Below the pieces are notes generated by a model, which was not told the origin of the DNA, made no database searches, and saw nothing but the letters and a program-made list of their open reading frames with translations. From assembly GCA_963801195.1 (NCBI GenBank), contig CAWDDX010000007.1, positions 1,129,695-1,193,694 of the forward strand: a DNA stretch of 64,000 bases. The letters are read 5' to 3'. The position numbers and the translations under genes are program-made. This document shows positions 1 to 64,000 of this stretch, piece after piece (within the stretch, counting starts at the first letter, position 1; each line of letters opens with the position of its first letter). This DNA is from an uncultured Gammaproteobacteria bacterium. Lineage in GTDB: Bacteria > Pseudomonadota > Gammaproteobacteria > Xanthomonadales > SZUA-36.

Positions 1-362
1 CGGACGACATCGTGGATTTCGCGGCGACGCTGATGGATTGGCGTCATATCCGGCATATTCCGGTTGAAGGTGATGATGGGGAACTGGTTGGCCTGTTGTC
101 GCACCGTGCCCTGTTACGCCTGGTGGCGGAGGGCAGGGTTGGTGGTGAAAACAAGGTCTCAGTCAGGGAGATCATGACCAGGAATCCGGTCACCATAGAT
201 TCCGATGCCACCACGGTCGATGCGATACGCCTGATGCGCACCGCAAAGGTGGCATGTCTGCCGGTGGTAGACAACGGCAAACTGATTGGCCTGGTCACTG
301 AACATGATCTCATCGTGGTCTCGTCCCATCTATTGGAGCGTTACCTTGAAGAGTCCAAATAA
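1..362 (+). CDS. CBS-domain protein, C-terminal fragment (5' end lies outside the window)
   Basis: The frame of ORF 12..362 stays open back to the window edge. It has two CBS-like segments (HIPVEGDDGELVGLLSHRALL and ACLPVVDNGKLIGLVTEHDLI). Confidence 0.6.
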   Translation, partial: DDIVDFAATLMDWRHIRHIPVEGDDGELVGLLSHRALLRLVAEGRVGGENKVSVREIMTRNPVTIDSDATTVDAIRLMRTAKVACLPVVDNGKLIGLVTEHDLIVVSSHLLERYLEESK

Positions 363-368
363 GCCGGA

Positions 369-827
369 ATGAAGCCTTTTTTGAGCCTCGTCCTTGCGGT
401 TCTGCTGGTGGCCGCCTGCGGTGAAAAACTGAGTGTCGAACAGCAGATAATTGCGACCCTGCGTAACATGGAGTTTGCCGCCGAAGAAGGTCAGCACCTC
501 GACTTTATGACCTACATAGCGGATTCATTCAGTGGCCAGCAGGGCTCGATGGACCGGCGGGAGTTCCACCGCTTCATGATTTTTCAAATCAATCAGAACC
601 GGCGTCTGCAGGCGCAGTTCTTTCCCATCTTTGTCAGCGAAACGGGTGACGATACGGCTTCTGCCCATTTTAAGCTGTTGGTGACCGGCGGCGCCGGACT
701 GTTGCCGGAAAGCGGACAGTTGTTCGAGGTGGAAACCCAATGGGTGCGTGATGGCGGTGACTGGTTGTTGACCGGGGCCGACTGGCAAGCCGTGCGTTTG
801 CCTGACTTGCCAACGGAGCGGACCTAG
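369..827 (+). CDS. hypothetical lipoprotein
   Basis: 152-aa ORF starting 7 nt after the CBS gene. Signal peptide with lipobox LVAAC. No recognisable catalytic motif. Confidence 0.5.
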   Translation: MKPFLSLVLAVLLVAACGEKLSVEQQIIATLRNMEFAAEEGQHLDFMTYIADSFSGQQGSMDRREFHRFMIFQINQNRRLQAQFFPIFVSETGDDTASAHFKLLVTGGAGLLPESGQLFEVETQWVRDGGDWLLTGADWQAVRLPDLPTERT

Positions 828-941
828 TGCTGTGTATACCCTAAAACGTCGGATCAATGGTCACCAGAATGTCCATCACGGCGTTTTACTCACAAATTCC
901 CGGTTCTCGGAATTTGAGAATCCCTGGTCTACAATCAGTTC

Positions 942-3900
942 ATGTCCATGGATAATACGCCCCTGTCTTTAAGCGATGACTTCCACCCGGCGGTGCGTCG
1001 CTGGTTCACGGGCAAGTTCATATCACCAACGCTGGTGCAGACCGCAGCCTGGAAGGAAATCGGCCGACGGCAGCGGGTGTTGATCGCCGCTCCGACCGGT
1101 AGTGGCAAGACCCTGGCCGCGTTTCTGTGTGCGGTCAATGACCTGGTTCTGAAAAGCCGCCGGAGTGGTTTGGAAGACAGGGTCCACGTGCTTTATGTGT
1201 CACCACTCAAGGCGCTTTCAAACGACATAGAAAAAAATCTGCAGGTGCCGCTGAAAGGCATCTCTGATGAACTGGCAGCTGATGGTGAACCGGCGCACAA
1301 CATCCGTGCCGCGGTCAGAACCGGTGACACACCGACGGCCGAGCGCACAAAGATGGCCAGGAAGCCACCACACATCCTGGTTACGACACCCGAGTCCCTG
1401 TACCTTTTGCTGACCTCGGTCTCCGGGCGTAACATGCTGTCCGGTCTCTCCACGGTGATCGTGGACGAAATACATGCGCTGGCGGGTAACAAGCGCGGCA
1501 GCCACCTGTCGTTGTCCCTCGCAAGGCTCGATGCACTGTGTCGCGTCCCCCCATCACGGATCGGCTTGTCAGCCACGCAGAAACCGATAAAGAGAATCGC
1601 AGACTACCTGTGCGGCGGCAGGGAATGTGCAATTGTCGATACCGGTCACAAAAGACACATGGACATCCGGCTCGAGTTGCCGGAATCACCATTGTCGCCG
1701 GTACTGGCCAACGAGGTCTGGGAGGAGCTCTACAATAAATTGGTTGGATATATCCTCGAGCACCGTACCACGCTGATATTCGTCAACACCCGCCGGTTGG
1801 CGGAGCGTATTGCACGCCACCTGGCGGAAAGGTTGGGTGAGGATGCCGTGACCGCCCACCACGGCAGCCTGTCACGCAAGCATCGTCTGCAGGCGGAACA
1901 GGCGCTCAAATCCGGCCAGCTCAAGGCACTGGTGGCCACTGCATCGCTGGAACTCGGTATCGATATCGGTCATGTCGACCTGGTTTGCCAGATGGGCACT
2001 CCGGGCAGCATTTCCGCGCTGTTGCAACGTATTGGCCGGTCGGGGCACGCGGTGGGCGAGACGCCCAAAGGCCGGTTGTTCCCGTTAAGCAGGGATGACC
2101 TGGTGGAATGCGTGGCCTTGCAAAAGGCGCTTGAATCGGGAGAGTTGGATACCATTGTCATACCCACGGCACCGCTGGACGTGCTGGCCCAACAACTGGT
2201 GGCCGAGTTATCGGTGCGCGACTGGCAGGTGGATGATCTGTTACGCCTGGTGCGCACGGCCTGGCCCTATCATGACCTGGCGGAGAACCAGTTTCTGGCG
2301 GTCGTGCGAATGCTGGCAGATGGGTATTCCACCCGTCGTGGCAGACGTTCGGCGCTGGTGTTTTATGACGCGATCAACCGGCAAGCGAAAGGCCGTCCGG
2401 CGGCGCGTTTGACAGCGCTCCAGAACGGCGGCGCCATCCCGGATCATTTCGATTACGAGGTCATCATGTTGCCACAGGGTCACCGCATTGGCACCCTGAA
2501 CGAGGATTTTGCCTTCGAGAGCGTCCCGGGTGATATTTTTCAGCTCGGCAATACCAGCTACCGCATGTTAAAAATCGAACAGGGCAGGGTGCTGGTCGAG
2601 GATGCGCATGGCCAGCCTCCGACGATTCCCTTTCTGGCTTGGCGATCGGCCCGGCCGCAGCGACGAACTGTCTGCAGCGGTTTCAGATCTCCGAAATGAG
2701 ATTGAACAAAGTCTTAAAGAACATGAACCTGCGGTTGTTATTGAAAAATTTGTGAAGAAGGAATTTCAGCAATCGCCGCGCAACAAATGGTCGATTACCT
2801 GTATGCGTCCCTGCAGGCATTGGGCTGTCTGCCGACCCGCAACAGGATCGTGATGGAACGGTTTTTTGACGATTCGGGTGATATGCACCTGGTGGTGCAT
2901 GCGCCGCTTGGATCTCGCCTGATGCGCGCCTGGGGCCTGGCGCTGCGTAAACGTTTTTGCCGGCAGTTCAATTTTGAGCTACAGGCATCCGCGCTCGAGG
3001 ATTCGCTGATCCTGTCCCTGGGCGAAACACACAGTTTCGAAATAGCCGATGTCGCGGGCTATCTGAAATCCGGAACGGTGCGGGATGTGCTTGACCCAAG
3101 CCTTGCTGGATGCACCGATGTTTGAACTGCGCTGGCGTTGGAACGCGACCATTGCACTGGCCGTGCAGCGCATGCGTAACGGTAAGAAGCTGCCACCCCA
3201 ATGGCAAAGGAACCAGGCCGAAGACCTGGTGGCCGTGGTCTTTCCCGACCAGATCGCCTGCTTTGAAAATATACGCGGTGCACGTGAAATACCCGATCAT
3301 CCGTTGGTCAACCAGACCATCAGCGACTGCCTGACCGATACGATGGACATCGAGGGCCTGGAAAAACTTCTTGTTGAACTGTCCGCCGGTGACATCGAGA
3401 TACGCTGTCTCGACCTGGTGGGGCCGTCGCCGCTTGCCCGTGAAATCATCAACGCACGACCCTATGCGTTTCTCGATGACGGCGAGGCCGAAAACCGTCG
3501 CACACGCGCCATCGGCAATGACCCGGACGATCTTTCTTCCGCCAGCACACTCAGTATCATCAGTGTCGAGGCACGGACCCAGGTTCGTGATGAAGCCTGG
3601 ATACAACCGCGCAACGCAGACGAATTACATGATGGACTGTTGCAACTGGGATTTTTGACGCGTGCGGAATTCATCAGTGGCAATTCCAGTTGTGGCGCCG
3701 CCGGCAACGCGAGCCTTTGGGGACAGTGGTTCTCGTCCCTGGGTGAAGACTTTCGGGTCTGCAGCATCAAGTCAAGTGTGGATGGAAATGCACAGGCGGG
3801 GCGCTGGTGGGTGGCGTCCGAACGTCTGCCGGAGTGGTTGGCCATACACACGCAAGCCCAATTTTCACCCGATCCCACCGCTTTGCTGCCCGAAGGTGCG

Positions 3901-5286
3901 GCCTGTGAGCGTGACGATGCCCTGGCGGGCTTGCTGAGAAGCCGTATGAGCGGCCTGGGGCCCGTTAGCCGGGCCCGGCTGGCAGAGGACTTCGGTCTTG
4001 ATGAGGATAGTCTACAGCGCGCCTTGCTGAGGTTGCAGAACGAAGGTTTCGCCATCCAGATGCACGATGAAGCCACCCAAAACCTCTGGTGTGAACGGCG
4101 CCTGCTGGCACGCATACACCGCTATAGCCGGGAACAACGGCGTCGTGCGGTGAAACCGGTTTCTCCGGCACAATTTATGAGTTTCCTGCTCCACTGGCAT
4201 GCTCTGGATGATGCCGGTGCGGATCTGGACCAGGCGCTGTCCCTGCTGCACGGCTGGTCCGCACCCGCCGCCATATGGGAGCACAACTTGTTGGGGATGC
4301 GGTGTAAGGAATATTCTGCCGACCAGTTGGATTACCGCTTCCTGAGCGGGCAACTGGCCTGGTTTCGACCCGCTTCATTACCCGAGCAGGCGGGCACTAT
4401 CGTGTCGGCAACTCCACTGGCGATCGTGCCACGTGTCAATATCCGTCAATGGCTGCCGGAACCACCGGACCCCGGTTCGATCACAGACTCGCTTGCCGCG
4501 CGCGTCCTCGTACTGCTGAAGCATAATGGCGCCATGTTTACATCAGACCTCGAACAGATGTCAGGCCTGTTACGGCCACAACTCGAGCAGGCTTTGAAAT
4601 CCCTCATTGCCGCAGGCGTGGTGACCTCCGATGCGTTCTCACCTGTGCGTTGGTTACTGCGCCCTGAAGCGCAAAAATTGCGCCGTTCAAGACAGGCGAA
4701 ACGTCACGCCCCCAACTTTCCGGTTGGCCGATGGAGCACCACTGCCGACGGCTTTGGCGATCAACACGCCGGCATGTTGAGCAATGACGCCCAACAGAGA
4801 CAGGCCGTCATCTGCCAATCCCTGTTGCGCCGCTACGGTGTCGTATTCCGTGCGGTCATACAGCGCGAGACACTGTTGCCGCCGTGGCGGGAACTGCTGC
4901 AGTACCTGAGAAGAATGGAGGACCGTGGTGAAGTCCGGGGCGGGCGCTTCGTGGATGGATTCTCGGGTGAACAGTTTGCATTGCCCGAAGCGCTCGGCTT
5001 GCTTCGCCAACCCACGGAAAGCAAAGGCAAACCCGTGTTCACGGTGATCAGTGCCTGTGACCCGTTAAACCTGGGTGGTTTGATCGTTCCCGGTGCGAAG
5101 ACCCCGGCAACGACTGCTAACCGTATCCTGTTGGAAAACGGCTTGCCGGTGGCGCGGGTTCTGGGCGACGAACTCGAGGAGTTCCCCGGCATCGGCAACC
5201 AGGCACGCAGGGAAGCCCGCGCGCGACTACCGGTGGTAAAGCACTGGACCGGCCCGATTTCAAAAAGTACAGCGGGTTCAGCTTGA
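942..5286 (+). pseudogene. lhr: Lhr-type large ATP-dependent helicase with the reading frame broken three times
   Basis: Four consecutive same-strand ORFs (942..2699, 2602..2853, 2787..3125, 3085..5286) sum to about 1448 aa. Motifs: Walker [13 protein letters not shown] box, helicase motif [10 protein letters not shown], and a long Lhr-type C-terminal extension. The protein sequence continues seamlessly across frames near 2630, 2755 and 3092. Confidence 0.8.
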
Positions 5287-5733
5287 TAGGAGCGGATGCC
5301 AATTCAATAGTCACCTCCGGTCGGGACCTTTGCCAAACCGGTATTTCGTGACCCCTGCGGAGGCACCTGCGGGTCAGATGTGTCAATTCAAAACCATCGT
5401 GGCCGGAAAACTGCGGCTGTAAGTGGTCCGGTTAGGGGAAGTCTTCAAGGCAGTCCGACTTGCTTCGCGCAGCTTGCAACACGCCGATATCGTTTGCAAA
5501 TATTGAATACTGTCAATTCTGACAGATGATGAACTACCTAGGATGATGTATAAATTTTACGTCAGAGTGAGAATTTCATTCTTCGACAGGGAAGTTACAA
5601 AGATAGTTTTTAAAACAAGGTAAGGGGATTACCACATGAGAGACTTACTCAACATCCGGGTATCGGATGTATTGGCTGCGCCATTCGCCACAAGCCGGGC
5701 GGTCATCAATTTCATCAATTCCAGCAGTCCGTC

Positions 5734-6990
5734 ATGAGCGCCGTACTGGGTCAGGCGGAGAGTTCTTCTGTTCTTGCGCATTTGGAAGGCAAGAGTTGGG
5801 GTACGAGCAAACCGCAAGCAAAACCAGAGCTGAGGCCGATGCGATGTTCCGGCGCCGGGAATCCGGTATCGTTACACGCCGTCAAATCAGAACCAACGGA
5901 AAATCCCGCACAAGCCGATAAATCAGGTCTGCTGATCTACGCACCCGGGGCAACACTTCGGCACTTGCTGCACAAGACGGTTGAACTGAATGCCAGCGAC
6001 CTGCATGTCCACAGTGGGTCCAATTTGCTGCTTCGTCATGGCGGCAAAATTTGTAACGCTTCATCTTCCGTACTCAGCGCACAGGATTGCGAGGGTCTGA
6101 TCTGGCCCATAATGAACGAGACGCAACGCAAAATCCTGAGTAAAAGGTTCCAGGTTGATTTTGCTTACGAGATTCCCGGAGTAGGGCGCTTCCGCGCAAA
6201 CGTCTACAAACAACAGCGTGGCTACGATGCCACTTTCCGTGCCATCAAGGCCACTCCACCAACGCTCAAGGAACTCGGCTTGCCGGAAGATTTGAAGCGC
6301 TTCACCGATTTCCACCAGGGATTGATCCTGTTTACCGGTCCGGCAGGGTGCGGGAAATCTTCCACGATGGCCGCAATGGTGAACCTGATCAACGAGTACA
6401 GGCAGGACCATATTCTGACCATTGAGGATCCCATCGAGTATGTTTACCCTGCCGCCGAATGCAATGTCACCCAACGGGAAATCGGATATCAGACCGGGTC
6501 GTTTTCCACGGCCTTGCGCGCGGCACTGCGCGAGGACCCCGATGTAATCGTTATCGGTGAACTGCGTGATCTGGAGACTATTTCACTGGCAATAACTGCC
6601 GCTGAAACCGGCCACCTTGTGCTGGCGACACTCCACACATCAAACGCCATTCGCACCATCAACCGTTTGCTCGGTGTCTTTCCTCCGGACCAGATGTGTC
6701 AGATCCGACGGATGTTGTCAGAGTCGCTTAAAGTCGTTATCTCGCAGCGACTGGTCCAGCGGAATGACGGCCGGGGCCAGGTTCCGGCACTTGAGGTCAT
6801 GATCAACAACAACGCGACTGCCAACCTGATACGCGAAAATCGCACACACCAGATCAAGTCGATTCTTCAAACCGGCGGTTCGCAGGGTCAACGCCTTCTG
6901 GACACATCGCTGGCCAGGTTGGTCAAGGACAAGGTGATCAGTCAAAAGGAAGCACACAAGCACGCCGAAGAACCGAATAATTTCAGATAG
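5734..6990 (+). CDS. PilT/PilU-family type IV pilus retraction ATPase with an unusual N-terminal extension
   Basis: Walker A GPAGCGKSST, ILTIEDPIEY, Asp box REDPDVIVIGELRD, TGHLVLATLHT, and a PilT-type ANLIRE motif. The conserved core starts near LRHLLHKTVELNASDLHV. An alternative start ATG at 5839 is preceded by GAGG. Confidence 0.85.
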   Translation: MSAVLGQAESSSVLAHLEGKSWGTSKPQAKPELRPMRCSGAGNPVSLHAVKSEPTENPAQADKSGLLIYAPGATLRHLLHKTVELNASDLHVHSGSNLLLRHGGKICNASSSVLSAQDCEGLIWPIMNETQRKILSKRFQVDFAYEIPGVGRFRANVYKQQRGYDATFRAIKATPPTLKELGLPEDLKRFTDFHQGLILFTGPAGCGKSSTMAAMVNLINEYRQDHILTIEDPIEYVYPAAECNVTQREIGYQTGSFSTALRAALREDPDVIVIGELRDLETISLAITAAETGHLVLATLHTSNAIRTINRLLGVFPPDQMCQIRRMLSESLKVVISQRLVQRNDGRGQVPALEVMINNNATANLIRENRTHQIKSILQTGGSQGQRLLDTSLARLVKDKVISQKEAHKHAEEPNNFR

Positions 6991-7002
6991 CAGGAGAACG
7001 GT

Positions 7003-8064
7003 TTGGCCAGGATTGATGAACTATTCAGGTATCTGAAAAGCAAGCAGGGATCCGATTTGCACTTGCAAGCGACCCGGACTCCACGGGTGCGCATCCATGG
7101 CAGATTGCAGGATGTTGAAGGCTGGGAGCCACTTTCAGATGAAGAAGTAAGAGATCTGCTGTACGAGATCTCATCGGAGCAGCAGTGGGCGGATTACGAA
7201 GCCAGCGGCGATATCGACTTTGCCTGGGCGCTGCCGGGTGAGGCGCGTTTTCGTGTCAATTTCCTGCGCCAGCATCATGGCGCCGGGGCCATATTCCGCA
7301 TCATCCCTGAGAAGATACTCACTTTCGACCAGCTCAATATCCCCGAAGCGATTCGTTTACTGGCAGACCTTGAGCGTGGCCTGGTCCTTATTACCGGTCC
7401 CACCGGTTCCGGTAAATCCACGACCCTGGCTGCCATCATCAACGCCATAAACGAGAAATTCAGCAAGCATATTGTCACCATCGAAGACCCGGTTGAATTT
7501 GTTCACCCCAATAAGAAGTGTGTGCTGTCGCAGCGTGAGGTGGGTCAGGATGCGCTCAGCTTTGCCGAAGCCCTGAAAGCAACCATTCGTCAGGACGCCG
7601 ACGTAATACTGGTTGGTGAAATGCGTGATATGGAAACCATCGAGTTGGCCATTACCGCAGCCGAGATGGGAACACTTGTGTTCGGGACGCTGCATACCAA
7701 CAGCGCCACCAAGACCATCGATCGATTGATCGACGCATTTCCGGCCAGTCAGCAACCCCAGGTACGCAATACCCTGGCCGAATCGATTTGCGCAATCGTG
7801 TCACAACAGTTGGTCCCGACCGCCGATGGCCAGGGCCGGTGTGCCGCCTACGAGATACTGTTGCGAACCAACAGCCTGCCCAACATCATTCGAGAGGGCA
7901 ACACGACCATGTTGGCATCGGTGATCCAGGGCGGTGTTAACGACGGCATGTGCGCGATGGATGACTCGCTGGCTGCACTGCTCGGACAAGGCAAGATCAC
8001 TGCAGCGGCGGCCTTGTCCAAGGCGAAGGACAAGAATCGCTTCGCAGGCCTGAGGGAGGCATGA
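7003..8064 (+). CDS. pilT: PilT twitching-motility ATPase
   Basis: 353 aa with a TTG start 5 nt after AGGAGA. Motifs: GAGAIFRIIP, Walker A GPTGSGKSTT, IVTIEDPVEFVH, ILVGEMRD, GTLVFGTLHT, NIIREG. Confidence 0.85.
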   Translation: MARIDELFRYLKSKQGSDLHLQATRTPRVRIHGRLQDVEGWEPLSDEEVRDLLYEISSEQQWADYEASGDIDFAWALPGEARFRVNFLRQHHGAGAIFRIIPEKILTFDQLNIPEAIRLLADLERGLVLITGPTGSGKSTTLAAIINAINEKFSKHIVTIEDPVEFVHPNKKCVLSQREVGQDALSFAEALKATIRQDADVILVGEMRDMETIELAITAAEMGTLVFGTLHTNSATKTIDRLIDAFPASQQPQVRNTLAESICAIVSQQLVPTADGQGRCAAYEILLRTNSLPNIIREGNTTMLASVIQGGVNDGMCAMDDSLAALLGQGKITAAAALSKAKDKNRFAGLREA

Positions 8065-8264
8065 CGAGGCTTCGCGGCTACGCCCCCGTTTTGCTGTCCT
8101 CGAGGTATGACCGGATACACTTTTAGTCAACTTATCTGCTCTGTTTTTCAGATTTACGTTAATGTGTCACTATAAATTGACAAAAGACGGTCGGACACCA
8201 TGAATGACAGGTTATCGAAATTGGCCAACATCGCAGATAGCATCGGCGTGGTCGCAACAGAACA

Positions 8265-8807
8265 ATGAGCATACGCAGTCATGCCGGCTTGCACCCCGTG
8301 ATTTCAGAGGGTGTATATATCGACCCTGATTCGGTCGTCATCGGCGACGTGGTAATCGGTGAGGGCAGTTCAGTCTGGCCGATGACCGTAATCAGGGGTG
8401 ATATCCACCACATCCGTATTGGCAAAAGAACCAGTGTGCAGGACGGGAGCGTCCTGCACGTGACCCACGCCGGTCCGTATAACCCGGACGGATTTCCATT
8501 GATTATCGGCGATGACGTCACCATCGGTCACAAGGTCATGTTGCACGGGTGCACAATCGGCAACCGGATACTGATCGGAATGGCGGCGGTAATCATGGAC
8601 GGGGCGGTCGTACAGGATGAAGTGATCATTGCCGCCGGCACACTGGTGCCACCCGGCAAGGTGCTCGAGAGCGGATTTCTGTACAAGGGAAGCCCGGCAC
8701 AACAGGCCAGGCCGCTGACGGACAGGGAACTGACATTCTTCGATTACACGGCAAAGCGTTATGTCGACCTGGCCGCCAGGTACCTGGATGAATCTGCCCA
8801 GGGTTAA
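8265..8807 (+). CDS. gamma-carbonic-anhydrase-like / hexapeptide-repeat protein (YrdA/PaaY-like)
   Basis: 180 aa. Left-handed beta-helix hexapeptide pattern (VIGDVVIGEGSSVWPMTVIRGDIHHIRIGKRTSVQDGSVLHV) typical of the gamma-CA family. Confidence 0.75.
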   Translation: MSIRSHAGLHPVISEGVYIDPDSVVIGDVVIGEGSSVWPMTVIRGDIHHIRIGKRTSVQDGSVLHVTHAGPYNPDGFPLIIGDDVTIGHKVMLHGCTIGNRILIGMAAVIMDGAVVQDEVIIAAGTLVPPGKVLESGFLYKGSPAQQARPLTDRELTFFDYTAKRYVDLAARYLDESAQG

Positions 8808-8866
8808 GGACGTCAAATACCCGCACGCTGCGGATAACCGGATGGCAAGCAGTGCCCGGGCGTAAT

Positions 8867-9754
8867 TCAGACCACCAGGTCGGTCTTGGTTTTCTGGCGG
8901 CGCAGCAGGTAAATACCGCTGGCCATCACGATGATACAACCCAGCACCGTAAACCGGTCTGGTAATACTCCAAAAAACAGGTAACCAAGACCCAGGGCCC
9001 AGAATATCTGGCTGTACATAAAAGGCGCCACACTCGACGCCGGGGTGAAGGCATGCGATGCAATGATGCAGCTGTGGGCCGCTCCGCCGGCGATGCCGAT
9101 CATGGCCAGGGCAGTCCACTGTTGCCAGCCCACCGGCATTTCCCAGGTGAACGGCAGGATCATCAGCATGATCACGGCCCCCGCCATCGCGGTATAGAAC
9201 ATCGTCACCGGCGTCGGGTCCTCATCCGCGAGTTTACGGGTAATGATATTAAACAGGCTGGCGCATAAGGCCGCCCCGAATGTCAGCAGCGCGCCATAGC
9301 CGAGGGCACCGCTGCCCGGCCGGGTGATAACCAGCATACCCGCAAACCCGACAGTGACCGCGACCAGGCGTGGCCACTCGACACGCTCCCCAAGCAGCGG
9401 CACGGATAGCAATACCACCAGTATAGGTACGCTGAAAAATATTGCGGTGGCCTCGGCGAGACCAATCAGGGTCAACGAGAAAAAGTAAAGTGCGGTATCA
9501 ATCAACAGGAGAACAGAGCGGCCGATTTGCACGACCGGGCGATGTGCCCTGAACAGCGTCAGCCCATGTCGTGGCATCAGAACCACGATCATTAACAGCA
9601 GGTGTCCGAGGTATCGCGCGCCGATTACCTGCAGCATCGGCAGGCTTTGCCCCAGGTACTTGGCCATTGCCTCCTGGCAGGCTATCAACGCGACCGCCAT
9701 GCACATCAGGAAAATGCCTTTCAGCGGTTCATCGCCACTTCTGGTTCCGTGCAT
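8867..9754 (-). CDS. DMT-superfamily (EamA-like) transporter
   Basis: 295 aa with about 10 hydrophobic helices in two similar halves, the typical EamA duplication. Confidence 0.7.
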   Translation of the reverse strand: MHGTRSGDEPLKGIFLMCMAVALIACQEAMAKYLGQSLPMLQVIGARYLGHLLLMIVVLMPRHGLTLFRAHRPVVQIGRSVLLLIDTALYFFSLTLIGLAEATAIFFSVPILVVLLSVPLLGERVEWPRLVAVTVGFAGMLVITRPGSGALGYGALLTFGAALCASLFNIITRKLADEDPTPVTMFYTAMAGAVIMLMILPFTWEMPVGWQQWTALAMIGIAGGAAHSCIIASHAFTPASSVAPFMYSQIFWALGLGYLFFGVLPDRFTVLGCIIVMASGIYLLRRQKTKTDLVV

Positions 9755-9768
9755 CGCTTATGGCTTTG

Positions 9769-10251
9769 TCAACTGTCCGCAAGATCCACGAGGGCTTTCC
9801 CGGTCAGCCGGTACGCGACCCATTCATCCTGCGGCCTGGCGCCAAGGGACTGGTAGAATTTGATCGCGGGCTCGTTCCAGTCGAGTACGCTCCATTCGAA
9901 GCGGCCGCAATTTCTGGACAGTGCAATTTGCGCGAGGTGTTTCAGGAGCGCCTTACCAGCACCCGCTCCGCGGTATTCCGGTGAAACGTACAAATCCTCG
10001 AGATACAAGCCATTTTTGCCCAGCCAGGTGGAATAGTTGAAAAAATAAACCGCAAATCCAACCGGTCGGTGATCGATTTCGCAAATAAGGGCCTGGGTCG
10101 TTGAACCCGTGGCAAACAACGACTCCCGGATGTCATTTTCCGAAGCAACAACCGCATCCTCGGCATTCTCATAGATCGCAAGGTCGGTGATAAAGCGCAG
10201 GATCAACGCAGAATCATCTGCAGTCGCTGGTCGAATTTCGATGTTTGGCAT
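9769..10251 (-). CDS. GNAT-family N-acetyltransferase (diamine/spermidine acetyltransferase-like)
   Basis: 160 aa. Acetyl-CoA binding motif YVSPEYRGAGAGKALLKHL (R/Q-x-x-G-x-G/A). Confidence 0.75.
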   Translation of the reverse strand: MPNIEIRPATADDSALILRFITDLAIYENAEDAVVASENDIRESLFATGSTTQALICEIDHRPVGFAVYFFNYSTWLGKNGLYLEDLYVSPEYRGAGAGKALLKHLAQIALSRNCGRFEWSVLDWNEPAIKFYQSLGARPQDEWVAYRLTGKALVDLADS

Positions 10252-10543
10252 GGCTTACTCCCGGTACTTTGTATTGTGGCTTCGGAGAAGAATGTTTCTC
10301 AGTGTCATTCCTGTCATTTCTTCGAGCCCCTATCGTGGGAAGGCCTGATATACCCGGTTGAATCGGGGCTGTTATCATCTGTAACGTGGGATTCTAACCG
10401 CGATTATTACACAGTGGGAGGATGGCAGGGAAAGCTCGGAAAATCCGTCGAGGACAGCCCGAGGTTGAAAGCTACCGGACCAGTCGATAACAGTAATTGA
10501 TCCTCGCCAGCTGAAAAAATAAATCTGGATTGACGGTGAACCT

Positions 10544-10906
10544 TCAGTGTTTCGAAAGCAGCCAGGCGAGGGCATCACCTTCAACGCTGAAATGTCTCGC
10601 AATGTACCCGTCTGTAAAGGTGAAAGCGTTGAAAAGCTCTGACTTTTCATCTATCAATTCGGGTTTGCAAAGACAAGCCAGGTGTATATCCGGCATATTT
10701 TTACTGATGCTGTGAATTTCGTGATTTGCAATGTCGCGTTTTTCGACCGTCGATTCATTGAGCAGGACTTTGCGGCATTTGCACTTCCGGCATTCCGAGT
10801 CGATCAGCTTGAGGATTGCAATGGCACGTTGGGGATTGATTGTCCTATCGGAAATCGTCGCAACCAGGTAAGCGTCCCTTTCGACGTATTCGAATAGTAC
10901 CGTCAT
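10544..10906 (-). CDS. hypothetical protein (orphan, AT-rich context)
   Basis: 120-aa ORF with no motif I can assign. It sits in a visibly AT-richer gap between the GNAT gene and acnA. Confidence 0.4.
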   Translation of the reverse strand: MTVLFEYVERDAYLVATISDRTINPQRAIAILKLIDSECRKCKCRKVLLNESTVEKRDIANHEIHSISKNMPDIHLACLCKPELIDEKSELFNAFTFTDGYIARHFSVEGDALAWLLSKH

Positions 10907-11140
10907 GTTAATTGCCTCCCGGCAACTGATTTTAAAAGCTCACCGTCATCAGTTTGCATCCGGCGCGATTCATACGACCAAACACACCCAAAACAGAAAG
11001 AGAGCGTAAACTTTTGTCTGGATAGTAACTTCTATATTAAATCTCTAAATCTGTATATTAATGTGGTAGCACCACTTCAGAAACAGGCCCCGGCGAATGT
11101 TTTCACCGGGGCTGTTGCCTGTATTTCGGCGCGTTGGCCT

Positions 11141-11276
11141 GGCCCGCATATTGCACCAGCCGGTAGCGGGCCTCTCAATAAGCAAATGTTTTTCTTGAAT
11201 TAAAAGACGTTTTTTCAAATCAGCTCCGCGATACACTTTGTACCCGACCCGCTACCGGCTGGTGCAATATGCGGCC
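11141..11276. repeat. long inverted repeat (26-bp perfect arms, 77-nt AT-rich spacer) abutting the acnA stop codon
   Basis: Arm 11145..11170 (cgcatattgcaccagccggtagcggg) is the exact reverse complement of 11248..11273 (cccgctaccggctggtgcaatatgcg). Confidence 0.85.
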
Positions 11277-13942
11277 TAGGCCGCCAACTGTCTTAGTACA
11301 AAGTTCAAAATTCCGCCATTGCGGTAGTAGTCAACTTCCTTGGGCGTATCCAGGCGACTCCTGGCCTGGAACTGTTTACGGCTGCCATCGCTTGCTGTCG
11401 CGGTCACCGTTACCAGTTTTGCCGAGCCATCACCCAAACCCTCGATGTCGTAGGTTTCCGTGCCATCCAGGCCGAGGCTGTCGGCGCTTTCACCTTCCAT
11501 GAAATTCAATGGCAAAACACCCATGCCGATCAGGTTGGAACGGTGTATGCGTTCAAAACTGGCGGTAATGACGGCTTTAACACCAAGCAATTGCGTGCCT
11601 TTCGCTGCCCAGTCACGTGATGAACCGGTGCCATACTCGGTGCCGGCCAGAATGATCAGCGGCGTGTTTTTCTGCTGGTAGCGCATGGAGGCGTCGTATA
11701 TGGTCATTTGCTCTCCGTCCGGTTGGAAGGTTGTCCAGCCTCCCTCCGTACCCGGCGCCAGTTGGTTACGCAACCTGACATTGGCAAAGGTGCCACGCAT
11801 CATGACCTCGTGGTTACCGCGACGGGACCCATAGGAGTTGAATTCCGATCTTGGTACGCCTTTCGATTTCAGATAGTCGCCTGCAGGCGAATTTTCGGAA
11901 ATGGCACCCGCCGGTGAAATGTGGTCGGTGGTGATGGAATCTCCCAGTCTGGCCAGACAGCGGGCACCGCGAATTTCCTTGACCGGCGGCACATCCATAC
12001 CCATGCCATCGAAGTAAGGCGGGTTGCGGATATAGGTCGAATCATCCTGCCAGTCAAACATTTCGCCTTCCGGTGAATCAACCGTTTGCCAGTGTTCGTC
12101 ACCGGCGAAAACACTGCTGTAGCTCTTTTTGAACATTTCAGCGTTGACACTTTCAATGACGCATTGCTGGATATCGTGGCTACTGGGCCAGATATCACGC
12201 AGGTACACGGGGTTTCCGTCGTGGTCCTTACCGAGTGTTTCGGTGGTGATATCCACCTTCATAGTACCTGCGATCGCATAGGCGACGACCAGTGGTGGTG
12301 ACGCCAGGTAGTTCATCTTGACATTGGCGTGGATACGGCCTTCAAAATTACGGTTGCCGGACAGCACCGCACAGGCCACCAGGTCATTCTCGCGAATGGC
12401 ATTTCCGATGGGTTCCGGCAGCGGACCGGAATTACCGATACAGGTTGTGCAACCGTAGCCGACCACGAAGAAGCCCAGGGCTTCAAGATCGTCCATTAAA
12501 CCGGCCTTGTTCAGGTAATCGCTGACCACGCGCGAACCCGGTCCGAGCGAAGTCTTGACCCAGGGTTTAACCTTCAAACCCTTGGCTACTGCATTCCTGG
12601 CGAGTAACCCTGCACCGAGCATGACGGCAGGGTTGGAAGTATTGGTACACGACGTAATGGCCGCAATCACTACCGCGCCATCTTCCAGTTCAAATTTTTC
12701 ACCCTTGTATTCCACCGCGGCCTTGTCGTTTCCTTCGCGGTCCTGCGTGAAAACGGTCTTGTCCTTCAAATAGGCCTGCTTGGCTTCGGTGAGCAATATC
12801 CTGTCCTGTGGACGCTTGGGGCCCGCAAGGCTGGGAACAACCGTCGACATATCGAGTTCCAGTACCGCTGAGTACTTTGCCTCAGCGGAATCGACGGTGT
12901 GAAACATGCCCTGTTTACGCGTGTAGGCCTCCACCAACGCAACCTGTTCCTCCGACCTGCCGGAGAGACGCAGGTAGGTCAGACTCTCCTCGTCGACCGG
13001 GAATATGCCACAGGTCGCGCCGTACTCCGGCGCCATGTTGGCGATGGTCGCGCGGTCGGCCAGTGGCAGGCCGGGCAATCCGTCCCCGAAGAATTCGACA
13101 AATTTTCCAACCACGCCCAGTTTGCGCAACATCTGAACAACGGTCAGCACCAGGTCGGTCGCTGTTGCGCCTTCGGGTAATTTACCCGTTAACTTGAAGC
13201 CAACAACCTGGGGGATCAGCATGGTGATGGCCTGACCGAGCATCGCGGCCTCTGCTTCAATGCCGCCTACGCCCCAACCCAGTACACCAATGCCGTTGAT
13301 CATGGTGGTGTGGGAATCAGTGCCAACGACGGTATCGGGATAGGCCATCAATTCGCCGTTTTGTTCCGCACCGAAAACAACCCGTGCCAGGTGCTCGAGG
13401 TTGACCTGGTGGACGATACCGGTATTTGGCGGTACCACGTTAAAATTACTGAATGCGCTTTTCCCCCATTTCAGGAAGCTGTAACGCTCCTGGTTTCGGC
13501 CAAACTCAATTTCATTATTGACGCTCAGTGAATCAGCAGTGCCGTAACGGTCGACCTGTACCGAGTGGTCAATAACCAGTTCCGCGGGAGAAAGCGGGTT
13601 GATCCGTTCGGGATTCCCGCCGAGTTGTTTCATGGCATCGCGCATGGCCGCAAGATCAACGACTGCCGGCACACCTGTGAAGTCTTGCAAGACGACCCGT
13701 GAAGGTGTAAACGCAATCTCCGTTTCGGGCTTGGCCTGGGGGTCCCAGTTGGCCAGGGCCTCGATGTCGGCATGGGTGACATCGACGCCGTTTTCGTGGC
13801 GAAGCAGGTTTTCCAGCAGAATCTTGAGAGAAAAAGGAAGATGCGAAACATCTACTTTCTCGCTTAACAGAGGCAGGTTGAAATAGCTGTATTTCTTGTC
13901 GTTTACAGAAAAAGTACTGCGGACGGAAAATGAATCTTGCAT
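11276..13942 (-). CDS. acnA: aconitate hydratase A
   Basis: About 888 aa. Fe-S ligand regions [10 protein letters not shown] and [10 protein letters not shown], plus the SGNRNFEGR motif. ATG at 13942 lies 6 nt after GGAGG, so the ORF-track TTG start at 13954 is probably too long. Confidence 0.95.
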
Positions 13943-14018
13943 GCTGGCCTCCAATAACCCATGAGTTTGCGCGTGACCCGATATTATCGCCCATTGGAGT
14001 CGCTTTCCCCAAATGGAA

Positions 14019-14627
14019 TTATCCGGGTAACAGTGATTGTGCCTGTTCGAGCATCTTTTTGCGCCCGAACATCAGGCTGAAGCGTCCCCCGCCCAGCTGT
14101 CGCCAGAGCACGGCAGACCGCAAGCCGGCAAAGAGCATGGTGCGAATCCAGTCGACGGTGCGTTCCACCTGTAGATGTTGCGGACGACCGTTGACGACGA
14201 TCCGGGGCGACAGCGTGCTGATGGTACGGGTGTACAACTCGGCAATTTTCTTCGCCTGTAAATCCTTTATTTCGTGGATCCCGGTGCCATCGTCGATTTC
14301 CGCGATCGGTAACAGTTCGGCCCCGATATGCGCCTGCATCCCGGACTTTTTCCGGAAATTCGACTCAAGCTGCAGGATGGTAAGGACATACGACAGGCTC
14401 TCCATGTAACGCCGGTCCCCCTGCAAGACAGAAATGAGTGTTTCCGTACCAAGACGCAGCCGGTTTACACCGCCGAAAATGTCTTCGACGCTATCGGCTT
14501 CGATGGCCAGCAGACTGTCGAGACAGGTATCGGCCGAATAACCGGACCAGGTGCCGTGATTGGCAGCCTGCCTGACGAGTTCGGTGGCCTGGAAGACACC
14601 GGACAATGCCATGATCTTTTCATTCAT
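14019..14627 (-). CDS. hflD: high-frequency-of-lysogenization protein HflD
   Basis: N-terminus [25 protein letters not shown] matches the HflD pattern. Its ATG at 14627 overlaps the mnmA stop (ATGA). The mnmA-hflD gene order is conserved. Confidence 0.8.
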
Positions 14628-15754
14628 ATACTTGCCATTCCGGATGCTGTGACCATCGGCGGTGTATTCATGGACTCGATGATGCCGCCGCCGAGACAAA
14701 CATCACCATCGTAAAGGACCACGGACTGACCCGGCGTGATGGCTCGCTGGGCGTGCAGGAAACTCAGCCGCATCCGCTCTTCATCGATGTATTCAATGGT
14801 CACATCCTGGTCCTGCTGGCGGTACCTGACCTTGGCGGTCAGCGAACTGCCCGCTCGGGGGGCGCTACCGGATACCCAGGCCAGACGCCTGGCTTCCAGT
14901 TGGTTTGACAACATCCACGGGTGTTCGTGGCCCTGGCCGACATACAGTATGTTGTTGTCCATGTCCTTGTGCAATACGTACCAGGGCGCTTCCGGAAATC
15001 CTTTTACTCCGCCTATCCCGAGGCCCTGGCGCTGACCGAGCGTATGAAACATCAAACCCTGGTGTTCACCGATCACACGCTCATCGGTGGTGCGGATTTC
15101 GCCGGGCTTCGAGGGCAGGTATTGGCCCAGGAACGCAGTAAAATTGCGCTCACCGATAAAACAGATTCCTGTGCTGTCTTTTTTGTCAAAGACATCGAGT
15201 CCCGCCGCCCGCGCGAGTTCACGCACAGCAGGTTTCTGCAGTTCTCCTACCGGGAAGAGGGTTTTTGCCAGTTGCCGGTGACCCACGGCATACAGGAAGT
15301 AGCTCTGGTCCTTGTTGTGATCGACACCCCGCAACAATCGGTGTTTACCGTCGCTGCAGTCCGAGCGTACATAGTGACCGGTGGCAATTTTGTCCGCGCC
15401 CAGTTCCTCGGCGTGCTCCAGAAAGGTCTTGAACTTGATCTCGCGGTTACACAGGATATCGGGATTGGGGGTACGGCCCGCGCGGTATTCGCCGAGGAAC
15501 TCTTCGAACACGTTTTCCCAGTACTCGGTAGCAAAATTGCGGGTATGCAGATGCAGACCCATTGATTCCGCAACCGCCCTGGCGTCCGCTGCATCTTCGG
15601 CTGCTGCGCACGCGCCGAACCTGTCGTCCTCTTCCCAGTTCTTCATGAACATGCCCGCGATATCCAGTCCCTGCCGCTGCAATAGCAAGGCCGAGACCGA
15701 GGAGTCGACCCCGCCTGACATGGCGACCATGATTTTGCCCGTCGTTTTCCGCAT
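14624..15754 (-). CDS. mnmA: tRNA 2-thiouridine(34) synthase MnmA
   Basis: 376 aa. PP-loop [11 protein letters not shown], catalytic Cys regions ([16 protein letters not shown]), full-length MnmA pattern. Confidence 0.95.
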
Positions 15755-15839
15755 GTCAGTAAGATGGGGTCAAATTGCAGAACGTCAATTGCCGGATATA
15801 CTGTTCAAACTTTACCGACAGATGTACTACAATTGTCCC

Positions 15840-16160
15840 ATGAGTAATGAATTTGAATCGAAACATGATCGTGGTATTGCGGTGGAGGAAGTTCGACCCG
15901 AGGTCAAACCGCCGCCAATGTACAAGGTCGTGTTACTGAATGACGATTTTACCCCGATGGACTTCGTTGTTGACGTCATCCAGACATTTTTCGCATTTGA
16001 CCACGACCGCGCAACGCAGATCATGCTGCATGTTCACACCCGGGGCAAAGGCGTATGCGGCATATTCACATTCGAAATTGCCGAGACCAAGGTTGCCCAG
16101 GTCAATGAATACGCCCGCCGCAACGAGCATCCTCTCAAATGTGCATTGGAGAAGGCTTGA
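15840..16160 (+). CDS. clpS: ATP-dependent Clp protease adaptor ClpS
   Basis: 106 aa from the ATG at 15840. [24 protein letters not shown] core. Located directly upstream of clpA. The longer track ORF from 15381 is antisense to mnmA. Confidence 0.9.
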
Positions 16161-16227
16161 TCCGGTCCGGCGAACGCGAATGGCCAAACGCGGTCACAAC
16201 TTAAGTACTTCACACATGGTAATTTGA

Positions 16228-18525
16228 ATGTTCAGTAAAGATCTGGAAGTAAGCATCAGCCAGGCTTATCAAGAGGCCCGCAGCGCACGTCATGAATTTC
16301 TCACGGTCGAGCACCTGTTGCTCGCCTTGCTCGATAACAGTTCCGCCCTGTCTATCCTGAGTGCCTGTGGCGCCAATATCACCGGTCTGGAAGCAGAATT
16401 GCGCAAGGCCCTGAACGATACCGTGCCCGAACTGGACCAGGCGGACAACCGGGATACCCAGCCTACCATCGGCTTCCAGCGCGTTTTGCAAAGGGCGCTT
16501 TACCACGTCCAATCCGCAGGCAAACAGGAAGTGATCGGCGCCAATGTACTGGTTGCGATATTCAGTGAAAAAGATTCCTATGCGATTTATCTGTTGAACA
16601 AATTCAATGTCACCCGTCTGGATGTAGTGGATTACATTTCTCACGGCATTTCCCCCTTGCAGAAAAACGACTCGGAAAGAAGCGAGGAAGTTGCCGAAGA
16701 AGGCCAGGAGGAAGGGGCTGACGGACGCAAGAGCGCACTCGAAAACTTCACCAGCAACCTGAACGACCGTGCCGGTGAGGGCAAAATCGATCCGCTCATC
16801 GGGCGCGTGGATGAGGTCGAGCGCACGATCCAGATATTGTGCCGCCGGCGGAAGAACAACCCGCTGTTTGTCGGTGAGGCAGGCGTTGGCAAAACGGCAA
16901 TGGCCGAAGGGCTGGCGCTGCGAATCGTAGAAGGCGAGGTGCCGGAGGTGCTCAAGGACGCGACGATTTACTCACTGGATCTCGGCGCCTTGCTGGCGGG
17001 CACCAAGTATCGCGGAGATTTCGAAAAACGGCTCAAATCCGTCTTGGCCGAATTACACAAGATAGAGGGCGCGGTTTTATTCATAGACGAAATCCACACC
17101 ATCATTGGTGCGGGTGCGGCCTCGGGCGGCGTCATGGACGCGTCCAACCTGATCAAACCTGTGCTGGCTTCGGGAGAGTTGCGTTGCATCGGTTCCACTA
17201 CTTACCAGGAATTCCGCGGAGTATTTGAAAAGGACAGGGCACTTGCGCGCCGTTTCCAGAAGATCGACATCGTCGAGCCGACCGTTTCGGAGACCATCGA
17301 AATATTGCGCGGCTTGAAATCCCGTTTTGAAGCACACCACGGGGTCGAGTATACAGATGACGCCCTGCGCGCTGCGGCTGAGTTGTCCGGCCGACATATC
17401 AACGACCGGCACCTGCCCGACAAGGCCATTGATGTCATCGACGAGGCCGGTGCCAGGCAACGCATGCTGCCCGAAAATGAGCGTAAGAAACTGCTGGACG
17501 AACACGATATCGAGACGATCGTCGCCCACATGGCGCGCATACCACCCAAGCAGGTCTCACGTTCTGACCGTGATGCGCTGCGGACCCTGGAGCGCGATCT
17601 GAAGTTGACCATTTTTGGGCAGGACGAGGCCATCAATGCGCTGGCTTCAGCGATCAAGATGTCACGTTCCGGGCTGGGTGAAGATGAAAAACCGATCGGT
17701 TCATTCCTGTTCGCCGGGCCCACGGGTGTCGGTAAGACTGAAGTGACGCGCCAATTGTCGATGGTCCTGGGTATCGAGCTGATACGCTTTGACATGTCGG
17801 AATACATGGAAGCCCACTCGGTATCCCGGCTCGTCGGTGCACCGCCGGGTTACGTAGGTTTTGACCAGGGTGGTCTGTTGACCGAGGCGGTGACCCGAAA
17901 TCCGCATGCCGTGTTGTTGCTGGATGAGATCGAGAAAGCCCATCCCGATGTTTACAACATCCTGTTACAGATCATGGATCATGGCAAATTGACGGATACC
18001 AACGGACGTGAGGCTGATTTCCGCAACGTCATCCTGGTTATGACGACCAATGCCGGCGCCCAGCAAAGCGCCCGCCGCTCGATCGGATTTACCGACCAGG
18101 AGCACGTCTCGGATTCCAACGAAGCCATCCGCAGGACATTTACACCTGAGTTCCGTAACCGCCTAGATGCGGTCATACAGTTCAAGGCGCTGGATTCCGC
18201 CATCGTGCTGTTGATCGTGGATAAGTTCATCCTCGAACTCGAAGCACAGCTGGCCCTGAAGGATGTCAGTCTTTCGGTCTCCGCTGCGGCGAGAGAATGG
18301 TTGGCGGAGCAGGGCTTTGATCCAGAAATGGGGGCCCGTCCAATGAAGCGTGTCATCCAGGACAAGATCAAGCGGCCATTGGCGGATGACCTGTTATTTG
18401 GTGTCTTGTCAGAAGGCGGGGAAGTGGATATCACACTATCCAGAAAGCAGGGCAATGAATTGAAAATTCACACCAAGCCGAAAAAGGAAGTACGAAAAGC
18501 CCTGCCGGCAGCAACGAAAGGTTAA
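16228..18525 (+). CDS. clpA: ATP-dependent Clp protease ATP-binding subunit ClpA
   Basis: 765 aa. Two AAA+ modules (Walker A GEAGVGKT and GPTGVGKT; Walker B FIDEIH and [10 protein letters not shown]) and a Clp N-domain. Confidence 0.95.
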
Positions 18526-18543
18526 GCTTCCGGAAATAGCGGC

Positions 18544-18762
18544 TTATTTCATGCGGTAGGTAATACGCCCCTTGGAAAGGTCGTAAGGCGTCAGTTCAAC
18601 TTTGACACCGTCTCCCGTCAGAATGCGGATATAGTGCTTACGCATCCTGCCGGAAATGTGGGCCGTAACGACATGTCCGTTTTCAAGCTCCACTTTGAAT
18701 AAAGTATTTGGCAAGGTTTCCAATACCTTGCCTTCCATTTCGATTACATCTTCTTTTGCCAT
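18544..18762 (-). CDS. infA: translation initiation factor IF-1
   Basis: [51 protein letters not shown]... is close to the canonical InfA sequence. The start is taken at MAKED. Confidence 0.95.
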
Positions 18763-18839
18763 GAGTCCCATGCCTGATTAAGGTGGCAGTATTGTGCCAC
18801 CCACCGGCTTACTGCGAAAGGGTTTCGTACAAAATAACA

Positions 18840-18867
18840 TTGACACAAGGCATGATTTGCTTAAAAT
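18840..18867 (+). promoter_or_regulatory. sigma70-type promoter for tRNA-Gly
   Basis: TTGACA (18840..18845), 16-nt spacer, TAAAAT (18862..18867). It lies 14 nt upstream of the tRNA 5' end. Confidence 0.6.
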
Positions 18868-18881
18868 ACGCCACCTCAAAT

Positions 18882-18957
<76 letters not shown>

Positions 18958-18963
18958 ACAATG

Positions 18964-19001
18964 AAACCCGGCGTGGCGTCAAACCACCGCCGGGTTTTTT
19001 A
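18964..19001 (+). terminator. rho-independent terminator after tRNA-Gly
   Basis: aaacccggcg...cgccgggttt stem followed by a T run. Confidence 0.75.
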
Positions 19002-19110
19002 TTGCCCGGGATCAATCCGACCGTGATTTGATGACGTAACACGTAGCAATCGGCGGCTACGGATAGTAGAATATCGCGCTCCTGAGCAGATGCGCGGGAT
19101 ACGTCACCGA

Positions 19111-19184
19111 GGCCAGGTGGCAGAGTGGTTATGCTGCGGCCTGCAAAGCCGTCTACGCCGGTTCGATTCCGACCCTGGCCTCCA
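19111..19184 (+). tRNA. tRNA-Cys (anticodon GCA)
   Basis: 74 nt. Acceptor GGCCAGG/CCTGGCC, anticodon stem GCGGC/GCCGT with loop CTGCAAA, T loop TTCGATT, encoded CCA. It aligns arm by arm with E. coli tRNA-Cys as I recall it. There is one C-A mismatch in the T stem. Confidence 0.88.
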
Positions 19185-19219
19185 ATAGCCCCCTTCATGG
19201 GGGTTTTTATTGCCTCAAA
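19178..19219 (+). repeat. direct repeat copy 1 (tRNA-Cys 3' end plus terminator), putative attL
   Basis: gcctccaatagcccccttcatgggggtttttattgcctcaaa is repeated imperfectly at 21533..21574. Confidence 0.7.
19189..19208 (+). terminator. short rho-independent terminator after tRNA-Cys
   Basis: ccccc-ttcat-ggggg hairpin followed by ttttt. Confidence 0.6.
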
Positions 19220-19292
19220 CTTTTTGTATTTGACCCTCTGAAACCTCTGCTCTATATACGTTTGGTGGATTATGGCGAATTTTACTAACTAA

Positions 19293-19442
19293 GGAAGCTC
19301 TGATTAATGCCATCCTGGCATCATCAGAGCGCGGCAGCCGAAAAGTGTCATTTTCGACTGCCTTACAAATCAACAGCTTGGCGCCGCTGATTTGGCGACA
19401 CATCCATGTGTCGCGTGAACCTCAGAATTAATCAGAGGTTCC
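19293..19442. repeat. ~150-nt element bounded by a 15-bp inverted repeat with internal hairpins
   Basis: ggaagctctgattaa (19293..19307) versus ttaatcagaggttcc (19428..19442) pair at 14/15 positions. Internal hairpins are gctctga..atgcca-tcc-tggcat..tcagagc (19297..19330) and gcgacacat-cc-atgtgtcgc (19395..19414). Confidence 0.5.
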
Positions 19443-20246
19443 CTAACGAGGTGGAACTCCTGAGAAGCAGCAGATTAGGGAGCGGTGCCAGAAATACGCC
19501 TTGGAAATGCTACTTTTTTAATCGGCCTCAGGTTTTCTTCCGGTGCGGTGAATGCCTTTAAACCCACGCGGTTAAAGTGAAAACCGGGAAAATCAAATAT
19601 GGAATAGAGACCACCCCGACAAAGGGGGAATCACTGGGCGAAGGTGACTGTGGGGATAGTATCTCGCAACAAGGTATCATCCTGCGGCCTTTAAGGCCGT
19701 TACAAGGTGCTGCAAACCCCATTGCTACCCAAAACAATACTGTCTCTAAGAAGCCTGTTCGATGCGCTTATTAAGTCATTATTAAATTTAAAACAAGGCC
19801 GGTTCGGACAGGGCTGATTCGGAAGGTGTAGATGCGGGTCAATGGATAGAGGACGTCGGCTCACCATGGATGACAATTATGGTCTGTTTTGCTGACATAT
19901 TTTGGATGATTGCGATCAGGCCTGGCTGAAGCAAATTTCTTTAAAATCATTTTCCACAATATATCACGCTGTATTTAAAGGTATTTAATTGCGCTTAAGT
20001 GTGTTTCCAGATCAGTGCTTTTTTCTGGCTTGATTATTGCATAATGGTAGTTAAGGACAAATTCCAGTAATGAACTTGCTAACAGTCAGGATGACGGTAT
20101 GCTAAAACAAATGTTGATCTTAACCACGTTGATTTTTCTGATGCTTGCTCCAGCACCGGACTCTCGGGATATTGCAGAAATGAGCGCCTATTTCCTCGTG
20201 CCGACTAGCAGTTCAGTGTGACTGGTTTCAGACAAGCCAGTCCAAA

Positions 20247-20483
20247 TCAATGTGGAAGAACATGGCAGTTGGAATCCACACAGATTTTGCCTGGAAGCAC
20301 ACCGTATTCACATACCTGCCACATCATGATTAGTAGCGCATCAATGTCAACAAGTGACTTGACCACCTTGCCATCCACCTTGTAGTCGAACCGATTATCT
20401 CCATCCCAATATCGCAGGGTCATGCTTGGCTGATTCTTGTCCGGGTCACTGTTGATGGGTGGATGTGTGCCTGCTACGATCAT
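20247..20483 (-). CDS. hypothetical small protein (islet cargo)
   Basis: 78-aa ORF (possibly 58 aa from MTLRYWDG), 47 nt downstream of the 233-aa gene on the same strand. AT-rich. Confidence 0.35.
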   Translation of the reverse strand: MIVAGTHPPINSDPDKNQPSMTLRYWDGDNRFDYKVDGKVVKSLVDIDALLIMMWQVCEYGVLPGKICVDSNCHVLPH

Positions 20484-20530
20484 GGGGTTATGTTGCCATA
20501 ACCATTAAGAGCAAGTTGCCAAGTGGGCTG

Positions 20531-21232
20531 TCACTTCAGCTTTCCCTTCAGAATCTTTTTTTCGTTGCCTATTTCTTTGATCAGTTTTGTGTACCTGCGG
20601 TCAAAGTGGGATCCATACTTTCCAAACAGCTTCTTGAGTTCCTTTATTGTTTTTGCGGAAAGATTCCTGTTTTTCAACAACTTTGGCAGTTCTTTGGAAA
20701 TAAAAACCTTATCCTCCCGCAATCTCCCATAGTCATCTGCGGCGCCGTCCATTATCTTCATGTCGCCTGTAGCGTTTGAGGCAATGAGCTCGGACAAGAG
20801 ACTCCAAACCTTGTCCACTACGGGCTTTGGGAACAGGTTCGGTTTTTTCTTTAGATCTTGAAAGCACTCTTCGGCGTTAACGTAATGAATTTCGATGCGG
20901 TCTTTGTCAATGATTCCAGGACTTTTCAATCTCTTCAACACGTCGTTGATAGTTTCGAAATCAAGGGGCAGATCATATTTTGCACGGTGCCTCCTGATTT
21001 TCTCAATGCGCTTGTACATTGGTGTTCCCATGAAGGTTTCACGGTCGTTTACATCGATAATTTTGCCATCCAAACCCTTCAGTTCTTCCAGGACATCATC
21101 GCGCCCGGAGTAAAGCAGCGTCTTATTGTGTTTCGCCTTCACTTTCGATGCATTGGTTTTAATCCATGATCGCACTGATTTAAAATTTATGCTTTGAACT
21201 TCACCTTCGGTCAAAGGCTTCTTATATGCCAT
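20531..21232 (-). CDS. hypothetical Lys-rich protein (islet cargo)
   Basis: 233-aa ORF, AT-rich, with lysine-biased composition. I cannot assign a family by eye. Confidence 0.55.
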   Translation of the reverse strand: MAYKKPLTEGEVQSINFKSVRSWIKTNASKVKAKHNKTLLYSGRDDVLEELKGLDGKIIDVNDRETFMGTPMYKRIEKIRRHRAKYDLPLDFETINDVLKRLKSPGIIDKDRIEIHYVNAEECFQDLKKKPNLFPKPVVDKVWSLLSELIASNATGDMKIMDGAADDYGRLREDKVFISKELPKLLKNRNLSAKTIKELKKLFGKYGSHFDRRYTKLIKEIGNEKKILKGKLK

Positions 21233-21532
21233 TGCGCTCTCCTTAAAAAGGTCTATGGCTTTTATTTTTCTATTTCAGTAAGTATAGACAATTAGGCCAG
21301 AACACCCCTGCAACTCAAGCAGGAGAGCCAACAGGGTGCCGGGCTGGTACCTCTCAACCAGGGCAGGGCCTCTGTAGGAAAATGTGACAGGTTTTTGTAG
21401 GCAATCCATGGCGGTTCGGAGGTCAATATTCGTGAATGCGACGAAAGGAGCGGGAAAAGGAGCGGATTGAACCAAGGTCTTTCAAAACCTTACTAAAACA
21501 ACTGGTTATGGCAATTTGAAGTAGCGACTCTC

Positions 21533-21574
21533 GCCTCCAACTAGCCCCTTCATTGGGCTTTTTTATGTCTCAAA
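21533..21574 (+). repeat. direct repeat copy 2, putative attR
   Basis: gcctccaactagccccttcattgggcttttttatgtctcaaa matches about 35 of 42 positions of copy 1 and keeps the hairpin plus T run. Confidence 0.7.
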
Positions 21575-21771
21575 TATCGACTTGTGTAAGACCGGTCTTC
21601 AAAAAGTCACAGATGGCGAGCGTATCAGGGGGTTCTGTCGGTTTATACGTTCGAGCAGTGGCGTTTAACGGCAGGCGACATAAAAAAAGAGGGCGGGGCA
21701 GGCTTGTGGAAGTCACCAGGTCGGGTTTTTAATCCTGTATTTTTTGGCTAGGTAGCCGCGATCGTCAGCTT

Positions 21772-22815
21772 TTATACAACCTTCGCCCCTTCAACCTCAA
21801 CCATCAATTCCTGCCGGCAAATGGTGCCCTGTAGAAAGATTACCTTTTGATGGAATCCTTTCATTAACCTATTCATTTTTTCCAAAACCACACGATAGTC
21901 ATCCGGGTTCTTCAGGTACACGCGCAAAATGCTTTGATCGTCCAGAACGAATTGGGCTTTCCCCGGCTCGAGACGTGAAATTTCATCGCACAAAATTGCG
22001 AGGTTATTCAGGGTTTCATCAGCTTGAAGGCCGGTGTTAAATGGAAAGTTGGACTCGTGACCCACGACGGCGGCTGTACCGGAAACCAGGAACAGCGTAT
22101 GACTATCAAGTGCTATAAACCCACCCCTGCAGAATTTTGGGCTTCGTGGACCGTATTGCCTGGGATAATTGAATGCACTCGTTTGCCGCGGGTTTTCCAC
22201 CGGGTGAAATGCCTGTTTTGAAGCAAGTCCTATCAATGCAAAACCACTGCCTTCGCGGCCGCCAATAGCGGTGCCGACCGGGGCAATATCGTCGTGGATA
22301 CCCATGGTCTCAAATGCCTCGGCACGGCCAACACAGAACTGCCGGTACTTTTCAAGATCGTCATTACCGGCATTGATGTCGTCAAAATAATTCCAGATTC
22401 TGACCAGTGTGCTGTGACTCGTTGAACGCACTGCATTGATCAATTCCGTGTAAGCCTGGCGTGTTTGCTCGCGAAAGTCTTCGGGGGCTACTGGGTCCTT
22501 CCGTAAAATCACCGCCGTGTAGTCTTGACACTCGGCAACCCTGACCGGGCCTGATTTCGTGTACTTGATTTCTCCTTTGTACCACCAGGTTTCGATCACG
22601 CGTTCAGGGTCGAGGGGTTGTAGTTGCAGGTTGATGATGGCTGCGTGCTCATGTTCGGTGAAATTGTTTCCAAATTGGAACCCCAGGAGCAAATTATGCG
22701 CAGTGCTTGGAGCGATGATTTCATTGCCAATGCTGATTTCGAGTGGCCCGACACTTTTTCTGATGCCTGTGTCATTACCTGCAATCCTGTCACCCGTTTG
22801 CGTTTGCGTGTTCAC
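21772..22815 (-). CDS. FkbO/Hyg5-family chorismatase (XanB2-like 3-/4-hydroxybenzoate synthase)
   Basis: 347 aa. Family signature RIWNYFDDIN...YRQFCVGRAEAF and a C-terminal YjgF/RidA-like part. Its start overlaps the upstream halogenase stop by 4 nt. Confidence 0.8.
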   Translation of the reverse strand: MNTQTQTGDRIAGNDTGIRKSVGPLEISIGNEIIAPSTAHNLLLGFQFGNNFTEHEHAAIINLQLQPLDPERVIETWWYKGEIKYTKSGPVRVAECQDYTAVILRKDPVAPEDFREQTRQAYTELINAVRSTSHSTLVRIWNYFDDINAGNDDLEKYRQFCVGRAEAFETMGIHDDIAPVGTAIGGREGSGFALIGLASKQAFHPVENPRQTSAFNYPRQYGPRSPKFCRGGFIALDSHTLFLVSGTAAVVGHESNFPFNTGLQADETLNNLAILCDEISRLEPGKAQFVLDDQSILRVYLKNPDDYRVVLEKMNRLMKGFHQKVIFLQGTICRQELMVEVEGAKVV

Positions 22816-24113
22816 TGGCTGATTTCTGATCGAATGCGGGTCATGCGGGCCTTCCTGTATCTTGAGGCCTCTTTCCAGTTGAGCAAGGAGGACACTGCAT
22901 AGATGGTTTTAAATACAAGAAGACGGCGCCGTACTTCACGGTTGGTGAAAACATCACCCGCCAACATTGAGATTACGGCCTGAACCACCTTCAGGACATT
23001 TCGGGGGTTGCTCATCAGGTTGCGCATAACAGGTGTCGTAAAACGGTAAATAAACCAGGAAAAGTTGGCAATGCCTGTCCGCATCTCGCGTTGATAATGA
23101 CCGCACGCCAGTTGGTATCTGATCTTGCTACCCGAAAGCCAGGCTTCTGCTACTGGCACACCCCGTTCGGCAGCGTGCATTGCCAGGTAAACACCACTGG
23201 AGAAAACGGGGTCAATAAAAGCAAACGCATCACCCACCATGAGAAACCCCGGTCCGTACATCCGCTTTGAGAGATAAGAGTAATTACCCGTCGCCTGGGC
23301 CGGCATGACAGCAGTTGCGGTCACTAATCTCTCTTTCACCTCTGCAAGGCCGTTCAGTGTCAAGAGCAGGAAATCATCCAGCGAACTTTTGCGGGTCTTG
23401 AGGTGTTCCGGATAGCACACGGCACCGATACTCATGATGTCATCTTGCAGTGGGATCATCCATATCCAGCCGCTTTCAAACCAATAGATGCTGATATTGC
23501 CCTGGTCTTGCCCGGGTCTGCGTTTGACGCCTTTGAAATGGCCATAGACCGCAGCACTGGCATGTTTGCGATTGGGTTGTTTCCAACCGTTCGCGGTAGA
23601 CAAAAAAGTGTCCCTGCCGGATGCATCGACCAGAAAACGGGCTGTCCAAACGTGTTCTTCGCCGTTGCTGTCGGTTGCGAATACCTTCTGCACGCCTTCA
23701 TTCAGCGCATCTACTTGATGAACTTTCATTCCCTCAAAGGTGTGTACTCCTGAATTTGTGCAATTTTTGAACAGGATGTGATCAAAATCTGAGCGCCGTA
23801 CTTCAAAAGCACTTTCAGGGCTGGCGCCGAGGGCCTCCTTGAAATAAAAAGTTATGGGCTCGGCACCGCTGTTGCCAACGGAAAAATCTGCGCCAAGTTT
23901 TGGCACGCCGATCGATTTAACCTGCTCAAGTACACCAAGACGCTCAAGGATTGGCAAATTCATTGGCAAGAGCGATTCGCCAATATGAAAACGGGGATGA
24001 CGATTTTTTTCAAGCAGGGTGACATCGTATCCCCGCTTTTTCATCAGTCTCCCAAATGTTGTTCCGGCGGGTCCGCCACCGATGATGAGCACATCAGTTT
24101 TTTTGGTCTTCAT
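22812..24113 (-). CDS. flavin-dependent halogenase (1 of 2)
   Basis: FAD fold DVLIIGGGPAGT, halogenase motifs WxWxIP (GWIWMIP) and FxxPxxSxG (FIDPVFSSG). The start is taken at MKTKKTDV. Confidence 0.8.
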   Translation of the reverse strand: MKTKKTDVLIIGGGPAGTTFGRLMKKRGYDVTLLEKNRHPRFHIGESLLPMNLPILERLGVLEQVKSIGVPKLGADFSVGNSGAEPITFYFKEALGASPESAFEVRRSDFDHILFKNCTNSGVHTFEGMKVHQVDALNEGVQKVFATDSNGEEHVWTARFLVDASGRDTFLSTANGWKQPNRKHASAAVYGHFKGVKRRPGQDQGNISIYWFESGWIWMIPLQDDIMSIGAVCYPEHLKTRKSSLDDFLLLTLNGLAEVKERLVTATAVMPAQATGNYSYLSKRMYGPGFLMVGDAFAFIDPVFSSGVYLAMHAAERGVPVAEAWLSGSKIRYQLACGHYQREMRTGIANFSWFIYRFTTPVMRNLMSNPRNVLKVVQAVISMLAGDVFTNREVRRRLLVFKTIYAVSSLLNWKEASRYRKARMTRIRSEISQ

Positions 24114-24207
24114 TTTGTTTTTGAATGATTGAATTCTTGCTAATATAGTTCCACACACTATCATAGTTTTTCCAAACTCTCATAAGCCCGAATGGACTAT
24201 CAGCTAA

Positions 24208-24474
24208 ATGCAGACACAAAGTACTGAAGAAAAGGAATTGGCGGAATTAATCGTTGAAGCTTTAAACCTCGAAGACGTCAACGCTGAAGATATAGGCCCG
24301 GAAGAAGCTTTGTTCGGAGATGGCCTCGGACTTGACTCAATCGATGCCCTGGAGCTTGCATTGGCGATTACACAAAAGTATGCAATTCAACTAAAAGCCG
24401 ATGACCAAAACATGAAAGAGGCGTTTGGTACATTGAGAACCTTAAACGAATACATCATGAAAAACATACCCTAA
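24208..24474 (+). CDS. acyl carrier protein
   Basis: 88 aa with the phosphopantetheine attachment motif GLDSIDALEL. Confidence 0.85.
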   Translation: MQTQSTEEKELAELIVEALNLEDVNAEDIGPEEALFGDGLGLDSIDALELALAITQKYAIQLKADDQNMKEAFGTLRTLNEYIMKNIP

Positions 24475-24520
24475 AAAGCACATATCCTCTGCGATCTCTA
24501 ATTCCGGCCAGGATTGATAT

Positions 24521-25870
24521 TTGAAAATTGAACAGTATTTTCCAATTACGGCTAGAAAGCCGCAAGAGATCATTGCATTTCATGCCGGCGAGGCAGTTGA
24601 TGTCGGGCAATTTATAAAGCAGGCAAAATCACTCGCCTGCAGACTGCCGAAACACCGCTACGTCTTTAACCTGTTTGCCAACCGGTTTGAGTATTTGCTC
24701 GGCTTCTGTGCTTCCGTTATTGCAGGGCAATGCACCTTAATGCCGCCAAACAGGCTGGATAAAACACTGCAAGATTTGGCTCAGCAGTATCCGGACAGCT
24801 ATTTTTTGGGTGACGGTGAATTTGCGGATGTGGGAGTTGATGGCATAAACCGCCATGCCGGGCGGCACAAAATAGCCGGCGGTGACATACCGCTGATTCC
24901 GGTGGACCAACTTTGTGCCATCGCGTTTACTTCTGGCAGCACTGGCAAACCAAGCCCCAATCCGAAATATTGGGAAACATTGCGGGTCGGTAGTGGTGGA
25001 AACGCCGCATTGCTGCTGAAAAAGACCAGCGAGCGGCTGAATATCGTAGCCACGGTTCCTCCACAGCATATGTGGGGGCTCGAAACTTCAATACTTTTCC
25101 CCTTGTTTTCCAATGTGGCGATTTCGGACCGCACTCCATTCTACCCCCGGGATATTGCGGAGGCCGTTGAATCGCTGCCCGCACCACGCGCCCTGGTATC
25201 GTCACCTGTGCACCTCAATGCGCTGTTGAAGTCCGGTGTTTCAATGCTTGGCCTCGAGCGTGTGTTCAGTGCGACCGCACCCATGTCGGTCGAGTTGGCA
25301 CAGTCGCTGGAGAAACGTTTCGACACCCATGTATTTGAAGTTTTCGGTTGTAGCGAATCGGGAATACTCGCGGGCCGTCATACCGCTACAGAGACGCTCT
25401 GGCATTTGTCGGATCTATTTGAGCTCGAGGTCAAACCGGATGGTGTCCTGGTTAAAGCCCGGCACTTGCCAGACGAGGTCATGATGCAGGATATCATCGA
25501 AAAACATGGTGAAAATAGCTTCGAATGGCTCGGTCGTCATCAGGACATGCTCAATATCGCCGGTAAGCGAGGCTCGTTGGCAGATTTGAATCGGCGACTT
25601 CTGGCGATTCCAGGTGTCGTAGATGGTGTGGTATTCAAGCCCGAGGGTGAATCTGAGAGGTTGGCGGCGTTAGTGGTGGCACCACATTTACAGCCGTCCG
25701 ATGTGCTGGATGCGCTTAAACTGCTGGTGGACTCGGTTTTTTTACCACGGCCTGTCTATATCGTACCGGTTCTTCCACGTCAGGAAACGGGGAAACTGGC
25801 GAACGCGGCGGTCATGGATTTATTTGAGGATATTATGAAAACAAAGCGTCAGGGCTTAGAGACGACTTAG
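24521..25870 (+). CDS. AMP-dependent aryl/acyl-ACP ligase (XanA2-like)
   Basis: 449 aa. Adenylation motif AFTSGSTGKPS and the later GCSESG / GKRGSL regions. Located next to the ACP. Confidence 0.75.
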   Translation: MKIEQYFPITARKPQEIIAFHAGEAVDVGQFIKQAKSLACRLPKHRYVFNLFANRFEYLLGFCASVIAGQCTLMPPNRLDKTLQDLAQQYPDSYFLGDGEFADVGVDGINRHAGRHKIAGGDIPLIPVDQLCAIAFTSGSTGKPSPNPKYWETLRVGSGGNAALLLKKTSERLNIVATVPPQHMWGLETSILFPLFSNVAISDRTPFYPRDIAEAVESLPAPRALVSSPVHLNALLKSGVSMLGLERVFSATAPMSVELAQSLEKRFDTHVFEVFGCSESGILAGRHTATETLWHLSDLFELEVKPDGVLVKARHLPDEVMMQDIIEKHGENSFEWLGRHQDMLNIAGKRGSLADLNRRLLAIPGVVDGVVFKPEGESERLAALVVAPHLQPSDVLDALKLLVDSVFLPRPVYIVPVLPRQETGKLANAAVMDLFEDIMKTKRQGLETT

Positions 25871-25879
25871 GTAACGGAG

Positions 25880-26485
25880 ATGATTTTGAACATCTACAAA
25901 CACGATGGGGCAGGGGTTGTTGTGAGGCTGGTGATGACCTGTTTATTGGTTTTCTCATCCGGCTGTGCGTGGTCTCTGGATCTGGGGACCGTGTTTGAAA
26001 ACACCGCCGTTACTGCTCCGTCCCGTGTGGCTTTCCGCGAGGAGCGTCATAACAGCATGTTAAAGGCCCCCATTGTGCTGACAGGATACCTGGAGTATCT
26101 CGCGCCCCAGCATTTGCGCAAAGTGATCGAAACACCTTTTCAAGAGTCGTTCCTGATTGCCGACGACCAGATAGAAATAAGTCAGGACGGTAAGACCCGC
26201 CGCCTGTCTATGAGCAAGAGCAAGCCATTGCAAGTCATGCTGGGTGGTATCGAGGCCATTTTGGCCGGTCAGGTGGACAAGCTGGCCGAATTGTTTGACT
26301 ACAAACTGTCAGGTACTCAGGCTGCATGGTCACTGTGTTTGGAGCCCAGGTCCAGGCGTATCGCTTCACACTTGAAAAGCATGCTGGTTAAAGGCGATGG
26401 AAATTCCATCCGCAGCATACGGATAGACATGAATGAGGGTGAATGGAGCCTGATGGACATTCTGCACGCTGAAGCTGAACCGTGA
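25880..26485 (+). CDS. LolA-like outer-membrane lipoprotein carrier family protein
   Basis: 201 aa with a signal peptide. Its position immediately upstream of, and overlapping, the MMPL exporter is as in aryl-polyene clusters. Confidence 0.55.
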   Translation: MILNIYKHDGAGVVVRLVMTCLLVFSSGCAWSLDLGTVFENTAVTAPSRVAFREERHNSMLKAPIVLTGYLEYLAPQHLRKVIETPFQESFLIADDQIEISQDGKTRRLSMSKSKPLQVMLGGIEAILAGQVDKLAELFDYKLSGTQAAWSLCLEPRSRRIASHLKSMLVKGDGNSIRSIRIDMNEGEWSLMDILHAEAEP

Positions 26486-28782
26486 AAATTAAAAGGGGGA
26501 ATGCCATCAGGGTATCAGTGCTGTGGCTGTTACTGGCCCTTGCTGCATTGACAGTATTGACATTTCGCCTGCAGTTAACATTTGACCTGAGCGCTTTTTT
26601 CCCACAGAAAGCCAGTCTTACACACGAGATTCTGCTGGAACAGTTGAAAAATGGACCGGGATCACGTCTGGTTGTTATCGGTGTCAAGGGTGCTTCAAGA
26701 GACCGGCTCGCTGAGTTCAGCGACACGTTGAAAAACGAGCTGAGCACCCATCCTGCATTTTTAAATGTACTCAACGGCGACTATTCCATGGATGTCGTCA
26801 TTCCCGAACCGGTCAAAAGCTACTACCTCCTGATGGACGATGTTGACTGGAGCAAGCAATCGCTTCAAAAAGCGCTACTGCAGCGTCAGCGTGATTTGAG
26901 CCTTGTCGGTGGTGATGTGCTGCTGGATTTGATGGCCCGCGATCCTTTTTTGCAAACACTGAAAATCCTTGAGCGGCTCAGACCCGTCAGCATCAATGAC
27001 GAGATGTGGTTTGCGAAGGACGGCAGCGCGGTGTTGTTGGCTGAAACCAGGGCTCCGGCAGTTGATATCACTGCCCAGTCGCAGGCCATACACGCGGTTA
27101 AACAGGCGTTCGCAAACCTGCCCGGGTCAGATTCCTTAAAACTTGAGCTGACAGGTGTGGGTGCCTTTAGCGTCGAGTTGCAAAATACCATTCGTGCGGA
27201 GGCTCAAAAACGCACCATCCTGGCAATGACTGCGCTGTTGACGGTCCTGCTCGTCCTTTACCGTAAATTTCGATTGCTGCTGCTGGCTGCCTTACCCGTT
27301 GGTATGGGTTTCGTGGTCGGTCTGGCGATGGTTGCCCTGGTTTTTGACAGCGTTCACGGGATCACGCTGGCATTCGGGTTCACATTGATGGGGGTTGCTA
27401 TCGACTACCCCCTGCATTTGTTCAGTCATGCCCGGCTGGGTTCAGGCCATGCGGCCATTAAACTTATTTGGCCGACGCTGCGTATTGGCGCCGCCAGTAC
27501 GGCAATTGCCTATATCGCAATAGCATTGTCCGGGTCTGAAGGTCTCGCGCAGTTGGGTATCTTCACTGCCAGTGGGGTAATCGTCGCGGCATTGGTGACA
27601 CGTTATTGGCTACCGCTTTTCATTGTTGAACGACCGCGTTTGAAAGCTGGAGCAGAGGTCGGCTTGCAACAGCCTTCACTGGCATTTTCACCCGTTACCC
27701 TGATCCTGTTGCTGACATTGCTTGGCGCACGTTTGCTGCTTGAAGACGGCATGTGGGACGACACACTTTCCAGCCTGAGCCCCGTGCCTGAACCGAGGTT
27801 GATGACGGATAATGTGTTGCGCTCTGCAGCGGGGACACCCGACATGCGCTATCAATTGGTGCTGCATGCTGCAAGTCTCGAGACACTGTTACGTGAAAGC
27901 GAATCGGTTGATTTGCTGCTGCAACAGGCAGTGCATGATGGCTTGCTTCAATCCTGGCAATCCGTCAGCCTGTTGCTTCCGAGTCGCTATCTGCAGAAAA
28001 AGCGGCAGGATGCCATACCTGATAGTGCGTTATTACATGCCCGTTTGAGCGATGTCGTGGCGGAAACCTCCTTTCGCGTTGCCGCCTTCGAGCCTTTTGA
28101 GAACAATGCACGTACAGCGAAAACCCTGGAGCCGTTGATGCCGGCCCAATTTGAAGCCACACCGCTGGCGTCGTGGTTGGGCTCCCATCTGATTCATGTG
28201 GGTGGTCAGTGGGTGTCCCTGGTTTCAATGGGTTATCCTGATCCCCAAGCGCTTGCGCTACGCCTGAAAACCTGGGAACCACAGGTCGAGTTGATTGATT
28301 TGCAACAATCCACAATCGGCCTGATGCGCGACTATCGCAACAGTGCACTCAAAACAATCGCCTACGCCTCCCTGGTCATCATTGCCCTGTTGCTGTTCGA
28401 GCAGAAACAAGCTCGGAAAGTGTTCTGGATAGTGCTCACCGTGATGGGTTCGCTGACCGTGACCATTGTTTCTGTCGCAATCTTGCATTCCGGTTTAACC
28501 ATTATTCACCTGGTAGGCTTGCTGCTGGTGATGGGACTTGGCCTGGATTACGCGCTTTTCCTGAGCCGTACAGAAACCGCAGCGGAGCAAAAGGCCACAC
28601 GTCACGCGGTGGTGGCCTGTGCGCTGACGACAACCTTGACGTTTGGCATACTGGCAGGGTCTTCCATACCGGTTCTGAAGTTTCTTGGTTTGACGGTTGC
28701 CACCGGCTCAGCAGCCAGTTTCATATTGGCCTTTGCCGGAAGCTGGGTATCAAAAAAGGCACTCAACCAAAGCGACGACTGA
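26482..28782 (+). CDS. MMPL/RND-superfamily exporter
   Basis: 766 aa. Two blocks of about 5-6 TM helices separated by large soluble loops. GTGA overlap with the LolA-like gene. Confidence 0.75.
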   Translation: MKIKRGNAIRVSVLWLLLALAALTVLTFRLQLTFDLSAFFPQKASLTHEILLEQLKNGPGSRLVVIGVKGASRDRLAEFSDTLKNELSTHPAFLNVLNGDYSMDVVIPEPVKSYYLLMDDVDWSKQSLQKALLQRQRDLSLVGGDVLLDLMARDPFLQTLKILERLRPVSINDEMWFAKDGSAVLLAETRAPAVDITAQSQAIHAVKQAFANLPGSDSLKLELTGVGAFSVELQNTIRAEAQKRTILAMTALLTVLLVLYRKFRLLLLAALPVGMGFVVGLAMVALVFDSVHGITLAFGFTLMGVAIDYPLHLFSHARLGSGHAAIKLIWPTLRIGAASTAIAYIAIALSGSEGLAQLGIFTASGVIVAALVTRYWLPLFIVERPRLKAGAEVGLQQPSLAFSPVTLILLLTLLGARLLLEDGMWDDTLSSLSPVPEPRLMTDNVLRSAAGTPDMRYQLVLHAASLETLLRESESVDLLLQQAVHDGLLQSWQSVSLLLPSRYLQKKRQDAIPDSALLHARLSDVVAETSFRVAAFEPFENNARTAKTLEPLMPAQFEATPLASWLGSHLIHVGGQWVSLVSMGYPDPQALALRLKTWEPQVELIDLQQSTIGLMRDYRNSALKTIAYASLVIIALLLFEQKQARKVFWIVLTVMGSLTVTIVSVAILHSGLTIIHLVGLLLVMGLGLDYALFLSRTETAAEQKATRHAVVACALTTTLTFGILAGSSIPVLKFLGLTVATGSAASFILAFAGSWVSKKALNQSDD

Positions 28783-30343
28783 GGTCCCCCAGGAGGCTGC
28801 AATGCCGGCTTCCGGACGCACCGGTTGCATTCAGCAAGTTCAGCAAAAGGGGGGCCAAATCATCCAGGCGCTCACAATTTTTTGTGAACTCAAGTTGAAG
28901 GTTATCGGTGGGCTCGAGCAGGGCGGCGTTCAGGTTTCGCATGACCGGGATAGCCACCTGATCAAAAAACCTTCCTTGTCCTGAGGCTGAGTGTTTTTCA
29001 GCAGCCCTTAATCTGAATACGGATTGAAGGGAGTCATTCAAAGCACGGATTTCCGCCAGCCTGGGTTCAATCGTCCTGATAAATGAAATATCTGTCATCA
29101 CATCGCGGAAATACAACCACGCAAGCACTGACCAGTAATAGCAATAATCCCAGGTGGACTTAACCACCGTCAACCGGCTATCGCCAAAGCCCGGATATTG
29201 TTGCTCGTAAAGCGTCATCGTGCTGCTAAAAAACGATTTATACATTTTTTCATAAACCACGCTATGCAGTTGGCGTTGTGATTCCGACCGTGAGCGGGTG
29301 ATCAAATCGCAAATAAATGTATTACTGATAGCGATGAAATCAGTGCCGGGAGAGTAGTACGGGTCAGCAAAAACACCGGCTTCACCGGTCAACGCCCAGC
29401 GATCATGCGACCACAGTTGTTTGCAGTCATGGGCGGGGTGTTTCAGGTATTTGAAATCCATCAGCGTTTCGCGGGCCCCTGACACCTTTTCAGCCAGTTG
29501 CGGCTGATTTGACGCCAGCCAGTCTACAAGCTTGCCAAAACTGTTCATTGACGAGAACGGATGGATGTCGGGATCAGAAACCAGGCCAATGCTGGTTCTG
29601 TCTCCCACCAGCGGTATGATCCAGGTCCAGTATCCACTGCCGACCAGGTGGTTGGTGGATAGCCTGCGTTGCACGCCATTACAGCGTTCTTTCCAGGGCT
29701 GCGAGTCTGACCACTCATCCACGGCTATCGGGGTATCCAGCCTGAACCAGGCCGCATTGATATTGTGTTGGATCGGTTGAGCCAGGTCGAAATGGCGTTT
29801 GAGCAGGCCAAAGCGTGAAGCGGCATCAATGACCCATTGACAGCGGATCGTGTGGCTTTGGTCTTCCTGGCTGAACTGCAGTTGATGCACCATGCCGTTA
29901 CTGCCGATGGCGACCTGCTTGACCATGCAGCCATCCAGGATGCAGACGCCGCGGTCTTTCAATATTCGTGCGAGATCTGTTTCCAGTTGCCCGCGGTCCA
30001 ACTGATAGCTGGCAACAGAAAGATAGTTGCTGGCACCGAGTTCATCGGCATGTGCCAGGTCAGCGTGACTTCCACTGTCGAAGAAAAACCTGAGCCCGAA
30101 TTTTCGCAGTTGGGTGGACTCAAGCAATGGCTTCAGACCCAGGGTATGCGACAAATAATGTGCGCCAATCTCGACCACTGACTCACCGACTTTATGTGCA
30201 GCGACCGGTGGGGGCAGGAGGCTCCGTTCGAGTACGACGATCTCCAATTGTGGAGAATTCTGGTGCAATTGCAGGGCAAGTGTCAGCCCTGCGAGACCAC
30301 CCCCGACAATCGCAACATCGTAGGATGAGTGGACATCAGTCAT
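28763..30343 (-). CDS. flavin-dependent halogenase (2 of 2)
   Basis: 526 aa. DVAIVGGGLAGL, WxWxIP (YWTWIIP), FxxPxxSxG (FADPYYSPG), and a Lys in AAHKVGES. Confidence 0.8.
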   Translation of the reverse strand: MTDVHSSYDVAIVGGGLAGLTLALQLHQNSPQLEIVVLERSLLPPPVAAHKVGESVVEIGAHYLSHTLGLKPLLESTQLRKFGLRFFFDSGSHADLAHADELGASNYLSVASYQLDRGQLETDLARILKDRGVCILDGCMVKQVAIGSNGMVHQLQFSQEDQSHTIRCQWVIDAASRFGLLKRHFDLAQPIQHNINAAWFRLDTPIAVDEWSDSQPWKERCNGVQRRLSTNHLVGSGYWTWIIPLVGDRTSIGLVSDPDIHPFSSMNSFGKLVDWLASNQPQLAEKVSGARETLMDFKYLKHPAHDCKQLWSHDRWALTGEAGVFADPYYSPGTDFIAISNTFICDLITRSRSESQRQLHSVVYEKMYKSFFSSTMTLYEQQYPGFGDSRLTVVKSTWDYCYYWSVLAWLYFRDVMTDISFIRTIEPRLAEIRALNDSLQSVFRLRAAEKHSASGQGRFFDQVAIPVMRNLNAALLEPTDNLQLEFTKNCERLDDLAPLLLNLLNATGASGSRHCSLLGDLSRRFG

Positions 30344-31166
30344 GTTTTTTTTCAGCCGACACCAACGTTTTCAATGTGATGCCAAGACCTGTGCTTTTCG
30401 AAAGTGGAAACCCGAAGCTAATCGGCGTTTTTGGCGCCGCGAATCTACCCGTTGCAATGGCGGCAAGTAGTGGTATCAGTCTTGCGCCGAAGTTTCCTTC
30501 GAAAAACCCGCTTAATTCGCCGGGTAGTTCAGGCCAACCGACTTCTTTTCGGCAGATATTGAATTGAACGGAGGCCATGGGGTTTACGCATACGCCGGGT
30601 TTGGTCAAAAGCATGGCTACAGAGATTGGGTAATCCGACGGACAGGCAAAGTGGAGCGCTGCCGGCGCGGCCATTTCCTGGCTTACCAGTAAAACAGGCA
30701 GTTCTTCTTCCGCCGCTTGAACGGCGGCTTCCAGAAATGCCATGGTCGCCGAGTAGGATAACGCCGATACCGCGTTGGTCGGTGCATGTGTATGACTGGC
30801 GATAGACCAGTAACCTGTCGCGGCATTGTGAACTGAATTGTGAAAGCGGGTGGGCGATACCAGGCGGGGTGTCTCTGCCAAAATACGGCAGAGGTAATCC
30901 GTGATTTGTATATCCCCCATCGCCGATGAAAACACGACGGCCGCCTTTCGGGAATCCTCCGGCAGCATAGCGCAAGCCTGACCCAATACTTCCATGGCCA
31001 TTTTCACCGATTGAGGTGCACGTCGAAGTTCTTTGGCTGGTATCAAACTGGGTTTCAACGGCGTATTTGTTTGCCAGTTGCCGTTGTTGATACCATTGCA
31101 AAACGCTTGCCAATCCGAAAAAAACGGGCTCCATATGCCAATGCCGGCAATGTCGAGATCAGTCAT
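30336..31166 (-). CDS. ketosynthase-like chain-length-factor partner (no active-site Cys)
   Basis: 276 aa with 8-nt overlaps on both sides. The position matching KS TACSSS reads SALSYS. Confidence 0.65.
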   Translation of the reverse strand: MTDLDIAGIGIWSPFFSDWQAFCNGINNGNWQTNTPLKPSLIPAKELRRAPQSVKMAMEVLGQACAMLPEDSRKAAVVFSSAMGDIQITDYLCRILAETPRLVSPTRFHNSVHNAATGYWSIASHTHAPTNAVSALSYSATMAFLEAAVQAAEEELPVLLVSQEMAAPAALHFACPSDYPISVAMLLTKPGVCVNPMASVQFNICRKEVGWPELPGELSGFFEGNFGARLIPLLAAIATGRFAAPKTPISFGFPLSKSTGLGITLKTLVSAEKKHD

Positions 31167-32346
31167 TGATCCGTCCGAAAATCAGAGACGCGTTATTGCC
31201 ACCAAAACCAAATGAATTTGTCATGGCGGTCCTGATGGGTTTGCGGGTATTTTGCAGCATTATCGGAAAATCAAATTTGGGGTCTGGATTTTCACAATTA
31301 AGTGTGCCGGGGATCAAGCCATGCTTCATGGCTTCCAGTGTAATAACGGCTTCCAGGATTCCTGCCGTGCCCAGGGTATGGCCCGTCCAGCCCTTGGTAG
31401 AACTGGCCAGGGTCTTTGCGGTGAACAACTGCGATAAAGCATAAGTTTCGACCAGGTCATTGGCCTTGCTCGCAGTACCATGGAGGTTAACGTATTCGAT
31501 TGATGAAGCGTTCAATCCAGCCCGGTCCAGTGCTTGCTGCATAGCCAGAACAGCCCCTTTGCCTTCGGGATGGGGGTGCGACATATGGTATGCATCCGTG
31601 CTTTCGCCGTATCCCAGCAAAGCAAACTCTGCCTCCGGCGCCAGGTCTTGGCGGACCAGCAGCGCGAACCCGGCCGCCTCACCGATGCTGATTCCATCTC
31701 TGAGCGTATCAAAAGGACGGCAGGGACTCGTCGAAAGCAACTCCAGGGAGTTGAAACCATACAATACACTCAGGCACAGCGAATCTATCGCCCCCACCAA
31801 TACTGCATCGACCAGGCCATGGTTAATCCATCGTGCAGCGGTTGCAAAAATTTTGGCACTCGAGGAGCAAGCGGTGCTTATGGTCAGTGAAGGGCCCGTC
31901 AAGCCGGTAAGCTCTGCAACAAATATACCCGGGGAGTGCAGGTTATGAACCTCCGGCTGACGATAGTTTTCCGGCAATAAACCATCCGCGCCCAAGCGGG
32001 TGTAACCTTCTTCCGTTCGGCCAATGCTTGAAGTGCTGGTGGCCATGACGACACCGATGCGGTCTACGCCGATTTTGTCAATCAGTTGCTGCACCCTGGT
32101 CAATATCCCGTCTTGTTGAAGGCCGAGCCAGGTCAGCTGGTTATTTCGGCTGTGCAGATGACCAAGATGGGCCGGAAGCACAACTGCCTCCAAAGACTCC
32201 ACACGGCCGATCCAGGTGTCAAGATCACAATTAATCAGGTCATTCTTGCGCAAGCCTGAGCGATGGTTCGCGATGGCACTCTGCATAGATTGAATCCCAT
32301 TGCCAAGGGCCGATGTCGTTGTATAACCTGTAACCGCTATGCGCAT
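31159..32346 (-). CDS. beta-ketoacyl-ACP synthase (FabB/F-like KS)
   Basis: 395 aa. Active-site ISTACSSS, His motifs NLHGTAS and GHTLGTAG, and C-terminal SFGFGGNN. Confidence 0.9.
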   Translation of the reverse strand: MRIAVTGYTTTSALGNGIQSMQSAIANHRSGLRKNDLINCDLDTWIGRVESLEAVVLPAHLGHLHSRNNQLTWLGLQQDGILTRVQQLIDKIGVDRIGVVMATSTSSIGRTEEGYTRLGADGLLPENYRQPEVHNLHSPGIFVAELTGLTGPSLTISTACSSSAKIFATAARWINHGLVDAVLVGAIDSLCLSVLYGFNSLELLSTSPCRPFDTLRDGISIGEAAGFALLVRQDLAPEAEFALLGYGESTDAYHMSHPHPEGKGAVLAMQQALDRAGLNASSIEYVNLHGTASKANDLVETYALSQLFTAKTLASSTKGWTGHTLGTAGILEAVITLEAMKHGLIPGTLNCENPDPKFDFPIMLQNTRKPIRTAMTNSFGFGGNNASLIFGRIND

Positions 32347-32530
32347 CTTTTCACGCTTCGGCTGATTTTGGCATTTGGTGATGACTGGGAGCGAACAATG
32401 AATTCACGGGTGTTAATCTCTGGGGAATTTCAGTAAGGTTCAGATTAATGATGTTGGTTGCGTATTCGAAACGTATACTGCGCCAAACACGCTGCATGAT
32501 ATCAAAAAACGAAAACCAAGGGACTGAGTA

Positions 32531-33352
32531 ATGATGGCAGAACGGGAGGACCCTGTGACAAAACACGGCGATAAGTTCGTGTGGCGTAAACAGCTTGATC
32601 GCGTTTGGCGGTTTTTTGCAACGGTGCTCGGCTTCTTTCTGTTTGGCCTGGGTGGGCTGGTGATTGGTCTTGTCATATTTCCACTTATTTTCGTATTTGT
32701 CCGCAATCCAGAAACCCGGCAAATTTTAGCCCGGCGACTGTTGAGCGGTGCCTTTAAACTCTTCCTCTTCATATTTGAATCGCTGGGTGGTCTTTCATAT
32801 GAAATAAAGGGTGCAGAAAACGTCATTGCTGGCAACAATCAAATCATCATAGCAAACCATCCGACCCTGATTGACGTGATTTTCCTCGTTTCGCTGTTTC
32901 CCATGGCCGACTGCGTGATCAAGGAAGCCATTACCAGGAACCCGTTCATGCGAAGTGTTGTTTTATCTGCCAATTACATACCCAGCGGCAATACCGGGAA
33001 GTTGCTGGTTACCTGTGTGAAACGTCTTAAGTCCGGGGCCAGCCTTCTGCTGTTTCCTGAAGGAACCCGTTCCGTACCAGGCCAGCGCCTGGATTTTAAA
33101 CTGGGCGCGGCTTCTTTTGCGGTCAAGGCTGGGGCGGATATTTTGCCCGTCACCATTCAGTGTACTCAACCAAGGTTCCTGGTGAAAGATGAGCCATGGT
33201 ACAGGGTTCCGCCTGAGCGGCCTTTTTTTTCGATTCAAGTTTATCCTTCGCAGCCCCTCGACACGCTGATACCTGAGGGTCTCCACCCACGCCAGGCGAC
33301 CCGTGAACTGAACAAGGCATTTCTGGATTTCTTCGAAAGTAAGTTGAGCTGA
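32531..33352 (+). CDS. lysophospholipid (PlsC-family) acyltransferase
   Basis: 273 aa with N-terminal TM helices. HX4D motif NHPTLID and FPEGTRS. Confidence 0.8.
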   Translation: MMAEREDPVTKHGDKFVWRKQLDRVWRFFATVLGFFLFGLGGLVIGLVIFPLIFVFVRNPETRQILARRLLSGAFKLFLFIFESLGGLSYEIKGAENVIAGNNQIIIANHPTLIDVIFLVSLFPMADCVIKEAITRNPFMRSVVLSANYIPSGNTGKLLVTCVKRLKSGASLLLFPEGTRSVPGQRLDFKLGAASFAVKAGADILPVTIQCTQPRFLVKDEPWYRVPPERPFFSIQVYPSQPLDTLIPEGLHPRQATRELNKAFLDFFESKLS

Positions 33353-33363
33353 AGGCCGAGTCC

Positions 33364-33933
33364 ATGAAACCCGCAATGATCGCCCGCGCCCTGGTAATGC
33401 TTTTTTTTATTTCCTATCCGTTTATTGTTTATTTTGGGATCAGTATCCTTCCGCCCAGTTTTTTCGGTCTCGTCCTCGTCGTGTTATTGGCGTTCAGGTT
33501 TGGTGTGCTTTTACCTGAAGAACGCTCGGCTTTATTGCCCATCCTCCTGGTCTTTCTCGGCTATGCCATCGCCACGGTGATTTTTGACAGTGCCCGATTG
33601 CTGCTTTTCTACCCGGCCATGGTAAATTTTACGTTTTTCCTCGTGTTTGCAAACTCACTCAGAGGCGGCGAGCCGCTGTTGTTGAGAATCGTGCGTGCGC
33701 GGGGTGTTGCGATGAGCGAACATACGCCCAGGTACCTGTATTGGCTGACCATGCTGTGGGCCGTCTTTTTTATACTCAATGGCATGGTTTCAATTTGGAC
33801 CAGCACGCTCTCGATGCAGGCCTGGACTCTCTATAATGGGCTGATTTCCTACTTTATAGTTGCTATATTAGGCGCGGGAGAGTGGCTGTTTAGACGCTAC
33901 TACAAGAAGCGGGTCGGAGTCAGGACATCGTGA
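33364..33933 (+). CDS. integral membrane protein (cluster-associated, unknown function)
   Basis: 189 aa with about 5 hydrophobic helices. Confidence 0.5.
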   Translation: MKPAMIARALVMLFFISYPFIVYFGISILPPSFFGLVLVVLLAFRFGVLLPEERSALLPILLVFLGYAIATVIFDSARLLLFYPAMVNFTFFLVFANSLRGGEPLLLRIVRARGVAMSEHTPRYLYWLTMLWAVFFILNGMVSIWTSTLSMQAWTLYNGLISYFIVAILGAGEWLFRRYYKKRVGVRTS

Positions 33934-33969
33934 ACCTGCGGGTTTCCGGAATGTTCAGGAGCAATATTT

Positions 33970-34587
33970 GTGCAGGGCTCTGAGGTCTGTCAATTTCTAC
34001 AGGATAATCAATGGGTTTCGAATGTGGTCGCCACGAGTTCTGGCGCCAGTGGCGACATCACGCAATGCCTTGCAAGCATAAGTCCCGCAGGCCACCAGGT
34101 GATTTGTGATATCGGTTTCAAGGAGTTTTCAAAAAAACTGCTGGCAAAGCTGCCTTCACGTGGTCCGCAAGAGAACTGCCTGCATTTCCGCCACGTGCAT
34201 GCATTGATATTTGACGGGGGCCAATCGGGCGGGCAGGAAAACCTACCCGGTATTCTTTCCTGGATTGCAGATTTGCCACGACATCGATTATTGCTTGATG
34301 TCGGTTCTGAATTGGTTTTTTTTCAGGGGCATTTTCCCGACAATCCAATTTTACCCGGTATCACGCAGCTTCATTGGGCCGTCGCAGCAGCGATGCGCCT
34401 GTTTGAGTTCAGCGAAGTCCCTTGCGAGGTTAAGCGACTAAAATTCATGCACATTATTCGGCCGTCCAGTATCCTGGAGTTGTTGCTGGAGCGTAAAAAA
34501 ATAAATGAGGTGGAATTTCAGTTTTCCAGCTCCGGACAGATACATTCAACCGCTTGTTTAACCTTTAAGGTAGATATCCCGTGCTGA
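33970..34587 (+). CDS. hotdog-fold 3-hydroxyacyl-ACP dehydratase (FabA/FabZ-like)
   Basis: FFQGHFPDNPILPGITQLHWA matches the FabZ-type active-site motif. GTG start. Confidence 0.7.
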   Translation: MQGSEVCQFLQDNQWVSNVVATSSGASGDITQCLASISPAGHQVICDIGFKEFSKKLLAKLPSRGPQENCLHFRHVHALIFDGGQSGGQENLPGILSWIADLPRHRLLLDVGSELVFFQGHFPDNPILPGITQLHWAVAAAMRLFEFSEVPCEVKRLKFMHIIRPSSILELLLERKKINEVEFQFSSSGQIHSTACLTFKVDIPC

Positions 34588-35339
34588 CTTGTATCGTCAT
34601 ACCGCATTATGACCATCTGGAGCAGTTCCAGAAAATACTACCGAGACTGGTCGCGCAGGGCTTCCCCCTGCTTGTCGTTGACGACGGCTCTCCCGAACAA
34701 AGCTTTGCTGCCCTGGCTTCATTGCTTGATGAACTGGCACCACAATCTATCCTGGTCAGGCATTCCGAGAATCAGGGCAAGGGTGGTGCAGTGATGACCG
34801 GTCTGGCGACAGCGCTGGAGGCCGGTTTTACCCATGTTTTGCAGATCGACGCCGATGGACAACACGACATAGACGGAATTAGGAAGCTGGTTGCGTTTGC
34901 TGAGCGATTTCCGGACAGCATGATTTGTGGTCAACCGGTATTTGATAAGAGTATTTCCCAGCTTCGATACTATTCGAGGTATATCACCTTGTACCTGGTA
35001 TGGCTGGAAACACTCAGCACCGAGATTCGTGATGCATTGTGCGGTCTGCGCCTGTATCCACTGACCCAGACCATGGTTTCGGTCACAGATGGCGTCAGCG
35101 GCAAACGCATGGCCTTTGATCCTGAAATCCTCGTACGCGCGGTATGGGCCGGCATCCCTCTGATTTATGTACCGGTCAAAATTGTTTATCCGGAGGACGG
35201 CAAGTCACATTTTCGCTATCTGGGTGACAACCTTGAGATTGCCTGGATGCACACGCGCCTCATTGCAGGCATGCTGATCCGATTCCCAAGGCTCATTTGG
35301 CGCAAACGATCCGGATGTGGCGGGCTTAAAGACCAATGA
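34581..35339 (+). CDS. family-2 glycosyltransferase
   Basis: 252 aa. CIVIPHYDH, VVDDGSPE, and DxD-like QIDADGQHD. Confidence 0.8.
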   Translation: MLTCIVIPHYDHLEQFQKILPRLVAQGFPLLVVDDGSPEQSFAALASLLDELAPQSILVRHSENQGKGGAVMTGLATALEAGFTHVLQIDADGQHDIDGIRKLVAFAERFPDSMICGQPVFDKSISQLRYYSRYITLYLVWLETLSTEIRDALCGLRLYPLTQTMVSVTDGVSGKRMAFDPEILVRAVWAGIPLIYVPVKIVYPEDGKSHFRYLGDNLEIAWMHTRLIAGMLIRFPRLIWRKRSGCGGLKDQ

Positions 35340-36280
35340 GTCAACACTGGTCAACCATCAAGGAAGCCGGTGCTTTAAGCGGTATGCGGTTTTTGATCCT
35401 GATCTATAAACTATTTGGAAGGGTTGGGTTTGATGTGATCCTGGTGCCGGTGATGGCGTATTTTTTTGTTCGCAGGACCAGCGCCAGGCGGGCATCGAAG
35501 GATTATTTACGCAGGGTCAGGGCTGCCTACCCGGAGAGTCTTCCCAAGCGTTCCATTACCTGGCTTTCTTTTCGTCATTTTATGGCTTTTGGTCATTCAT
35601 TGCTGGACAAGTACATTGCGTGGTCGCAAACACCCACCGATATCGCAATGGATCCCGAGGAAGAAAAACTTCTTTTTGCGCTGGTCTCATCCGGTAAGGG
35701 TTGCCTGGTGATTGGATCCCATTTTGGAAACCTGGAGTATTCCCGCGGTATATCCGCACGACACCCTGAACTGGTCATCAACGTTTTGCTGTACGACCAG
35801 CACGCTGAAAATTTTTCCGCATTGATGAAGGACGCCAAGTCTGATTCACGCATGAACCTGATTCAGGTTACGGATATGGATATTGCACTCGCATTCAGTC
35901 TAAGGGAGAAAGTTCAGCGCGGGGAGTGGGTGGTTATTGCTGGAGACCGCGTGCCGGTAGGGGAGGGTAGCCGGGTTTGCAACGCCAGCTTTTTTGGCGG
36001 GAAAGCCGACTTTCCGGTGGGTCCGTATGTCCTGGCGAGCCTGTTGCATTGCCCGGTCTACCTGATGCATTGTTTTCTCGCAGGAGATGATTATCGCGTC
36101 CGCGTGGAGTTTTTTCAGGATGACTTTCAGGTGGACAGAAAAAACCGGCAGTTGGCATATGAAAATGCCGCCCAGATATTTGCCAGTTCTCTGGAAAAGC
36201 AAGTGGCGAGGTATCCACTCCAATGGTTTAATTTCTTCGATTTCTGGCAAGCGCAGGGAAAAAGCGGAAGCCGGCATTAA
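35336..36280 (+). CDS. LpxL/HtrB-like lipid acyltransferase
   Basis: 314 aa with an N-terminal TM helix. HX4E motif GSHFGNLE. ATGA overlap with the glycosyltransferase gene. Confidence 0.65.
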   Translation: MSQHWSTIKEAGALSGMRFLILIYKLFGRVGFDVILVPVMAYFFVRRTSARRASKDYLRRVRAAYPESLPKRSITWLSFRHFMAFGHSLLDKYIAWSQTPTDIAMDPEEEKLLFALVSSGKGCLVIGSHFGNLEYSRGISARHPELVINVLLYDQHAENFSALMKDAKSDSRMNLIQVTDMDIALAFSLREKVQRGEWVVIAGDRVPVGEGSRVCNASFFGGKADFPVGPYVLASLLHCPVYLMHCFLAGDDYRVRVEFFQDDFQVDRKNRQLAYENAAQIFASSLEKQVARYPLQWFNFFDFWQAQGKSGSRH

Positions 36281-36748
36281 ATGGTACTCAAAGATGTGAT
36301 TGAACTTAACGCTTTCAACAAGCTCGTGGCCCGTGAAAAAATCCGGATTCCATTCTTCGATATCGACATGGCCGGTATTGTCTGGCACGGGCATTATCTG
36401 AAGTATTTTGAACTCGCCCGCTGTGCCTTGCTCGATGGCATCGGTTATAACTACCGGGAAATGATCAATACGGGTGTTCTGTGGCCAGTTGTCGATATGA
36501 CGGTCCGTTTTGTGCACCCCCTGGTTCTTGATCAGGAAGTCCAGGTTACTGCATGCTTACAGGAGTGGGAGCTCAGGCTGGTCATTGATTACAGCGTGCT
36601 GGATGAGACGGGCGTTCTGTATACAAAAGGCACAACGGTACAGGCCCCGGTCGATGCAAAAACAAAAACACTGCAACTCGGTTCACCCGATCTGCTGATC
36701 AAAAATGTAGAAAAATGTCTGCGTGCCCAGGCTGAAAAGACAAAATAG
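36281..36748 (+). CDS. 4HBT/YbgC-type acyl thioesterase
   Basis: 155 aa. FFDIDMAGIVWHGHYLKYFE hotdog thioesterase motif. Confidence 0.75.
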   Translation: MVLKDVIELNAFNKLVAREKIRIPFFDIDMAGIVWHGHYLKYFELARCALLDGIGYNYREMINTGVLWPVVDMTVRFVHPLVLDQEVQVTACLQEWELRLVIDYSVLDETGVLYTKGTTVQAPVDAKTKTLQLGSPDLLIKNVEKCLRAQAEKTK

Positions 36749-37228
36749 ATGACCGGGTCCGCAATGTCAGAGAGATTTGGCCAACTGCTTGAATTGCCGA
36801 TTACGGAGTTTATTCTGCATTCCGGCCCCATGCTGCTGCCGGACCGCCTCGTCAGTTTAAACATTGATTCAGCGGTTTGTGAGTGGTGTGTGCGGGAAAA
36901 CAATGTGTTCATGGTTGCGGGTTCAGGTGTTCCCGCCTATATCGGTATTGAATACATGGCGCAATGTGTAGCGGTACATGGCGGCGCCTGTGAACGGTCG
37001 CTTGGTTTTGCGCCGCCGCAGGGACTTCTGTTGGGTACGCGCCGGTACCATTGTGAAGTGCCGTATTTTGTTCCGGGGGTCACCTATCAGGTGAAATGCA
37101 ATAAGCTGATAAGTAATCCTGATGGAATGTCTTCATTTGACTGCAGCATCTTATTGGACCATCGTGTGATCGCCCAAGGCAGAATTTCAGTACTGCAAAA
37201 AGCACGTGGAGAGAGCTTCAATGAATGA
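36749..37228 (+). CDS. hotdog-fold dehydratase (second, ApeP-like)
   Basis: 159 aa. It starts directly after the thioesterase stop. LHSGPMLLPDRLVS N-terminal pattern. Confidence 0.6.
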   Translation: MTGSAMSERFGQLLELPITEFILHSGPMLLPDRLVSLNIDSAVCEWCVRENNVFMVAGSGVPAYIGIEYMAQCVAVHGGACERSLGFAPPQGLLLGTRRYHCEVPYFVPGVTYQVKCNKLISNPDGMSSFDCSILLDHRVIAQGRISVLQKARGESFNE

Positions 37229-37955
37229 TCAAAATTTGAGCATACTGGTAACCGGAGCCAGTTCCGGTATTGGCCGGGCGATCGCCGTTCGTCTCGCCAG
37301 GGATGGTTTCGACGTGGTCGTTCATTATTCCCGAAATCGTCAGGGGGCGGATTTGGCGATGAAGCAGATCAGTGAGTTTTCCGCGAATTCAAGACTTGTC
37401 AGTTTTGATATTTCCGATGCGCAGCAAACCCGCGCTGCCATTGAAGCGGATATGGGTTTACACGGGACGTATTATGGCGTTGTTTGCAATGCCGGCATGA
37501 CCAAAGACGCGGTGTTTCCGGCGTTGAGTATCGATGACTGGAAGCAGGTTATCGATGTGAATCTCAACGGTTTTTACAATGTGCTGCATCCCATCGTGTT
37601 ACCCATGGTGAGGCGGCGAAAGCCGGGGCGGATCGTGACGATTTCATCTGTGTCCGGGATCATGGGGAATCAAGGTCAGGTCAATTACAGCGCCGCCAAG
37701 GCCGGCATAATCGGTGCCAGCAAGGCCCTGGCGCTCGATCTTGCAAAGAAAAAAATCACGGTTAATTGCGTCGCGCCGGGATTGATAGAATCTGAAATGA
37801 CAGAAAACCTGCCGCTGGATAGAATCCTCGGGTCGGTTCCAGCCGGCAGAATCGGCAAGCCGGAAGAGGTGGCGGCACTGGTGTCTTTTTTGTGTTCGGC
37901 GGACGCCGCATACATTACCCGGCAGGTCCTGGCGGTCAACGGTGGCTTGTGTTGA
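37221..37955 (+). CDS. 3-oxoacyl-ACP reductase (SDR, FabG-like)
   Basis: TGASSGIGRAIA cofactor motif, NAG, and catalytic YSAAKAG. The start is taken at MNDQN. Confidence 0.9.
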   Translation: MNDQNLSILVTGASSGIGRAIAVRLARDGFDVVVHYSRNRQGADLAMKQISEFSANSRLVSFDISDAQQTRAAIEADMGLHGTYYGVVCNAGMTKDAVFPALSIDDWKQVIDVNLNGFYNVLHPIVLPMVRRRKPGRIVTISSVSGIMGNQGQVNYSAAKAGIIGASKALALDLAKKKITVNCVAPGLIESEMTENLPLDRILGSVPAGRIGKPEEVAALVSFLCSADAAYITRQVLAVNGGLC

Positions 37956-37991
37956 TCGCAAGCGCGTTATGCAAACATCATATTTGATGGT

Positions 37992-38786
37992 TCAGTCGGC
38001 GCTTTCATTGACCGGTTTTTCGGTGTGCCCAAATGACTTCCACGTGTCGCTTTTTACGATTTCCACCCACAAAGCTTGCCATGTCTTCCAATCGTGACCA
38101 CCATCATTTATAAATACTTGTGATTCCGGAATCGACCCGGACAGCAACCCGGCAGCATCACTGAATTTGTCTTTTTCGCCATATGCGAGAATAGCGCTGC
38201 GGATTTTTGCCGTATCACCTTTGTTCAGGTCATCTATCCATAACCAAACCTTGTCATCAATGCCGGGTTCACGATCCAGTTGTGATCGCCATGCCCGGGT
38301 GCCCCCACTGCTTTCTATCTCCTTGATGACAGGTTTTTTGCCGAGATACGGCGCGATTAATACCACGCCTGAAATCAGTTCACCGTACTCGTGGTTGACC
38401 CAAAGTGCGCCATAACCGCCGAGTGATGTGCCGACAATGAAAAACCGCGTATAGCCCTTTTGCTGAAATGGAACCAGGATATCCTGGTACACACGTTCGG
38501 CGAGTACCCCCTTGTAGTAGTATCCCAAATGGGCATCCGTGACAATGGCGTCAAACGGCCGTTCAGACTGATGCAGTGTTTCGATAAAACCAGCACGCTC
38601 AAAGGCCTCCATATCGTCGCCGCGACCCGGCAAAAATATGATCAGTTCATCGGTGGGTCCCGAACCATTGGCAAAAAATTCATAAGGCATCGGCACTTCA
38701 GGGGTTCGAGGTATGACGCAAGCCGTTAAAAGTAACAACTGGCTTAACACCAGGCACGTATTTTTGATCATTGCTGAGGTATTCAT
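37992..38786 (-). CDS. alpha/beta-hydrolase lipoprotein (esterase)
   Basis: Nucleophile elbow GTSLGG and lipobox LLTAC. ATG at 38786 overlaps the methyltransferase stop (ATGA). Confidence 0.7.
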   Translation of the reverse strand: MNTSAMIKNTCLVLSQLLLLTACVIPRTPEVPMPYEFFANGSGPTDELIIFLPGRGDDMEAFERAGFIETLHQSERPFDAIVTDAHLGYYYKGVLAERVYQDILVPFQQKGYTRFFIVGTSLGGYGALWVNHEYGELISGVVLIAPYLGKKPVIKEIESSGGTRAWRSQLDREPGIDDKVWLWIDDLNKGDTAKIRSAILAYGEKDKFSDAAGLLSGSIPESQVFINDGGHDWKTWQALWVEIVKSDTWKSFGHTEKPVNESAD

Positions 38787-39880
38787 TGCGGTTTTTTGCG
38801 ACATTCGAACAGGGAATGACAGATCCCCAGTCCATCGGTAACGTGTACAAGTTCCAAACCCGCGCACGATACACAATATTGCAATTCCTCCGAGTGATAC
38901 ATTTTTGAATTGCCGTTGGCTATACAGGTGAAATACGGGCTCGTGTTGACGAGTGAGAAAGCAGATGCTTCGTGTTTTTGCCTGTCCCAGCAGGTTTCCA
39001 TGATGAACAGGCGTGACTCAGCGTGCATGGCTTCACAAACGCGCTGGAGAATGCTGATGATCTCACCCTGCCCGAAGCAGGAAAGGAACTGGCTCATCCA
39101 ATAGACATCCAGCCCGGGCGGAAATTTGTTATCGGTTTTCAAAAGATCCATCGCAATGGCGTTTATCCGGTCTGAAACACCGGCACGCCCCGCGTTTTCC
39201 CTGGCAACTGCCAGCTGGTCAGGCAGGTCGATCATGTATATCTTGATATCCGGGTGGCTCTGGGCCATGAGAATGGCAAATTTGCCCGTATTGGTTCCAA
39301 TGTCGACGAGGGTTTCAGGTTGGTTCCTGAGAACAATGGGCAGTATGAACGGATAACTGATGTCGGAATAATAATGGTCAAACCTGTACCAGCTGTTCCT
39401 GGCATCATCGGGCAGGTGCGGTAAGGCCTCGTAGAACGTGTTCCGTTGCTTGTCCAGCGATGCAAGCCCCCTGGGTTTACCATCGCTGATGGCTTCATCC
39501 AGCCTGGCAAGACCGTGGTAACAGACATGATGGTTGAAATCCATATTGATCCGCGTCATTGGGTCATTGAGCAGGAAATACCCGATCTTGCTGAGAAAGT
39601 AGACGCGGTCCTTGTAAGCGGCGGGAACATCATTGTTATACTCGACCACGTTACAACTGTGACCGCTTTCCAATAAAGTCTCCACGCCATATTGGCTGAG
39701 CTCGAGTGCTTCACCTATATCGGCTGCGCTCATACCTGCTTTGCCGGATTCTTCGAGCAACTTCAAAATGCCAAGATCACGCAAGCTACGCACAACCTGG
39801 AAAATAACCGGGGCGTAAGCAATTTTTTGAGCTTCGTACATGGCCTCGTAAGCACTGATTTTTTTCCTGGCAAAGGGCAT
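38783..39880 (-). CDS. class I SAM-dependent (O-)methyltransferase
   Basis: SAM motif LVDIGTNTG, an N-terminal winged-helix-like dimerisation region, and an acidic loop MIDLPD. The start is taken at MPFARKK; the track ORF extends to 39964. Confidence 0.75.
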   Translation of the reverse strand: MPFARKKISAYEAMYEAQKIAYAPVIFQVVRSLRDLGILKLLEESGKAGMSAADIGEALELSQYGVETLLESGHSCNVVEYNNDVPAAYKDRVYFLSKIGYFLLNDPMTRINMDFNHHVCYHGLARLDEAISDGKPRGLASLDKQRNTFYEALPHLPDDARNSWYRFDHYYSDISYPFILPIVLRNQPETLVDIGTNTGKFAILMAQSHPDIKIYMIDLPDQLAVARENAGRAGVSDRINAIAMDLLKTDNKFPPGLDVYWMSQFLSCFGQGEIISILQRVCEAMHAESRLFIMETCWDRQKHEASAFSLVNTSPYFTCIANGNSKMYHSEELQYCVSCAGLELVHVTDGLGICHSLFECRKKPQ

Positions 39881-40119
39881 GTAGATGTACCTTTCAGCTT
39901 GTTGGCTGATGAATTGAAAGATTGCACGACCCGCTGCAGCAGCGGGCCAAGGCATTGTAACCAAATATGCTGCAGAACATTGTCACACTGCTGCAGATGC
40001 ACCCGTGCGTGGGTCTTATCCTGGTTTAACAGGAAGTTTCTGGCAGCATGGTACACTCAATGTTCCCGTTTCACATGAGCTGGCGCATGTGCCCACTATC
40101 ATTCTGCAAGGAGTATAAA

Positions 40120-40410
40120 ATGAAAGCGCGTTTCACATTACCTATGGCAAGCCTGCTTTTGATATTGACTTCCGGCCCCTTACTTGCCGATGAAGGCAAG
40201 GCACTGTTTGAAAAGAGTTGTACGAAATGTCATGGTGCCGAGGTTTTTACCAGCAATGATCGCAGCATTACAAGCCTTGAGGGCTTAAAAAGCCGTGTCA
40301 AAAAATGTAGCGTGGCTGCTGACAGCCAGTGGACTGAAGATCAATTCAATAGCGTAGTCGAGTATTTGAACAGGGATTTTTACAAATTCGATGCCACTTC
40401 ATCCAAATAG
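40120..40410 (+). CDS. small monohaem c-type cytochrome
   Basis: 96 aa from the ATG at 40120 (GGAG upstream). Signal peptide and haem motif CTKCH. Confidence 0.7.
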   Translation: MKARFTLPMASLLLILTSGPLLADEGKALFEKSCTKCHGAEVFTSNDRSITSLEGLKSRVKKCSVAADSQWTEDQFNSVVEYLNRDFYKFDATSSK

Positions 40411-40863
40411 ACCGGCTATAAAAGAGCAATTGAGCGACCATTCCCTGATGAAACTTTGAAGTTTTGCAAGGTGTCTCGCTGGGCTTGACATTCAATTTGC
40501 ATTGACTGCATTGCCACTCGAAGATTCTGCAGCACAACCTGGCTGTTTGGTGGGGTGCCGCTTACAGCTGCAGCGATAGCTGAGCATGAATACTGCGGAG
40601 GAAATCAGGGGATTGGAGATGTTCAAGACAAGAGGCATGACCGGTCCGACATATCTGAAGGAAATTCGCTCTCTGACAAATCATGGCAAACCCGCCGGTT
40701 TTTTATGACTTGAGGCGGGTGCCGGCCGACATTGATCAACAGGCCAGCCAACAATTAACCTGTTTACTGGAGCGGAGCGGTTGGTTGGGGAAGAATATTT
40801 CAATATACTGCATCGTTGTCCGATTGTTGCCGGACCTGAACCTAATACCCGCCGGATGATCCA

Positions 40864-42879
40864 ATGAGTCTTGCGGACGAGATGGAAAATACTTTGAGTA
40901 AAAATTTTGCAGCCCGGATGGGATCCGGATTCCATTCGGGCCTATCAGCAATTCTCGTAATGGCCGTTGTTGTTGGAATCGTCAGCGGCTGTGCCGGTAC
41001 CGCAACGGGCAGGAATACATCGGTGTATTCGAGCCTTAAGAAGGAAGTGGTTTCCAACCAGAAATCGTCCCAGGCTGCGGCGATGGTCGTCATACGCTAT
41101 CCGGCCATGATTCACACCAATGCGGAAAACCTGTATGTGAGCTCCTTCGCGATTAACGCGATCGGTGGTGAAGTGCCGTATGGTGTGATGGGCAACCGCC
41201 AAACCTCGCGGGTTGCCCAGTCCATCATCGAAAAGTCCAGCTATTTTGCAATGTCCCTGTACCACGAATTGAAAGGTGTTTTGCCCGCAGGCTCGGTCCT
41301 GTTGTCGCCGCATATCATCGAATGGGATAAGGAGCGCAACCTGTACAGCCGGCCGATCCTCGGCTCCGAACAGATACCCAGCGTATTGACCATTGATTTC
41401 AATATCTATTCTTTTCCGGATGTTGACGAAATGATGGATGCGCCTCCGGTGACCTTCGGCGACCTGGTGACACCGATGATCGTCGTCAAGAGCAGCCGTT
41501 GGGTGCAGCCAGCCCTGGGCGGTTTATTGATCTCGAGTCCGCCGCTGGTCAGTTCGTCATGGCGCCAGGCACAAAAGCTGACCGAGGAAAGTTTCCGCTC
41601 ACGCCTCGACAACCGGCCCCAGGCCCCCGATTCCTCACTCGAGTTCATTTCGTTTCTGCGTGAGAGGGATGAGCCCCAGTTACCGCTGCCGCTGAGAGGG
41701 GGTGGTGACGGCAACCAGCAAATGGTGGCCATCGAACAATATTCGCTGGAAAAGATCCGCATGAACGGGGATCTTATCGCCAGTTTGCCCGAAGACTCTT
41801 CCATTGACCCTTTCGTGCAGGCGTTTGTAAAGGGCGCCAGTAGCCGGATCGTCGAGTTGCTCAATTCCATCGACCACGAGAAGGCGACATTTTTCGCCCG
41901 CCAGGCCGCCATAGAACGGTTTGACCCGGAACTGGCGAGGGTGTTTTTTGTGCAATCCAACGATGAGAGTGTCAGGGCGCGTCTGCAACTCGCCGACGCT
42001 CTCGTCGGGGCGGAGCGTGAATTTCTGGCCGCGCAGTCTGACAGTATTTACGACGGTACTTACAATGGCAATTATGGCGAAAAGATGCGTAGTATCATCG
42101 CTGCCGAGTACCGAACATTAGAGGAACGCCGTCAACTGGCGCGCAAACAGAACATTACCACCGCGGTCGCAGTCATCGCACTTGCCGGTGCCGTCTATGG
42201 TGCCGTGGCCTCAGCTGCCAGCACGGCTGCCGTGGTGTCAACGTCGGGTGCCCTGCTGGCGGGTTCCGGTTGGGCGCTGCACAAGACGCTCGATACCAAG
42301 ACCGAGTCAAAGGAGGTTAACCGCTATTTTCTCGCCCGCATGGCGCCGGCATTTGACCGGCAGATGTCGGTGCAAATGGAGTGGCTTGAGTCCAAGGAAG
42401 TGATTACCGCACGCGGCTTTGCCGAGTTCAGGAACAAGACACTGAGCCTCTACCAATCAAGGGTCAGGTCCATGCAGGTCAGCGCCGGCCAGCAATGCAA
42501 TTTCAACTATCCGGGGTTCGGACAAAAGGGACTGTGGTACGGTGTCTGTGACCACGGTGCAGCTTCAGGCAGGGGCTACGGCCTGATCATGAACGCGCGT
42601 GGTGATACCGTCGAATTCATCGGTGAGGCCCGCAAGGGCCTGGCCTCGGGTAACGGCGGTATGATCGTGCAGCGCCGTGGCCAGGTCGGGGCGACCTATT
42701 ATGAGGGCGCATTCAAAGACGGACTGCCCGACGGCGTGGTCCGCGTCGAGGAACCCGGGCAAGTGCCAAGAACACGTCTTTACAGGGATGGTGCGGATAT
42801 CGGCAAGGGCGACGCCGCGAGATTGCAGGGGCTGAGTTTTGCGTTCAGTGCCGCTGCCGCAGGGGTGTTGACACCTTGA
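40864..42879 (+). CDS. large hypothetical lipoprotein with C-terminal MORN-like repeats
   Basis: 671 aa. Lipobox IVSGC, an Ala/Gly-rich hydrophobic segment (TAVAVIALAGAVYGAVASAAS), and C-terminal YYEGAFKDGLPDG-type repeats. Confidence 0.55.
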   Translation: MSLADEMENTLSKNFAARMGSGFHSGLSAILVMAVVVGIVSGCAGTATGRNTSVYSSLKKEVVSNQKSSQAAAMVVIRYPAMIHTNAENLYVSSFAINAIGGEVPYGVMGNRQTSRVAQSIIEKSSYFAMSLYHELKGVLPAGSVLLSPHIIEWDKERNLYSRPILGSEQIPSVLTIDFNIYSFPDVDEMMDAPPVTFGDLVTPMIVVKSSRWVQPALGGLLISSPPLVSSSWRQAQKLTEESFRSRLDNRPQAPDSSLEFISFLRERDEPQLPLPLRGGGDGNQQMVAIEQYSLEKIRMNGDLIASLPEDSSIDPFVQAFVKGASSRIVELLNSIDHEKATFFARQAAIERFDPELARVFFVQSNDESVRARLQLADALVGAEREFLAAQSDSIYDGTYNGNYGEKMRSIIAAEYRTLEERRQLARKQNITTAVAVIALAGAVYGAVASAASTAAVVSTSGALLAGSGWALHKTLDTKTESKEVNRYFLARMAPAFDRQMSVQMEWLESKEVITARGFAEFRNKTLSLYQSRVRSMQVSAGQQCNFNYPGFGQKGLWYGVCDHGAASGRGYGLIMNARGDTVEFIGEARKGLASGNGGMIVQRRGQVGATYYEGAFKDGLPDGVVRVEEPGQVPRTRLYRDGADIGKGDAARLQGLSFAFSAAAAGVLTP

Positions 42880-43661
42880 ACACTTGGACGAAATGCATAT
42901 CCGCGGTCGTTTTTTGCCTGTTCGTGGCAAGCACGGATGTCCAGGCCGGCACGGGTCTGGATGACCTCGGTGACCTGCCGCCCGGGGAACAGTATCGTCA
43001 ACTCAGCCTGATCATACTCATCTCAAGGGGGGCTGACCCGGCGCTGATGGACGCCATCGCTCCACGCGATGCCGTTGTTCAGGGCAGGGCGGCCTCAAAT
43101 CTCGGTCCCGATGACTACAAGACACCGTTGATTCGAATCGTCGACCAACAATCCATGTTATCAGGAGCAGCTTTTCTGCTGCGTTATGCGCAGGAATCCC
43201 GGGATGACATTGAGGCCAGCCTGGCGGCCATCAATGCCAGTAATCCCGTACTGATCAGCATGGTCGATATGAACGCGATCACCGAGGATGCGATTATCAT
43301 ACGCAATGCGATCGCAGATGCGATCAGTTACTCGGAACTTGCAGATGACGGTGATATCGCGGGCTATTTACAGGATTACCGCGCCCAGACCATACATATC
43401 AGAAACGTCATGGAATATGAGCTTTTCGACGAGGAACTGCAGCGATTGACCGATGAGGCCATCGCCTCGGTCGGTGGCAAACTCGATGCCTATCAACGCA
43501 TGTTTGATGAAGAGGTGGGCGCCAAAGAACTCGACAGGCAATTTGACGCGGCAAAATATATCTTCAATCGAACTAAAAAGTTCGATGAAGAAGCGGGCTT
43601 ACTGACCGAGGAAATTATGAAAAACGTAATTAACTCGCAAAGTAATCCCAATGTTCCCTGA
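42876..43661 (+). CDS. hypothetical secreted protein
   Basis: 261 aa. Signal peptide (FCLFVASTDVQA). 4-nt overlap with the preceding gene. Confidence 0.5.
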   Translation: MNTWTKCISAVVFCLFVASTDVQAGTGLDDLGDLPPGEQYRQLSLIILISRGADPALMDAIAPRDAVVQGRAASNLGPDDYKTPLIRIVDQQSMLSGAAFLLRYAQESRDDIEASLAAINASNPVLISMVDMNAITEDAIIIRNAIADAISYSELADDGDIAGYLQDYRAQTIHIRNVMEYELFDEELQRLTDEAIASVGGKLDAYQRMFDEEVGAKELDRQFDAAKYIFNRTKKFDEEAGLLTEEIMKNVINSQSNPNVP

Positions 43662-43715
43662 CACTTAACGCCTGGCACTCAAACTGCTAATCGTTCATTC
43701 CGGGTACATACCGGT

Positions 43716-44210
43716 TCAATGACTGATCCAGCGTGAATAATCCTTACCCGTACTGATGATGTTATGCGGCAGGTCTTCCATCAGTTTGCAGAAAACATCA
43801 CCGTGCACGTGGATCAGGTTTTTGTGGTCGCCCGCTTCGATATAAATCTCGGAGGCGTTGGTCAGTTGTTCATCCCAGATGACATCCAGACCATAGGCAT
43901 TGCTCAGTGCGGGTACAGCGCCCTTGTTGCAGTCGTGGAAAAGTTCCGGCAGTTCGTTTTCCGGTGCGATCCTGAGCTTGCGGCCCAGGCTTTCGTTGAC
44001 CCATTCCATATCGAGACGATTGGTGGACGGTAATACGCTGACCACATAACCTTTGGCGTCTTCCAGCACCACGGCCTTGGCCAACTGGTGTCCGGGAATA
44101 TGGGCGGAATGTGCCGACTCGAGAGCAGTTGCGGAAGGGTTGTGTTTGACCACGTCATAGTGAACGTTATGGTCTTCAAGATAGCATTTCAATGTTGTTG
44201 CGATAGCCAT
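43716..44210 (-). CDS. YbaK/EbsC-like aminoacyl-tRNA deacylase-domain protein
   Basis: 164 aa. The pattern HPSATALESAHSAHIPGHQLAKAVVLEDAKGYVVSVLP resembles the YbaK editing-domain fold. This is a by-eye assignment only. Confidence 0.45.
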   Translation of the reverse strand: MAIATTLKCYLEDHNVHYDVVKHNPSATALESAHSAHIPGHQLAKAVVLEDAKGYVVSVLPSTNRLDMEWVNESLGRKLRIAPENELPELFHDCNKGAVPALSNAYGLDVIWDEQLTNASEIYIEAGDHKNLIHVHGDVFCKLMEDLPHNIISTGKDYSRWISH

Positions 44211-44546
44211 GGCTTCCTCCTGTAAAACATTGAGAGAAACCGTGCTTGGCGGCAGATGTCGCTAGTCACGCTTCAGGCACTCTTAACTGCACCTGACTCA
44301 GTCATTATAAGCCAGCGGATCGGTTATGCTACAAAAATCGCGCCAGGCGCCACTCGTATTACGTGACTAAGAGTTATGGGTAAACCTGAATACTTTGGAC
44401 CATGGCCTTACTCCGGCCTGTCATGTAGCGTTGTGCCGCCAGTGACCCGCAGAGACGGCCTTGGTCACCGTGGAGACTCGACGTACAATAGTGCGTTACA
44501 CACCCCGGAACGTGCCAGGAAATGATGCCAACAAGGAAATTTATAC

Positions 44547-45008
44547 ATGAACCACAATGCAAAACGATGGATCCAACTGGGTTTGTGCACACTGATTTTA
44601 GCGTCCGCGGGATGTCAGAACAATGAAATGCATCAAACTGGAAAGGACGATAGCGCTGACCACGGTACACGTGAAATGAATGAGATTAGCGTACATACAG
44701 TTCCCGCAGACATTTCAGCTGATCAGCAGATCAATGATGCCATCACGGACCTGGCGGCACGTATTGGCGTTACAAAGGACGCCGTCGCGGTCAAGCAGGC
44801 CCGCTCAGTGCAGTGGGGTTCCGGCGCGATGGGCTGCCCCAAGCCGGGTATGAACTATACCCAGGCCCTGGTTCCAGGCATGCAACTGCTGCTGGAAGTG
44901 AACGGCACGATTTATCACTATCATGGCGGTGCCGGTAAGCACCTGTTTCTCTGTCCCTCAGAACGTGTCAAGGCACCGGCGTACGGACAGGGTTTGGAAG
45001 TGATGTAA
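44547..45008 (+). CDS. hypothetical lipoprotein
   Basis: 153 aa with lipobox LASAGC. Confidence 0.5.
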   Translation: MNHNAKRWIQLGLCTLILASAGCQNNEMHQTGKDDSADHGTREMNEISVHTVPADISADQQINDAITDLAARIGVTKDAVAVKQARSVQWGSGAMGCPKPGMNYTQALVPGMQLLLEVNGTIYHYHGGAGKHLFLCPSERVKAPAYGQGLEVM

Positions 45009-45036
45009 GCGAAGCAACTGTCACTGCAACACGTTT

Positions 45037-45070
45037 AAAAAAAGGAGCAGGGATTTCTCCCTGCTCCTTC
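45037..45070 (-). terminator. rho-independent terminator (T run on the minus strand, serves the subtilase gene)
   Basis: ggagcaggga-tttc-tccctgctcc perfect 10-bp stem (45044..45067), flanked by an A7 run on the plus strand. Confidence 0.8.
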
Positions 45071-45126
45071 GATCACTGCAGATTGTGCATCCGCATTCAG
45101 ATCATTCTACCCACCAATATCAACCA

Positions 45127-48100
45127 TCATTGGCAGCTGGTTACAGCAATGGCCTGTTCAGAAACTTCACCGTTGCTTAAATCACCTTCATTAACAATGA
45201 GGTCTTCACTGCAATCGGTAGTGACCTGGAAGCCAAGCGTTGCTGTACCACCGGGTAAGGTCTGCACAAGTAATTCATCACCTTCGACCGGTGCGGTTCC
45301 CACACCATTATAGAAGTAGGTGTCACCGATCGTTCCGCCTGCATTTTCTGCACCAACTGTTCCACCATCTGCGGTGTTATCCATTTGACCATAGACGTAG
45401 TGAATTAAACCCTCGGCACAACCGCCGTCATTCCCGATCCAGACTTGCATTGTGACTGTGTCAGTGCTGCCATAAAGAGGCACTGCTTCCCATTCATACG
45501 CCGTAGCCGTGCCACAACCTAAATTGAGTACGGCGAGATACATTTCGCCACCGGCGCTCTGATTCAGGTCACGCCAGAATGGTGCAAGAATGTTATTTGG
45601 CGTTAAGGGGTTCGGCAAATCCTGGTTGTTATAGCTACTGAACACGCCACTGGCGCTGCCAGCTTCAATCGTTCCATTCACTGAAAACAGTGTATCCGTG
45701 TAGGTGACACCATTGTAGGTAAACGCCGGTACGTTATACCAATACCCACCGTCGTCGCAGTCTCCATTGCAACCTGAACTCAAGGGAGGAACACCCAGAG
45801 AAGCCAGCGGGAGATAACCGCCGGGAACAGATCCACCAGGATCCTGAGAAACATCCATTTCACCTGCAAACAATTCACCCGTCCAGGACAGGCTGTTGCT
45901 GGCTGCGTCGTACGACCAGGGTGATGAGGTTAAACCGTTATCGACGACTTCGGTTTCAGAACCGGACACAAAGCTCGTACCAGCAGGCAATACATCAGTC
46001 ACGGTGACAGGACCGTTCAGGTTTTCATTGGTCACCACCAACTCGTAGCTGAGCGTGTCGCCAGACGTTGCGTTGGAAGCATCCACGGTCTTGGTAAACA
46101 CGCCTTCATTGGTGGCCGCGACCGGTCGTACCGCAATGGGACTGCGTACCGAATAATTACCGTCATCATCGGCCCAGGTCAATGAACCAAATGCCCATTC
46201 TCCCATGACTGTATCGCCGGTGATATTAAAGGTAACCTCATAAGTCATCGAATCACCCTTTCTCAACTTGAAGCTGGATGGTGATACAGACACATCAATG
46301 CCAGGTGGTGCGTCTACGGAAACCGTGAAATTTTTGCTGCCATTGTTGTTGTAAACGGCGGTCACGGTACGTGTGATGGTCTGGGTTTCTACCAAGGAGC
46401 CGATGCCGATGGAGGCCAGATTCAGATCGCTTGGATCAAAGGAGAATCCTTCGGAGTCAAGAAAATCACAAGATTCAGAGTCTACTATATCGGCTTGTGC
46501 AGGTTCACCGCAGAGCGCTGCAAGGTAGTCAAGGAAGCCGACGTCATAGGCGAGACCCGGATCAACGGCATTGCTGGGTAATATCTCACCCGCGCCAACG
46601 TCGAATGGGTCAGCAGGGTCATCTCCAAATGACTTCTTCAGCCCATTGCGAGCAGTGGTCATCAATGCAGACCGGGCAATCGCTGGTGTCCAGTCAGGGT
46701 GTGCCTGCTTGAGCAGAGCAAACGAGCCGGCCACGTGCGGGCTGGCCATGGAAGTACCATTGTAATTGGCAAACTCTTCACCGCCGGCACCCCAGGGGGA
46801 GACAGCCGCCAGAATTTTCACACCGGGTGCGCTGAGATCGGGCTTGATTACATCGGGCATGCCATTATTGGGTCCGCGTGAGGAGAAACTGGCGATACGA
46901 TTGGAAGCAGGAACAAGACCAACCGTAACGTTCACACCGGTCTCTCCCGCCATGGTCAATCCATCATCAGTTGATACCATCACACCAGGAATGCTGGTGC
47001 CTGGGGCGGACATAGTTGTGACTGGCCTGTCATCGGTATAAACAATGATAGCAACAGCACCCGCCGCAGCCGCATTGTTGTACTTGATCGTGAAGGAACA
47101 AACTCCACGGCTGACAAGGGCAATTTTCCCAGGCATTGGATCGATGGGATCACAGGCGAGAATATCAGATGCGTTTTGAACATCGGCCGTAATGGGACCG
47201 GTGTCTTGGAATGATACTTCACCGGCACCTTCGACACCGTCATAACTTCCCGCGATACTGCCCGGGCTATTTACCTGGACATTGGCGTAAAAAACGCCAT
47301 CGTCATTGGTTGCACCGGTAGCGGTCAGCCACGGCACACCGGATGGGGTGCCCACGGTGCCCGCGTCAGGGCCGGAGTTACCGGCTGAAGCGGCTACCCA
47401 AACACCTGCATCTGCGGCAAAAAGGAATGCTAGGTCGTCTGGCGAGGCGAAAGAATTGCTGGAACCGCCGATCGAGAAGTTGATGACATCGACGCCGTCA
47501 GCCACTGCCTGGTCGATAGCGGCGGCGCTGTCTGAAGAAGCGCAACCGTCATCGGTGGTGACATTTGGATTTGGGCCGTCCCAGCAGACCTTGTAGGTCG
47601 CCAGACGTGCACGTGGCGCCACGCCACTGATGTTGCCCTGGAATACACCATTGATATAGGCGGGTACACCGTTGTTGCCGCCGGCAGTGGAAGCCGTATG
47701 ATCACCATGCCCATCCGCGTCGCGACCTGACTGGAATTCCCAGGGGGCGGTATCCGCGCCGTCGCCACCACATGGGTTACTGGCATCGGGACCGGATGAG
47801 AAACCCGAATTGTAACAACGCGCTGCAAGTAACTTGTTGTTACAGGAGAATGGCGCGTCAGCGGGGTTTGCAGCGGTATTGCCAAAATCACAACCGCTCG
47901 GGGTAAAATCGTCGATCGGGCCATATGCGATATCAGGACCCTTGTTGCCCTTCTTGGGAGTTTTAACGTCGGCGAAGCTGGGGTGCTCCGGCCAGATACC
48001 GGTATCGACAATGCCGATAACAACATCTTCACCGGTCAGACCTTTTGACCACGCCTGTCCGCCTTCGGTGAGGCCGATATAGGTCGGGCTGGTATCCGTT

Positions 48101-48546
48101 TGAAGTTTGCGGATTTCATCTTTCCAGACATGTACAACGTCAGGATTTTTCTTCAGCTTCTCAGCATCCGCTGCCGTCATACGTGCCGCAAAGCCGTTCA
48201 AGGCATAGCGGTAGTTGTAAACTTTTTCAGCACCGACACTGCGGACCACCTGGTTCTGCTTCTTTTCCAGGAAAGACGCATACTTCTTTACGGCAGCACT
48301 GTTGGGATTTAGTTTTTTACCCTTGCCAGGTTTGGTTGCCTGGTATCCCTTGATATCGCCATCATAGGCAATGACCGGGCTGGCCTGCATCTGGACGATA
48401 TAAATGTTGGATGTGGCCGACTGACTTGCTGCTGGTCTTTCCAGCAAATTACCGTTCTCACGACTGACTTTCAAATCAGCCTGAGCTGTCGCGAGACCGG
48501 TCAGACCGATCACAGTCGACAACAATAGTTTCTTAGCTAGTGACAT
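45127..48546 (-). CDS. secreted S8 subtilisin-family serine protease with PA domain and C-terminal repeat domains
   Basis: Catalytic D (GIVDTGIW), H (HGDHTAST) and S (GTSMASPHVAG). PA-domain insert (GKIALVSRGVCSF). DUF11-like segment (TLSYELVVTNENLNGPVTVTDVLPAGTSFVSGS). The signal peptide starts at MSLAKKLLL; the track ORF extends to 48597. Confidence 0.9.
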   Translation of the reverse strand: MSLAKKLLLSTVIGLTGLATAQADLKVSRENGNLLERPAASQSATSNIYIVQMQASPVIAYDGDIKGYQATKPGKGKKLNPNSAAVKKYASFLEKKQNQVVRSVGAEKVYNYRYALNGFAARMTAADAEKLKKNPDVVHVWKDEIRKLQTDTSPTYIGLTEGGQAWSKGLTGEDVVIGIVDTGIWPEHPSFADVKTPKKGNKGPDIAYGPIDDFTPSGCDFGNTAANPADAPFSCNNKLLAARCYNSGFSSGPDASNPCGGDGADTAPWEFQSGRDADGHGDHTASTAGGNNGVPAYINGVFQGNISGVAPRARLATYKVCWDGPNPNVTTDDGCASSDSAAAIDQAVADGVDVINFSIGGSSNSFASPDDLAFLFAADAGVWVAASAGNSGPDAGTVGTPSGVPWLTATGATNDDGVFYANVQVNSPGSIAGSYDGVEGAGEVSFQDTGPITADVQNASDILACDPIDPMPGKIALVSRGVCSFTIKYNNAAAAGAVAIIVYTDDRPVTTMSAPGTSIPGVMVSTDDGLTMAGETGVNVTVGLVPASNRIASFSSRGPNNGMPDVIKPDLSAPGVKILAAVSPWGAGGEEFANYNGTSMASPHVAGSFALLKQAHPDWTPAIARSALMTTARNGLKKSFGDDPADPFDVGAGEILPSNAVDPGLAYDVGFLDYLAALCGEPAQADIVDSESCDFLDSEGFSFDPSDLNLASIGIGSLVETQTITRTVTAVYNNNGSKNFTVSVDAPPGIDVSVSPSSFKLRKGDSMTYEVTFNITGDTVMGEWAFGSLTWADDDGNYSVRSPIAVRPVAATNEGVFTKTVDASNATSGDTLSYELVVTNENLNGPVTVTDVLPAGTSFVSGSETEVVDNGLTSSPWSYDAASNSLSWTGELFAGEMDVSQDPGGSVPGGYLPLASLGVPPLSSGCNGDCDDGGYWYNVPAFTYNGVTYTDTLFSVNGTIEAGSASGVFSSYNNQDLPNPLTPNNILAPFWRDLNQSAGGEMYLAVLNLGCGTATAYEWEAVPLYGSTDTVTMQVWIGNDGGCAEGLIHYVYGQMDNTADGGTVGAENAGGTIGDTYFYNGVGTAPVEGDELLVQTLPGGTATLGFQVTTDCSEDLIVNEGDLSNGEVSEQAIAVTSCQ

Positions 48547-49147
48547 AGTATATATGCTCCTTTTAAGACGACGAAGAGACTGATTGTCTTTATCCAATTT
48601 ATATGGAAAAACATTCAGTTATTAATGATTTTCATTAGGTTTTGGGTCACCAATTTCACAACTCGGTTTAAAGCAACCCTTACGCCAAACGAAATAGTCA
48701 ACAGAATTCAATCGATGGATGGCAAAGTCAAAACGTCAGACCAGAAACCATGGATTGAAATTGTTTTACTCCCTTTTCATGAATGAAAATATTCACGGCG
48801 AAATTTAAGGCTAGACCTAAAACACCACCATGTCAATTTGAAAGCAAGGACCAGCTGGATCAAAATTGTTGGTTCAAAAGATAAACAGACAACTAACTCT
48901 TTTTTTTAGTCATCTTTATTAGTCAGTTGCAGAAATTTTCTTACAATTTTTCTAGACTACTGAGATTATCGACTTCCGTGGAAGAAAATTCGGACCCAAG
49001 AACCAAATCAAACTCAATTGGCTGGTTTTCCAGAAATATAATCTGGCAAACCGTCCTGGTATCGCAAACGAGACCATCAATCTACGTTGCAGAGATCGCT
49101 TTCATTCAGGAAGTGTCAGAATCATTGAAAACGATGTTGCTCACAAA

Positions 49148-49453
49148 CTAAACCCCGGTAAAAGCGGTAACATTACTTGCAAGAAGATTACCACCGTACA
49201 AGTGCGGGTAAACTTCGCCGGAAACGGAGGTCTCCCACGTCAAACTTTCGATGAACGCCGGACCTGAAAACTCTGCGATATACAGTGGGCGAATTCCTGC
49301 GAAAAATCTTTCAACCACCTCGCCGACCTGTTCCCTGGTAGACAGGTGGATAAACCCGTCACGAAGGTCATCGGACGAACCGCTGAACTGGCCCGAATCC
49401 TGGAAGTTCCGCCATTCGGTTTCGGTGAAGATTTTGTAAACCTTGCTGGCCAT
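49148..49453 (-). CDS. DUF952-family protein
   Basis: KIFTETEWRNF...DGFIHLSTREQV...VYPHLYG matches the DUF952 pattern. The start is taken at MASKVYK. Confidence 0.65.
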   Translation of the reverse strand: MASKVYKIFTETEWRNFQDSGQFSGSSDDLRDGFIHLSTREQVGEVVERFFAGIRPLYIAEFSGPAFIESLTWETSVSGEVYPHLYGGNLLASNVTAFTGV

Positions 49454-49460
49454 TTTCGGC

Positions 49461-51050
49461 CTAACCGCCATTGTCTTTATCCAGCTTTGTTCTATCAGGA
49501 GAAATTTCATCGTCGGGCGCCGGCGGTTCCGCAGCCGCGCCGGTTGAACCGTTTACACCCTGGGCGTTTAAAAGGTCCTGGATATTGAGCGTGCCCTCAG
49601 GCGGCGGGTTGCTGCCTGCTTTTCCTTCCGCGGCTTCGCCGTTTTCCGTGGCTTCTCCTGTCAGGTATTCAAGCGCGTTCTGGGAAGCACCGGCCGTACT
49701 TTCTTCTCCGGTTGGTTCAGACAGGGCAGGGGATGTTTCGACGGGTGGGGTGCTTGACGCGGGCTTCCGGGCCGTTTCAGTCTGTTGTCCGTCCCGCGTC
49801 TGTCCTTCGTCCTGCTCGCCCTTCTGTCCGTCGATTTTGCTCTCTGCCTGCTGGTCGCCCTGGTCACCGGCTTGATCACCGTCCTGTGCCATCTCCTGAC
49901 CCTTGGCCTGAGCTGTCTCCTGTCCTTCGGTCTGGTTGTCGGATTCACCTTCGGCTTGGCCGTCACTCTTTGCACCGGCCTGACCTGCATTTTGACCAGC
50001 TTGTTGACCAGCAGCCAGAGGTTTACCATTCGTTGCGGAAGATGAACTGCTGTTTTCACCCGCACTCCCGGATTGAGCGGCAGTTCCTTTCAGGAATTCC
50101 AGAGCGTTTTGAGCGGTGCCGGCCTCGCTGGTTGACGTATCCGCAGCACTATTTGAAGCCCCACCGGCCTCACCGCTGCTTTGTTCCGCACCAGCTTGCC
50201 GGCCCGTCTGGGCAGGGGACTGCCCCCGGTCACCGGAAAGTGCAGATGTTCCCGCCTGTTCGCCATTACCGGCAGGGGGCCCGGCATTTTCTCCCGCGGC
50301 CCCGTCGCCGCCTTTGCCAAGCCCTTGCAGAAACTCCATTGCATTTTGTGACACGCCTGAAGTGCTTTTGGCGCTTGGATCATTTGCACCTGGCGAATAG
50401 GTGCCGGCAGTATCGGCCTGGCCCGAATTTTCGTCCTGGCTGTTCCGCTGACCCTGGCTACCTTCGTTCTCCTGTCCGCTTTCGCCGTCGGGCATCAAAC
50501 CGCCGCCGGTATTGTTGCCGGTACCATTTTCTGTACCCTTGGTCGCGCGGGATCCGGCCGAGTTTTCGTAAATCTGGGCCTCACGCTGGTTGTAGCTGTC
50601 GACCAGTTCGCCCCAGGCTTCCAACTCCTGCTTTTGCAGCGAAGGGTCCTTGCGGGCGGCTACGCTGGGCACATAGGGATATTCGGCGTCTTCATCGCCG
50701 GGTTGCCACGGGTCGCCCTGCACGATGATTTCCCGCAGTTCATTGCGCAGATGCTTTTGTGATTCTTCCGGCAGTTTTTCAAGCTTGTGCAGACCTGACT
50801 CGGGTTTGAATGCGGTTTCCGGGATGATACCCCGTTGCTGCTTGGCATCCTTCAGTTCCATGAACTGGCGGTAGTTGTCCTCGTTAATTTCGACCTCCTG
50901 GCTGGAAGGTGCTTCCGCTTCTTCCACCGCGGCTTTTTCGGCCGCGTCAGCAGGGGATGGTGCCGGTTGCGCTTCCTGCGCAAAAACTGACGGTGCAAAT
51001 TGCAGCACAAGGATGTTCAAAATGGCCGTCAGCGCTATCGGTTTTTTCAT
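49461..51050 (-). CDS. secreted acidic low-complexity protein with three QNA[LM]E[FY]L motifs
   Basis: 529 aa. Signal peptide ending SVFAQEA. A Gly/Gln/Glu/Ala-rich body. Starts 18 nt downstream of the kinase gene. Confidence 0.7.
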   Translation of the reverse strand: MKKPIALTAILNILVLQFAPSVFAQEAQPAPSPADAAEKAAVEEAEAPSSQEVEINEDNYRQFMELKDAKQQRGIIPETAFKPESGLHKLEKLPEESQKHLRNELREIIVQGDPWQPGDEDAEYPYVPSVAARKDPSLQKQELEAWGELVDSYNQREAQIYENSAGSRATKGTENGTGNNTGGGLMPDGESGQENEGSQGQRNSQDENSGQADTAGTYSPGANDPSAKSTSGVSQNAMEFLQGLGKGGDGAAGENAGPPAGNGEQAGTSALSGDRGQSPAQTGRQAGAEQSSGEAGGASNSAADTSTSEAGTAQNALEFLKGTAAQSGSAGENSSSSSATNGKPLAAGQQAGQNAGQAGAKSDGQAEGESDNQTEGQETAQAKGQEMAQDGDQAGDQGDQQAESKIDGQKGEQDEGQTRDGQQTETARKPASSTPPVETSPALSEPTGEESTAGASQNALEYLTGEATENGEAAEGKAGSNPPPEGTLNIQDLLNAQGVNGSTGAAAEPPAPDDEISPDRTKLDKDNGG

Positions 51051-51068
51051 GGGTTAATTCTCAAGGAT

Positions 51069-53504
51069 TTACTCGTTGATTTCACGTGCCACCCGGAAAC
51101 CGGTAAAGTCATTACGATCGCCATTTTTCAGGTTGAAGCGCGCCGGCAGCCTGATTTCTTTTGAGCCGGTGATCCATGAACCCCCACGGGTGATGTGTGA
51201 ACTGCAGATACCACGCCCCCAGGCGCTGCCGTCCACGGGCGCATCGACGTAGGACAGGTTCATGCAATCGGCGGTCCATTCCGAGACATTGCCGATGGTG
51301 TCGTACAAACCAAACGCGTTGGCCCTGAATGTACCCACCGGGGTGGTGCCCAATGCCGTTTGGTCACGGCACTGTTCGTGCTGCCACTTGAAACCGGTTT
51401 CAGCCCCGGCGACGTTGCCGTACTCGCAGACGATCGCGGGGTGTCCGCCGGGCCAATCGCTTTCCTGACCGGCCCTTGCGACGTATTCCCACTCGCTCTC
51501 ACTTGGCAGACGGTAGCTTTGACCGGTTTTCTCACTCAGCCAGTGTACGTATTCCTCAGCGTCATTCCACGAGACCATGATCACCGGCCGGCTGCCCCTT
51601 CCCCAGCCATTGTCACCCGGCTGTGCAGTACAGCCTTTATCGTTGAAACACCTGTCCCACTCGGCCATCGTTATCTCGTAAACACTGACGGCGAACGGTT
51701 TGCCGATGGTCACCAGCCTGCGGGGTTTTTCCATGCCGAGCGCCAGCGGTGAGTCCTCCGCCGATCCCTGCCAGAAGGCAGCCGAAGGTATCACCATCAT
51801 CGTGGGGCAGTCACTGCAATCCTTGAATGTCTTGCCCGGGCGCAGGGTCAGGTCATCGATATGCTGCAGTGCGGAGGCGATATTCACGCCCTTGGGAAAA
51901 GCGTCGATGTAGGCCTGGAAGGCCTCCTTGTTATTTAGCTTCAACGCGGTCTGGAAAGCCATGTCGTCTTCGGACTGGTCCTTGAGCAGGCGGCGTATAC
52001 GTGTCGCTTCTTCGATGTGCAGTCCGGCGGGCCATTCGCTGATGTAGCGGTCGAACGACTTCACCGTACGTTCACTGTTTGCGTTTTCCCAGGCCAGGTT
52101 GTCCAGTCTTTCGCGTTCCAGCCTTTCCCTTTCCTTTTTGGCCTCAGCTTGTTGGATGGCCTCGATACGCTGCAGCGCCTCGGCCTGGTGAATGCCGTCG
52201 GGGAAGACCTCGAGGTAGTCTTCATAGGCGGGTACGCGGTCCTCGGCAGACAGTGTTTTCCAGCTGTTTTCGTCCAGTATGTCCAGTTGTGTTTCGGCCT
52301 GGTCGCGGTAGATGGATTCGGGGAAATCGCTGATGAAACGCCGGTAGCCGAGCACCGTATCGGCTTTCAGTGCGCCTTGCCAGCGCTCCAGTTCCTGCGA
52401 TGATGGCTCCCGTGCGCGTTCCGTCGGTGCCACCGACGGCGATGACTCATCTGGTCCCGGCGTGCCGGCGGTCGTTGTTGGCTGCGGTGATTCACCGGTT
52501 AGCAGGTATATCCCCACGGCGGTCATGGTCAGCAGGAAAACGCCCAGAAGTATCATGGGCAACCATTCCCTGCCTTCCTTTGCATACGCATCCGTTTTCC
52601 CGGCAACGACCACCGAGCGGTGCCAGTCGAGGCTTTTAAACGATTTTTTCCATATCCCGACATCCCTGGGGCGCTCAAACCATGGCACTTTCAAGCCCAG
52701 GTCCACCGCGTCTGTCAATCCGCCATACAGACCGGTGGGCGCGAGTTCGGAAAATGCCGTCAATGGATCTGTTTCACCGATCGACAGCGCTTCCTGACGT
52801 ATCACTGCCGGGGTCGGGATCTTGCCGGTCACACAGCGGTACAGCGTGGCTGACAGGCCGTAAATATCGGTCCATGGACCAATCGGATCATCCGCATCCG
52901 ATTGCTCGGGAGCGGCATATCCTTCGCTGCCCAGTCTCGGTGTTTTCCCGGACGCTGCAGCCACACCGAAATCCAGCAATACGGGATCGCCTTGCTCCAT
53001 CATGTAGATGTTGCCGGGTTTGATATCCTGGTGAACCACACCCGCTTTGTGCATGTATTCGAGCGCGTCCATCAGCGGCAGCATCAGGGATTTTGCTTCT
53101 TCTCGATTGAAGGCGCCGTGGGATTCGATCAGCTGATGCAGTGCCTGTCCCTTGTAATAGGGCATCAGGAAATAGGCCGTACCATTGGCCTCAAAGTATC
53201 TTAAAACCTTGACAATATTGGGGTGATCGAGTGCGGCAACGATACGTGCTTCATGCAAAAAAAGTTTCAGACCCTGTGCAAAGGCCGGCGACGCTGCCGG
53301 GTCATTCGGAATGACTTTGCCGTCCTCGCCCCTGGTTACCAGTTTGGCGGGCAGGTACTCCTTGAGCGCAAACCGTGTGCCGATCGCAGGGTCGGTCACC
53401 ATGTAGGTGATACCGGTCGCGCCAACACCGAGGATGGCATTGATCTGCAAGTCGCCGATATGGGATCCGGGCTGAAGCCCTGATGACTGCACGGTCATGC
53501 CCAT
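51069..53504 (-). CDS. transmembrane Ser/Thr protein kinase with periplasmic repeats and C-terminal FGE/SUMF1-like domain
   Basis: Kinase motifs LGVGATGITY, ALKEY, HQDIKPGN, DFG, APE. One TM helix (MILLGVFLLTMTAVGIYLL). Four ~25-aa repeats. FGE-sulfatase pattern (RLPSESEWEYVARAG, GLYDTIGNVSEWT, RGGSW). Confidence 0.85.
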   Translation of the reverse strand: MGMTVQSSGLQPGSHIGDLQINAILGVGATGITYMVTDPAIGTRFALKEYLPAKLVTRGEDGKVIPNDPAASPAFAQGLKLFLHEARIVAALDHPNIVKVLRYFEANGTAYFLMPYYKGQALHQLIESHGAFNREEAKSLMLPLMDALEYMHKAGVVHQDIKPGNIYMMEQGDPVLLDFGVAAASGKTPRLGSEGYAAPEQSDADDPIGPWTDIYGLSATLYRCVTGKIPTPAVIRQEALSIGETDPLTAFSELAPTGLYGGLTDAVDLGLKVPWFERPRDVGIWKKSFKSLDWHRSVVVAGKTDAYAKEGREWLPMILLGVFLLTMTAVGIYLLTGESPQPTTTAGTPGPDESSPSVAPTERAREPSSQELERWQGALKADTVLGYRRFISDFPESIYRDQAETQLDILDENSWKTLSAEDRVPAYEDYLEVFPDGIHQAEALQRIEAIQQAEAKKERERLERERLDNLAWENANSERTVKSFDRYISEWPAGLHIEEATRIRRLLKDQSEDDMAFQTALKLNNKEAFQAYIDAFPKGVNIASALQHIDDLTLRPGKTFKDCSDCPTMMVIPSAAFWQGSAEDSPLALGMEKPRRLVTIGKPFAVSVYEITMAEWDRCFNDKGCTAQPGDNGWGRGSRPVIMVSWNDAEEYVHWLSEKTGQSYRLPSESEWEYVARAGQESDWPGGHPAIVCEYGNVAGAETGFKWQHEQCRDQTALGTTPVGTFRANAFGLYDTIGNVSEWTADCMNLSYVDAPVDGSAWGRGICSSHITRGGSWITGSKEIRLPARFNLKNGDRNDFTGFRVAREINE

Positions 53505-55018
53505 TCCGCCTCTTGTTTGACCACGTGGATCGTCACTTGCACATCACCCAGGAATATTTCGTCATCGGTTCCAATATACATGATCTCACCGGGCAGACAG
53601 GGCACATCACCGATGAAGCTGCCGTTTCGGGAGCCCAGGTCGGAAAAGGTAATCCATTCGCCCTCGGATTGAATGCGGGCATGGCGGCGGCTGATGGCCG
53701 CGTGTTCAATGGCAATATCCGCGTCACCCCTGCCAATCACGATATCTATCTGATCGATATCGATAAAACAGAAGCGCTTGAAAGACCTGTCGGAATCGAG
53801 CAACCCCTCGACGATGAGAACACCGTTGCATCCGTCGGGCCGTGTGCCCCACGCCGGCAACTCCAGGTCATAGACAGGCGCCGAGCGGGGCTTGAACGCG
53901 CTGCTTTCAGACCCGGTTTCCAAGGGCGCCGTCACCGGTTCGTCGGACGCCGGCTGAACGGTTGCGGCGGGTTCGGTCGAGGTCGTCGGCGGTGAGGGCG
54001 TGGTGCTGAGCCGGAATAAGAAAATACCTTTCCAGATGAAAACTCCGAGGACGATGAGTCCGAGCAGCGGCAGCCAGGCAGGAACATTGTGCCAGAACGG
54101 TGATGGTTCCTTTGTATTGCTTAGCGTTACCTGGCTTGCTGGCGTAATGGGGGCATCCCGTGTCGGGGTCCCGGTCGGTTCGTTGACAGTTGGTTCAGTT
54201 ACAGAGGGTTCTTCAAGGGCTCTCTCCTGTTTAGCCTCCACGACCGGTTCATGCGACTTTTCAGCTTCAAGCGGCGTATCTTTGTCGCTTGCGGTTTTGG
54301 CCGCTGATGATCCTGTGCCTGCAACGGGTTGCTCGCAGATGGCTTTGGGCACACTGATCTGCAGTACGTCAAGGTCACGGAGCAGGTCTTCTCCAAACAG
54401 GACTGAAGCGATTTTGTCACCATCCAGGCTTTGCGGTCCGCGGGCCAGGCTGGCGCCTGCGAGGTAACCGCAACTATCGAGAATCGCTCCGGTGACGTAG
54501 GGCAGGGGTGTTTCGGCTGAAATTGAAAGCTGACCGGTTTGTCCATCACGCAATACTTTCACCGGCAGCTTGAGGGGTTGCGCGCCTTTTGCGATGTACT
54601 CCGCCGGCGGGAACGCTTCCAGGTGCAGTGTTCCGCCAGTCTCCAGCGCATTGGCGGACAGCTTGATGCCCGGCCGCTTGAGACCCTTGACCGACAGGAA
54701 TGCCATATCGCCGGTGCCGGTATCGTCAACGATCTGGGCGGGACGGCCATTGCTGAGAATGTCGGCGCCGCCATCGAGCACGATCATTTCGCCGTCTTCA
54801 GCGGCAAATTCTGCAGGTACCATCACGATCCCGTCGTCCGAAACCACGATACCCGTGGTCGGCTTGACCAGCGTTTTCGAAACCAGTTTGAGGACCAGGA
54901 CCACCGATGGAGAAATCTGGACGGTTTGCTGAGCCGTGGCGGCCTGGGTCTGGGCCAGGGCGATGAGCAACAGCACAAGCCGGCTCAGAAACCCTTCACT
55001 CAAACGCCCGTCAAGCAT
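53495..55018 (-). CDS. bitopic protein: periplasmic trypsin-like (probably inactive) domain, TM helix, cytoplasmic FHA domain
   Basis: The signal peptide starts at MLDGRL. TM helix WLPLLGLIVLGVFIWKGIFLF. C-terminal FHA signature GRGDADIAIEHAAISRRHARI...GSRNGSFI. The track ORF extends to 55063. Confidence 0.7.
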   Translation of the reverse strand: MLDGRLSEGFLSRLVLLLIALAQTQAATAQQTVQISPSVVLVLKLVSKTLVKPTTGIVVSDDGIVMVPAEFAAEDGEMIVLDGGADILSNGRPAQIVDDTGTGDMAFLSVKGLKRPGIKLSANALETGGTLHLEAFPPAEYIAKGAQPLKLPVKVLRDGQTGQLSISAETPLPYVTGAILDSCGYLAGASLARGPQSLDGDKIASVLFGEDLLRDLDVLQISVPKAICEQPVAGTGSSAAKTASDKDTPLEAEKSHEPVVEAKQERALEEPSVTEPTVNEPTGTPTRDAPITPASQVTLSNTKEPSPFWHNVPAWLPLLGLIVLGVFIWKGIFLFRLSTTPSPPTTSTEPAATVQPASDEPVTAPLETGSESSAFKPRSAPVYDLELPAWGTRPDGCNGVLIVEGLLDSDRSFKRFCFIDIDQIDIVIGRGDADIAIEHAAISRRHARIQSEGEWITFSDLGSRNGSFIGDVPCLPGEIMYIGTDDEIFLGDVQVTIHVVKQEAEWA

Positions 55019-55023
55019 CTGTA

Positions 55024-55770
55024 TCAAGGTGAATAAAGCCGGTTGATCAGGTTGTCCAGGCAATATTGCCCGGAGCGATTGAGCGTGTTTTCTTCCCTGC
55101 CCTGGATCAGGTTTTGCAGGAATACCAGTATGGCCGCCATCACCAAAGCCAATAACGTAGTGCTGAAAGCGACACCGAGGCGTTCCGTGACCTGGTACAG
55201 CATTTCAGGACTCTCGACGTTGGCCCGGTCACCTGCGTAATTCAGCGCCAGCATGATGCCGATGACGGTGCCGATAAAACCGAGCGAAGGAATCAGCCAG
55301 GTGATGTAGCGGATCATGTTATAACGCAGATCAAGCTCGTGCAGAAAGAGCTCGAGACTCGAGTTCAACAGTGCATTGGTCTGATCCACTGACTGGCCCA
55401 GATTGAAATTTAGCACACAGCGCTCGATCAAACGTGGCAGAAAGCAGATGTTCCTGTATTTGCTGCTGTGAACTTTCTGATAGATAGGCGTCAGGTCGTC
55501 ACCGGGCCGAAGTACGGTTTCATCATCGAGCGGCAGGTAGTTGCGGTCAAACTGGCTTTCGTCAAGACGACCGGCGCGCCAGCGCAGGGTCAATTCACCC
55601 AGACCGAAGAAGAAAGCGACCCAAATGATGTTTTGCACCGTGAGCGGCCATGAGGCCCGCTTGATATCCAGCATGATGGCGGCCGCGCTTGGCGGAAGTA
55701 TTCTCGCCAGCAGGGCGATCACCAGGACGGACGTAACCAGGCTGATTAATAATGTGATTTGTCGAGTCAT
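55024..55770 (-). CDS. MotA/TolQ/ExbB-family proton-channel protein
   Basis: 248 aa. The family core is IPSLGFIGTVIGIMLAL...GVAFSTTLLALVMAAILVFL. Confidence 0.8.
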   Translation of the reverse strand: MTRQITLLISLVTSVLVIALLARILPPSAAAIMLDIKRASWPLTVQNIIWVAFFFGLGELTLRWRAGRLDESQFDRNYLPLDDETVLRPGDDLTPIYQKVHSSKYRNICFLPRLIERCVLNFNLGQSVDQTNALLNSSLELFLHELDLRYNMIRYITWLIPSLGFIGTVIGIMLALNYAGDRANVESPEMLYQVTERLGVAFSTTLLALVMAAILVFLQNLIQGREENTLNRSGQYCLDNLINRLYSP

Positions 55771-55791
55771 TCTGTGTCTGAGCCTTGAAGG

Positions 55792-56226
55792 TTAAGGATT
55801 GACGGACCGGTCATCTTCGATTTTACCGGTTAAGGGGTTTCGCCGGGGTTTGTTCATTAAAGGCCCGTGGTCCGGATTTCCCGAGGATGGCCTGGCGGTG
55901 GTTTTTCCGTACCTGAGATGAAAGTGTCTCGCCTCGAGCCGAGTATTCGTTCGCTTGCCGAAGATCGCTGTGAGGGTCTCCAGCGGCACTTCAACGTCGC
56001 CGAAGCGGATACGGTCGCCGATACACAAGGTGATCTTTTTCACACGGATCCAGCGTTCGTTGCGATTTAAATAGGTGCCATTGCTGGAACCCGTGTCATG
56101 TATCGTCACGAGACCGTCGCCGGCTACTTCGAGACGGGCGTGCAGACGGGAAAGCGTCGCGTGGTCGAGGACGAGGTCGCAGGCAGGGTCCCGTCCGCAT
56201 GTCTTGATTTCCGTTCCAGTACTCAC
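55792..56226 (-). CDS. stand-alone FHA-domain protein
   Basis: 144 aa. CGRDPACDLVLDHATLSRLHARL...GSSNGTYLN (canonical G-R, S-x-x-H, N-G residues) and a basic C-terminal tail. Confidence 0.85.
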   Translation of the reverse strand: MSTGTEIKTCGRDPACDLVLDHATLSRLHARLEVAGDGLVTIHDTGSSNGTYLNRNERWIRVKKITLCIGDRIRFGDVEVPLETLTAIFGKRTNTRLEARHFHLRYGKTTARPSSGNPDHGPLMNKPRRNPLTGKIEDDRSVNP

Positions 56227-56365
56227 AGGAGCTCTTTGTCCTTTGTCATCCTATTCGTTTGAGTGCGGCAGGCCATCTGTTGAAAGGCCCCTCGCCCGGC
56301 ATTCCGGAGAAATTTGTAATCAACCCGGCAGTATACTGCATTCAATTCCATGAATCGTAAATCGC

Positions 56366-57304
56366 TCATTGTGCCAGTGCCAGGAAGCCGCCGGAGTTGG
56401 CGCGCGCCAGGTTCTCCATGAATTCGACTGTTCCCTTGTATTTGAAATAGTCGCCAATGGTCACCGCATGGATTTCAACACCCCTGGTATTTGACATGAC
56501 GATATCCTGGATCAGCGCCCTGGGCGGCAGACCGCCGTTGTAGGCCGGGTTGGGCAGGCCGTCACTGAGCAGGATTACCGCTTCCGCAGGTGTCTTCAGG
56601 GCCTCGGCAAACGCATCCCGGAGCGAAGACGAGCCTTCGAATTTACCGGCCAACTGACGTGCGAAACGCTGGGCCTGCGCACGGTTTGCGGGGTTCATCG
56701 CAACCAGTCCTCCATTTTCCGGAAAACGATGATAACGGGGGCCTGAATCCAGTTGCTGAAAACCGAGAATACCAAACTCGTATCCCGGTTTGAGTGAGTC
56801 GAGTGCACGCATCACGGTTTTGGCAACCAATGCCTCGTGGTCAGCGAGATACTTGTTCATATCGACGAGCAGCAGAATGCGGGTCTTGTCGGTTTTCAAA
56901 CCGAGGAAACGAAACGTCACCAGGTTGCTGCCCTGCTTTTCTTCCGTCTCTACGGGGCTCGGCGGGGGAGGTGGCGGCTTGTCGTTGCGCGCCTGCAGTT
57001 TGGCGCGGACGGCCTCCAGTTCACTCGACATGATCTCCTGTTCCGCCTGCAGTTCCATCTCGCGGCTCTGCGCCTTACTGAGCGCATCGTTCATGCTGAC
57101 AATACCCTTCTCGGTATCGTTCATGATCGCTTCGGTCTCCCCTTTCAACGATTCGATATATTCGAGGTGCCCTTCCAGCCTGACTTCTTTTTGGTAATCC
57201 GGCATCAGGATAATCGTGATGATGATGAACGCGCCCATTGCCGAGGCGAACAGGTCGATGGCCGAGAGCGAAAAAACACCCATGTGCCGCAGGCGTGATT
57301 TCAT
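56366..57304 (-). CDS. MotB/ExbD-like TM anchor + coiled coil + vWA domain (degenerate MIDAS)
   Basis: 312 aa. TM helix with Asp (FSLSAIDLFASAMGAFIIITIIL), a heptad-rich segment, a poly-Pro linker, and a vWA core (ILLLVDMNKY, LLSDGLPN). Paralog of the adjacent gene. Confidence 0.7.
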   Translation of the reverse strand: MKSRLRHMGVFSLSAIDLFASAMGAFIIITIILMPDYQKEVRLEGHLEYIESLKGETEAIMNDTEKGIVSMNDALSKAQSREMELQAEQEIMSSELEAVRAKLQARNDKPPPPPPSPVETEEKQGSNLVTFRFLGLKTDKTRILLLVDMNKYLADHEALVAKTVMRALDSLKPGYEFGILGFQQLDSGPRYHRFPENGGLVAMNPANRAQAQRFARQLAGKFEGSSSLRDAFAEALKTPAEAVILLSDGLPNPAYNGGLPPRALIQDIVMSNTRGVEIHAVTIGDYFKYKGTVEFMENLARANSGGFLALAQ

Positions 57305-58230
57305 TTGGAAACACCCACGAAATCGCCGCCGTTCAGGCGGGCGAGCGTTTGCATGAAAAGAACCAGGTTACGGTTGTGCGTGTAGTCGCCAATCGCCACG
57401 GTGTGAATTTCAGTCCGCCGGAACTGGTTGAGCTGGGTGATGTTATCGATAATGAAACCGGGCGGGCTGTTGGGTTCGCCGTCGCTCATAAGGATAATGG
57501 CGCTGGCCGGGTATTCCAACGCTGCCTGTAGGGCAAAATGCGTCGGTGTCGAACCGACGAATTTACGCACCAGCGACTGTGTAAAGTCTGCCGCCAGCCC
57601 CAGGTTTTCCCTGGTGGCGGGAAGCAGGCGGTTACCGGTGGGGAAGCTCCAAAGCACCGGTTGCGGGTTACCGTGATAGCCGAGAATGGCGAACTGGTTG
57701 GATTCATCCAGGGGTTTGAGAATGGCGAGCACAGAGTCGATCATTTCCCGTTCGTACTGCAGCATACTACCTGACATGTCCACGACGATGACGAAGGACT
57801 TGGCCTCGGTGGCGAGACCCAGGATTGAGAATTCGACACCGTGGGTCAGAGCCTTGGGTTCCGGTTCGGGATTGATGACCTCGACCGGTTCGGTGACCGG
57901 CGTTGGCAGCGCGGCCAACTGGTTCTTGACGTCCATCAACTGCTTGCGCAGGCGCGAGACCTGCTGTTCCTGCCCCTGGTTGGTCTCGGTCAGTTCATCC
58001 AGTTCACTTTGCAGTTCCTGCTGGCGGGCTTTCAGGTCTTCCAACTCCCCGGCAGCCAGGCGGCGCTGCTCCATGATCGCCTGTGTCCTGGCAAAGGAGT
58101 CATCGGGGCCGGCATGACGGTAATAGGGGAATAGCAGCATTACCAGTAGAATAAACGCGCCCAGGGCCGAGGCGAACAAGTCGATGGCCGAGGTCGAAAA
58201 AACAGCGGTGTCTCTATCCGGGATTCTCAA
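57301..58230 (-). CDS. MotB/ExbD-like TM anchor + coiled coil + vWA domain (intact MIDAS-like DxSxS)
   Basis: 309 aa. TM helix with Asp (FSTSAIDLFASALGAFILLVMLL), a coiled-coil-like segment, a Pro-rich linker, and a vWA core (FVIVVDMSGSM, LMSDGEPN). 4-nt overlap with its paralog. Confidence 0.7.
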   Translation of the reverse strand: MRIPDRDTAVFSTSAIDLFASALGAFILLVMLLFPYYRHAGPDDSFARTQAIMEQRRLAAGELEDLKARQQELQSELDELTETNQGQEQQVSRLRKQLMDVKNQLAALPTPVTEPVEVINPEPEPKALTHGVEFSILGLATEAKSFVIVVDMSGSMLQYEREMIDSVLAILKPLDESNQFAILGYHGNPQPVLWSFPTGNRLLPATRENLGLAADFTQSLVRKFVGSTPTHFALQAALEYPASAIILMSDGEPNSPPGFIIDNITQLNQFRRTEIHTVAIGDYTHNRNLVLFMQTLARLNGGDFVGVSK

Positions 58231-58443
58231 GGATATTTTTACTTATGATTGAAGTATCAAGTTGACATGAAAGATTGCGTTTTTGTTCAATGCCGGTTCA
58301 AGTTCTGGACGATTTTGCATGTGATATATGATACCCGCACTGCGCTCAAGCTACGTTAAAATGTTGTTTAATGCTGTTTCCCGGAGGTGTCCCGGGACCT
58401 GTCCGGGTCACGGTGACCTGATTGAGGATGACGAACGGTCAAC

Positions 58444-61400
58444 ATGGAATTATATTTGATCAACCGCCGACTGGTAAAATTGCTGCTGACCCTGGCCATC
58501 CTGGTAAGCGGAGCGGCCATTCCCGCGTTATCGGGCGCGGTGGCCGCAGAACAGTCAAAGATGCAGGAATATTTTGTTCAGCAGGCGGTCAATGAGGACC
58601 TGTTAATAACGATCAACGCTTTTGAAGCCGAATTCGAGTCCAGAGTATCGGGTCCAAACGGCGAGCTTTTACTCTTGTCCGGCATCACCGGCAGCCGTAT
58701 CGTGCCGGTTTTTCAATACATCTATGCGCCTAAAAACAATCGTCAGATCGATATAGAAGTCACTTCCGGTGTGAACACAGGACGCACCGAGTTTGGTATC
58801 GAGCTGACCCGCTTGAAACCCTGGGACTCAAGGAGCAATTCCATCTCCCGGGCGTACAAATTGCTGTCGTTTGGAACGGAGCTTGATGGCAATGCAAGCC
58901 AGGTGAACTGGACGATAAAGATCGACAGCCTGACGAATGCCGGAAAGCTGTTTGAGCAATATGGTATGCAGGAAATGCGATTGTGGGCCAATTACCTGGC
59001 CGCGCACCACGTCCTGTTTTATCTGCACGACCACAGTATCGCCTACAGCATGACCCGTGACATCCTGTCCGAACTCAAGGGTACACGTCTGCAGAAAATA
59101 GAGCTCGCGACCCTGCAACTTCAAGGCATGGCGCTTATGGGTCTGAGGAAATCGGGTTCATTGAACATAAGCAAGGGAGATTCCGATCCGGTGCAGGCAG
59201 TGCTTTCACGTACGGCTGAACTCGCGCGATCGATGGGTTATGAGTATGAACTCGCGCGCGCGCTGTATGACAGCGGCCTGGAGTACGCCGGCCAGTCGTC
59301 CAATACGGACGCGCTCGATCAGTTCCAGCAGGCCGTGCAGATCGCTGACGGGGTCGGCAGTACAGAAATGGCGAAAGCGATTCGCGAAAGTATCGTTCAG
59401 GTACATACCGTCCTCGGAGACGCACCGGCCAGCAGCGAGGTGCTCCAGGAGATTGAATCCCAACTGGTCGAGGATGGCGGAGGTGACGAACTTGCTCTCA
59501 ATCTGTTGGCGCAGGCGCGCCTGTTGATTGGAAAGTACCGTTATCGCGAGGCCCTGAAGGTGTTGTCCGGTGCGCTTGCTTATCAAAACAACAGCGCCAT
59601 CCGCCGGCAAATCTATTTTGAACTGGCGAAAATTCTTTATGAAACCGGGCGCATGGACGATTCGCTGAAATACCTCCAGCTGGCCGGAATCAACCCCGAT
59701 TCAAGCCGGAATCGACGTGTAAATCCGGTGGTCGATGTCGGCGAAGGACTGCAAATCCTGGCCAATATCTACCGTTACAAGGGTGAATTTGAGCGCATGC
59801 AGACCACGCGGAGCGCGCAGGGACAGTACCGGCCGGCCACGGATCAATACCTGTATGACCAGGGCATGGACGCCCTCGCTACGCCCGGCGACCACCGGCA
59901 GCGCGCCGCATCGCTCTTGCGCCGGAGCTTTGAAGTTGCCGGGCCGGCCGGCCATGATGATATTGAACATCTGGCACAGCTGCACTATTGCGTATTGACA
60001 GACCCTGCAGATGGTTTGTGTTCAAATGCGGCACTCAACAGGGCTCATGAATGGCTTATTGCCGCGGCTGTGCCGAGGGTCACCTCGGAAGCCATGTATG
60101 TGTGGGTGCAACTGCTGTTACGTGATGGGAGGCGCGGTGAAGCCAACGCTGTTATGGAGGGGCTGATCGATGATATTCACGTGATGCGCTTTTCGCTGCC
60201 GGGGGTACTCGGCTCCTGGTACTGGGAGCGGCATGAACAGATTTTTGAAACCTGGCTCGGGATGCTCATCAGCGAGTCACGACAACGCGGCAGTACAGAA
60301 GGATCGGCGTCGTTGCTGGCCCTGAGCAAAATGAGGTTTATTGAAGGTACAACCGAGTCCTATGCCGGTAAGGGGGGGGAAGCTGACTCGTTGCGGACAC
60401 TCCTGGCACAACGCGCCGATCCGGGAGCGGGGCAGTCACGTCTGACCCTGAACGAAAAAATCATGCCTGGCCTGGACAAGCTGCGCGCAGATTTCCACGA
60501 ACGCTTTGCGTTCCTGTCAGACGCGGGTCTGAAAAAATACCTGCGTAGCCTGGCGGAAGACGAAACGGTAATGACCTATCATCTTGGCCCGCGCCTGGCA
60601 CAGGTGTGGATTGCAAACAAAAACGGGGTTCAGCGACGGGATATTGCCGATCCCGCGAAAGTGTATCAGGGTATTCAAACGGACCGGCTAAGCCTGGCGG
60701 ATATCGGACTGGCCGCTTTTGATGACAAAATGGATGAGCTGGGAAAACAACTGTTGCAACCGGTTGCCGATCTCCTGACAGACACGATCTATGCAATTCC
60801 GGCTGGCCCGCTGTTGGGGGTTCCGCTGGATGCACTGCGGTTCAATGGACATTACCTGGTGGAACGTCATAACGTGGTGAACCTGCTTTCCTTTCCGCAA
60901 AACGTCAACCCGGCCAGCAGTCTGCAGACGGGATTATTGCAAAGTGTCTTCCTCGCCGGCAACCCAATGGATTACGCAGGCGATTACGCGACCCGGCTTG
61001 AAACCTCGGCCGAGATCAGTGCGGTGGCGGACCTGTTTGTCGGTCCGGGACTGCAAATTGTGCAGGGGGTCGCCCTGTTACCCGATGAATTCCAGTCCGA
61101 CCACTTCAGCCAGTCAAACCTGGTGCACTTGTCGATGCCGGGCGTTATCAACCTCGAACATCCCGACCAATCGGGACTTGAGCTTTCCGAGAGTGAATAT
61201 GAGCCGGGGCGTGCCATACTGCTGTCCCCGGATATCCGTTCGCAGAACCTGGGTGCCGGGCTGGTATTCCTGAGTTCACTGAGACTGAGCGGAATTCCGC
61301 GCTCAGGTTTCAGCAGTCAACCCGGTCTCGTCGCGGACTTCATGGCGGCGGGAGCAGAGTCGGTCATCGTCAATTTATGGGCCGGTGACGCCGGCTCGAA

Positions 61401-61548
61401 TGTGACTTTCATCACCAGCTTCTACCGCTCGCTAAAGGCATCGGCCAACACCGCCGCGGCCCTGCGAAACTCAAGACTTGAATATTTGGAAAGTGGTCGT
61501 GATGACGGTAACTACGACTGGGCCGGGTACCAGCTTTATATCAAGTAA
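58444..61548 (+). CDS. secreted TPR-like repeat protein with C-terminal CHAT (caspase-like) domain, catalytic dyad apparently lost
   Basis: 1034 aa. Signal peptide (ALSGAVAAEQ) and a helical-repeat middle region. C-terminal CHAT pattern: LVHLSMPG...LVFLSSLRLSG...AGAESVIVNLWA...WAGYQLY. Confidence 0.7.
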   Translation: MELYLINRRLVKLLLTLAILVSGAAIPALSGAVAAEQSKMQEYFVQQAVNEDLLITINAFEAEFESRVSGPNGELLLLSGITGSRIVPVFQYIYAPKNNRQIDIEVTSGVNTGRTEFGIELTRLKPWDSRSNSISRAYKLLSFGTELDGNASQVNWTIKIDSLTNAGKLFEQYGMQEMRLWANYLAAHHVLFYLHDHSIAYSMTRDILSELKGTRLQKIELATLQLQGMALMGLRKSGSLNISKGDSDPVQAVLSRTAELARSMGYEYELARALYDSGLEYAGQSSNTDALDQFQQAVQIADGVGSTEMAKAIRESIVQVHTVLGDAPASSEVLQEIESQLVEDGGGDELALNLLAQARLLIGKYRYREALKVLSGALAYQNNSAIRRQIYFELAKILYETGRMDDSLKYLQLAGINPDSSRNRRVNPVVDVGEGLQILANIYRYKGEFERMQTTRSAQGQYRPATDQYLYDQGMDALATPGDHRQRAASLLRRSFEVAGPAGHDDIEHLAQLHYCVLTDPADGLCSNAALNRAHEWLIAAAVPRVTSEAMYVWVQLLLRDGRRGEANAVMEGLIDDIHVMRFSLPGVLGSWYWERHEQIFETWLGMLISESRQRGSTEGSASLLALSKMRFIEGTTESYAGKGGEADSLRTLLAQRADPGAGQSRLTLNEKIMPGLDKLRADFHERFAFLSDAGLKKYLRSLAEDETVMTYHLGPRLAQVWIANKNGVQRRDIADPAKVYQGIQTDRLSLADIGLAAFDDKMDELGKQLLQPVADLLTDTIYAIPAGPLLGVPLDALRFNGHYLVERHNVVNLLSFPQNVNPASSLQTGLLQSVFLAGNPMDYAGDYATRLETSAEISAVADLFVGPGLQIVQGVALLPDEFQSDHFSQSNLVHLSMPGVINLEHPDQSGLELSESEYEPGRAILLSPDIRSQNLGAGLVFLSSLRLSGIPRSGFSSQPGLVADFMAAGAESVIVNLWAGDAGSNVTFITSFYRSLKASANTAAALRNSRLEYLESGRDDGNYDWAGYQLYIK

Positions 61549-61563
61549 CAACGTAGTGTAGTG

Positions 61564-62973
61564 TCAACCCTGTAACGTAGGTTCGAATATCTTGCCCCTG
61601 TTGAGAATATTCTTTGGATCCAGTGCCTGTTTCAGTTTTTTCATGAGTGAGATTTCAGCCTCACTGCGGGAATGTTTCAAATACGCACGCTTTTCAAGAC
61701 CGATCCCGTGTTCTGCAGAGATCACGCCATGACGACGGCCGAGAGCCTCGTAAATGATGCTTTCAACTGTATGTACTGCAGCTGGTTCAAGACTTCCAAC
61801 AGTGATGACCAGGTGTATGTTGCCGTCTCCGATATGGCCGAATGCGACCATGCGCGCGTCCGTCCAGCGCTCCGTCAGGCGAGCGCGAACCTCGTCTACA
61901 TAACCATCCATCTCCGGGATGTCCAGGCTGACGTCGAAGACCATCGACGGAAATAGCTTGCGTGTCAACTCCTCGATGTCATCCCTTATGGCCCACAGGT
62001 CCGCACGATGTTTTTTGCTCTGCGCGACAACCGCATCCACGATCAGTTCGGATTCAAAAGCCTCCTGCAATGCTTCTTCAAAACGCGCCCCGTCAAATTC
62101 CTGGTGGCCGCCGGTCGACTCGAGCAGCACATAGAAGGCATGTGCGGGATCAAGCGGGGGAGGGTGTTTGCTGCCATCGCCGATAATTGTCTGGTAGAAA
62201 TCGTTCCACAGCACCTCAAATGCACTCAGGGTGCCGCCCAGCGCTGAGTCCATTTTGTTGAGCAAGCCGGCGACCCGGTCAAATCGGTCTATCGCAACCA
62301 GTGCGGTATTAACCGAAACCGGCATCGGCCGCAGACGCAACACGGCCCGGGTGACAATGCCGAGGGTGCCCTCAGAGCCCACGAACAGTTGCTTCAGGTC
62401 ATAACCGGTATTGTTCTTGATAACGCCCTTGAGCGAAGAAATGATGGTGCCATCGGCCAGCACAGCTTCCACGCCGAGCAATTGTTCGCGCATCATCCCG
62501 TAGCGAATGACACTGTTCCCACCCGCATTGGTGGAGATGTTGCCGCCAATGGTGCAACTGCCGCGCGCGCCAAGGTCCAGGGGAAACAACAGGCCGGACG
62601 CCTCTGCGACCTCGTGAACCCTCTGCAGCGGCACGCCTGCCTCTACCGTCACGGTGCGGTTAACCGCATCGACAGCCCCGATCCGGTTCATACGCTCAAG
62701 CGACAGCACAATGTCGTCCTCGCCGGCCCTGGCGCCGCCTACCAAACCGGTGACGCCCCCGTGGGTTACCACGTTTTGACCCGCTGCATGGCAGAGTCTG
62801 AGAACGGCGGACACTTCCCCGGTACTGGCGGGACGTATGATGGCTTGCGCTCGGCAAGCCCCCTTGGGCGGCCATGTATCGGCACGGGCCGTGACATCTT
62901 CACCAAGCAGCACACCACCGGGGGAAACTACTTTTTCAATCGCTTTTATTATATTCAAAGCTTTCATATACAA
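61564..62973 (-). CDS. FAD-linked oxidase (GlcD/D-lactate dehydrogenase family)
   Basis: 469 aa. PCMH-type FAD-binding pattern VVTHGGVTGLVGGA...GGNISTNAGG and C-terminal SAEHGIGLEK. Confidence 0.8.
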   Translation of the reverse strand: MYMKALNIIKAIEKVVSPGGVLLGEDVTARADTWPPKGACRAQAIIRPASTGEVSAVLRLCHAAGQNVVTHGGVTGLVGGARAGEDDIVLSLERMNRIGAVDAVNRTVTVEAGVPLQRVHEVAEASGLLFPLDLGARGSCTIGGNISTNAGGNSVIRYGMMREQLLGVEAVLADGTIISSLKGVIKNNTGYDLKQLFVGSEGTLGIVTRAVLRLRPMPVSVNTALVAIDRFDRVAGLLNKMDSALGGTLSAFEVLWNDFYQTIIGDGSKHPPPLDPAHAFYVLLESTGGHQEFDGARFEEALQEAFESELIVDAVVAQSKKHRADLWAIRDDIEELTRKLFPSMVFDVSLDIPEMDGYVDEVRARLTERWTDARMVAFGHIGDGNIHLVITVGSLEPAAVHTVESIIYEALGRRHGVISAEHGIGLEKRAYLKHSRSEAEISLMKKLKQALDPKNILNRGKIFEPTLQG

Positions 62974-62977
62974 TATG

Positions 62978-64000
62978 TTATAGCTTTCTTTTAAGAATAA
63001 AACTTAACATTTTGTTGACCCGTTTCCCATACGGAGGGGCGAGCCATTTCAGAGTGCTGAAGCCAGCCTGGTAAAACACCGGGCGCAATTTGGAGAAGGT
63101 CACAAAACCTTCGTAACCATGATAGTGCCCCATGCCACTGGCACCCACCCCGCCAAAAGGCAGGTCGTGTTGGCCGGGGTGGATCATGGCGTCATTCACA
63201 CAAACGCCACCTGACATGACATTGTCCAGATAGTACGACTGCAGCTTCTTGTCATGGGTGAAAGGATAAAAAGCCAGGGGGCGTGCACGCCGGCCAATGT
63301 ATTCGCGTACCTGATGCTGATCCTTATACGGTATGACGGGCAGGACTGGTCCGAAAATCTCCCGCTGCAACAACTCCATGTTGTCGGAAGCATCGAGCAC
63401 CAGGTGTGGCGCAATTTTTCGCGAACCGGGCTTTGCTTCCTGGCCCTCGGCCAGGTTGATAAGCGTAGCGCCGCCGGTTTTGGCATCGTTCAGCGCCGCC
63501 GTGAGACGATCGAAGGACTTTTGATCAATGATGGACGTATAGTCCGGGCTGTTGATGTCCGGGCAATGTTTGCTAATCCATGCTTTCGAGGTTTCGACAA
63601 ATTCATCCACACGGTCTTCGGACACGAACACATAGTCAACATTCACGCACACCTGGCCGGCATTGAATATCTTGGCAAACATGATGCGCTCAACGGCTTT
63701 TTTCATCGGGTAATCCGGTGCAATGACCGCCGGTGACTTTCCGCCAAGTTCCAGCGTGACGGGTGTCAGGTTTTTCGCCGCCGAGGCCATGACCGCCTTA
63801 CCGGTCGCACCGGACCCGGTGAAGAACAGGTGATCGAAGGGTAACTTTGAAAACTGGATGCCTACGCCACCGGTTTCCTCAAAAAAACGAAGTTTGTCCG
63901 CTGGAAAATAAGCGGCGGACAGTCCGCTCAGCAATCGGGTCAGGTTCCTGGAGTTTTCGGACATTTTGACCATTGCACGATTACCGGCGGCAAAAATATA
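62978..64000 (-). CDS. aldehyde dehydrogenase (coniferyl-aldehyde-DH-like), N-terminus outside the window
   Basis: ELGGKSP, FTGSGATGK, and the catalytic region FNAGQVCV. The frame stays open to the window end (..FAAGNRAMVKMSE). Confidence 0.85.
   Translation of the reverse strand, partial: YIFAAGNRAMVKMSENSRNLTRLLSGLSAAYFPADKLRFFEETGGVGIQFSKLPFDHLFFTGSGATGKAVMASAAKNLTPVTLELGGKSPAVIAPDYPMKKAVERIMFAKIFNAGQVCVNVDYVFVSEDRVDEFVETSKAWISKHCPDINSPDYTSIIDQKSFDRLTAALNDAKTGGATLINLAEGQEAKPGSRKIAPHLVLDASDNMELLQREIFGPVLPVIPYKDQHQVREYIGRRARPLAFYPFTHDKKLQSYYLDNVMSGGVCVNDAMIHPGQHDLPFGGVGASGMGHYHGYEGFVTFSKLRPVFYQAGFSTLKWLAPPYGKRVNKMLSFILKRKL

Follow-up and report, generated by a model that had tools for sequence, protein, structure and literature searches.

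Among described systems, the closest to the locus analysed here are the "TPH-vWA" pairs, for which a role as inner dimer in a 5:2 motor of the TolQ type has been predicted (PMC12204202; Mol Biol Evol 2025, msaf138, Fig. 4c-d). In that study, seeded with Idiomarina loihiensis, homologous TPH-vWA pairs adjoin tolQ-like genes and the AF3 models put Asp residues inside a Thr ring. Its text and supplements make no mention of kinases, FHA or PP2C, nor of the S1C-like-TM-FHA, PvdO/FGE-like, acidic, 671-aa and 261-aa partners (the latter two encoded at 40864-43661) that are described below. A sequence-only reading of the locus had called it an undescribed system. This description has to be given up for the core of MotA/TolQ-like and TPH-vWA proteins, which had already been predicted in silico; it stands for the signalling link and several partner genes, on which no paper was found in the literature.

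Gene content and predicted motor core

The cluster belongs to a marine gammaproteobacterium and lies in a 64-kb window, which denotes the whole stretch of DNA that was analysed. It comprises or adjoins the following features:

57301-58230, minus strand: vWA-A, 309 aa (Pfam VWA_3, 2.8e-10)
56366-57304, minus strand: vWA-B, 312 aa (Pfam VWA_3, 1.5e-3, below cutoff)
55792-56226, minus strand: small FHA protein, 144 aa (Pfam FHA, 2.4e-17)
55024-55770, minus strand: MotA-like channel subunit, 248 aa (Pfam MotA_ExbB, 2.5e-13)
53495-55018, minus strand: TM-FHA protein (Pfam FHA, 2.9e-11; AF2 and Foldseek)
51069-53504, minus strand: kinase-FGE, 811 aa (Pfam Pkinase, 9.7e-35; FGE-sulfatase, 6.6e-48)
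49461-51050, minus strand: acidic secreted protein, 529 aa (orthologues in conserved position)
58231-58443, no strand: divergent intergenic region between vWA-A and TPR-CHAT, 213 bp
58444-61548, plus strand: TPR-CHAT, 1034 aa (Pfam CHAT, 1.1e-26; TPR_16, 4.2e-5)
40864-42879, plus strand: gene of a 671-aa predicted lipoprotein (homologues beside related systems)
42876-43661, plus strand: gene of a 261-aa secreted helical protein (homologues always beside a 671-aa homologue)

The ORFs of vWA-A and vWA-B overlap by 4 nt and those of the TM-FHA protein and kinase-FGE by 10 nt, and an 18-nt gap separates kinase-FGE from the acidic protein gene. For the TM-FHA protein, orthologue alignments favour the ATG at 55018 over the upstream TTG at 55063. 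An ORF check, Pfam and structure prediction confirmed all ORF coordinates, strands, overlaps and domain calls of the sequence-only reading, including a trypsin-like domain in the TM-FHA protein that is visible by structure prediction only and goes undetected by Pfam. All ORFs it named are present, but its gene list overlooked the two conserved partners at 40864-43661 and counted in a DUF952 gene (Pfam DUF952, 3.6e-23) as a follower of the cluster. The latter was rejected as a member of the system, as a counterpart is missing from every related locus. Promoter-like matches were no commoner than chance in a 13-kb scan that included the 213-bp spacer.

The channel subunit belongs to the MotA/TolQ/ExbB family and has four predicted TM helices. 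Alignment of homologues revealed the invariant motifs GFIGTV (T168) and AFxTT (T204/T205), and a profile alignment placed T168 and T205 at the pore-lining Thr residues of TolQ (GTVWGI/ATAIGL). The subfamily amounts to 132 clusters of 50% identity at E<=1e-30. Pfam detected no ExbD, TolR or MotB domain in the cluster or beside the MotA-like gene, which, as had been proposed, is flanked instead by genes for two paralogous single-TM, Asp-bearing coiled-coil-vWA proteins.

In vWA-A, a short cytoplasmic tail is followed by a transpore-type TM helix, a coiled coil, a Pro-rich linker and a periplasmic vWA domain. Its MIDAS is intact (DMSGS...TPT...SDG), as is that of every A-type orthologue from the gamma and alpha clades. 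The second protein, vWA-B, shares the Asp17-bearing helix and likewise continues into a coiled coil and a vWA domain, but its MIDAS is degenerate (DMNKY), a state kept in all B-type orthologues. Asp17 of both proteins (codons 58180-58182 in vWA-A and 57254-57256 in vWA-B) lies within SAIDLFASA(L/M)GAF. The two are paralogues (phmmer, 4e-37), and the retention of the split between intact and degenerate MIDAS in the gamma and alpha clades suggests that the paralogy is ancient. Single-TM neighbours of MotA-like genes near-universally carry an Asp-bearing N-terminal helix (...SALDLFASALGAF...), usually with a vWA domain C-terminally, and numerous TPH proteins of other phyla have no vWA domain. The motif SA(I/L)DLFASA(L/M)GAF is near-universal in these neighbours across Gammaproteobacteria, Alphaproteobacteria, Latescibacterota, Acidobacteriota, Gemmatimonadota, Verrucomicrobiota, Desulfobacterota and Binatota.

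Signalling proteins and exported partners

The small FHA protein is cytoplasmic, retains the pThr-binding residues (GR...SR.H...SNG) and ends in a basic disordered tail after the FHA domain. The TM-FHA protein consists of a signal peptide, a periplasmic trypsin fold of the S1C (HtrA/DegS-like) type, a TM helix, a disordered cytoplasmic linker and a C-terminal FHA domain. Its N-domain was modelled by AlphaFold2 with a pLDDT of about 90 and matched HtrA/DegS/MarP S1C proteases in Foldseek (E 1.7e-7, TM 0.6-0.69); a profile match to DegQ reached E 0.036. Compared with an active paralogue in locus L034, the domain lacks the catalytic His and carries Thr instead of Ser; it is predicted to be inactive. 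The linker contains the motif DEPxT363APL366, of which T363 and L366 (TxxL) are invariant in 39 homologues.

Kinase-FGE joins a cytoplasmic kinase with intact catalytic motifs (K, HQD, DFG, APE) through a TM helix to four helical repeats of ~35 aa and a periplasmic PvdO/FGE-like domain (PvdO 5hha, 2.5e-43), in which the position of the FGE catalytic Cys336 is occupied by Thr. Caulobacterales loci keep the repeats-plus-FGE part without the kinase domain. Among loci, the kinase ectodomains are FGE-like, a beta-helix, or PG-binding plus FGE, a variety that fits a sensor role.

The secreted acidic protein is of low complexity (16% D+E; 63% G/S/A/Q/T/N/P) with three SQNA(L/M)E(F/Y)L repeats and has no Pfam match. 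Its orthologues follow the kinase-FGE gene in loci L001-L009 (E 1e-27 to 7e-58), with weak counterparts in alpha loci, and it is a partner conserved in position. Besides a lipobox (VSGC), the 671-aa protein contains a hydrophobic stretch rich in Gly and Ala (about residues 434-475) and, at its C-terminus, beta-hairpin repeats that resemble MORN; MORN matches are weak and the structure model is poor except at the C-terminus. Homologues adjoin the system in L001, L005, L007 and L009 (E down to 4e-291), in eight Caulobacterales-type loci (E about 1e-105 to 1e-119) and in Marinihelvus fidelis. The gene of the 261-aa protein is translationally coupled to it, with homologues in L001, L005 and L009 (1e-64 to 1e-90) and in alpha loci (1e-5 to 1e-8). 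Neither protein has a Pfam match; judged by these homologues, both genes belong to the system.

TPR-CHAT carries an N-terminal export or anchor signal (NRRLVK...), possibly of the Tat type. Its catalytic His and Cys are both replaced, and the dyad is lost in 7/7 orthologues. The gene, always divergent from vWA-A, occurs in six of the 80 best loci. Because it is confined to the closest clade, TPR-CHAT, which had been listed as a component, is a clade-specific accessory and not a defining part. The view of the periplasmic modules as binding-type domains or pseudo-enzymes proved sound for CHAT as well as for the S1C-like domain, the FGE-like domain and vWA-B.

Linkage in other genomes

Conservation was assessed in the best 80 of at least 593 related genomes or loci from at least eight phyla, with the window proteins as queries and crude ORF calling for the co-occurrence statistics. 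Co-localisation in other genomes, which had been named beforehand as one of the findings on which the proposal would stand or fall, was strongly evident. In the 54 of these loci where 6 kb or more is available on either side, the MotA-like gene has TPH/vWA genes nearby in 51, FHA in 43, a kinase in 41, PP2C in 33 and FGE in 22. An FHA gene lies <300 nt from the MotA-like gene in 58 of the 80 best loci. Over all 80, the density of FHA, TPH/vWA and PP2C genes drops 16- to 36-fold from 0-2 kb to 8-10 kb from the MotA-like gene. The same components occur in four gene orders, for example the Rhodospirillales-type Kin-FHA-MotA-vWA-FHA-vWA, and the full cluster is present in the cultured Marinihelvus fidelis. 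The cluster is not a chance juxtaposition. Phosphorylation is not essential to the motor, because Caulobacterales-type relatives of the same twin-vWA subtype lack both kinase and FHA. Most related systems have a PP2C gene; none lies within the 64-kb window, so the phosphorylation switch is locally incomplete.

Proposed mechanism and comparison with known systems

Given the observed gene content, motifs, folds and cross-phylum co-localisation, we consider it rather probable that the cluster encodes an ion-driven MotA-like/vWA motor unit of the 5:2 type that is coupled to Thr-phosphorylation signalling in this lineage. In the inner membrane, vWA-A and vWA-B would form a heterodimer whose two Asp17-bearing N-terminal helices are enclosed by about five MotA-like subunits; we infer this stoichiometry from the family and from the AF3 models published for homologues. 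Protons flowing past the Asp residues and the Thr ring would drive the turning or pulling of the dimer, whose coiled-coil stalk and Pro-rich linker would hold two adhesive vWA heads in the periplasm. One head would have a functional MIDAS as its ligand site, and the MIDAS of the other is degenerate. These heads probably bind co-encoded exported partners, for which the acidic protein, the 261-aa protein, the 671-aa lipoprotein and the PvdO/FGE-like ectodomain together with its helical repeats are candidates; such binding would pass force or a conformational signal through the envelope. The transmembrane kinase would sense a periplasmic cue via its ectodomain, and phosphorylation would be relayed to the motor, or to its assembly, by two FHA readers: the S1C-like-TM-FHA protein and the small FHA protein, whose gene lies directly upstream of that of the MotA-like protein. 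We infer the ligands, the physiological output and the direction of signalling; for the output, our best guess is a signal-gated maintenance or surveillance of the envelope, and not motility. Of the proton-motive-force-energised, phosphorylation-gated apparatus proposed earlier, the core parts and their co-localisation hold, and the force-transducing, gated mechanism stays conditional.

It is unlikely that the motor instead serves Zorya-like anti-phage or invader surveillance, with perturbation of the envelope sensed by the motor, the inactive domains (CHAT, S1C and FGE-like) serving as decoys or binders and a response triggered by the kinase/FHA proteins. The MotA-like protein does resemble ZorA weakly (PADLOC ZorA2, 1e-4; ZorA 8qyh, 1.6e-3), pseudo-enzymes as periplasmic modules match a pattern that Kaur et al. 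2020 (PMC7159879) discuss as characteristic of conflict systems, some phyla have the motor flanked by arrays of 4-8 kinase paralogues (L048, L063), and the phyletic distribution is patchy. However, PADLOC is negative for the vWA, FHA, TM-FHA and CHAT proteins, no nuclease, toxin or other effector is present, and neither a long ZorA tail nor a ZorB-type peptidoglycan-binding domain is found. The family is absent from phages, and of 72,556 plasmids one carries it, a 1.3-Mb chromid; its sequences are highly conserved rather than diversifying (MotA-like proteins 78-90% identical, the FGE domain best conserved), and the cluster shares its flank with L001. The PADLOC check of the window thus lent the suggested defence role no positive support and showed no defence signature.

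A machine for surface motility, adhesion or secretion, comparable to Agl-Glt or T9SS, is suggested by the top NCBIfam match of the small FHA protein (GltG, 1.1e-14), matches of the FGE-like domain to GldK (1.7e-22) and PorK (1.8e-12), the intact MIDAS and the conserved lipoprotein partner, but we regard it as improbable. The matches are domain-level and far under the family cutoffs (54 bits against 650 for GltG, 80 against 350 for GldK), the FGE domain is much nearer PvdO than PorK, and neither a secretin nor an outer-membrane beta-barrel is encoded in the window, which also lacks further Glt, Gld or Por genes. It would be quite surprising if the MotA-like protein paired with a conventional ExbD, TolR or MotB from elsewhere and the vWA proteins were unrelated membrane-anchored adhesins or regulators. 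The partner search spanned 64 kb, with ORFs <150 aa outside the cluster scanned in part, which leaves this reading some room; against it, the Asp-bearing helix is kept across at least eight phyla and is encoded beside the MotA-like gene in 51 of the 54 full loci, the genes overlap or tightly abut, and the published models of homologues set the helices in the pore. An independent kinase/FHA module that merely neighbours a motor operon would agree with the Caulobacterales-type relatives, yet this is strongly disfavoured and scarcely credible, given that the linkage recurs over many phyla in several gene orders, with an abutting FHA gene and a steep decay of gene density with distance.

The preferred motor unit shares with the published TPH-vWA systems a TolQ/MotA-like gene without a tolR/exbD neighbour, paired heterologous single-TM vWA proteins with an Asp helix, and a conserved Thr ring. 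In the Idiomarina locus (L047), the MotA-like protein is 45% identical (E 4e-66) and the TPH motif is the same as that of the window. The window nevertheless represents a distinct long coiled-coil twin-vWA subtype, common with Caulobacterales, and does not have the PP2C and 220-aa FHA genes typical of Idiomarina-type loci. Zorya ZorAB likewise pairs a pentamer of the MotA/ExbB family with an inner dimer that bears Asp, and has no relation to flagella, Ton or Tol, but sequence similarity is weak, and the window has no long ZorA cytoplasmic tail (248 aa), ZorB peptidoglycan-binding domain or ZorC/D/E/F/G effectors. As in the T6SS PpkA-PppA-Fha1 pathway, a TM Ser/Thr kinase with a periplasmic sensor and FHA reader(s) would gate an envelope machine, with PP2C in the related loci counted above; here, however, T6SS genes and PP2C are missing and the vWA domain is on the motor partner, not on the kinase. 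The T9SS (GldLM-PorK/N) combines a 5:2-family motor with an FGE-fold periplasmic protein (PorK/GldK) that forms a ring driven by GldLM, and Myxococcus Agl-Glt a TolQ-like 5:2-family motor with FHA-bearing bitopic proteins (GltG/J) and a vWA adhesin (CglB); the resemblance to both is at the domain level only, other Gld, Por and Glt components being missing. Finally, the TM-FHA protein shares its S1C fold with HtrA/DegS proteases and, like DegS and RsgI9 with its S1C-like sensor domain, is a membrane-anchored signalling protein, but differs from them in its altered catalytic residues, in having no PDZ domain and in its cytoplasmic FHA output.

The MotA-like subunit and its probable vWA partners

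The MotA-like protein of the cluster is 100% identical to a MAG protein at NCBI and 81% identical to its counterpart in Marinihelvus fidelis; the source of the window was placed as a Lysobacterales (Xanthomonadales-type) gammaproteobacterial MAG. The protein is 248 aa long and its C-terminus extends about 30 aa past the last transmembrane (TM) helix. Its invariant motifs are GFIGTV (with T168) and AFxTT (T204/T205). T168 and T205 proved invariant in an alignment of 34 diverse homologues, and a profile alignment placed them at the pore-lining Thr positions in GTV and ATA of TolQ. As the best matches of the subfamily profile to solved structures reached only E values of 5e-4 (TolQ), 1.6e-3 (ZorA) and 8e-3 (MotA, 6ysl), the subfamily is considered a deep, separate branch. 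ExbD, TolR, MotB and OmpA domains were not detected by Pfam in the cluster and its flanking genes (ORFs below 150 aa elsewhere were partly covered).

Both vWA-A and vWA-B consist of a short basic tail, a helix bearing Asp17, a coiled coil, a Pro-rich linker and a vWA domain. In both proteins Asp17 lies within FS(T/L)SAIDLFASA(L/M)GAF, and a search of the two helices for an SHLS/His motif found no His in either. The two proteins are paralogues (4e-37), and in the gamma and alpha clades their orthologues fall into separate groups, A and B. A full MIDAS (DMSGS...TPT...SDG) is present in vWA-A, while vWA-B has DMNKY. This split into intact and degenerate forms is kept in every orthologue of both clades, which indicates that the paralogy is old.

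Cluster layout and conservation of linkage

An ORF check of the window recovered every gene that the sequence-only reading had listed, including the 4-nt overlap of vWA-A and vWA-B, the 10-nt overlap of the TM-FHA and kinase genes, the 18-nt gap between the kinase and acidic-protein genes and the 213-bp spacer from which vWA-A and TPR-CHAT diverge. Pfam profiles verified the assigned domains: VWA, FHA (twice), MotA_ExbB, Pkinase with FGE-sulfatase, CHAT with TPR, and DUF952. The DUF952 gene had been counted as a cluster member; it has a counterpart in none of the related loci and is part of the content of an insertion of about 5.8 kb (43716-49453), so this assignment was dropped. Two genes that had been overlooked belong to the system:

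40864-42879, + strand: 671-aa gene, homologue of a gene flanking the system in locus types 1 and 2
42876-43661, + strand: 261-aa gene, homologue of the second gene flanking types 1 and 2
43716-44210: YbaK-like tRNA_edit gene, within the insertion
44547-45008: 153-aa ORF without Pfam match, within the insertion
45127-48597: secreted S8 subtilase of 1156 aa with I9, PA, fn3_6 and DUF11 domains, within the insertion

Homology of the two flanking genes reached E values down to 4e-291, and about 1e-110 to alphaproteobacterial loci. Their homologues immediately follow the acidic-protein gene in M. fidelis and in the related loci L001, L005 and L009; relative to these, the insertion has displaced them in the window. 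The AlphaFold2 model of the 671-aa lipoprotein has a mean pLDDT of 40, its usable part being C-terminal repeats with weak Foldseek matches to MORN. The complete 10-gene cluster is present in the cultured M. fidelis, which makes the hypothesis developed below directly testable. TPR-CHAT is confined to the closest clade (6 of the 80 loci analyzed, plus M. fidelis) and always diverges from vWA-A. Searches of the window found no paralogues of the cluster proteins elsewhere in the 64 kb and no PP2C, and promoter and terminator motif counts in 48.5-61.8 kb were at shuffle level.

A short motif, (S/T)xxG(V/T/A)(S/A)QNA(L/M)E(F/Y)L, is found three times in the acidic protein (49461-51050) and once each in its L001 and L009 orthologues; speculatively, it might be a docking peptide, for example for the vWA-A MIDAS. 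Elsewhere in the window, a large aryl-polyene/xanthomonadin-like pigment cluster (21772-39964) encodes an FkbO-like chorismatase, two Trp-halogenase-like flavoenzymes, an AMP-ligase, a LolA-like protein, an MMPL transporter, ketosynthases, ApeI- and ApeP-like dehydratases, a glycosyltransferase, lipid-A-type acyltransferases, a thioesterase, a ketoreductase and an O-methyltransferase. An Lhr-type large helicase (942-5286) is split into two ORFs about 385 nt apart, one (942-2699) with DEAD, Helicase_C and WH_Lhr domains and the other (3085-5286) with DEAD_assoc and WH4_Lhr domains; the split may reflect a frameshift, a pseudogene or faulty assembly. The sole motility-related genes of the window are two tandem T2SSE-family ATPase genes (PilT/PilU-like, 5734-8064), about 45 kb from the cluster. 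Genes for tRNA-Gly(GCC) and tRNA-Cys(GCA) (18882-19184) lie in ORF-poor surroundings (18.5-20.5 kb) of reduced GC content (0.45-0.50).

A search of 1.84 billion representative proteins with the MotA-like protein returned 132 clusters at E<=1e-30, rising to 734 at E<=1e-10. In a profile-guided scan that took one genome per GTDB species, at least 593 relatives were confirmed. Linkage was analyzed in the best 80 of these at least 593 loci, mostly from MAGs, with 10-kb flanks, crude ORF calling, and the window's own proteins and profiles of recurrent neighbours as queries. The 80 loci span Gamma- and Alphaproteobacteria, Latescibacterota, Acidobacteriota, Gemmatimonadota, Verrucomicrobiota, Desulfobacterota and Binatota. 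Features were counted where the MotA-like gene is flanked by at least 6 kb on each side, which holds for 54 loci; TPH denotes a single-TM protein with an Asp-bearing N-terminal transpore helix.

Features near the MotA-like gene (54 loci; TPH counts are phmmer-based, as a strict regular expression for the TPH motif misses variants)
TPH/vWA-type protein: 51 of 54
FHA: 43 of 54
Ser/Thr kinase: 41 of 54
PP2C: 33 of 54
FGE-like domain: 22 of 54

In 58 of the 80 loci the MotA-like gene has an FHA gene no more than 300 nt away, and the density of FHA, TPH and PP2C genes drops 16- to 36-fold from 0-2 kb to 8-10 kb. The TPH motif R-x-R-E-x-N-I-F-S-M-S-A-L-D-L-F-A-S-A-L-G-A-F is near-universal, with one exception among about 90 neighbour proteins, and the motif of the window's vWA proteins recurs across the 80 loci, an Idiomarina locus among them. 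Some TPH proteins carry a periplasmic domain other than vWA. Many Asp-bearing ones (about 195-270 aa; for example L034 15904-16707 and those of L076 and L078) have no detectable vWA or MIDAS, so that a conserved transpore helix is evidently joined to different periplasmic heads by lineage. Four architectures were distinguished:

Type 1, window type (L001-L009, M. fidelis): CHAT / vWA-A, vWA-B, FHA, MotA, S1C-TM-FHA, kinase-FGE, acidic protein / 261-aa, 671-aa
Type 2, Caulobacterales/Hyphomonadaceae: 671-aa, 281-aa, vWA-A, vWA-B, MotA, repeats+FGE without kinase domain; an acidic protein often follows next, and FHA is absent
Type 3, the commonest, including Idiomarina: FHA, MotA, 220-aa FHA-like, PP2C, protease-TM-FHA, one TPH, kinase(s)
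Type 4, Rhodospirillales: kinase, FHA, MotA, vWA, FHA, vWA

Signalling module and exported domains

The catalytic motifs of the kinase are intact and the pThr-binding residues are retained in the FHA domains of both FHA proteins. The S1C-TM-FHA protein contains DEPxTAPL, with T363 and L366 invariant, in an otherwise disordered cytoplasmic linker. FHA domains prefer pTxx(I/L), a preference that DEPxTAPL fits, and the motif is regarded as a candidate FHA docking site. Kinase ectodomains differ among loci (FGE-like, right-handed beta-helix, PG-binding with two FGE domains). In some phyla (loci L048, L063, L033, L055) arrays of 3-8 paralogous transmembrane Ser/Thr kinases flank the MotA-like/TPH system, with three kinase-FGE genes in succession in L055; the arrays suggest a diversified sensor repertoire feeding one motor. 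Idiomarina-type loci (L047 17211-19775; L039-L041, L056) encode another kind of protease-TM-FHA protein, in which a secreted, thermolysin-like M4 peptidase domain that keeps its HExxH is joined to a TM helix and a pair of FHA domains, an arrangement parallel to the S1C-TM-FHA architecture.

The trypsin-like module, invisible to Pfam, was verified by structure prediction. The orthologue profile matched DegQ only weakly (E 0.036), and an AlphaFold2 model built with 39 homologues (pLDDT about 90 across residues 39-230) resembles MarP, DegS, HtrA and the S1C-like domain of RsgI9 (Foldseek E 1.7e-7, TM 0.6-0.69). His is absent from this domain and Thr takes the place of Ser; a paralogue in L034 retains the full triad (Trypsin_2 at 7.9e-22). 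The CHAT domain reads HL(S/A)MPG for HxxHG and LS(S/A/L)(L/T) for LSAC in 7/7 orthologues, and Leu occupies the Cys position relative to the CHAT structure 8rot. An active CHAT/caspase-like protease, as in the TPR-CHAT of Craspase, was rejected because the His-Cys dyad is replaced in all seven. For the FGE-like domain the closest solved relative is PvdO (2.5e-43), ahead of PorK (1.8e-12). Against human FGE (2afy), GGSYMC aligns with GGSWIT, which puts Thr at the position of Cys336, and the C-terminal 45 residues contain no Cys. A formylglycine-generating enzyme was thus rejected, the catalytic Cys pair (human C336/C341) being missing, as was DGR-type diversification, the FGE domain being the most conserved part among orthologues. 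Judged by their residues, the CHAT, S1C-like and FGE-like domains would all be non-catalytic, as had been guessed for the exported modules. By eye, the N-terminus of TPR-CHAT (58444-58560), ...INRRLVKLLLTLAILVSGAAIPALSGAVAAEQ, resembles a Tat signal with twin-Arg RRLVK, which would mean export as a folded protein.

Proposed mechanism and relation to known systems

Flagella, TonB-dependent uptake, Tol-Pal, gliding/T9SS and Zorya defence all run on motors of the MotA/ExbB 5:2 family, and each new partner type has revealed a new route by which inner-membrane energy reaches the envelope. We know of no 5:2 motor with demonstrated Ser/Thr kinase/FHA/PP2C control. In the present cluster the inner dimer is predicted to end in vWA ligand-binding heads, and the genes are wired genomically to eukaryote-like Ser/Thr kinase/FHA/PP2C signalling. 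Five MotA-like subunits and vWA-A/vWA-B probably form a proton-driven unit, coupled in most lineages to Thr phosphorylation by the kinase/FHA/PP2C set. A coiled-coil stalk would present two periplasmic vWA heads, one ligand-competent and one degenerate. The transmembrane kinase with its variable ectodomain would be the sensor; the protease-fold-TM-FHA protein and the small FHA protein, whose gene immediately precedes the motor gene, would be readers; and PP2C, which the window itself does not encode, would be the eraser. Sequence features, folds and conserved linkage are observed, whereas the 5:2 stoichiometry, the direction of information flow, the ligands and the output are inferred. Since type 2 relatives have neither kinase nor FHA, phosphorylation would be a regulatory add-on outside the motor itself. 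Linkage from Proteobacteria to Acidobacteriota, Latescibacterota and Verrucomicrobiota likely reflects a putative general regulatory principle.

More tentatively, the MotA-like/TPH family, present in at least 593 species-level genomes from at least 8 phyla, may constitute a widespread and hitherto unrecognised class of ion-driven 5:2 motors gated by Ser/Thr phosphorylation. A transmembrane kinase whose periplasmic sensor varies would act with FHA adaptors and PP2C to switch on and off a proton-powered machine that pulls periplasmic or outer-membrane ligands via vWA or other heads. If true, the system would be a new apparatus spanning the envelope, with an output other than flagellar rotation, Ton/Tol transport, gliding or Zorya-type defence; envelope-damage or invader surveillance and outer-membrane remodelling are candidate outputs.

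The same cross-phylum linkage makes a chance juxtaposition of these genes scarcely credible and a pairing of the MotA-like protein with a distant ExbD/TolR very unlikely. A Zorya-like defence role, to which the pseudo-enzyme "decoys", kinase arrays and patchy distribution lend circumstantial support, is considered unlikely. A known defence system was rejected, as PADLOC gave for all nine proteins only generic kinase matches and weak ZorA2 matches (1e-4), with effectors unmatched; no effector is present, and sequence conservation is high. By tblastn, phages contain no match to the MotA-like protein and plasmids a single one, on a 1.3-Mb Rhizobium chromid, which gives no indication of mobility. 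Gliding, adhesion or secretion is suggested by domain-level echoes of Agl-Glt and T9SS, but these resemblances fall far under the family cutoffs and such a role is quite unlikely.

The phosphorylation-coupled motor agrees largely with the mechanism proposed in the sequence-only reading, whose description of the system as undescribed needs qualifying. The core of the motor belongs to a family, still unnamed, that was already predicted in 2025 in Mol Biol Evol: TMH-tethered vWA proteins co-occur tightly with tolQ homologues lacking tolR/exbD, and AF3 models of homologues place the conserved Asp within the Thr ring of the pentamer (PMC12204202). The survey was seeded with Idiomarina loihiensis (PMC12204202), and an Idiomarina locus (L047) is among the homologues of the window system. 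Kinases, FHA proteins and phosphatases go unmentioned in this context in its text and accessible supplements, and Kaur et al. 2020 mention neither MotA nor ExbB (PMC7159879). Among open-access papers and preprints, a search that combined MotA/ExbB with vWA, FHA, PP2C, kinase and trypsin yielded the core only (PMC12204202) and no description of the signalling linkage or accessory set, an absence that is not proof. The coupling to phosphorylation appears to be a new observation, as do the S1C-TM-FHA and FGE-like partners and the additional conserved genes.

Among the known systems, Ton and Tol-Pal employ an ExbD/TolR partner and a TonB/TolA transducer with SHLS, both absent from the cluster, and the MotA-like protein scores about 20 bits against the NCBIfam ExbB and TolQ cutoffs of 135 and 221. 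In the flagellar stators MotAB/PomAB, MotB carries an OmpA-like peptidoglycan-binding domain where the window partners have vWA, and, in line with the claim that none lie nearby, the 64 kb contain no flagellar genes. Zorya differs in the long C-terminal tail of ZorA, which the 248-aa protein lacks, and in the ZorB peptidoglycan-binding domain and ZorC-G effectors, which are absent from the cluster. The PpkA/PppA/Fha1 phosphorylation pathway is embedded in a T6SS cluster; here PP2C is missing, the reported absence of T6SS genes held for the cluster and its flanks (Pfam domains), and TagH scores 30 bits against a cutoff of 120 (NCBIfam). The T9SS lipoprotein PorK/GldK is accompanied by GldL/M/N, and the window GldK score is 80 bits against a cutoff of 350. 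The TPH-vWA/TolQ-like motors (PMC12204202) come with the same features as the window: a MotA-like gene adjoining vWA genes without tolR/exbD/motB, an N-terminal Asp helix without the SHLS/His motif, a heterologous vWA pair and a pore-lining Thr ring.

Follow-up and report, generated by a model that had tools for sequence, protein, structure and literature searches.

A paralogous pair of vWA proteins with an invariant transmembrane Asp near a MotA/ExbB-like gene: candidate axle subunits of a 5:2-type ion-driven motor

Ion-driven 5:2 motors power flagella, Ton/Tol transport, gliding, type IX secretion and Zorya defence. To our knowledge, no motor with a vWA protein as its axle has been tested experimentally. 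The idea of such an axle is already in print, since a computational study (Mol Biol Evol 2025, PMC12204202, section 8, Fig. 4c,d) described trans-pore-helix (TPH) vWA proteins that are encoded with tolQ-like genes and without tolR, and predicted that they form the dimeric partner inside the pentamer, with Idiomarina loihiensis as the reference. The AlphaFold 3 model of the TPH vWA motor in that study places an Asp pair inside a ring of Thr residues (PMC12204202). The locus described here, which lies in a window of 64,000 nucleotides (the whole stretch of DNA that was analysed), is a further example of this predicted kind. As in the TPH vWA proteins, an N-terminal transmembrane (TM) helix with a conserved Asp tethers the vWA domain, a tolQ/motA-like gene lies in tight linkage, with no tolR or exbD, the pairs are mostly heterologous and they are found in Proteobacteria. 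The two were likened by their described features; those displayed by the window pair are the architecture, the Asp without an SHLS motif or His, the tolQ/motA synteny and the heterologous pair.

The pair consists of vWA1 (57301..58230, minus strand, 309 aa, TTG start) and vWA2 (56366..57304, minus strand, 312 aa), both taken from the ORF listing. vWA1 comprises a basic tail, a TM helix of the trans-pore type, a coiled-coil stalk, a Pro-rich linker and a vWA domain with an intact MIDAS; the architecture of vWA2 matches it, with a degenerate MIDAS. The two ORFs overlap by 4 nt (ATGA) and their products are paralogs with 33% identity (BLASTP, E = 8e-41). The two overlapping paralogous vWA ORFs that the first-pass annotation had described are both present. 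The AlphaFold2 models, calculated as single chains, had a pLDDT of 87 for vWA1 and 90.2 for vWA2, with values of about 97 inside the vWA domains. The family of the pair includes the cultured species Elongatibacter sediminis (L067). A plasmid search with vWA1 gave no match.

The TM helix spans residues 10-35 in both proteins, at 58126..58203 in vWA1 (VFSTSAIDLFASALGAFILLVMLLFP) and at 57200..57277 in vWA2, both on the minus strand. A basic tail followed by a single helix with an Asp in the same place had been claimed for both proteins, and Asp17 is indeed found in each, encoded by GAC at 58180-58182 in vWA1 and at 57254-57256 in vWA2 (minus strand). The segment VFSxSAIDLFASAxGAFI is nearly the same in the two, and a reading of the sequences found neither His nor the SHLS motif in either TM helix. 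In the AlphaFold2 model of vWA1, Asp17 sits six residues into a helix of residues 12-39. The original proposal depended on the TM Asp being constant among homologs, and it is: the Asp is present in 113/113 helix-bearing representatives of 50%-identity clusters, and D17 and G24 are invariant in an alignment of 84 sequences with members down to 24% identical to vWA1. Nowhere is the family better conserved than in the helix core, where the entropy is 0.78 bits; the vWA domain has 2.32 bits and the stalk 2.88. This conservation of the core and the invariance of the Asp and G24 support the view that the helix would be functional rather than a plain anchor.

When vWA1 and vWA2 are lined up at the Asp with TolR, ExbD and MotB of E. 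coli, this residue lies near the cytoplasmic end of the helix, and a Phe occurs nine residues past it in all five proteins (vWA1, vWA2, TolR, ExbD and MotB). Eight N-terminal segments of 50 residues, from vWA1, vWA2 and six family variants, were scanned against Pfam with hmmscan and gave no match to ExbD or MotB_plug at E<=10. A helix profile of 60 sequences retrieved no MotB, ExbD or TolR chain from the PDB sequences; TM7 of insect Orco, which appeared in this search at E about 0.2, was rejected as a chance match. In hhalign, the helix was compared with an ExbD/TolR alignment made from the E. coli sequences and exbD genes from related loci, and Asp was paired with Asp over 7 columns with a probability of 0.3% and an E of 0.19. 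The likeness of the helix to MotB, ExbD and TolR is statistically undemonstrable. Of the earlier description of the helix as MotB/ExbD/TolR-like, the position of the Asp and the predicted N-in orientation stand, but a significant sequence match from Pfam, the PDB or hhalign does not back it.

Beyond the helix lies the stalk, at residues 45-107 of vWA1 (57910..58098, minus strand) and 36-107 of vWA2 (56984..57199, minus strand). AlphaFold2 predicts a helix of residues 45-107 for the former and a single helix of residues 10-107 for the latter, in which the TM segment and the stalk are continuous; residue 107 is the end of the stalk helix in both models. The hydrophobic share at the a/d heptad positions is 0.61 in vWA1 and 0.60 in vWA2, as opposed to 0.09 and 0.13 elsewhere, and in a test with 2000 shuffles this was reached by a fraction of 0.001 for vWA1 and by none for vWA2. 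The heptad periodicity noted before is therefore real, although the helical length is about 65-70 residues instead of the approximately 90 aa claimed for the stalk. In vWA1 the stalk is followed by a Pro-rich disordered linker (residues 108-132, 57835..57909, minus strand; PTPVTEPVEVINPEPEP), and residues 113-132 have a pLDDT below 50 in the AlphaFold2 model.

The vWA domain covers residues 133-309 of vWA1 (57304..57834) and residues 131-312 of vWA2 (56369..56914), both on the minus strand. Pfam VWA_3 matched vWA1 at 2.8e-10 and vWA2 weakly at 1.5e-3. The neighbours of the vWA1 model in Foldseek are MIDAS-type vWA domains, namely those of ITIH1, Cav alpha2delta and the anthrax toxin receptor and the integrin I domains. 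With the MIDAS defined as DxSxS plus a downstream Thr and Asp, vWA1 has the full set (D151-x-S153-x-S155 at 57766-57780, T228 and D250) and reads DMSGS...TPT...SDG, whereas vWA2 reads DMNKY...SSL...SDG, with DMNKY (56849-56863, minus strand) in place of DxSxS and no Thr. The SDG(E/L)PN segment is kept in both. One intact and one degenerate MIDAS, as first suggested, is what the pair contains, and the family is likewise split, with an intact MIDAS in 76 and a degenerate one in 22 of the 98 aligned sequences.

The MotA/ExbB/TolQ-like gene (55024..55770, minus strand, 248 aa) lies downstream of vWA2, from which it is separated by one gene encoding a small FHA protein. Its product matches PF01618 at 2.5e-13 (50.3 bits with a cut-off of 22.9), and a search of PDB sequences gave nothing significant, with ZorA and PomA at E 0.25-0.6. 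No gene of the cluster is better conserved, the identity across loci being 72-95%, and residues E59, P161, G164, G167, T168 (in GTV), T204 and T205 are invariant. The GTV Thr, the TT pair and the Glu of TM2 remain invariant out to MotA-like homologs of 32-51% identity in distant contexts. Judged by the motif, these Thr residues may be the counterpart of the Thr ring of ExbB and TolQ.

If the vWA proteins work with a MotA/ExbB-like protein, their genes should occur together in other genomes, and this is the case. A full-length MotA-like ORF and the gene order are kept in 56 related GTDB loci, and MotA_ExbB lies within a few genes of the vWA gene in 8 of 11 distant contexts, directly adjoining it in L084, L091 and L092. 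Six satellite clusters (L068-L071, L073 and L079) are without a MotA-like gene in the stretch seen, and all six genomes also carry a MotA-bearing cluster; the vWA genes of L089, L090 and L093 likewise have no MotA-like gene in the stretch seen. Within the window, phmmer found no homolog of ExbD, TolR or MotB, just two helices of the vWA1/vWA2 type are encoded, and the intergenic gaps of the cluster are too small for an additional gene; there is no other B-type gene. In about 20 related loci, a TonB2-type ExbB-ExbB-ExbD cluster lies 2-6 kb off, and an ExbD is thus encoded at no great distance in those genomes.

We propose that vWA1 and vWA2 may be B-type (MotB/ExbD/TolR-like) subunits of a 5:2-type ion-driven motor with the MotA-like protein as its A subunit, a reading of the sequence features to which we give even chances. 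The complex that we infer, including its stoichiometry, its ion pathway, the direction of force or information, its ligand and the function of the Asp, would be built on a pentamer of the 248-aa MotA-like protein. The helices of vWA1 and vWA2 would lie side by side in the pore, most likely as a heterodimer, and Asp17 of each would face the invariant Thr residues that the pentamer carries in its last two TM helices. As the two Asp residues take up and release protons under the drive of the membrane potential, the pentamer would rotate against the dimer. The dimer would extend into the periplasm through a heptad coiled coil of about 65 residues and a flexible Pro-rich linker to two vWA heads, of which that of vWA1 would offer a metal-dependent MIDAS ligand site and that of vWA2 would have lost it. 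Through the heads, the axle could be fastened to, or could exert a pull on, a partner in the periplasm or the outer membrane, for which a conserved lipoprotein, an acidic secreted protein and a CHAT protease are candidates encoded nearby. Ser/Thr phospho-signalling by a kinase with an FGE-type sensor and by FHA adaptors probably controls the assembly or activity of the motor or reads its state. Taken as a whole, the interpretation in the first-pass annotation is supported, and the authors of PMC12204202 arrived independently at this model with AlphaFold 3. If it is correct, a motor with a vWA axle would bear a metal-dependent adhesion head right on the component that rotates or is anchored.

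The same motor could also be built with homodimeric axles, in which each paralog acts separately and one type of MotA-like pentamer serves both a motor with two MIDAS heads and a motor with none. Distant lineages have one vWA gene of the TM-helix type per cluster, whose product must act as a homodimer, and the TM helices of the paralogs are so nearly identical that either could pair with itself. The satellite pairs, moreover, appear to share a MotA-like gene encoded elsewhere. We nonetheless regard homodimers as unlikely for the window pair, since the ATGA overlap suggests translational coupling, two helices of the vWA1/vWA2 type are present in 77/79 loci, the lengths of the two stalks match and the MIDAS-less vWA type adjoins a second vWA gene in every context examined. 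The two helices per locus, the gene overlap, the modelled stalks that both end at residue 107 and the complementary state of the MIDAS sites would all be consistent with a heterodimer.

A second alternative is that the helices are ordinary anchors and that the vWA pair are periplasmic partners of kinase/FHA signalling, in which case the MotA-like protein would work alone or together with a different protein, and the task of the Asp would be oligomerisation or something else. Such a role would fit with the co-travel of vWA, FHA, Ser/Thr kinase and PP2C in motor-free systems, examples being the ArnA/ArnB module (PMC6509490) and the Deinococcus DRA0331-0334 operon. It would also fit with the vWA pairs that have no adjacent MotA-like gene and with the insignificant similarity of the helix to ExbD or MotB. 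Plain anchors vary, yet the conservation of this helix far exceeds that of the catalytic-type vWA domain, and an unshielded charged Asp comes at a high cost in a single-pass helix. An anchor would further leave the MotA-like protein without a B subunit, and a tolR or exbD gene missing from the synteny is highly atypical for the motor family (PMC12204202). We therefore consider ordinary anchors decidedly unlikely.

Binding of the vWA proteins to the exterior of the pentamer, as force transducers in the manner of TonB, TolA and the SHLS-type vWA proteins rather than as an axle, has been described for a separate vWA family encoded beside tolQ/tolR genes (PMC12204202). This mode is improbable for the window pair, whose helix has neither His nor an SHLS motif and has instead the invariant Asp that is the hallmark of a pore helix. 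It would also require a TolR/ExbD dimer in the pore, and the window encodes none.

The N-terminal tail (up to 8 residues) carries on average 2.26 K+R against 0.96 D+E, and the 15 residues past the helix carry 1.84 K+R against 2.41 D+E. This charge pattern fits N-in/C-out, so that the vWA domains would face the periplasm; a cytoplasmic location of these domains, which would have spoken against the motor as first proposed, is thus disfavoured by the predicted topology. In the relative P0125, a signal-peptide-like N-terminus replaces the helix. An inverted topology in which the vWA domains are cytoplasmic, phosphorylated and bound by the FHA proteins, as FHA-vWA pairs such as ArnA/ArnB are cytoplasmic (PMC6509490), is hardly credible in view of the positive-inside pattern, the N-terminus of P0125 and the extracellular MIDAS domains that are the nearest structural matches.

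The putative motor genes are embedded in a cluster of signalling genes. The small FHA protein (55792..56226, minus strand, 144 aa; Pfam FHA 2.4e-17) is cytoplasmic, and its gene is directly upstream of the MotA-like gene in the GTDB loci and in L081, L082, L083 and L085. A 522-aa protein (53495..55063, minus strand) has an exported N-terminal domain, a TM helix and a C-terminal FHA domain (2.9e-11); it shows a weak trypsin-like alignment, and its position is occupied by a Trypsin-TM-FHA protein in distant systems. It is followed by an 811-aa Ser/Thr kinase with a TM helix and an FGE-sulfatase-type domain (51069..53504, minus strand; Pfam Pkinase 9.7e-35, FGE-sulfatase 6.6e-48). The last gene of the cluster (49461..51050, minus strand) encodes a secreted acidic low-complexity protein of 529 aa with a signal-peptide-like N-terminus and three (S/A)QNA(M/L)E(F/Y)L motifs, which matched no Pfam family and whose position is conserved in most loci. 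On the other side, a divergent gene (58444..61548, plus strand) encodes a TPR-CHAT protease of 1034 aa with a signal-peptide-like N-terminus (CHAT 1.1e-26); it is the divergent neighbour in loci of the primary type, with 29-72% identity. The clusters of relatives also carry PP2C.

Farther away, at 40864..43661 on the plus strand, are genes for a predicted lipoprotein of 671 aa (lipobox IVSG|C) and a 261-aa protein, neither of which matches a Pfam family. Inserted genes of about 5.8 kb separate them from the vWA cluster in the window. Homologs of both lie beside the vWA pair in 28-29 GTDB loci and in L091 and L093 (E 5e-98 and 2e-07), as well as in L094 (E 1.6e-145 and 1e-18), and this gene neighbourhood makes the lipoprotein and the 261-aa protein probable further components of the paired-vWA system. 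The genes for an S8 subtilase, a YbaK-like protein, DUF952, an FAD-oxidase and an aldehyde-dehydrogenase were considered as parts of the system and excluded because they are confined to the closest relatives. PADLOC reported no defence system, giving generic kinase matches and weak ZorA matches alone.

A conserved envelope system for Ser/Thr phospho-signalling may have the motor as its mechanical core, a reading that we put forward tentatively, as plausible but short of probable. The companions of the motor would be the small FHA protein, the membrane FHA protein with an exported (trypsin-type) domain, the kinase (whose FGE-type domain in the window would be periplasmic) and PP2C, here also the CHAT protease, predicted to be periplasmic, and the paired-vWA lineage would add the lipoprotein and the 261-aa protein. 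We know of no such motor-cored system that has been described. If this is true, phosphorylation would switch a 5:2 motor on or off. Alternatively, the motor would be a sensor, with the MIDAS head binding a periplasmic or outer-membrane ligand and the FHA proteins and the kinase reading rotation or ion flux.

The established motors MotAB/PomAB, ExbBD and TolQR share with the window an A subunit of the Pfam MotA_ExbB family and linked A and B genes. Like MotB, ExbD and TolR, the vWA proteins are single-pass and predicted to be N-in, with an Asp towards the cytoplasmic end of the helix, followed nine residues on by a Phe; unlike them, they have a helix whose sequence similarity to the others is insignificant, and they carry a periplasmic coiled coil and a vWA domain where the others carry an OmpA-like or ExbD/TolR-fold domain. 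The window further differs in having two different B genes and a short A subunit (248 aa), which solved MotA, PomA and ZorA chains matched at E>0.2 alone.

Two different TolR-like subunits (AglQ/AglS) are also found with the TolQ-like motor protein AglR in the Agl-Glt system of Myxococcus. This system resembles the window in having an FHA-bearing membrane protein, and NCBIfam GltG matches the small FHA protein at 1.1e-14, a match at the domain level of 54 bits with a family cut-off of 650. The vWA protein of Myxococcus gliding is the adhesin CglB (PMC9946355). It is a separate outer-membrane lipoprotein, whereas the vWA protein of the window is a proposed axle, and glt genes are absent from the window. 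The SHLS-type vWA transducers resemble the window pair in having a TM helix, a linker and a vWA domain beside a tolQ-like gene; they contain the SHLS/His motif of TonB and TolA and are found with tolQ and two tolR genes (PMC12204202), in contrast to the Asp, the lack of His and the lack of a nearby tolR gene in the window.

Zorya likewise has a MotAB-like pair, ZorAB, that is not flagellar and whose genes belong to a non-housekeeping cluster. Of the hallmarks of Zorya, namely the long cytoplasmic tail of ZorA, the peptidoglycan-binding domain of ZorB, and ZorC/D or ZorE, none is present in the window. The ZorA matches in PADLOC are weak (1e-4), extend over about 90 residues of the last two TM helices of the MotA-like protein and are at the level of the superfamily; with the other PADLOC Zorya components absent, identity with Zorya was rejected. 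The domains of the window also co-occur in vWA-kinase-PP2C-FHA modules such as PpkA/PppA/Fha1 of the T6SS, the TerY-P triad and ArnA/ArnB. PpkA has a periplasmic vWA domain. These modules contain no MotA-like protein and no Asp-bearing helix on the vWA protein, whereas the window has both.

The TPH vWA proteins are accordingly the system to which the window adds. The words "kinase" and "CHAT" are absent from the main text of PMC12204202 and FHA occurs there solely inside FhaC; that study also leaves out the lipoprotein pair and the split into intact and degenerate MIDAS sites found here. New here are a clean paired example with figures on how invariant the Asp and the helix are, the finding that genes for kinase, FHA and PP2C signalling travel with those of the putative motor, and the lipoprotein with its 261-aa partner, a conserved pair that offers concrete candidates for the regulator and the ligand of such a motor.

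The gene for vWA1 (57301-58230, minus strand, 309 aa) heads a tight operon of seven genes. It is followed on the same strand by the genes for its paralog vWA2 (56366-57304, 312 aa), an FHA protein (55792-56226, 144 aa), a MotA/ExbB-family protein (55024-55770, 248 aa; MotA-like hereafter), a protein with an exported N-terminal domain, a transmembrane (TM) helix and a C-terminal FHA domain (53495-55063, 522 aa), a Ser/Thr kinase with a TM helix and an FGE-sulfatase domain (51069-53504, 811 aa), and a secreted acidic low-complexity protein of no known family (49461-51050, 529 aa). Divergent from the operon, on the plus strand, is the gene (58444-61548) for a TPR-CHAT protease whose N-terminus is signal-peptide-like. 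Domains were assigned with Pfam and NCBIfam, and the cluster is flanked in the window by unrelated genes of the housekeeping type. PADLOC detected no defence system in the window apart from generic kinase matches and weak matches to ZorA.

The two vWA proteins are paralogs as the first-pass annotation had proposed, with 33% identity (E 8e-41) and a 4-nt ATGA overlap between their genes. Their N-terminal helices are nearly identical, and the Asp noted in both is indeed at the same position, Asp17. AlphaFold2 models from alignments of 84 (vWA1) and 78 (vWA2) diverse relatives were confident, with pLDDT values of 87.0 and 90.2, respectively. The vWA1 model has a TM helix at residues 12-39, a long helix at 45-107 and, past a disordered Pro-rich linker, a vWA domain that starts at residue 133; in the vWA2 model, one helix spans residues 10-107 and the vWA domain begins at 131. 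The stalk ends at residue 107 in both. It had been described as about 90 residues of heptad-like sequence; the heptad pattern is significant in both proteins, while the length is revised to about 65-70 residues. The nearest structural neighbors of the vWA1 domain in Foldseek are MIDAS-type extracellular vWA domains. The metal site had been read as intact in vWA1 and degenerate in vWA2, and both readings hold: vWA1 has the full set of D151, S153, S155, T228 and D250, and vWA2 has DMNKY and lacks the Thr. Of 98 aligned family sequences (96 representatives and the two proteins of the window), 76 retain an intact MIDAS and 22 have a degenerate one.

In a GTDB scan with one genome per species, 345 relatives were detected; the 79 loci fetched come almost exclusively from Lysobacterales or Wenzhouxiangellaceae-type marine MAGs, with the cultured Elongatibacter sediminis in addition. 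The gene order is constant: divergent CHAT, vWA1, vWA2, FHA, MotA-like, FHA-TM protein, kinase-FGE and low-complexity protein. Identity across loci is 72-95% for the MotA-like protein, the most conserved of the cluster, 54-94% for vWA1 and 29-72% for CHAT. The anticipated co-occurrence with MotA/ExbB-like genes was found, with a full-length MotA-like ORF in 56 loci; in the remaining loci of this primary type, the sequence ends too early or the MotA-like copy is split. Two loci with the full cluster (L035 and L026) come from MAG records of Nitrosopumilus sp. and Rhodothermales; these labels look like binning errors, since identity to the gammaproteobacterial family is 62-65%. Eleven distant contexts include Nioella ostreopsis, a Desulfococcaceae bacterium, an alphaproteobacterial MAG, and Tara and Logan assemblies. 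A MotA_ExbB gene lies within a few genes of the vWA gene in 8 of the 11 and directly adjoins it in three (L084, L091 and L092). These distant clusters also contain FHA proteins, PP2C, kinase and Trypsin-TM-FHA proteins, and an ExbD or MotB Pfam domain was detected in none of them. No MotA-like gene accompanies the vWA pairs of L089, L090 and L093 within the stretch available. Just upstream of the pair in L089 is a MoxR (AAA_3), DUF58 and BatA-type cluster (646-5319), which may be coincidental.

Six loci (L068-L071, L073 and L079) hold a second, paralogous satellite cluster with a vWA pair, FHA proteins, a kinase-FGE protein and a low-complexity protein and without a MotA-like gene, for example at 9971-18032 of L069. 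Since all six satellite genomes also carry a primary cluster with the MotA-like gene, the results suggest that two B pairs of vWA proteins share one A subunit. The satellite clusters have an additional FHA gene on the opposite strand, and a PP2C gene lies divergently upstream in L071, L073 and L079.

The invariant residues of the MotA-like family are P161, G164, G167, T168 and V169 in the third TM helix, T204 and T205 in the fourth and the Glu E59 in the second, and this invariance extends to homologs of 32-51% identity from the distant contexts. The protein matches solved structures only weakly (ZorA and PomA at E 0.25-0.6) and therefore represents a divergent subfamily. The parts list and its conservation are direct observations; everything about the motor complex that follows we infer. 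The MotA-like pentamer would enclose two vWA helices, most likely one from each paralog. Asp17 of each helix would take up and release the coupling ion against a Thr ring, and the pentamer would rotate relative to the dimer. The coiled coil, linker and vWA heads would extend into the periplasm, with the MIDAS head of vWA1 binding a ligand, and the FHA proteins and kinase, joined in relatives by PP2C, would regulate the motor or sense its state.

When 1.84 billion cluster representatives were searched with a profile, 2893 relatives passed E<=1e-3, of which 115 also passed E<=1e-30. Among the best 150, all 113 helix-bearing proteins have the TM Asp at the same place; to keep the count free of circularity, its position was scored relative to a G-A-F anchor further downstream. 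In an alignment of 84 sequences with members as low as 24% identical to vWA1, D17 and G24 are the sole invariant columns of the N-terminal half. In one relative (P0125), a signal-peptide-like N-terminus replaces the helix. Exactly one helix of this type is present per cluster in distant single-gene systems and two are present in Lysobacterales-type loci. That vWA1 and vWA2 form a heterodimeric axle is, in our judgement, an evenly balanced call, and homodimeric axles instead are unlikely. Somewhat more doubtful still is that the helices serve only as membrane anchors within a vWA/FHA signalling system. No other part of the protein is as conserved as the helix core, whose entropy is 0.78 bits (vWA domain, 2.32; stalk, 2.88), and conservation of this kind would not be expected of a mere anchor. 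A TonB-like peripheral position of the vWA proteins is improbable. About 20 related loci (L025, L027, L030, L037-L046, L052, L056, L059, L062, L074, L075 and L078) have, at a distance of 2-6 kb upstream of vWA1, a TonB2-type cluster that encodes a large ExbB-like protein together with a small ExbB and an ExbD (for example L052, 5401-7782); it is absent from the window and probably represents unrelated synteny. An inverted topology is hardly to be expected, as the basic tail and the acidic stretch behind the helix are consistent with the predicted N-in/C-out orientation, with the vWA domains periplasmic as anticipated. The feature is real, and its first interpretation, a heterodimeric vWA axle inside a MotA/ExbB-like pentamer, is supported as far as sequence analysis reaches.

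The 529-aa protein, the last of the cluster, is conserved across loci at 31-79% identity and contains three short repeats, SQNAMEFLQG, AQNALEFLKG and SQNALEYLTG. It may serve the vWA heads or the CHAT protease as ligand or substrate. The exported domain of the 522-aa protein aligns only weakly (E about 1) with the trypsin domain found in its Nioella counterpart, with DMAFLSV opposite DIALLRI and the GNSGG serine motif replaced, and it may be an inactive trypsin-like domain. No PP2C gene was detected in the window by tblastn (E>0.3). In the two closest relatives, a PP2C-like gene lies about 7-9 kb upstream of vWA1 (L031, 2388-3197; L004, 906-1712), and its position extrapolated from the L031 coordinates would be just past window position 64000.

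A predicted lipoprotein with the lipobox IVSG|C (40864-42879, plus strand, 671 aa) is encoded next to a 261-aa protein (42876-43661, plus strand), the two genes overlapping by 4 nt; Pfam gave no family for either. Their homologs directly adjoin vWA-pair clusters in 28-29 fetched loci, MotA-less satellites included. In L091, homologs of both are found upstream of the vWA pair in divergent orientation; in L094, they are immediately upstream and oriented like the pair. L093 has a lipoprotein match only. Three different arrangements beside the vWA pair occur. About 5.8 kb of inserted genes lie between the lipoprotein pair and the cluster both in the window and in its closest relatives. The lipoprotein pair is probably part of the paired-vWA system and possibly an outer partner of the vWA heads. 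Between the cluster and the lipoprotein pair are the gene for a large secreted subtilase (45127-48597, minus strand, 1156 aa; I9 inhibitor, S8, PA, fn3 and DUF11 domains) and YbaK-like and DUF952 genes, and these are confined to the closest relatives of the window.

The N-terminal helix had been likened to those of MotB, ExbD and TolR. It has no ExbD or MotB_plug match in Pfam, its profile retrieved no MotB, ExbD or TolR chain among PDB sequences, and hhalign set Asp opposite Asp without significance, so these comparisons gave the likeness no statistical significance. When E. coli TolR, ExbD and MotB are aligned with vWA1 and vWA2 on the Asp, this residue is near the cytoplasmic end of the helix and a Phe lies nine residues past it in all five. 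On the alignment, this shared arrangement is a pattern and no proof of homology. A full-text literature search found vWA proteins of this kind described in PMC12204202 (Mol Biol Evol 2025) only. That computational study, which includes no experiment, reports vWA proteins with a TolR/ExbD-like trans-pore helix and a conserved Asp, mostly in heterologous pairs, and its AlphaFold 3 models set the Asp pair within the Thr ring of the pentamer. Its model is that of the first-pass annotation, which was already predicted in print. The words kinase and CHAT are absent from its main text, and FHA occurs there only within FhaC; the remaining interest lies in the proposed mechanism and in a signalling and lipoprotein context beyond its discussion. 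The pair in the window matches the description in PMC12204202 and belongs to the kind predicted there.

Follow-up and report, generated by a model that had tools for sequence, protein, structure and literature searches.

The gene at positions 58444..61548 (forward strand) of the window, which is the whole 64,000-nucleotide stretch of DNA that was analysed, encodes a protein of 1034 aa (P0001) that is predicted to be an exported TPR-CHAT protein with a dead active site. We consider it probable (about 0.7) that this protein is a Sec-exported periplasmic pseudo-protease that has been recruited as a non-catalytic binding subunit of the adjacent envelope module. The fold, the loss of the catalytic dyad, the export signal, purifying selection, the evolutionary origin, and the strict synteny form the observed basis of this reading, and from there we infer the physical partners, the binding mode, and the signalling output. 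The protein most likely acts as a non-cutting binding part in the adjacent motor/kinase module because its gene is always encoded beside the membrane motor/kinase operon.

The reading frame is open over its full length, and the AF2 model of the whole protein (pLDDT 85.9, pTM 0.73) exhibits a signal peptide, a beta-sandwich, a solenoid, and a CHAT domain, in that order. The N-terminal beta-sandwich has seven strands and about 85 aa (aa 37-126, QEYFVQQ...INAFEAEFES, positions 58552..58821, forward strand; pLDDT 88 in the AF2 domain model) and is also present in the clade of live paralogues. The Foldseek search with this domain alone returned generic jelly-roll and binding-module matches, led by the collagen-binding domain of ColH (TM 0.71) and followed by GOLD domains and CBMs, with none at E <= 0.001, and the Pfam scan of the domain assigned no family. 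The domain is left without a name because the fold matches are generic and none reaches that threshold. The TPR-like helical solenoid (aa 127-705, about 575 aa, positions 58822..60558, forward strand) consists of about 30 helices in the AF2 model, with a weak Pfam TPR match at aa 355-420 and matches to designed TPR proteins at aa 266-296 and aa 355-420. It carries a Cys pair, C516 and C526 (positions 59989-60021, forward strand), that is near-invariant in the family and is also found in the consensus of the live clade.

The C-terminal domain (aa 706-1034, positions 60559..61545, forward strand) is a caspase-like alpha/beta CHAT domain that is predicted from its residues to be catalytically dead. 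The Pfam profile PF12770 matches aa 764-1031 with 94.4 bits (cut-off 24, E 1e-26, profile positions 5-286 of 289), and the whole-genome Pfam scan scored the same domain at 98 bits. The best Foldseek matches of the model are DdvA (3e-13), Csx29 (1e-12, 8eey_B), and eukaryotic separase (2e-11 to 5e-9), each with probability 1.00 for the caspase-like domain after a TPR solenoid, and the top set ranges from 3e-13 to 1e-8. The NCBIfam search gave no meaningful match. The profile search of the PDB with the family alignment matched only designed TPR proteins and, weakly, DdvA, with the His column outside its coverage. The sequence-only reading had described a long helical-repeat region followed by a C-terminal CHAT domain in a 1034-aa frame, and both regions are recovered here. 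That reading had also proposed a structural comparison with separase and Craspase-type CHAT domains, and the predicted structure matches separase and the Craspase-type Csx29.

The catalytic columns were set by three independent alignments, one of which was bridged to the solved structure of DdvA, where the catalytic dyad is H862/C907 (PMC11506125). The MAFFT alignment with canonical CHAT proteins (H[FL]A[TA]H[GA] ... LSAC), which included the second CHAT gene of the same genome (LHLATHG ... LSACQT, canonical), puts Pro899 in the column of the catalytic His and Leu946 in that of the catalytic Cys. Pro899 (CCG, positions 61138-61140) lies in the motif HLSMPG (aa 895-900, positions 61126..61143, forward strand). 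Leu946 (CTG, positions 61279-61281) lies in the motif FLSSLRLSG (aa 942-950, positions 61267..61293, forward strand). The phmmer search against the PDB pairs C907 of DdvA directly with Leu946, and the His column is linked to H862 through a live paralogue as the bridge. Thus neither the catalytic His of H-x-A-x-H-G nor the catalytic Cys of L-S-A-C is present in the protein. The replacement of both residues, as proposed from the sequence at first sight, is borne out by these alignments, which put Pro and Leu, not His and Cys, in the dyad columns.

Pro is invariant at the His column among the orthologues and is found in all 113 aligned close homologues and in 82 of the 124 cluster representatives that could be typed. 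The His/Cys dyad is kept in 38 further representatives (42 His/Cys rows minus four canonical reference rows). The orthologues beside similar operons, which the sequence-only reading had singled out for comparison, share the substitutions across the whole clade, with Pro fixed and the Cys column variable. As read from these alignments, the loss of the dyad is a family trait and not a private mutation of one protein. The dead CHAT domain equals the rest of the protein in conservation (0.66), and its best-conserved stretch is aa 841-900, round the old active site. The fold has therefore been kept under long-term purifying selection with the catalytic residues gone, as in a pseudo-enzyme, and, judged on sequence alone, the protein appears to be a true pseudo-protease that has lost its activity.

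It is extremely improbable that the protein has kept peptidase activity through a non-canonical nucleophile or base, such as a Thr or Ser at the former Cys column in combination with H895, the first His, which is retained. Thr does occur at the Cys column more often than any other residue (38 of about 85 representatives of the Pro clade), and H895, S910, and S944 are conserved. However, the Cys column is not fixed across the Pro clade, where it holds T, A, S, L, V, I, G, P, K, or rarely C, and it holds Leu in the present protein. The live clade conserves H895, P907, S910, and S944 just as strongly, which marks them as ancestral positions with a structural role rather than new catalytic ones, and the Pro in the position of the general base is unable to act as a base.

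The pseudo-protease clade has a single position in the tree. All 44 rows with a dead dyad (at the His column, 43 have Pro and one has Ala) fall in one clade (SH-aLRT 94), which adjoins or sits nested within the live paralogues (HIASHA / LSAC). The Pro-clade members that retain the Cys branch early, therefore the loss of the His came first. The dead and live clades are homologous over their full length (hhalign probability 100 over 988 columns). A lipobox is found in 19 of 28 live paralogues, and in sister genera the live gene has as its neighbours an ECF sigma factor gene and one for an anti-sigma-like protein with a single TM pass (6 of 6 loci). The dead proteins have a single origin, by duplication from the lineage of live lipoprotein TPR-CHAT proteases; their catalytic His became fixed as Pro and the Cys column drifted afterwards, to Leu in the present protein. 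The His-to-Pro column is the sole column that is at least 90% conserved in both clades with differing residues. The dead clade has also acquired the motif VGPGLQIVQGVALLPDEF (aa 866-883, positions 61039..61092, forward strand; clade consensus VGPGLxIVQGxALLPDEF), directly ahead of the former His strand, and its positions G867, P868, G869, L870, Q874, A877, D881, and E882 are at least 90% conserved in the dead clade and less than 50% in the live clade.

The persistence of live relatives raises the question of whether the dead protein is a decoy or a regulatory partner of a live CHAT paralogue, in an inactive heterodimer of the cFLIP/caspase-8 style, with the operon synteny being incidental. The TPR-CHAT part of DdvA is dimeric (PMC11506125), and live paralogues of the same architecture occur in the same bacterial family. 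However, the source genome has no live paralogue of the superfamily: in the genome search the dead protein finds no match but itself, and the other CHAT gene belongs to a distant canonical type. A live copy co-occurs in only 6 of the 30 genomes with a dead copy, and the live copies are found at unlinked loci. We regard such a partnership as very improbable.

The pseudo-protease carries a putative signal peptide at aa 1-35 (positions 58444..58548, forward strand), identified by hydropathy and motif heuristics, that consists of a basic n-region (RR, K), the h-region LVKLLLTLAILVSGAAIPAL as a single hydrophobic core of 19-20 residues, and the c-region SGAVAA with a small-x-small cleavage site (LSGA|VAA or AVA|AE). 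Beyond this core, only the buried strand at aa 860-879 reaches the hydropathy cut-off. The AF2 model exhibits a helix at aa 3-24 followed by a low-confidence linker at aa 23-36. The same signal layout is found in 112 of 133 full-length family members, and a lipobox in 7 of 133 only. The n-, h-, and c-regions with a small-x-small site are thus present by heuristics and are conserved in the family, in agreement with the signal peptide that had been noticed earlier. The predicted export to the periplasm is well supported, since the Sec-type signal is conserved and the live sister clade has lipoprotein signals, and the conserved Cys pair is counted among the evidence. The earlier statement that CHAT domains usually act in the cytoplasm has to be softened, since DdvA and the live paralogues are periplasmic.

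It is rather unlikely that the N-terminal helix stays uncleaved as a type II signal anchor that tethers the protein to the inner membrane with no periplasmic release. The length of the hydrophobic core (about 20 residues) and the single predicted helix are in keeping with an anchor. However, most orthologues have a conserved helix breaker (Pro/Gly) and a small-x-small motif (SRA|Q or SFA|Q in relatives, LSGA|V or AVA|A here) after the core, at a constant spacing from the QEYF with which the mature protein begins. Most of the protein lies in the periplasm whether the signal is cleaved or anchoring.

The partner operon of the exported pseudo-protease is located at positions 49461..58230 on the reverse strand and was assigned from domains, topology, and synteny. 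It encodes vWA1 (57301-58230), vWA2 (56366-57304), an FHA protein (55792-56226), a MotA/TolQ-like protein (55024-55770), an ectodomain-TM-FHA protein (53495-55063), a Ser/Thr kinase-TM-FGE-sulfatase protein (51069-53504), and an acidic secreted protein (49461-51050), all on the reverse strand. The Pfam scan of the ectodomain of the FHA protein assigned no family. PADLOC returned no defence-system model on the CHAT protein and only generic kinase and ZorA-like MotA matches, thus a known anti-phage system is not supported.

The divergent arrangement of the dead CHAT gene with the vWA-vWA-FHA-MotA/TolQ-like-FHA-kinase/FGE genes occurs at all 31 species loci with sufficient flank, in seven more distant genera, and in three metagenome contigs. 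It is therefore kept over 41 loci while the protein drops to 30% identity (the range among members is 30-100%). The gene and the operon are separated by a divergent intergenic control region (positions 58231..58443) whose blocks TTGACA, GTTCAATGC, ATATGATACC, and GCTACGTTAAAATGTTGTT are invariant in five species, and the promoter scan of this region gave weak promoter-like matches only. The palindrome at positions 58380-58407 was considered as an operator and was rejected; it sits in a 23-nt insertion that is found only in the window and is missing in relatives. The divergent pairing with the vWA/MotA/FHA/kinase operon, as first described, is thus found at every species locus. The further suggestions of co-regulation with the operon and of a role as a binding or scaffold module are plausible from the conserved synteny, purifying selection, and a hint of co-variation.

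The gene order could also have been inherited within one bacterial family, with the protein serving as an exported binding protein whose function is unrelated to the adjoining operon. The dead CHAT family is confined to one bacterial family (no member in 300 genomes sampled over the class, nor in 24 from the other families of the order), therefore the synteny could partly reflect shared ancestry. Moreover, in one genus of the same family a genome that is 99% complete (G028) keeps the whole operon with the dead CHAT gene absent, the gene is also missing from a distant relative of the module (G187), and hence the dead CHAT protein is an accessory and not a core part. However, the arrangement has survived that divergence at all 41 loci, and the genes that flank it on the far side differ between loci (an FAD oxidase, a TPP enzyme, or an alpha/beta hydrolase). 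Among 61 relatives, 30 have the dead CHAT gene and 31 the MotA-like gene, and the two agree in presence or absence in 58. Conserved non-coding blocks also lie between the gene and the operon, and the co-variation is limited to the periplasmic domains of the operon. We consider an unrelated function unlikely.

The co-variation was measured by partial Mantel tests with the MotA distance trend removed. The pseudo-protease co-varies with the kinase ectodomain (0.65), the vWA2 head (0.49), and the ectodomain of the FHA protein (0.44), with p of about 0.001 each, but not with the cytoplasmic domain of the kinase (0.14) or the vWA1 head (0.12). The pairs in these tests are non-independent and the reference protein (MotA) is very slow, so shared rate shifts of the envelope-exposed domains could explain the co-variation. 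The MIDAS motif of vWA1 stays intact in the genome where the CHAT gene is absent, thus vWA1 is independent of the CHAT protein. Two candidate contacts are not supported. Binding of the vWA1 MIDAS to D881-E882 is disfavoured on account of a MIDAS that is invariant with or without the CHAT gene and of the lack of co-variation of vWA1. The SQNA[LM]E[FY]L repeats of the acidic secreted protein gain no support as ligands of the dead CHAT protein, since one motif persists in the CHAT-less genome.

The adjacent module would consist of a TolQ/MotA-like channel, a vWA pair as the axle, two FHA proteins, and a TM Ser/Thr kinase with an FGE-sulfatase ectodomain. The beta-sandwich, the TPR groove, and the remodelled face of the former active site of the pseudo-protease would bind a periplasmic partner or ligand with no cleavage. 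The partner would most likely be the kinase ectodomain, or the ectodomains of vWA2 and the FHA protein, or both. Such binding could link the kinase/FHA switch, or the motor, to envelope events.

Among solved structures, DdvA, the anti-sigma factor of Myxococcus xanthus (PDB 8ROT/8RW5; PMC11506125), is the top match by both sequence and fold. It shares the periplasmic TPR solenoid with a CHAT domain, and its His-to-Cys spacing is 45 residues compared to 47 in the present protein. However, DdvA keeps its dyad, is fused to a TM helix and a cytoplasmic zinc anti-sigma domain, and lacks the N-terminal beta-sandwich. The present protein has only a signal peptide at its N-terminus, with the mature protein starting 5-8 residues past the signal and hence no cytoplasmic domain. 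Its gene adjoins vWA/TolQ-like/FHA/kinase genes and not a sigma factor. It is only the live sister clade that, like DdvA, is tied to an ECF sigma/anti-sigma pair. Csx29 of the type III-E CRISPR Craspase and separase also combine a solenoid with a caspase-like domain. They are cytoplasmic or nuclear, active, and regulated by RNA or securin, with identities of 10-13%, and the present protein has no nucleic-acid or CRISPR context.

The partner operon corresponds to the reported vWA pairs with trans-pore helices that adjoin TolQ-like genes (Mol Biol Evol 2025, PMC12204202). Both have two heterologous TM-vWA proteins, a conserved Asp in the helix, and an adjoining TolQ/MotA-like gene, with no TolR/ExbD gene in the operon. 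However, that report does not mention a CHAT protein, and the one more distant module copy that was examined (G187) lacks the dead CHAT gene. The periplasmic cage of the Campylobacter flagellar motor (PDB 9hmf) likewise places a TPR scaffold protein round a MotA/MotB-type ion-driven motor. The Foldseek match to its chain K (E 2e-6) comes through the TPR repeats only, at a TM of about 0.2; the cage protein has no CHAT domain and the dead CHAT locus has no flagellar context. The likeness is an analogy and not evidence of homology. The literature search for a described dead CHAT protein or for a system of CHAT, vWA, FHA, and MotA proteins found none.

Dead proteases as such are common. Pseudo-caspases and pseudo-proteases such as cFLIP and the cyanobacterial pseudo-orthocaspases keep the caspase fold with replaced catalytic residues under purifying selection for a non-catalytic role. 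These two are cytoplasmic and belong to different caspase-hemoglobinase subfamilies, and cFLIP pairs with a live paralogue, a pairing that the phyletic pattern does not support here. The present family, which is restricted to one largely uncultured gammaproteobacterial family, is thus a new branch of an already known kind of pseudo-enzyme.

We offer as a speculative suggestion, with a small chance of being right, that the dead TPR-CHAT protein serves a new kind of ion-driven envelope machine as its periplasmic load or sensor arm. The vWA-axle motor would pull on this arm or be braked by it, the ectodomains of the kinase and the FHA protein would be held like an uncleavable substrate by the solenoid and the remodelled former active site, and envelope or ligand events would lead to Ser/Thr phosphorylation. 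If so, regulated proteolysis, with the release of sigma factors as in the live sister clade, would have been converted to a binding and force pathway. The vWA-axle/TolQ-like motor system, for which we know of no reported function or phenotype, gains through the dead CHAT protein a concrete periplasmic component that can be tested. The family also provides a clean natural case of the birth of a pseudo-enzyme whose live parent lineage is still extant beside the dead clade, with one founding His-to-Pro event, the decay of the Cys, the gain of a motif, and the move to a different signalling module as its steps. The live sister clade resembles a split DdvA, and it could be of use in testing whether ECF sigma factors are released by CHAT action, as has been proposed.

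The dead CHAT gene (58444-61548, + strand) is an open reading frame encoding 1034 aa. Residues 764-1031 match the Pfam CHAT family PF12770 with 94.4 bits (cut-off 24), and the TPR matches at aa 355-420 are weak. The AlphaFold2 model, which was built from a 56-sequence alignment (mean pLDDT 85.9, pTM 0.73), starts with a signal helix (aa 3-24) and a low-confidence linker; a seven-strand beta-sandwich (aa 39-124) comes next, then about 30 helices (aa 129-702) and finally an alpha/beta domain (aa 707-1033). The Foldseek search of this model against PDB gave DdvA, the TPR-CHAT anti-sigma factor of Myxococcus xanthus, as the top match (8rw5, E 3e-13), followed by Csx29 of the CRISPR Craspase (8eey_B, 1e-12) and then separases. 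The beta-sandwich modelled by itself (pLDDT 88) is similar to jelly-rolls of the collagen-binding, GOLD, and carbohydrate-binding kinds; its fold search gave no match at E <= 0.001, so the domain was given no name.

The strings that the sequence-only reading had quoted in place of the catalytic motifs, HLSMPG and FLSSLRLSG, were located at aa 895-900 and 942-950. The C-termini of 117 homologues, including four canonical CHAT proteins (H[FL]A[TA]H[GA], LSAC), were aligned using MAFFT, and Pro899 takes the place of the catalytic His and Leu946 that of the catalytic Cys. The same dyad columns are obtained when the second CHAT gene of the window genome (LHLATHG, LSACQT) is aligned. The dyad of DdvA has been reported as H862 and C907 (PMC11506125). 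The phmmer comparison with PDB sequences pairs LVFLSSL of dead CHAT with LVVLAAC of DdvA, which puts Leu946 on C907. A live paralogue that retains the dyad aligns its IATH with LATH (H862) of DdvA and its LSAC with C907, and this bridging paralogue matches the window protein column for column. All three lines of alignment evidence concur that both dyad residues are replaced, as had been proposed; an alignment placing His and Cys in the dyad columns was looked for and none does so. Dead CHAT is without both catalytic residues, and loss of activity is predicted. The probability that it is an exported pseudo-protease is put at about 0.9.

The second CHAT gene mentioned above is a canonical TPR-CHAT gene (G000:C7:1796932-1797765, locus L004, 231 bits) that is unrelated to the dead family at the superfamily level, and the gene that comes after it encodes a secreted 500-aa protein.

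Apart from a buried strand, aa 3-36 form the sole strongly hydrophobic segment of dead CHAT. At the N-terminus, a basic n-region leads into a core of about 20 residues that is followed by a small-x-small site. This layout is kept across orthologues as a hydrophobic core, P/G, and then S-x-A|Q-like sites at a constant distance to the conserved mature start QEYFVQQ. The signal peptide suspected earlier is hence also predicted from hydropathy and from a motif layout conserved in the family. Among the 133 full-length dead-clade proteins (the clade that lost the catalytic His), 112 have a strong hydrophobic core and only seven have a lipobox. C516 and C526, almost invariant in the dead clade and common to the live clade too, fit an oxidising compartment. 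It is unlikely that the N-terminal helix stays as an uncleaved membrane anchor, and the bulk of the protein is predicted to be periplasmic with either a cleaved signal or such an anchor.

The word-indexed search identified 116 close homologues (43-100% identity), past which there is a steep fall to generic TPR-CHAT proteins. The exhaustive profile search identified 297 proteins at E <= 1e-30, and the best 150 of them fell into two classes when their dyad columns were typed. In about 85 of the typed proteins the His column is occupied by Pro, and the residue at the Cys column is T (38), A (12), S (8), L (6), V (6), C (5), or I (4). Both His and Cys are kept in 42 rows (38 representatives and four canonical reference proteins). 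In the maximum likelihood tree of the CHAT region only, all 44 dyad-dead rows (43 with Pro and one with Ala in place of His) fall into a single clade (SH-aLRT 94) that is placed beside, or nested among, live sequences. The Cys-retaining members of the Pro clade are early branches, which means that His went first, in a single loss, and that decay of the Cys left without its partner came later. The profile-profile comparison of the dead and live clades gave a probability of 100 across 988 columns, and both clades therefore have the same whole architecture, including the beta-sandwich. Dead CHAT descends from live exported proteases.

The live copies (HIA[ST]H[AV], LSAC; 25-28% identity) were found as second copies in six genomes from other genera of the same bacterial family. 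They begin with a lipoprotein-type signal and do not adjoin the motor operon. The genes conserved beside them (L017-L022) encode an ECF sigma factor (Sigma70_r2/r4) and a protein of 225-246 aa. This protein combines a short cytoplasmic head with one TM helix and a periplasmic tail, is thus arranged like a single-pass anti-sigma factor, and is anti-sigma-like by prediction. In L019, for example, the TPR-CHAT paralogue (3068-6259, -) stands with its ECF sigma and anti-sigma-like neighbours (6349-6963, +; 6950-7672, +). The live-clade locus resembles DdvA divided into separate polypeptides. In L019-L022, an astacin M12A and a conserved 160-aa protein are encoded adjacently as well. A search of the window genome for a live-clade member found none, which makes it very improbable that dead CHAT is a cFLIP-like decoy.

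In the joint alignment, the His/Pro column is the sole column that is at least 90% conserved in both clades but occupied by a different residue in each. H895, P907, S910, and S944 are ancestral and present in the live clade as well, which argues against a replacement catalytic set. The conserved positions specific to the dead clade (G867, P868, G869, L870, Q874, A877, D881, and E882) directly precede the old His strand, and a few further gained positions lie in the beta-sandwich. The conservation of the dead CHAT domain equals that of the rest of the protein, with aa 841-900 as its most conserved stretch. Selection maintains dead CHAT.

Divergent from dead CHAT are the genes for vWA1 (57301-58230, -), vWA2 (56366-57304, -), a small FHA protein, a MotA/TolQ-like protein, an ectodomain-TM-FHA protein (53495-55063, -), a Ser/Thr kinase-TM-FGE-sulfatase protein, and, at the end of the operon, an acidic secreted protein (49461-51050, -). 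TM-vWA pairs with a trans-pore helix that adjoin TolQ-like genes without TolR were reported in 2025 and proposed as the axle of a 5:2 motor, with no mention of a CHAT protein (PMC12204202). Both vWA proteins retain the Asp-containing TM helix SA[IV]DLFASA; the MIDAS motif D-x-S-x-S of vWA1 (VVDMSGSM) is invariant in 40 loci, and that of vWA2 is degenerate throughout (DMNxY/F). For the FHA-protein ectodomain (aa 45-320), a comparison with Pfam gave no family, even with the threshold set at E 10.

The divergent pairing noticed earlier recurs in three metagenome contigs, seven distant genera, and 31/31 species loci with enough flank, and the opposite-side neighbours of dead CHAT vary between loci. 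In the species loci, identity to the window is 78-95% for MotA-like, 57-94% for vWA proteins, and 30-72% for dead CHAT. In the intergenic region (58231-58443), the blocks TTGACA, GTTCAATGC, ATATGATACC, and GCTACGTTAAAATGTTGTT are invariant across five species; a 16-nt palindrome (58380-58407) is part of a 23-nt insertion that, in this comparison, only the window has. Of 61 relatives, 30 carry dead CHAT and 31 carry the MotA-like gene; the mismatches are two fragmented assemblies and the 99%-complete G028. This genome, from the same bacterial family as the window, keeps the whole operon (L023, G028:C25:40000-59900), and dead CHAT is absent locally and genome-wide at E <= 1e-20. Dead CHAT was found in none of 24 genomes from other families of the order and none of 300 sampled across the class. 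G187, from another gammaproteobacterial family, has a reduced and distant form of the module (L061, G187:C1:4000-22302), made up of a MotA-like gene (50% identity), PP2C, one TM-vWA, and an ectodomain-TM-FHA protein, with neither CHAT nor kinase.

In many orthologues of the low-complexity acidic protein, SQNA[LM]E[FY]L occurs two to four times; these repeats look like short linear binding motifs, and the CHAT-less genome retains one copy (SQSALEFL). Beyond the operon end, the window (45127-49147) and one close relative (L003:1-479) encode a large S8 subtilase with a PA domain; it is probably outside the module because the more distant loci L001 and L002 do not have it there.

Dead CHAT is genetically linked to the motor/kinase operon and quite likely works with it. 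The partial Mantel test on pairwise distances of 29 taxa, with the MotA distance trend removed, correlated the residual divergence of dead CHAT with that of the kinase ectodomain (0.65, permutation p about 0.001), the vWA2 head (0.49), and the FHA-protein ectodomain (0.44). The vWA1 head (0.12) and the cytoplasmic part of the kinase (0.14) show no such correlation. An internal control is given by the contrast, within the same proteins, of the periplasmic with the cytoplasmic half. This co-variation is a partner lead only, as common rate shifts of envelope-exposed domains could also produce it.

Pseudo-proteases are common. Dead CHAT would be a non-cutting binding subunit of the motor/kinase module that probably holds the ectodomains of the kinase and/or of vWA2 and the FHA protein, or a ligand. 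A specific scaffold or sensor role is somewhat favoured. The proteolytic output of its ancestors would have been exchanged for a binding-based output. Our literature search found no description of a dead CHAT family and no system joining CHAT with vWA, FHA, and MotA-like genes. The value of dead CHAT lies in its clear evolutionary path, its link to an uncharacterised motor module, and its 'split DdvA' sister clade.
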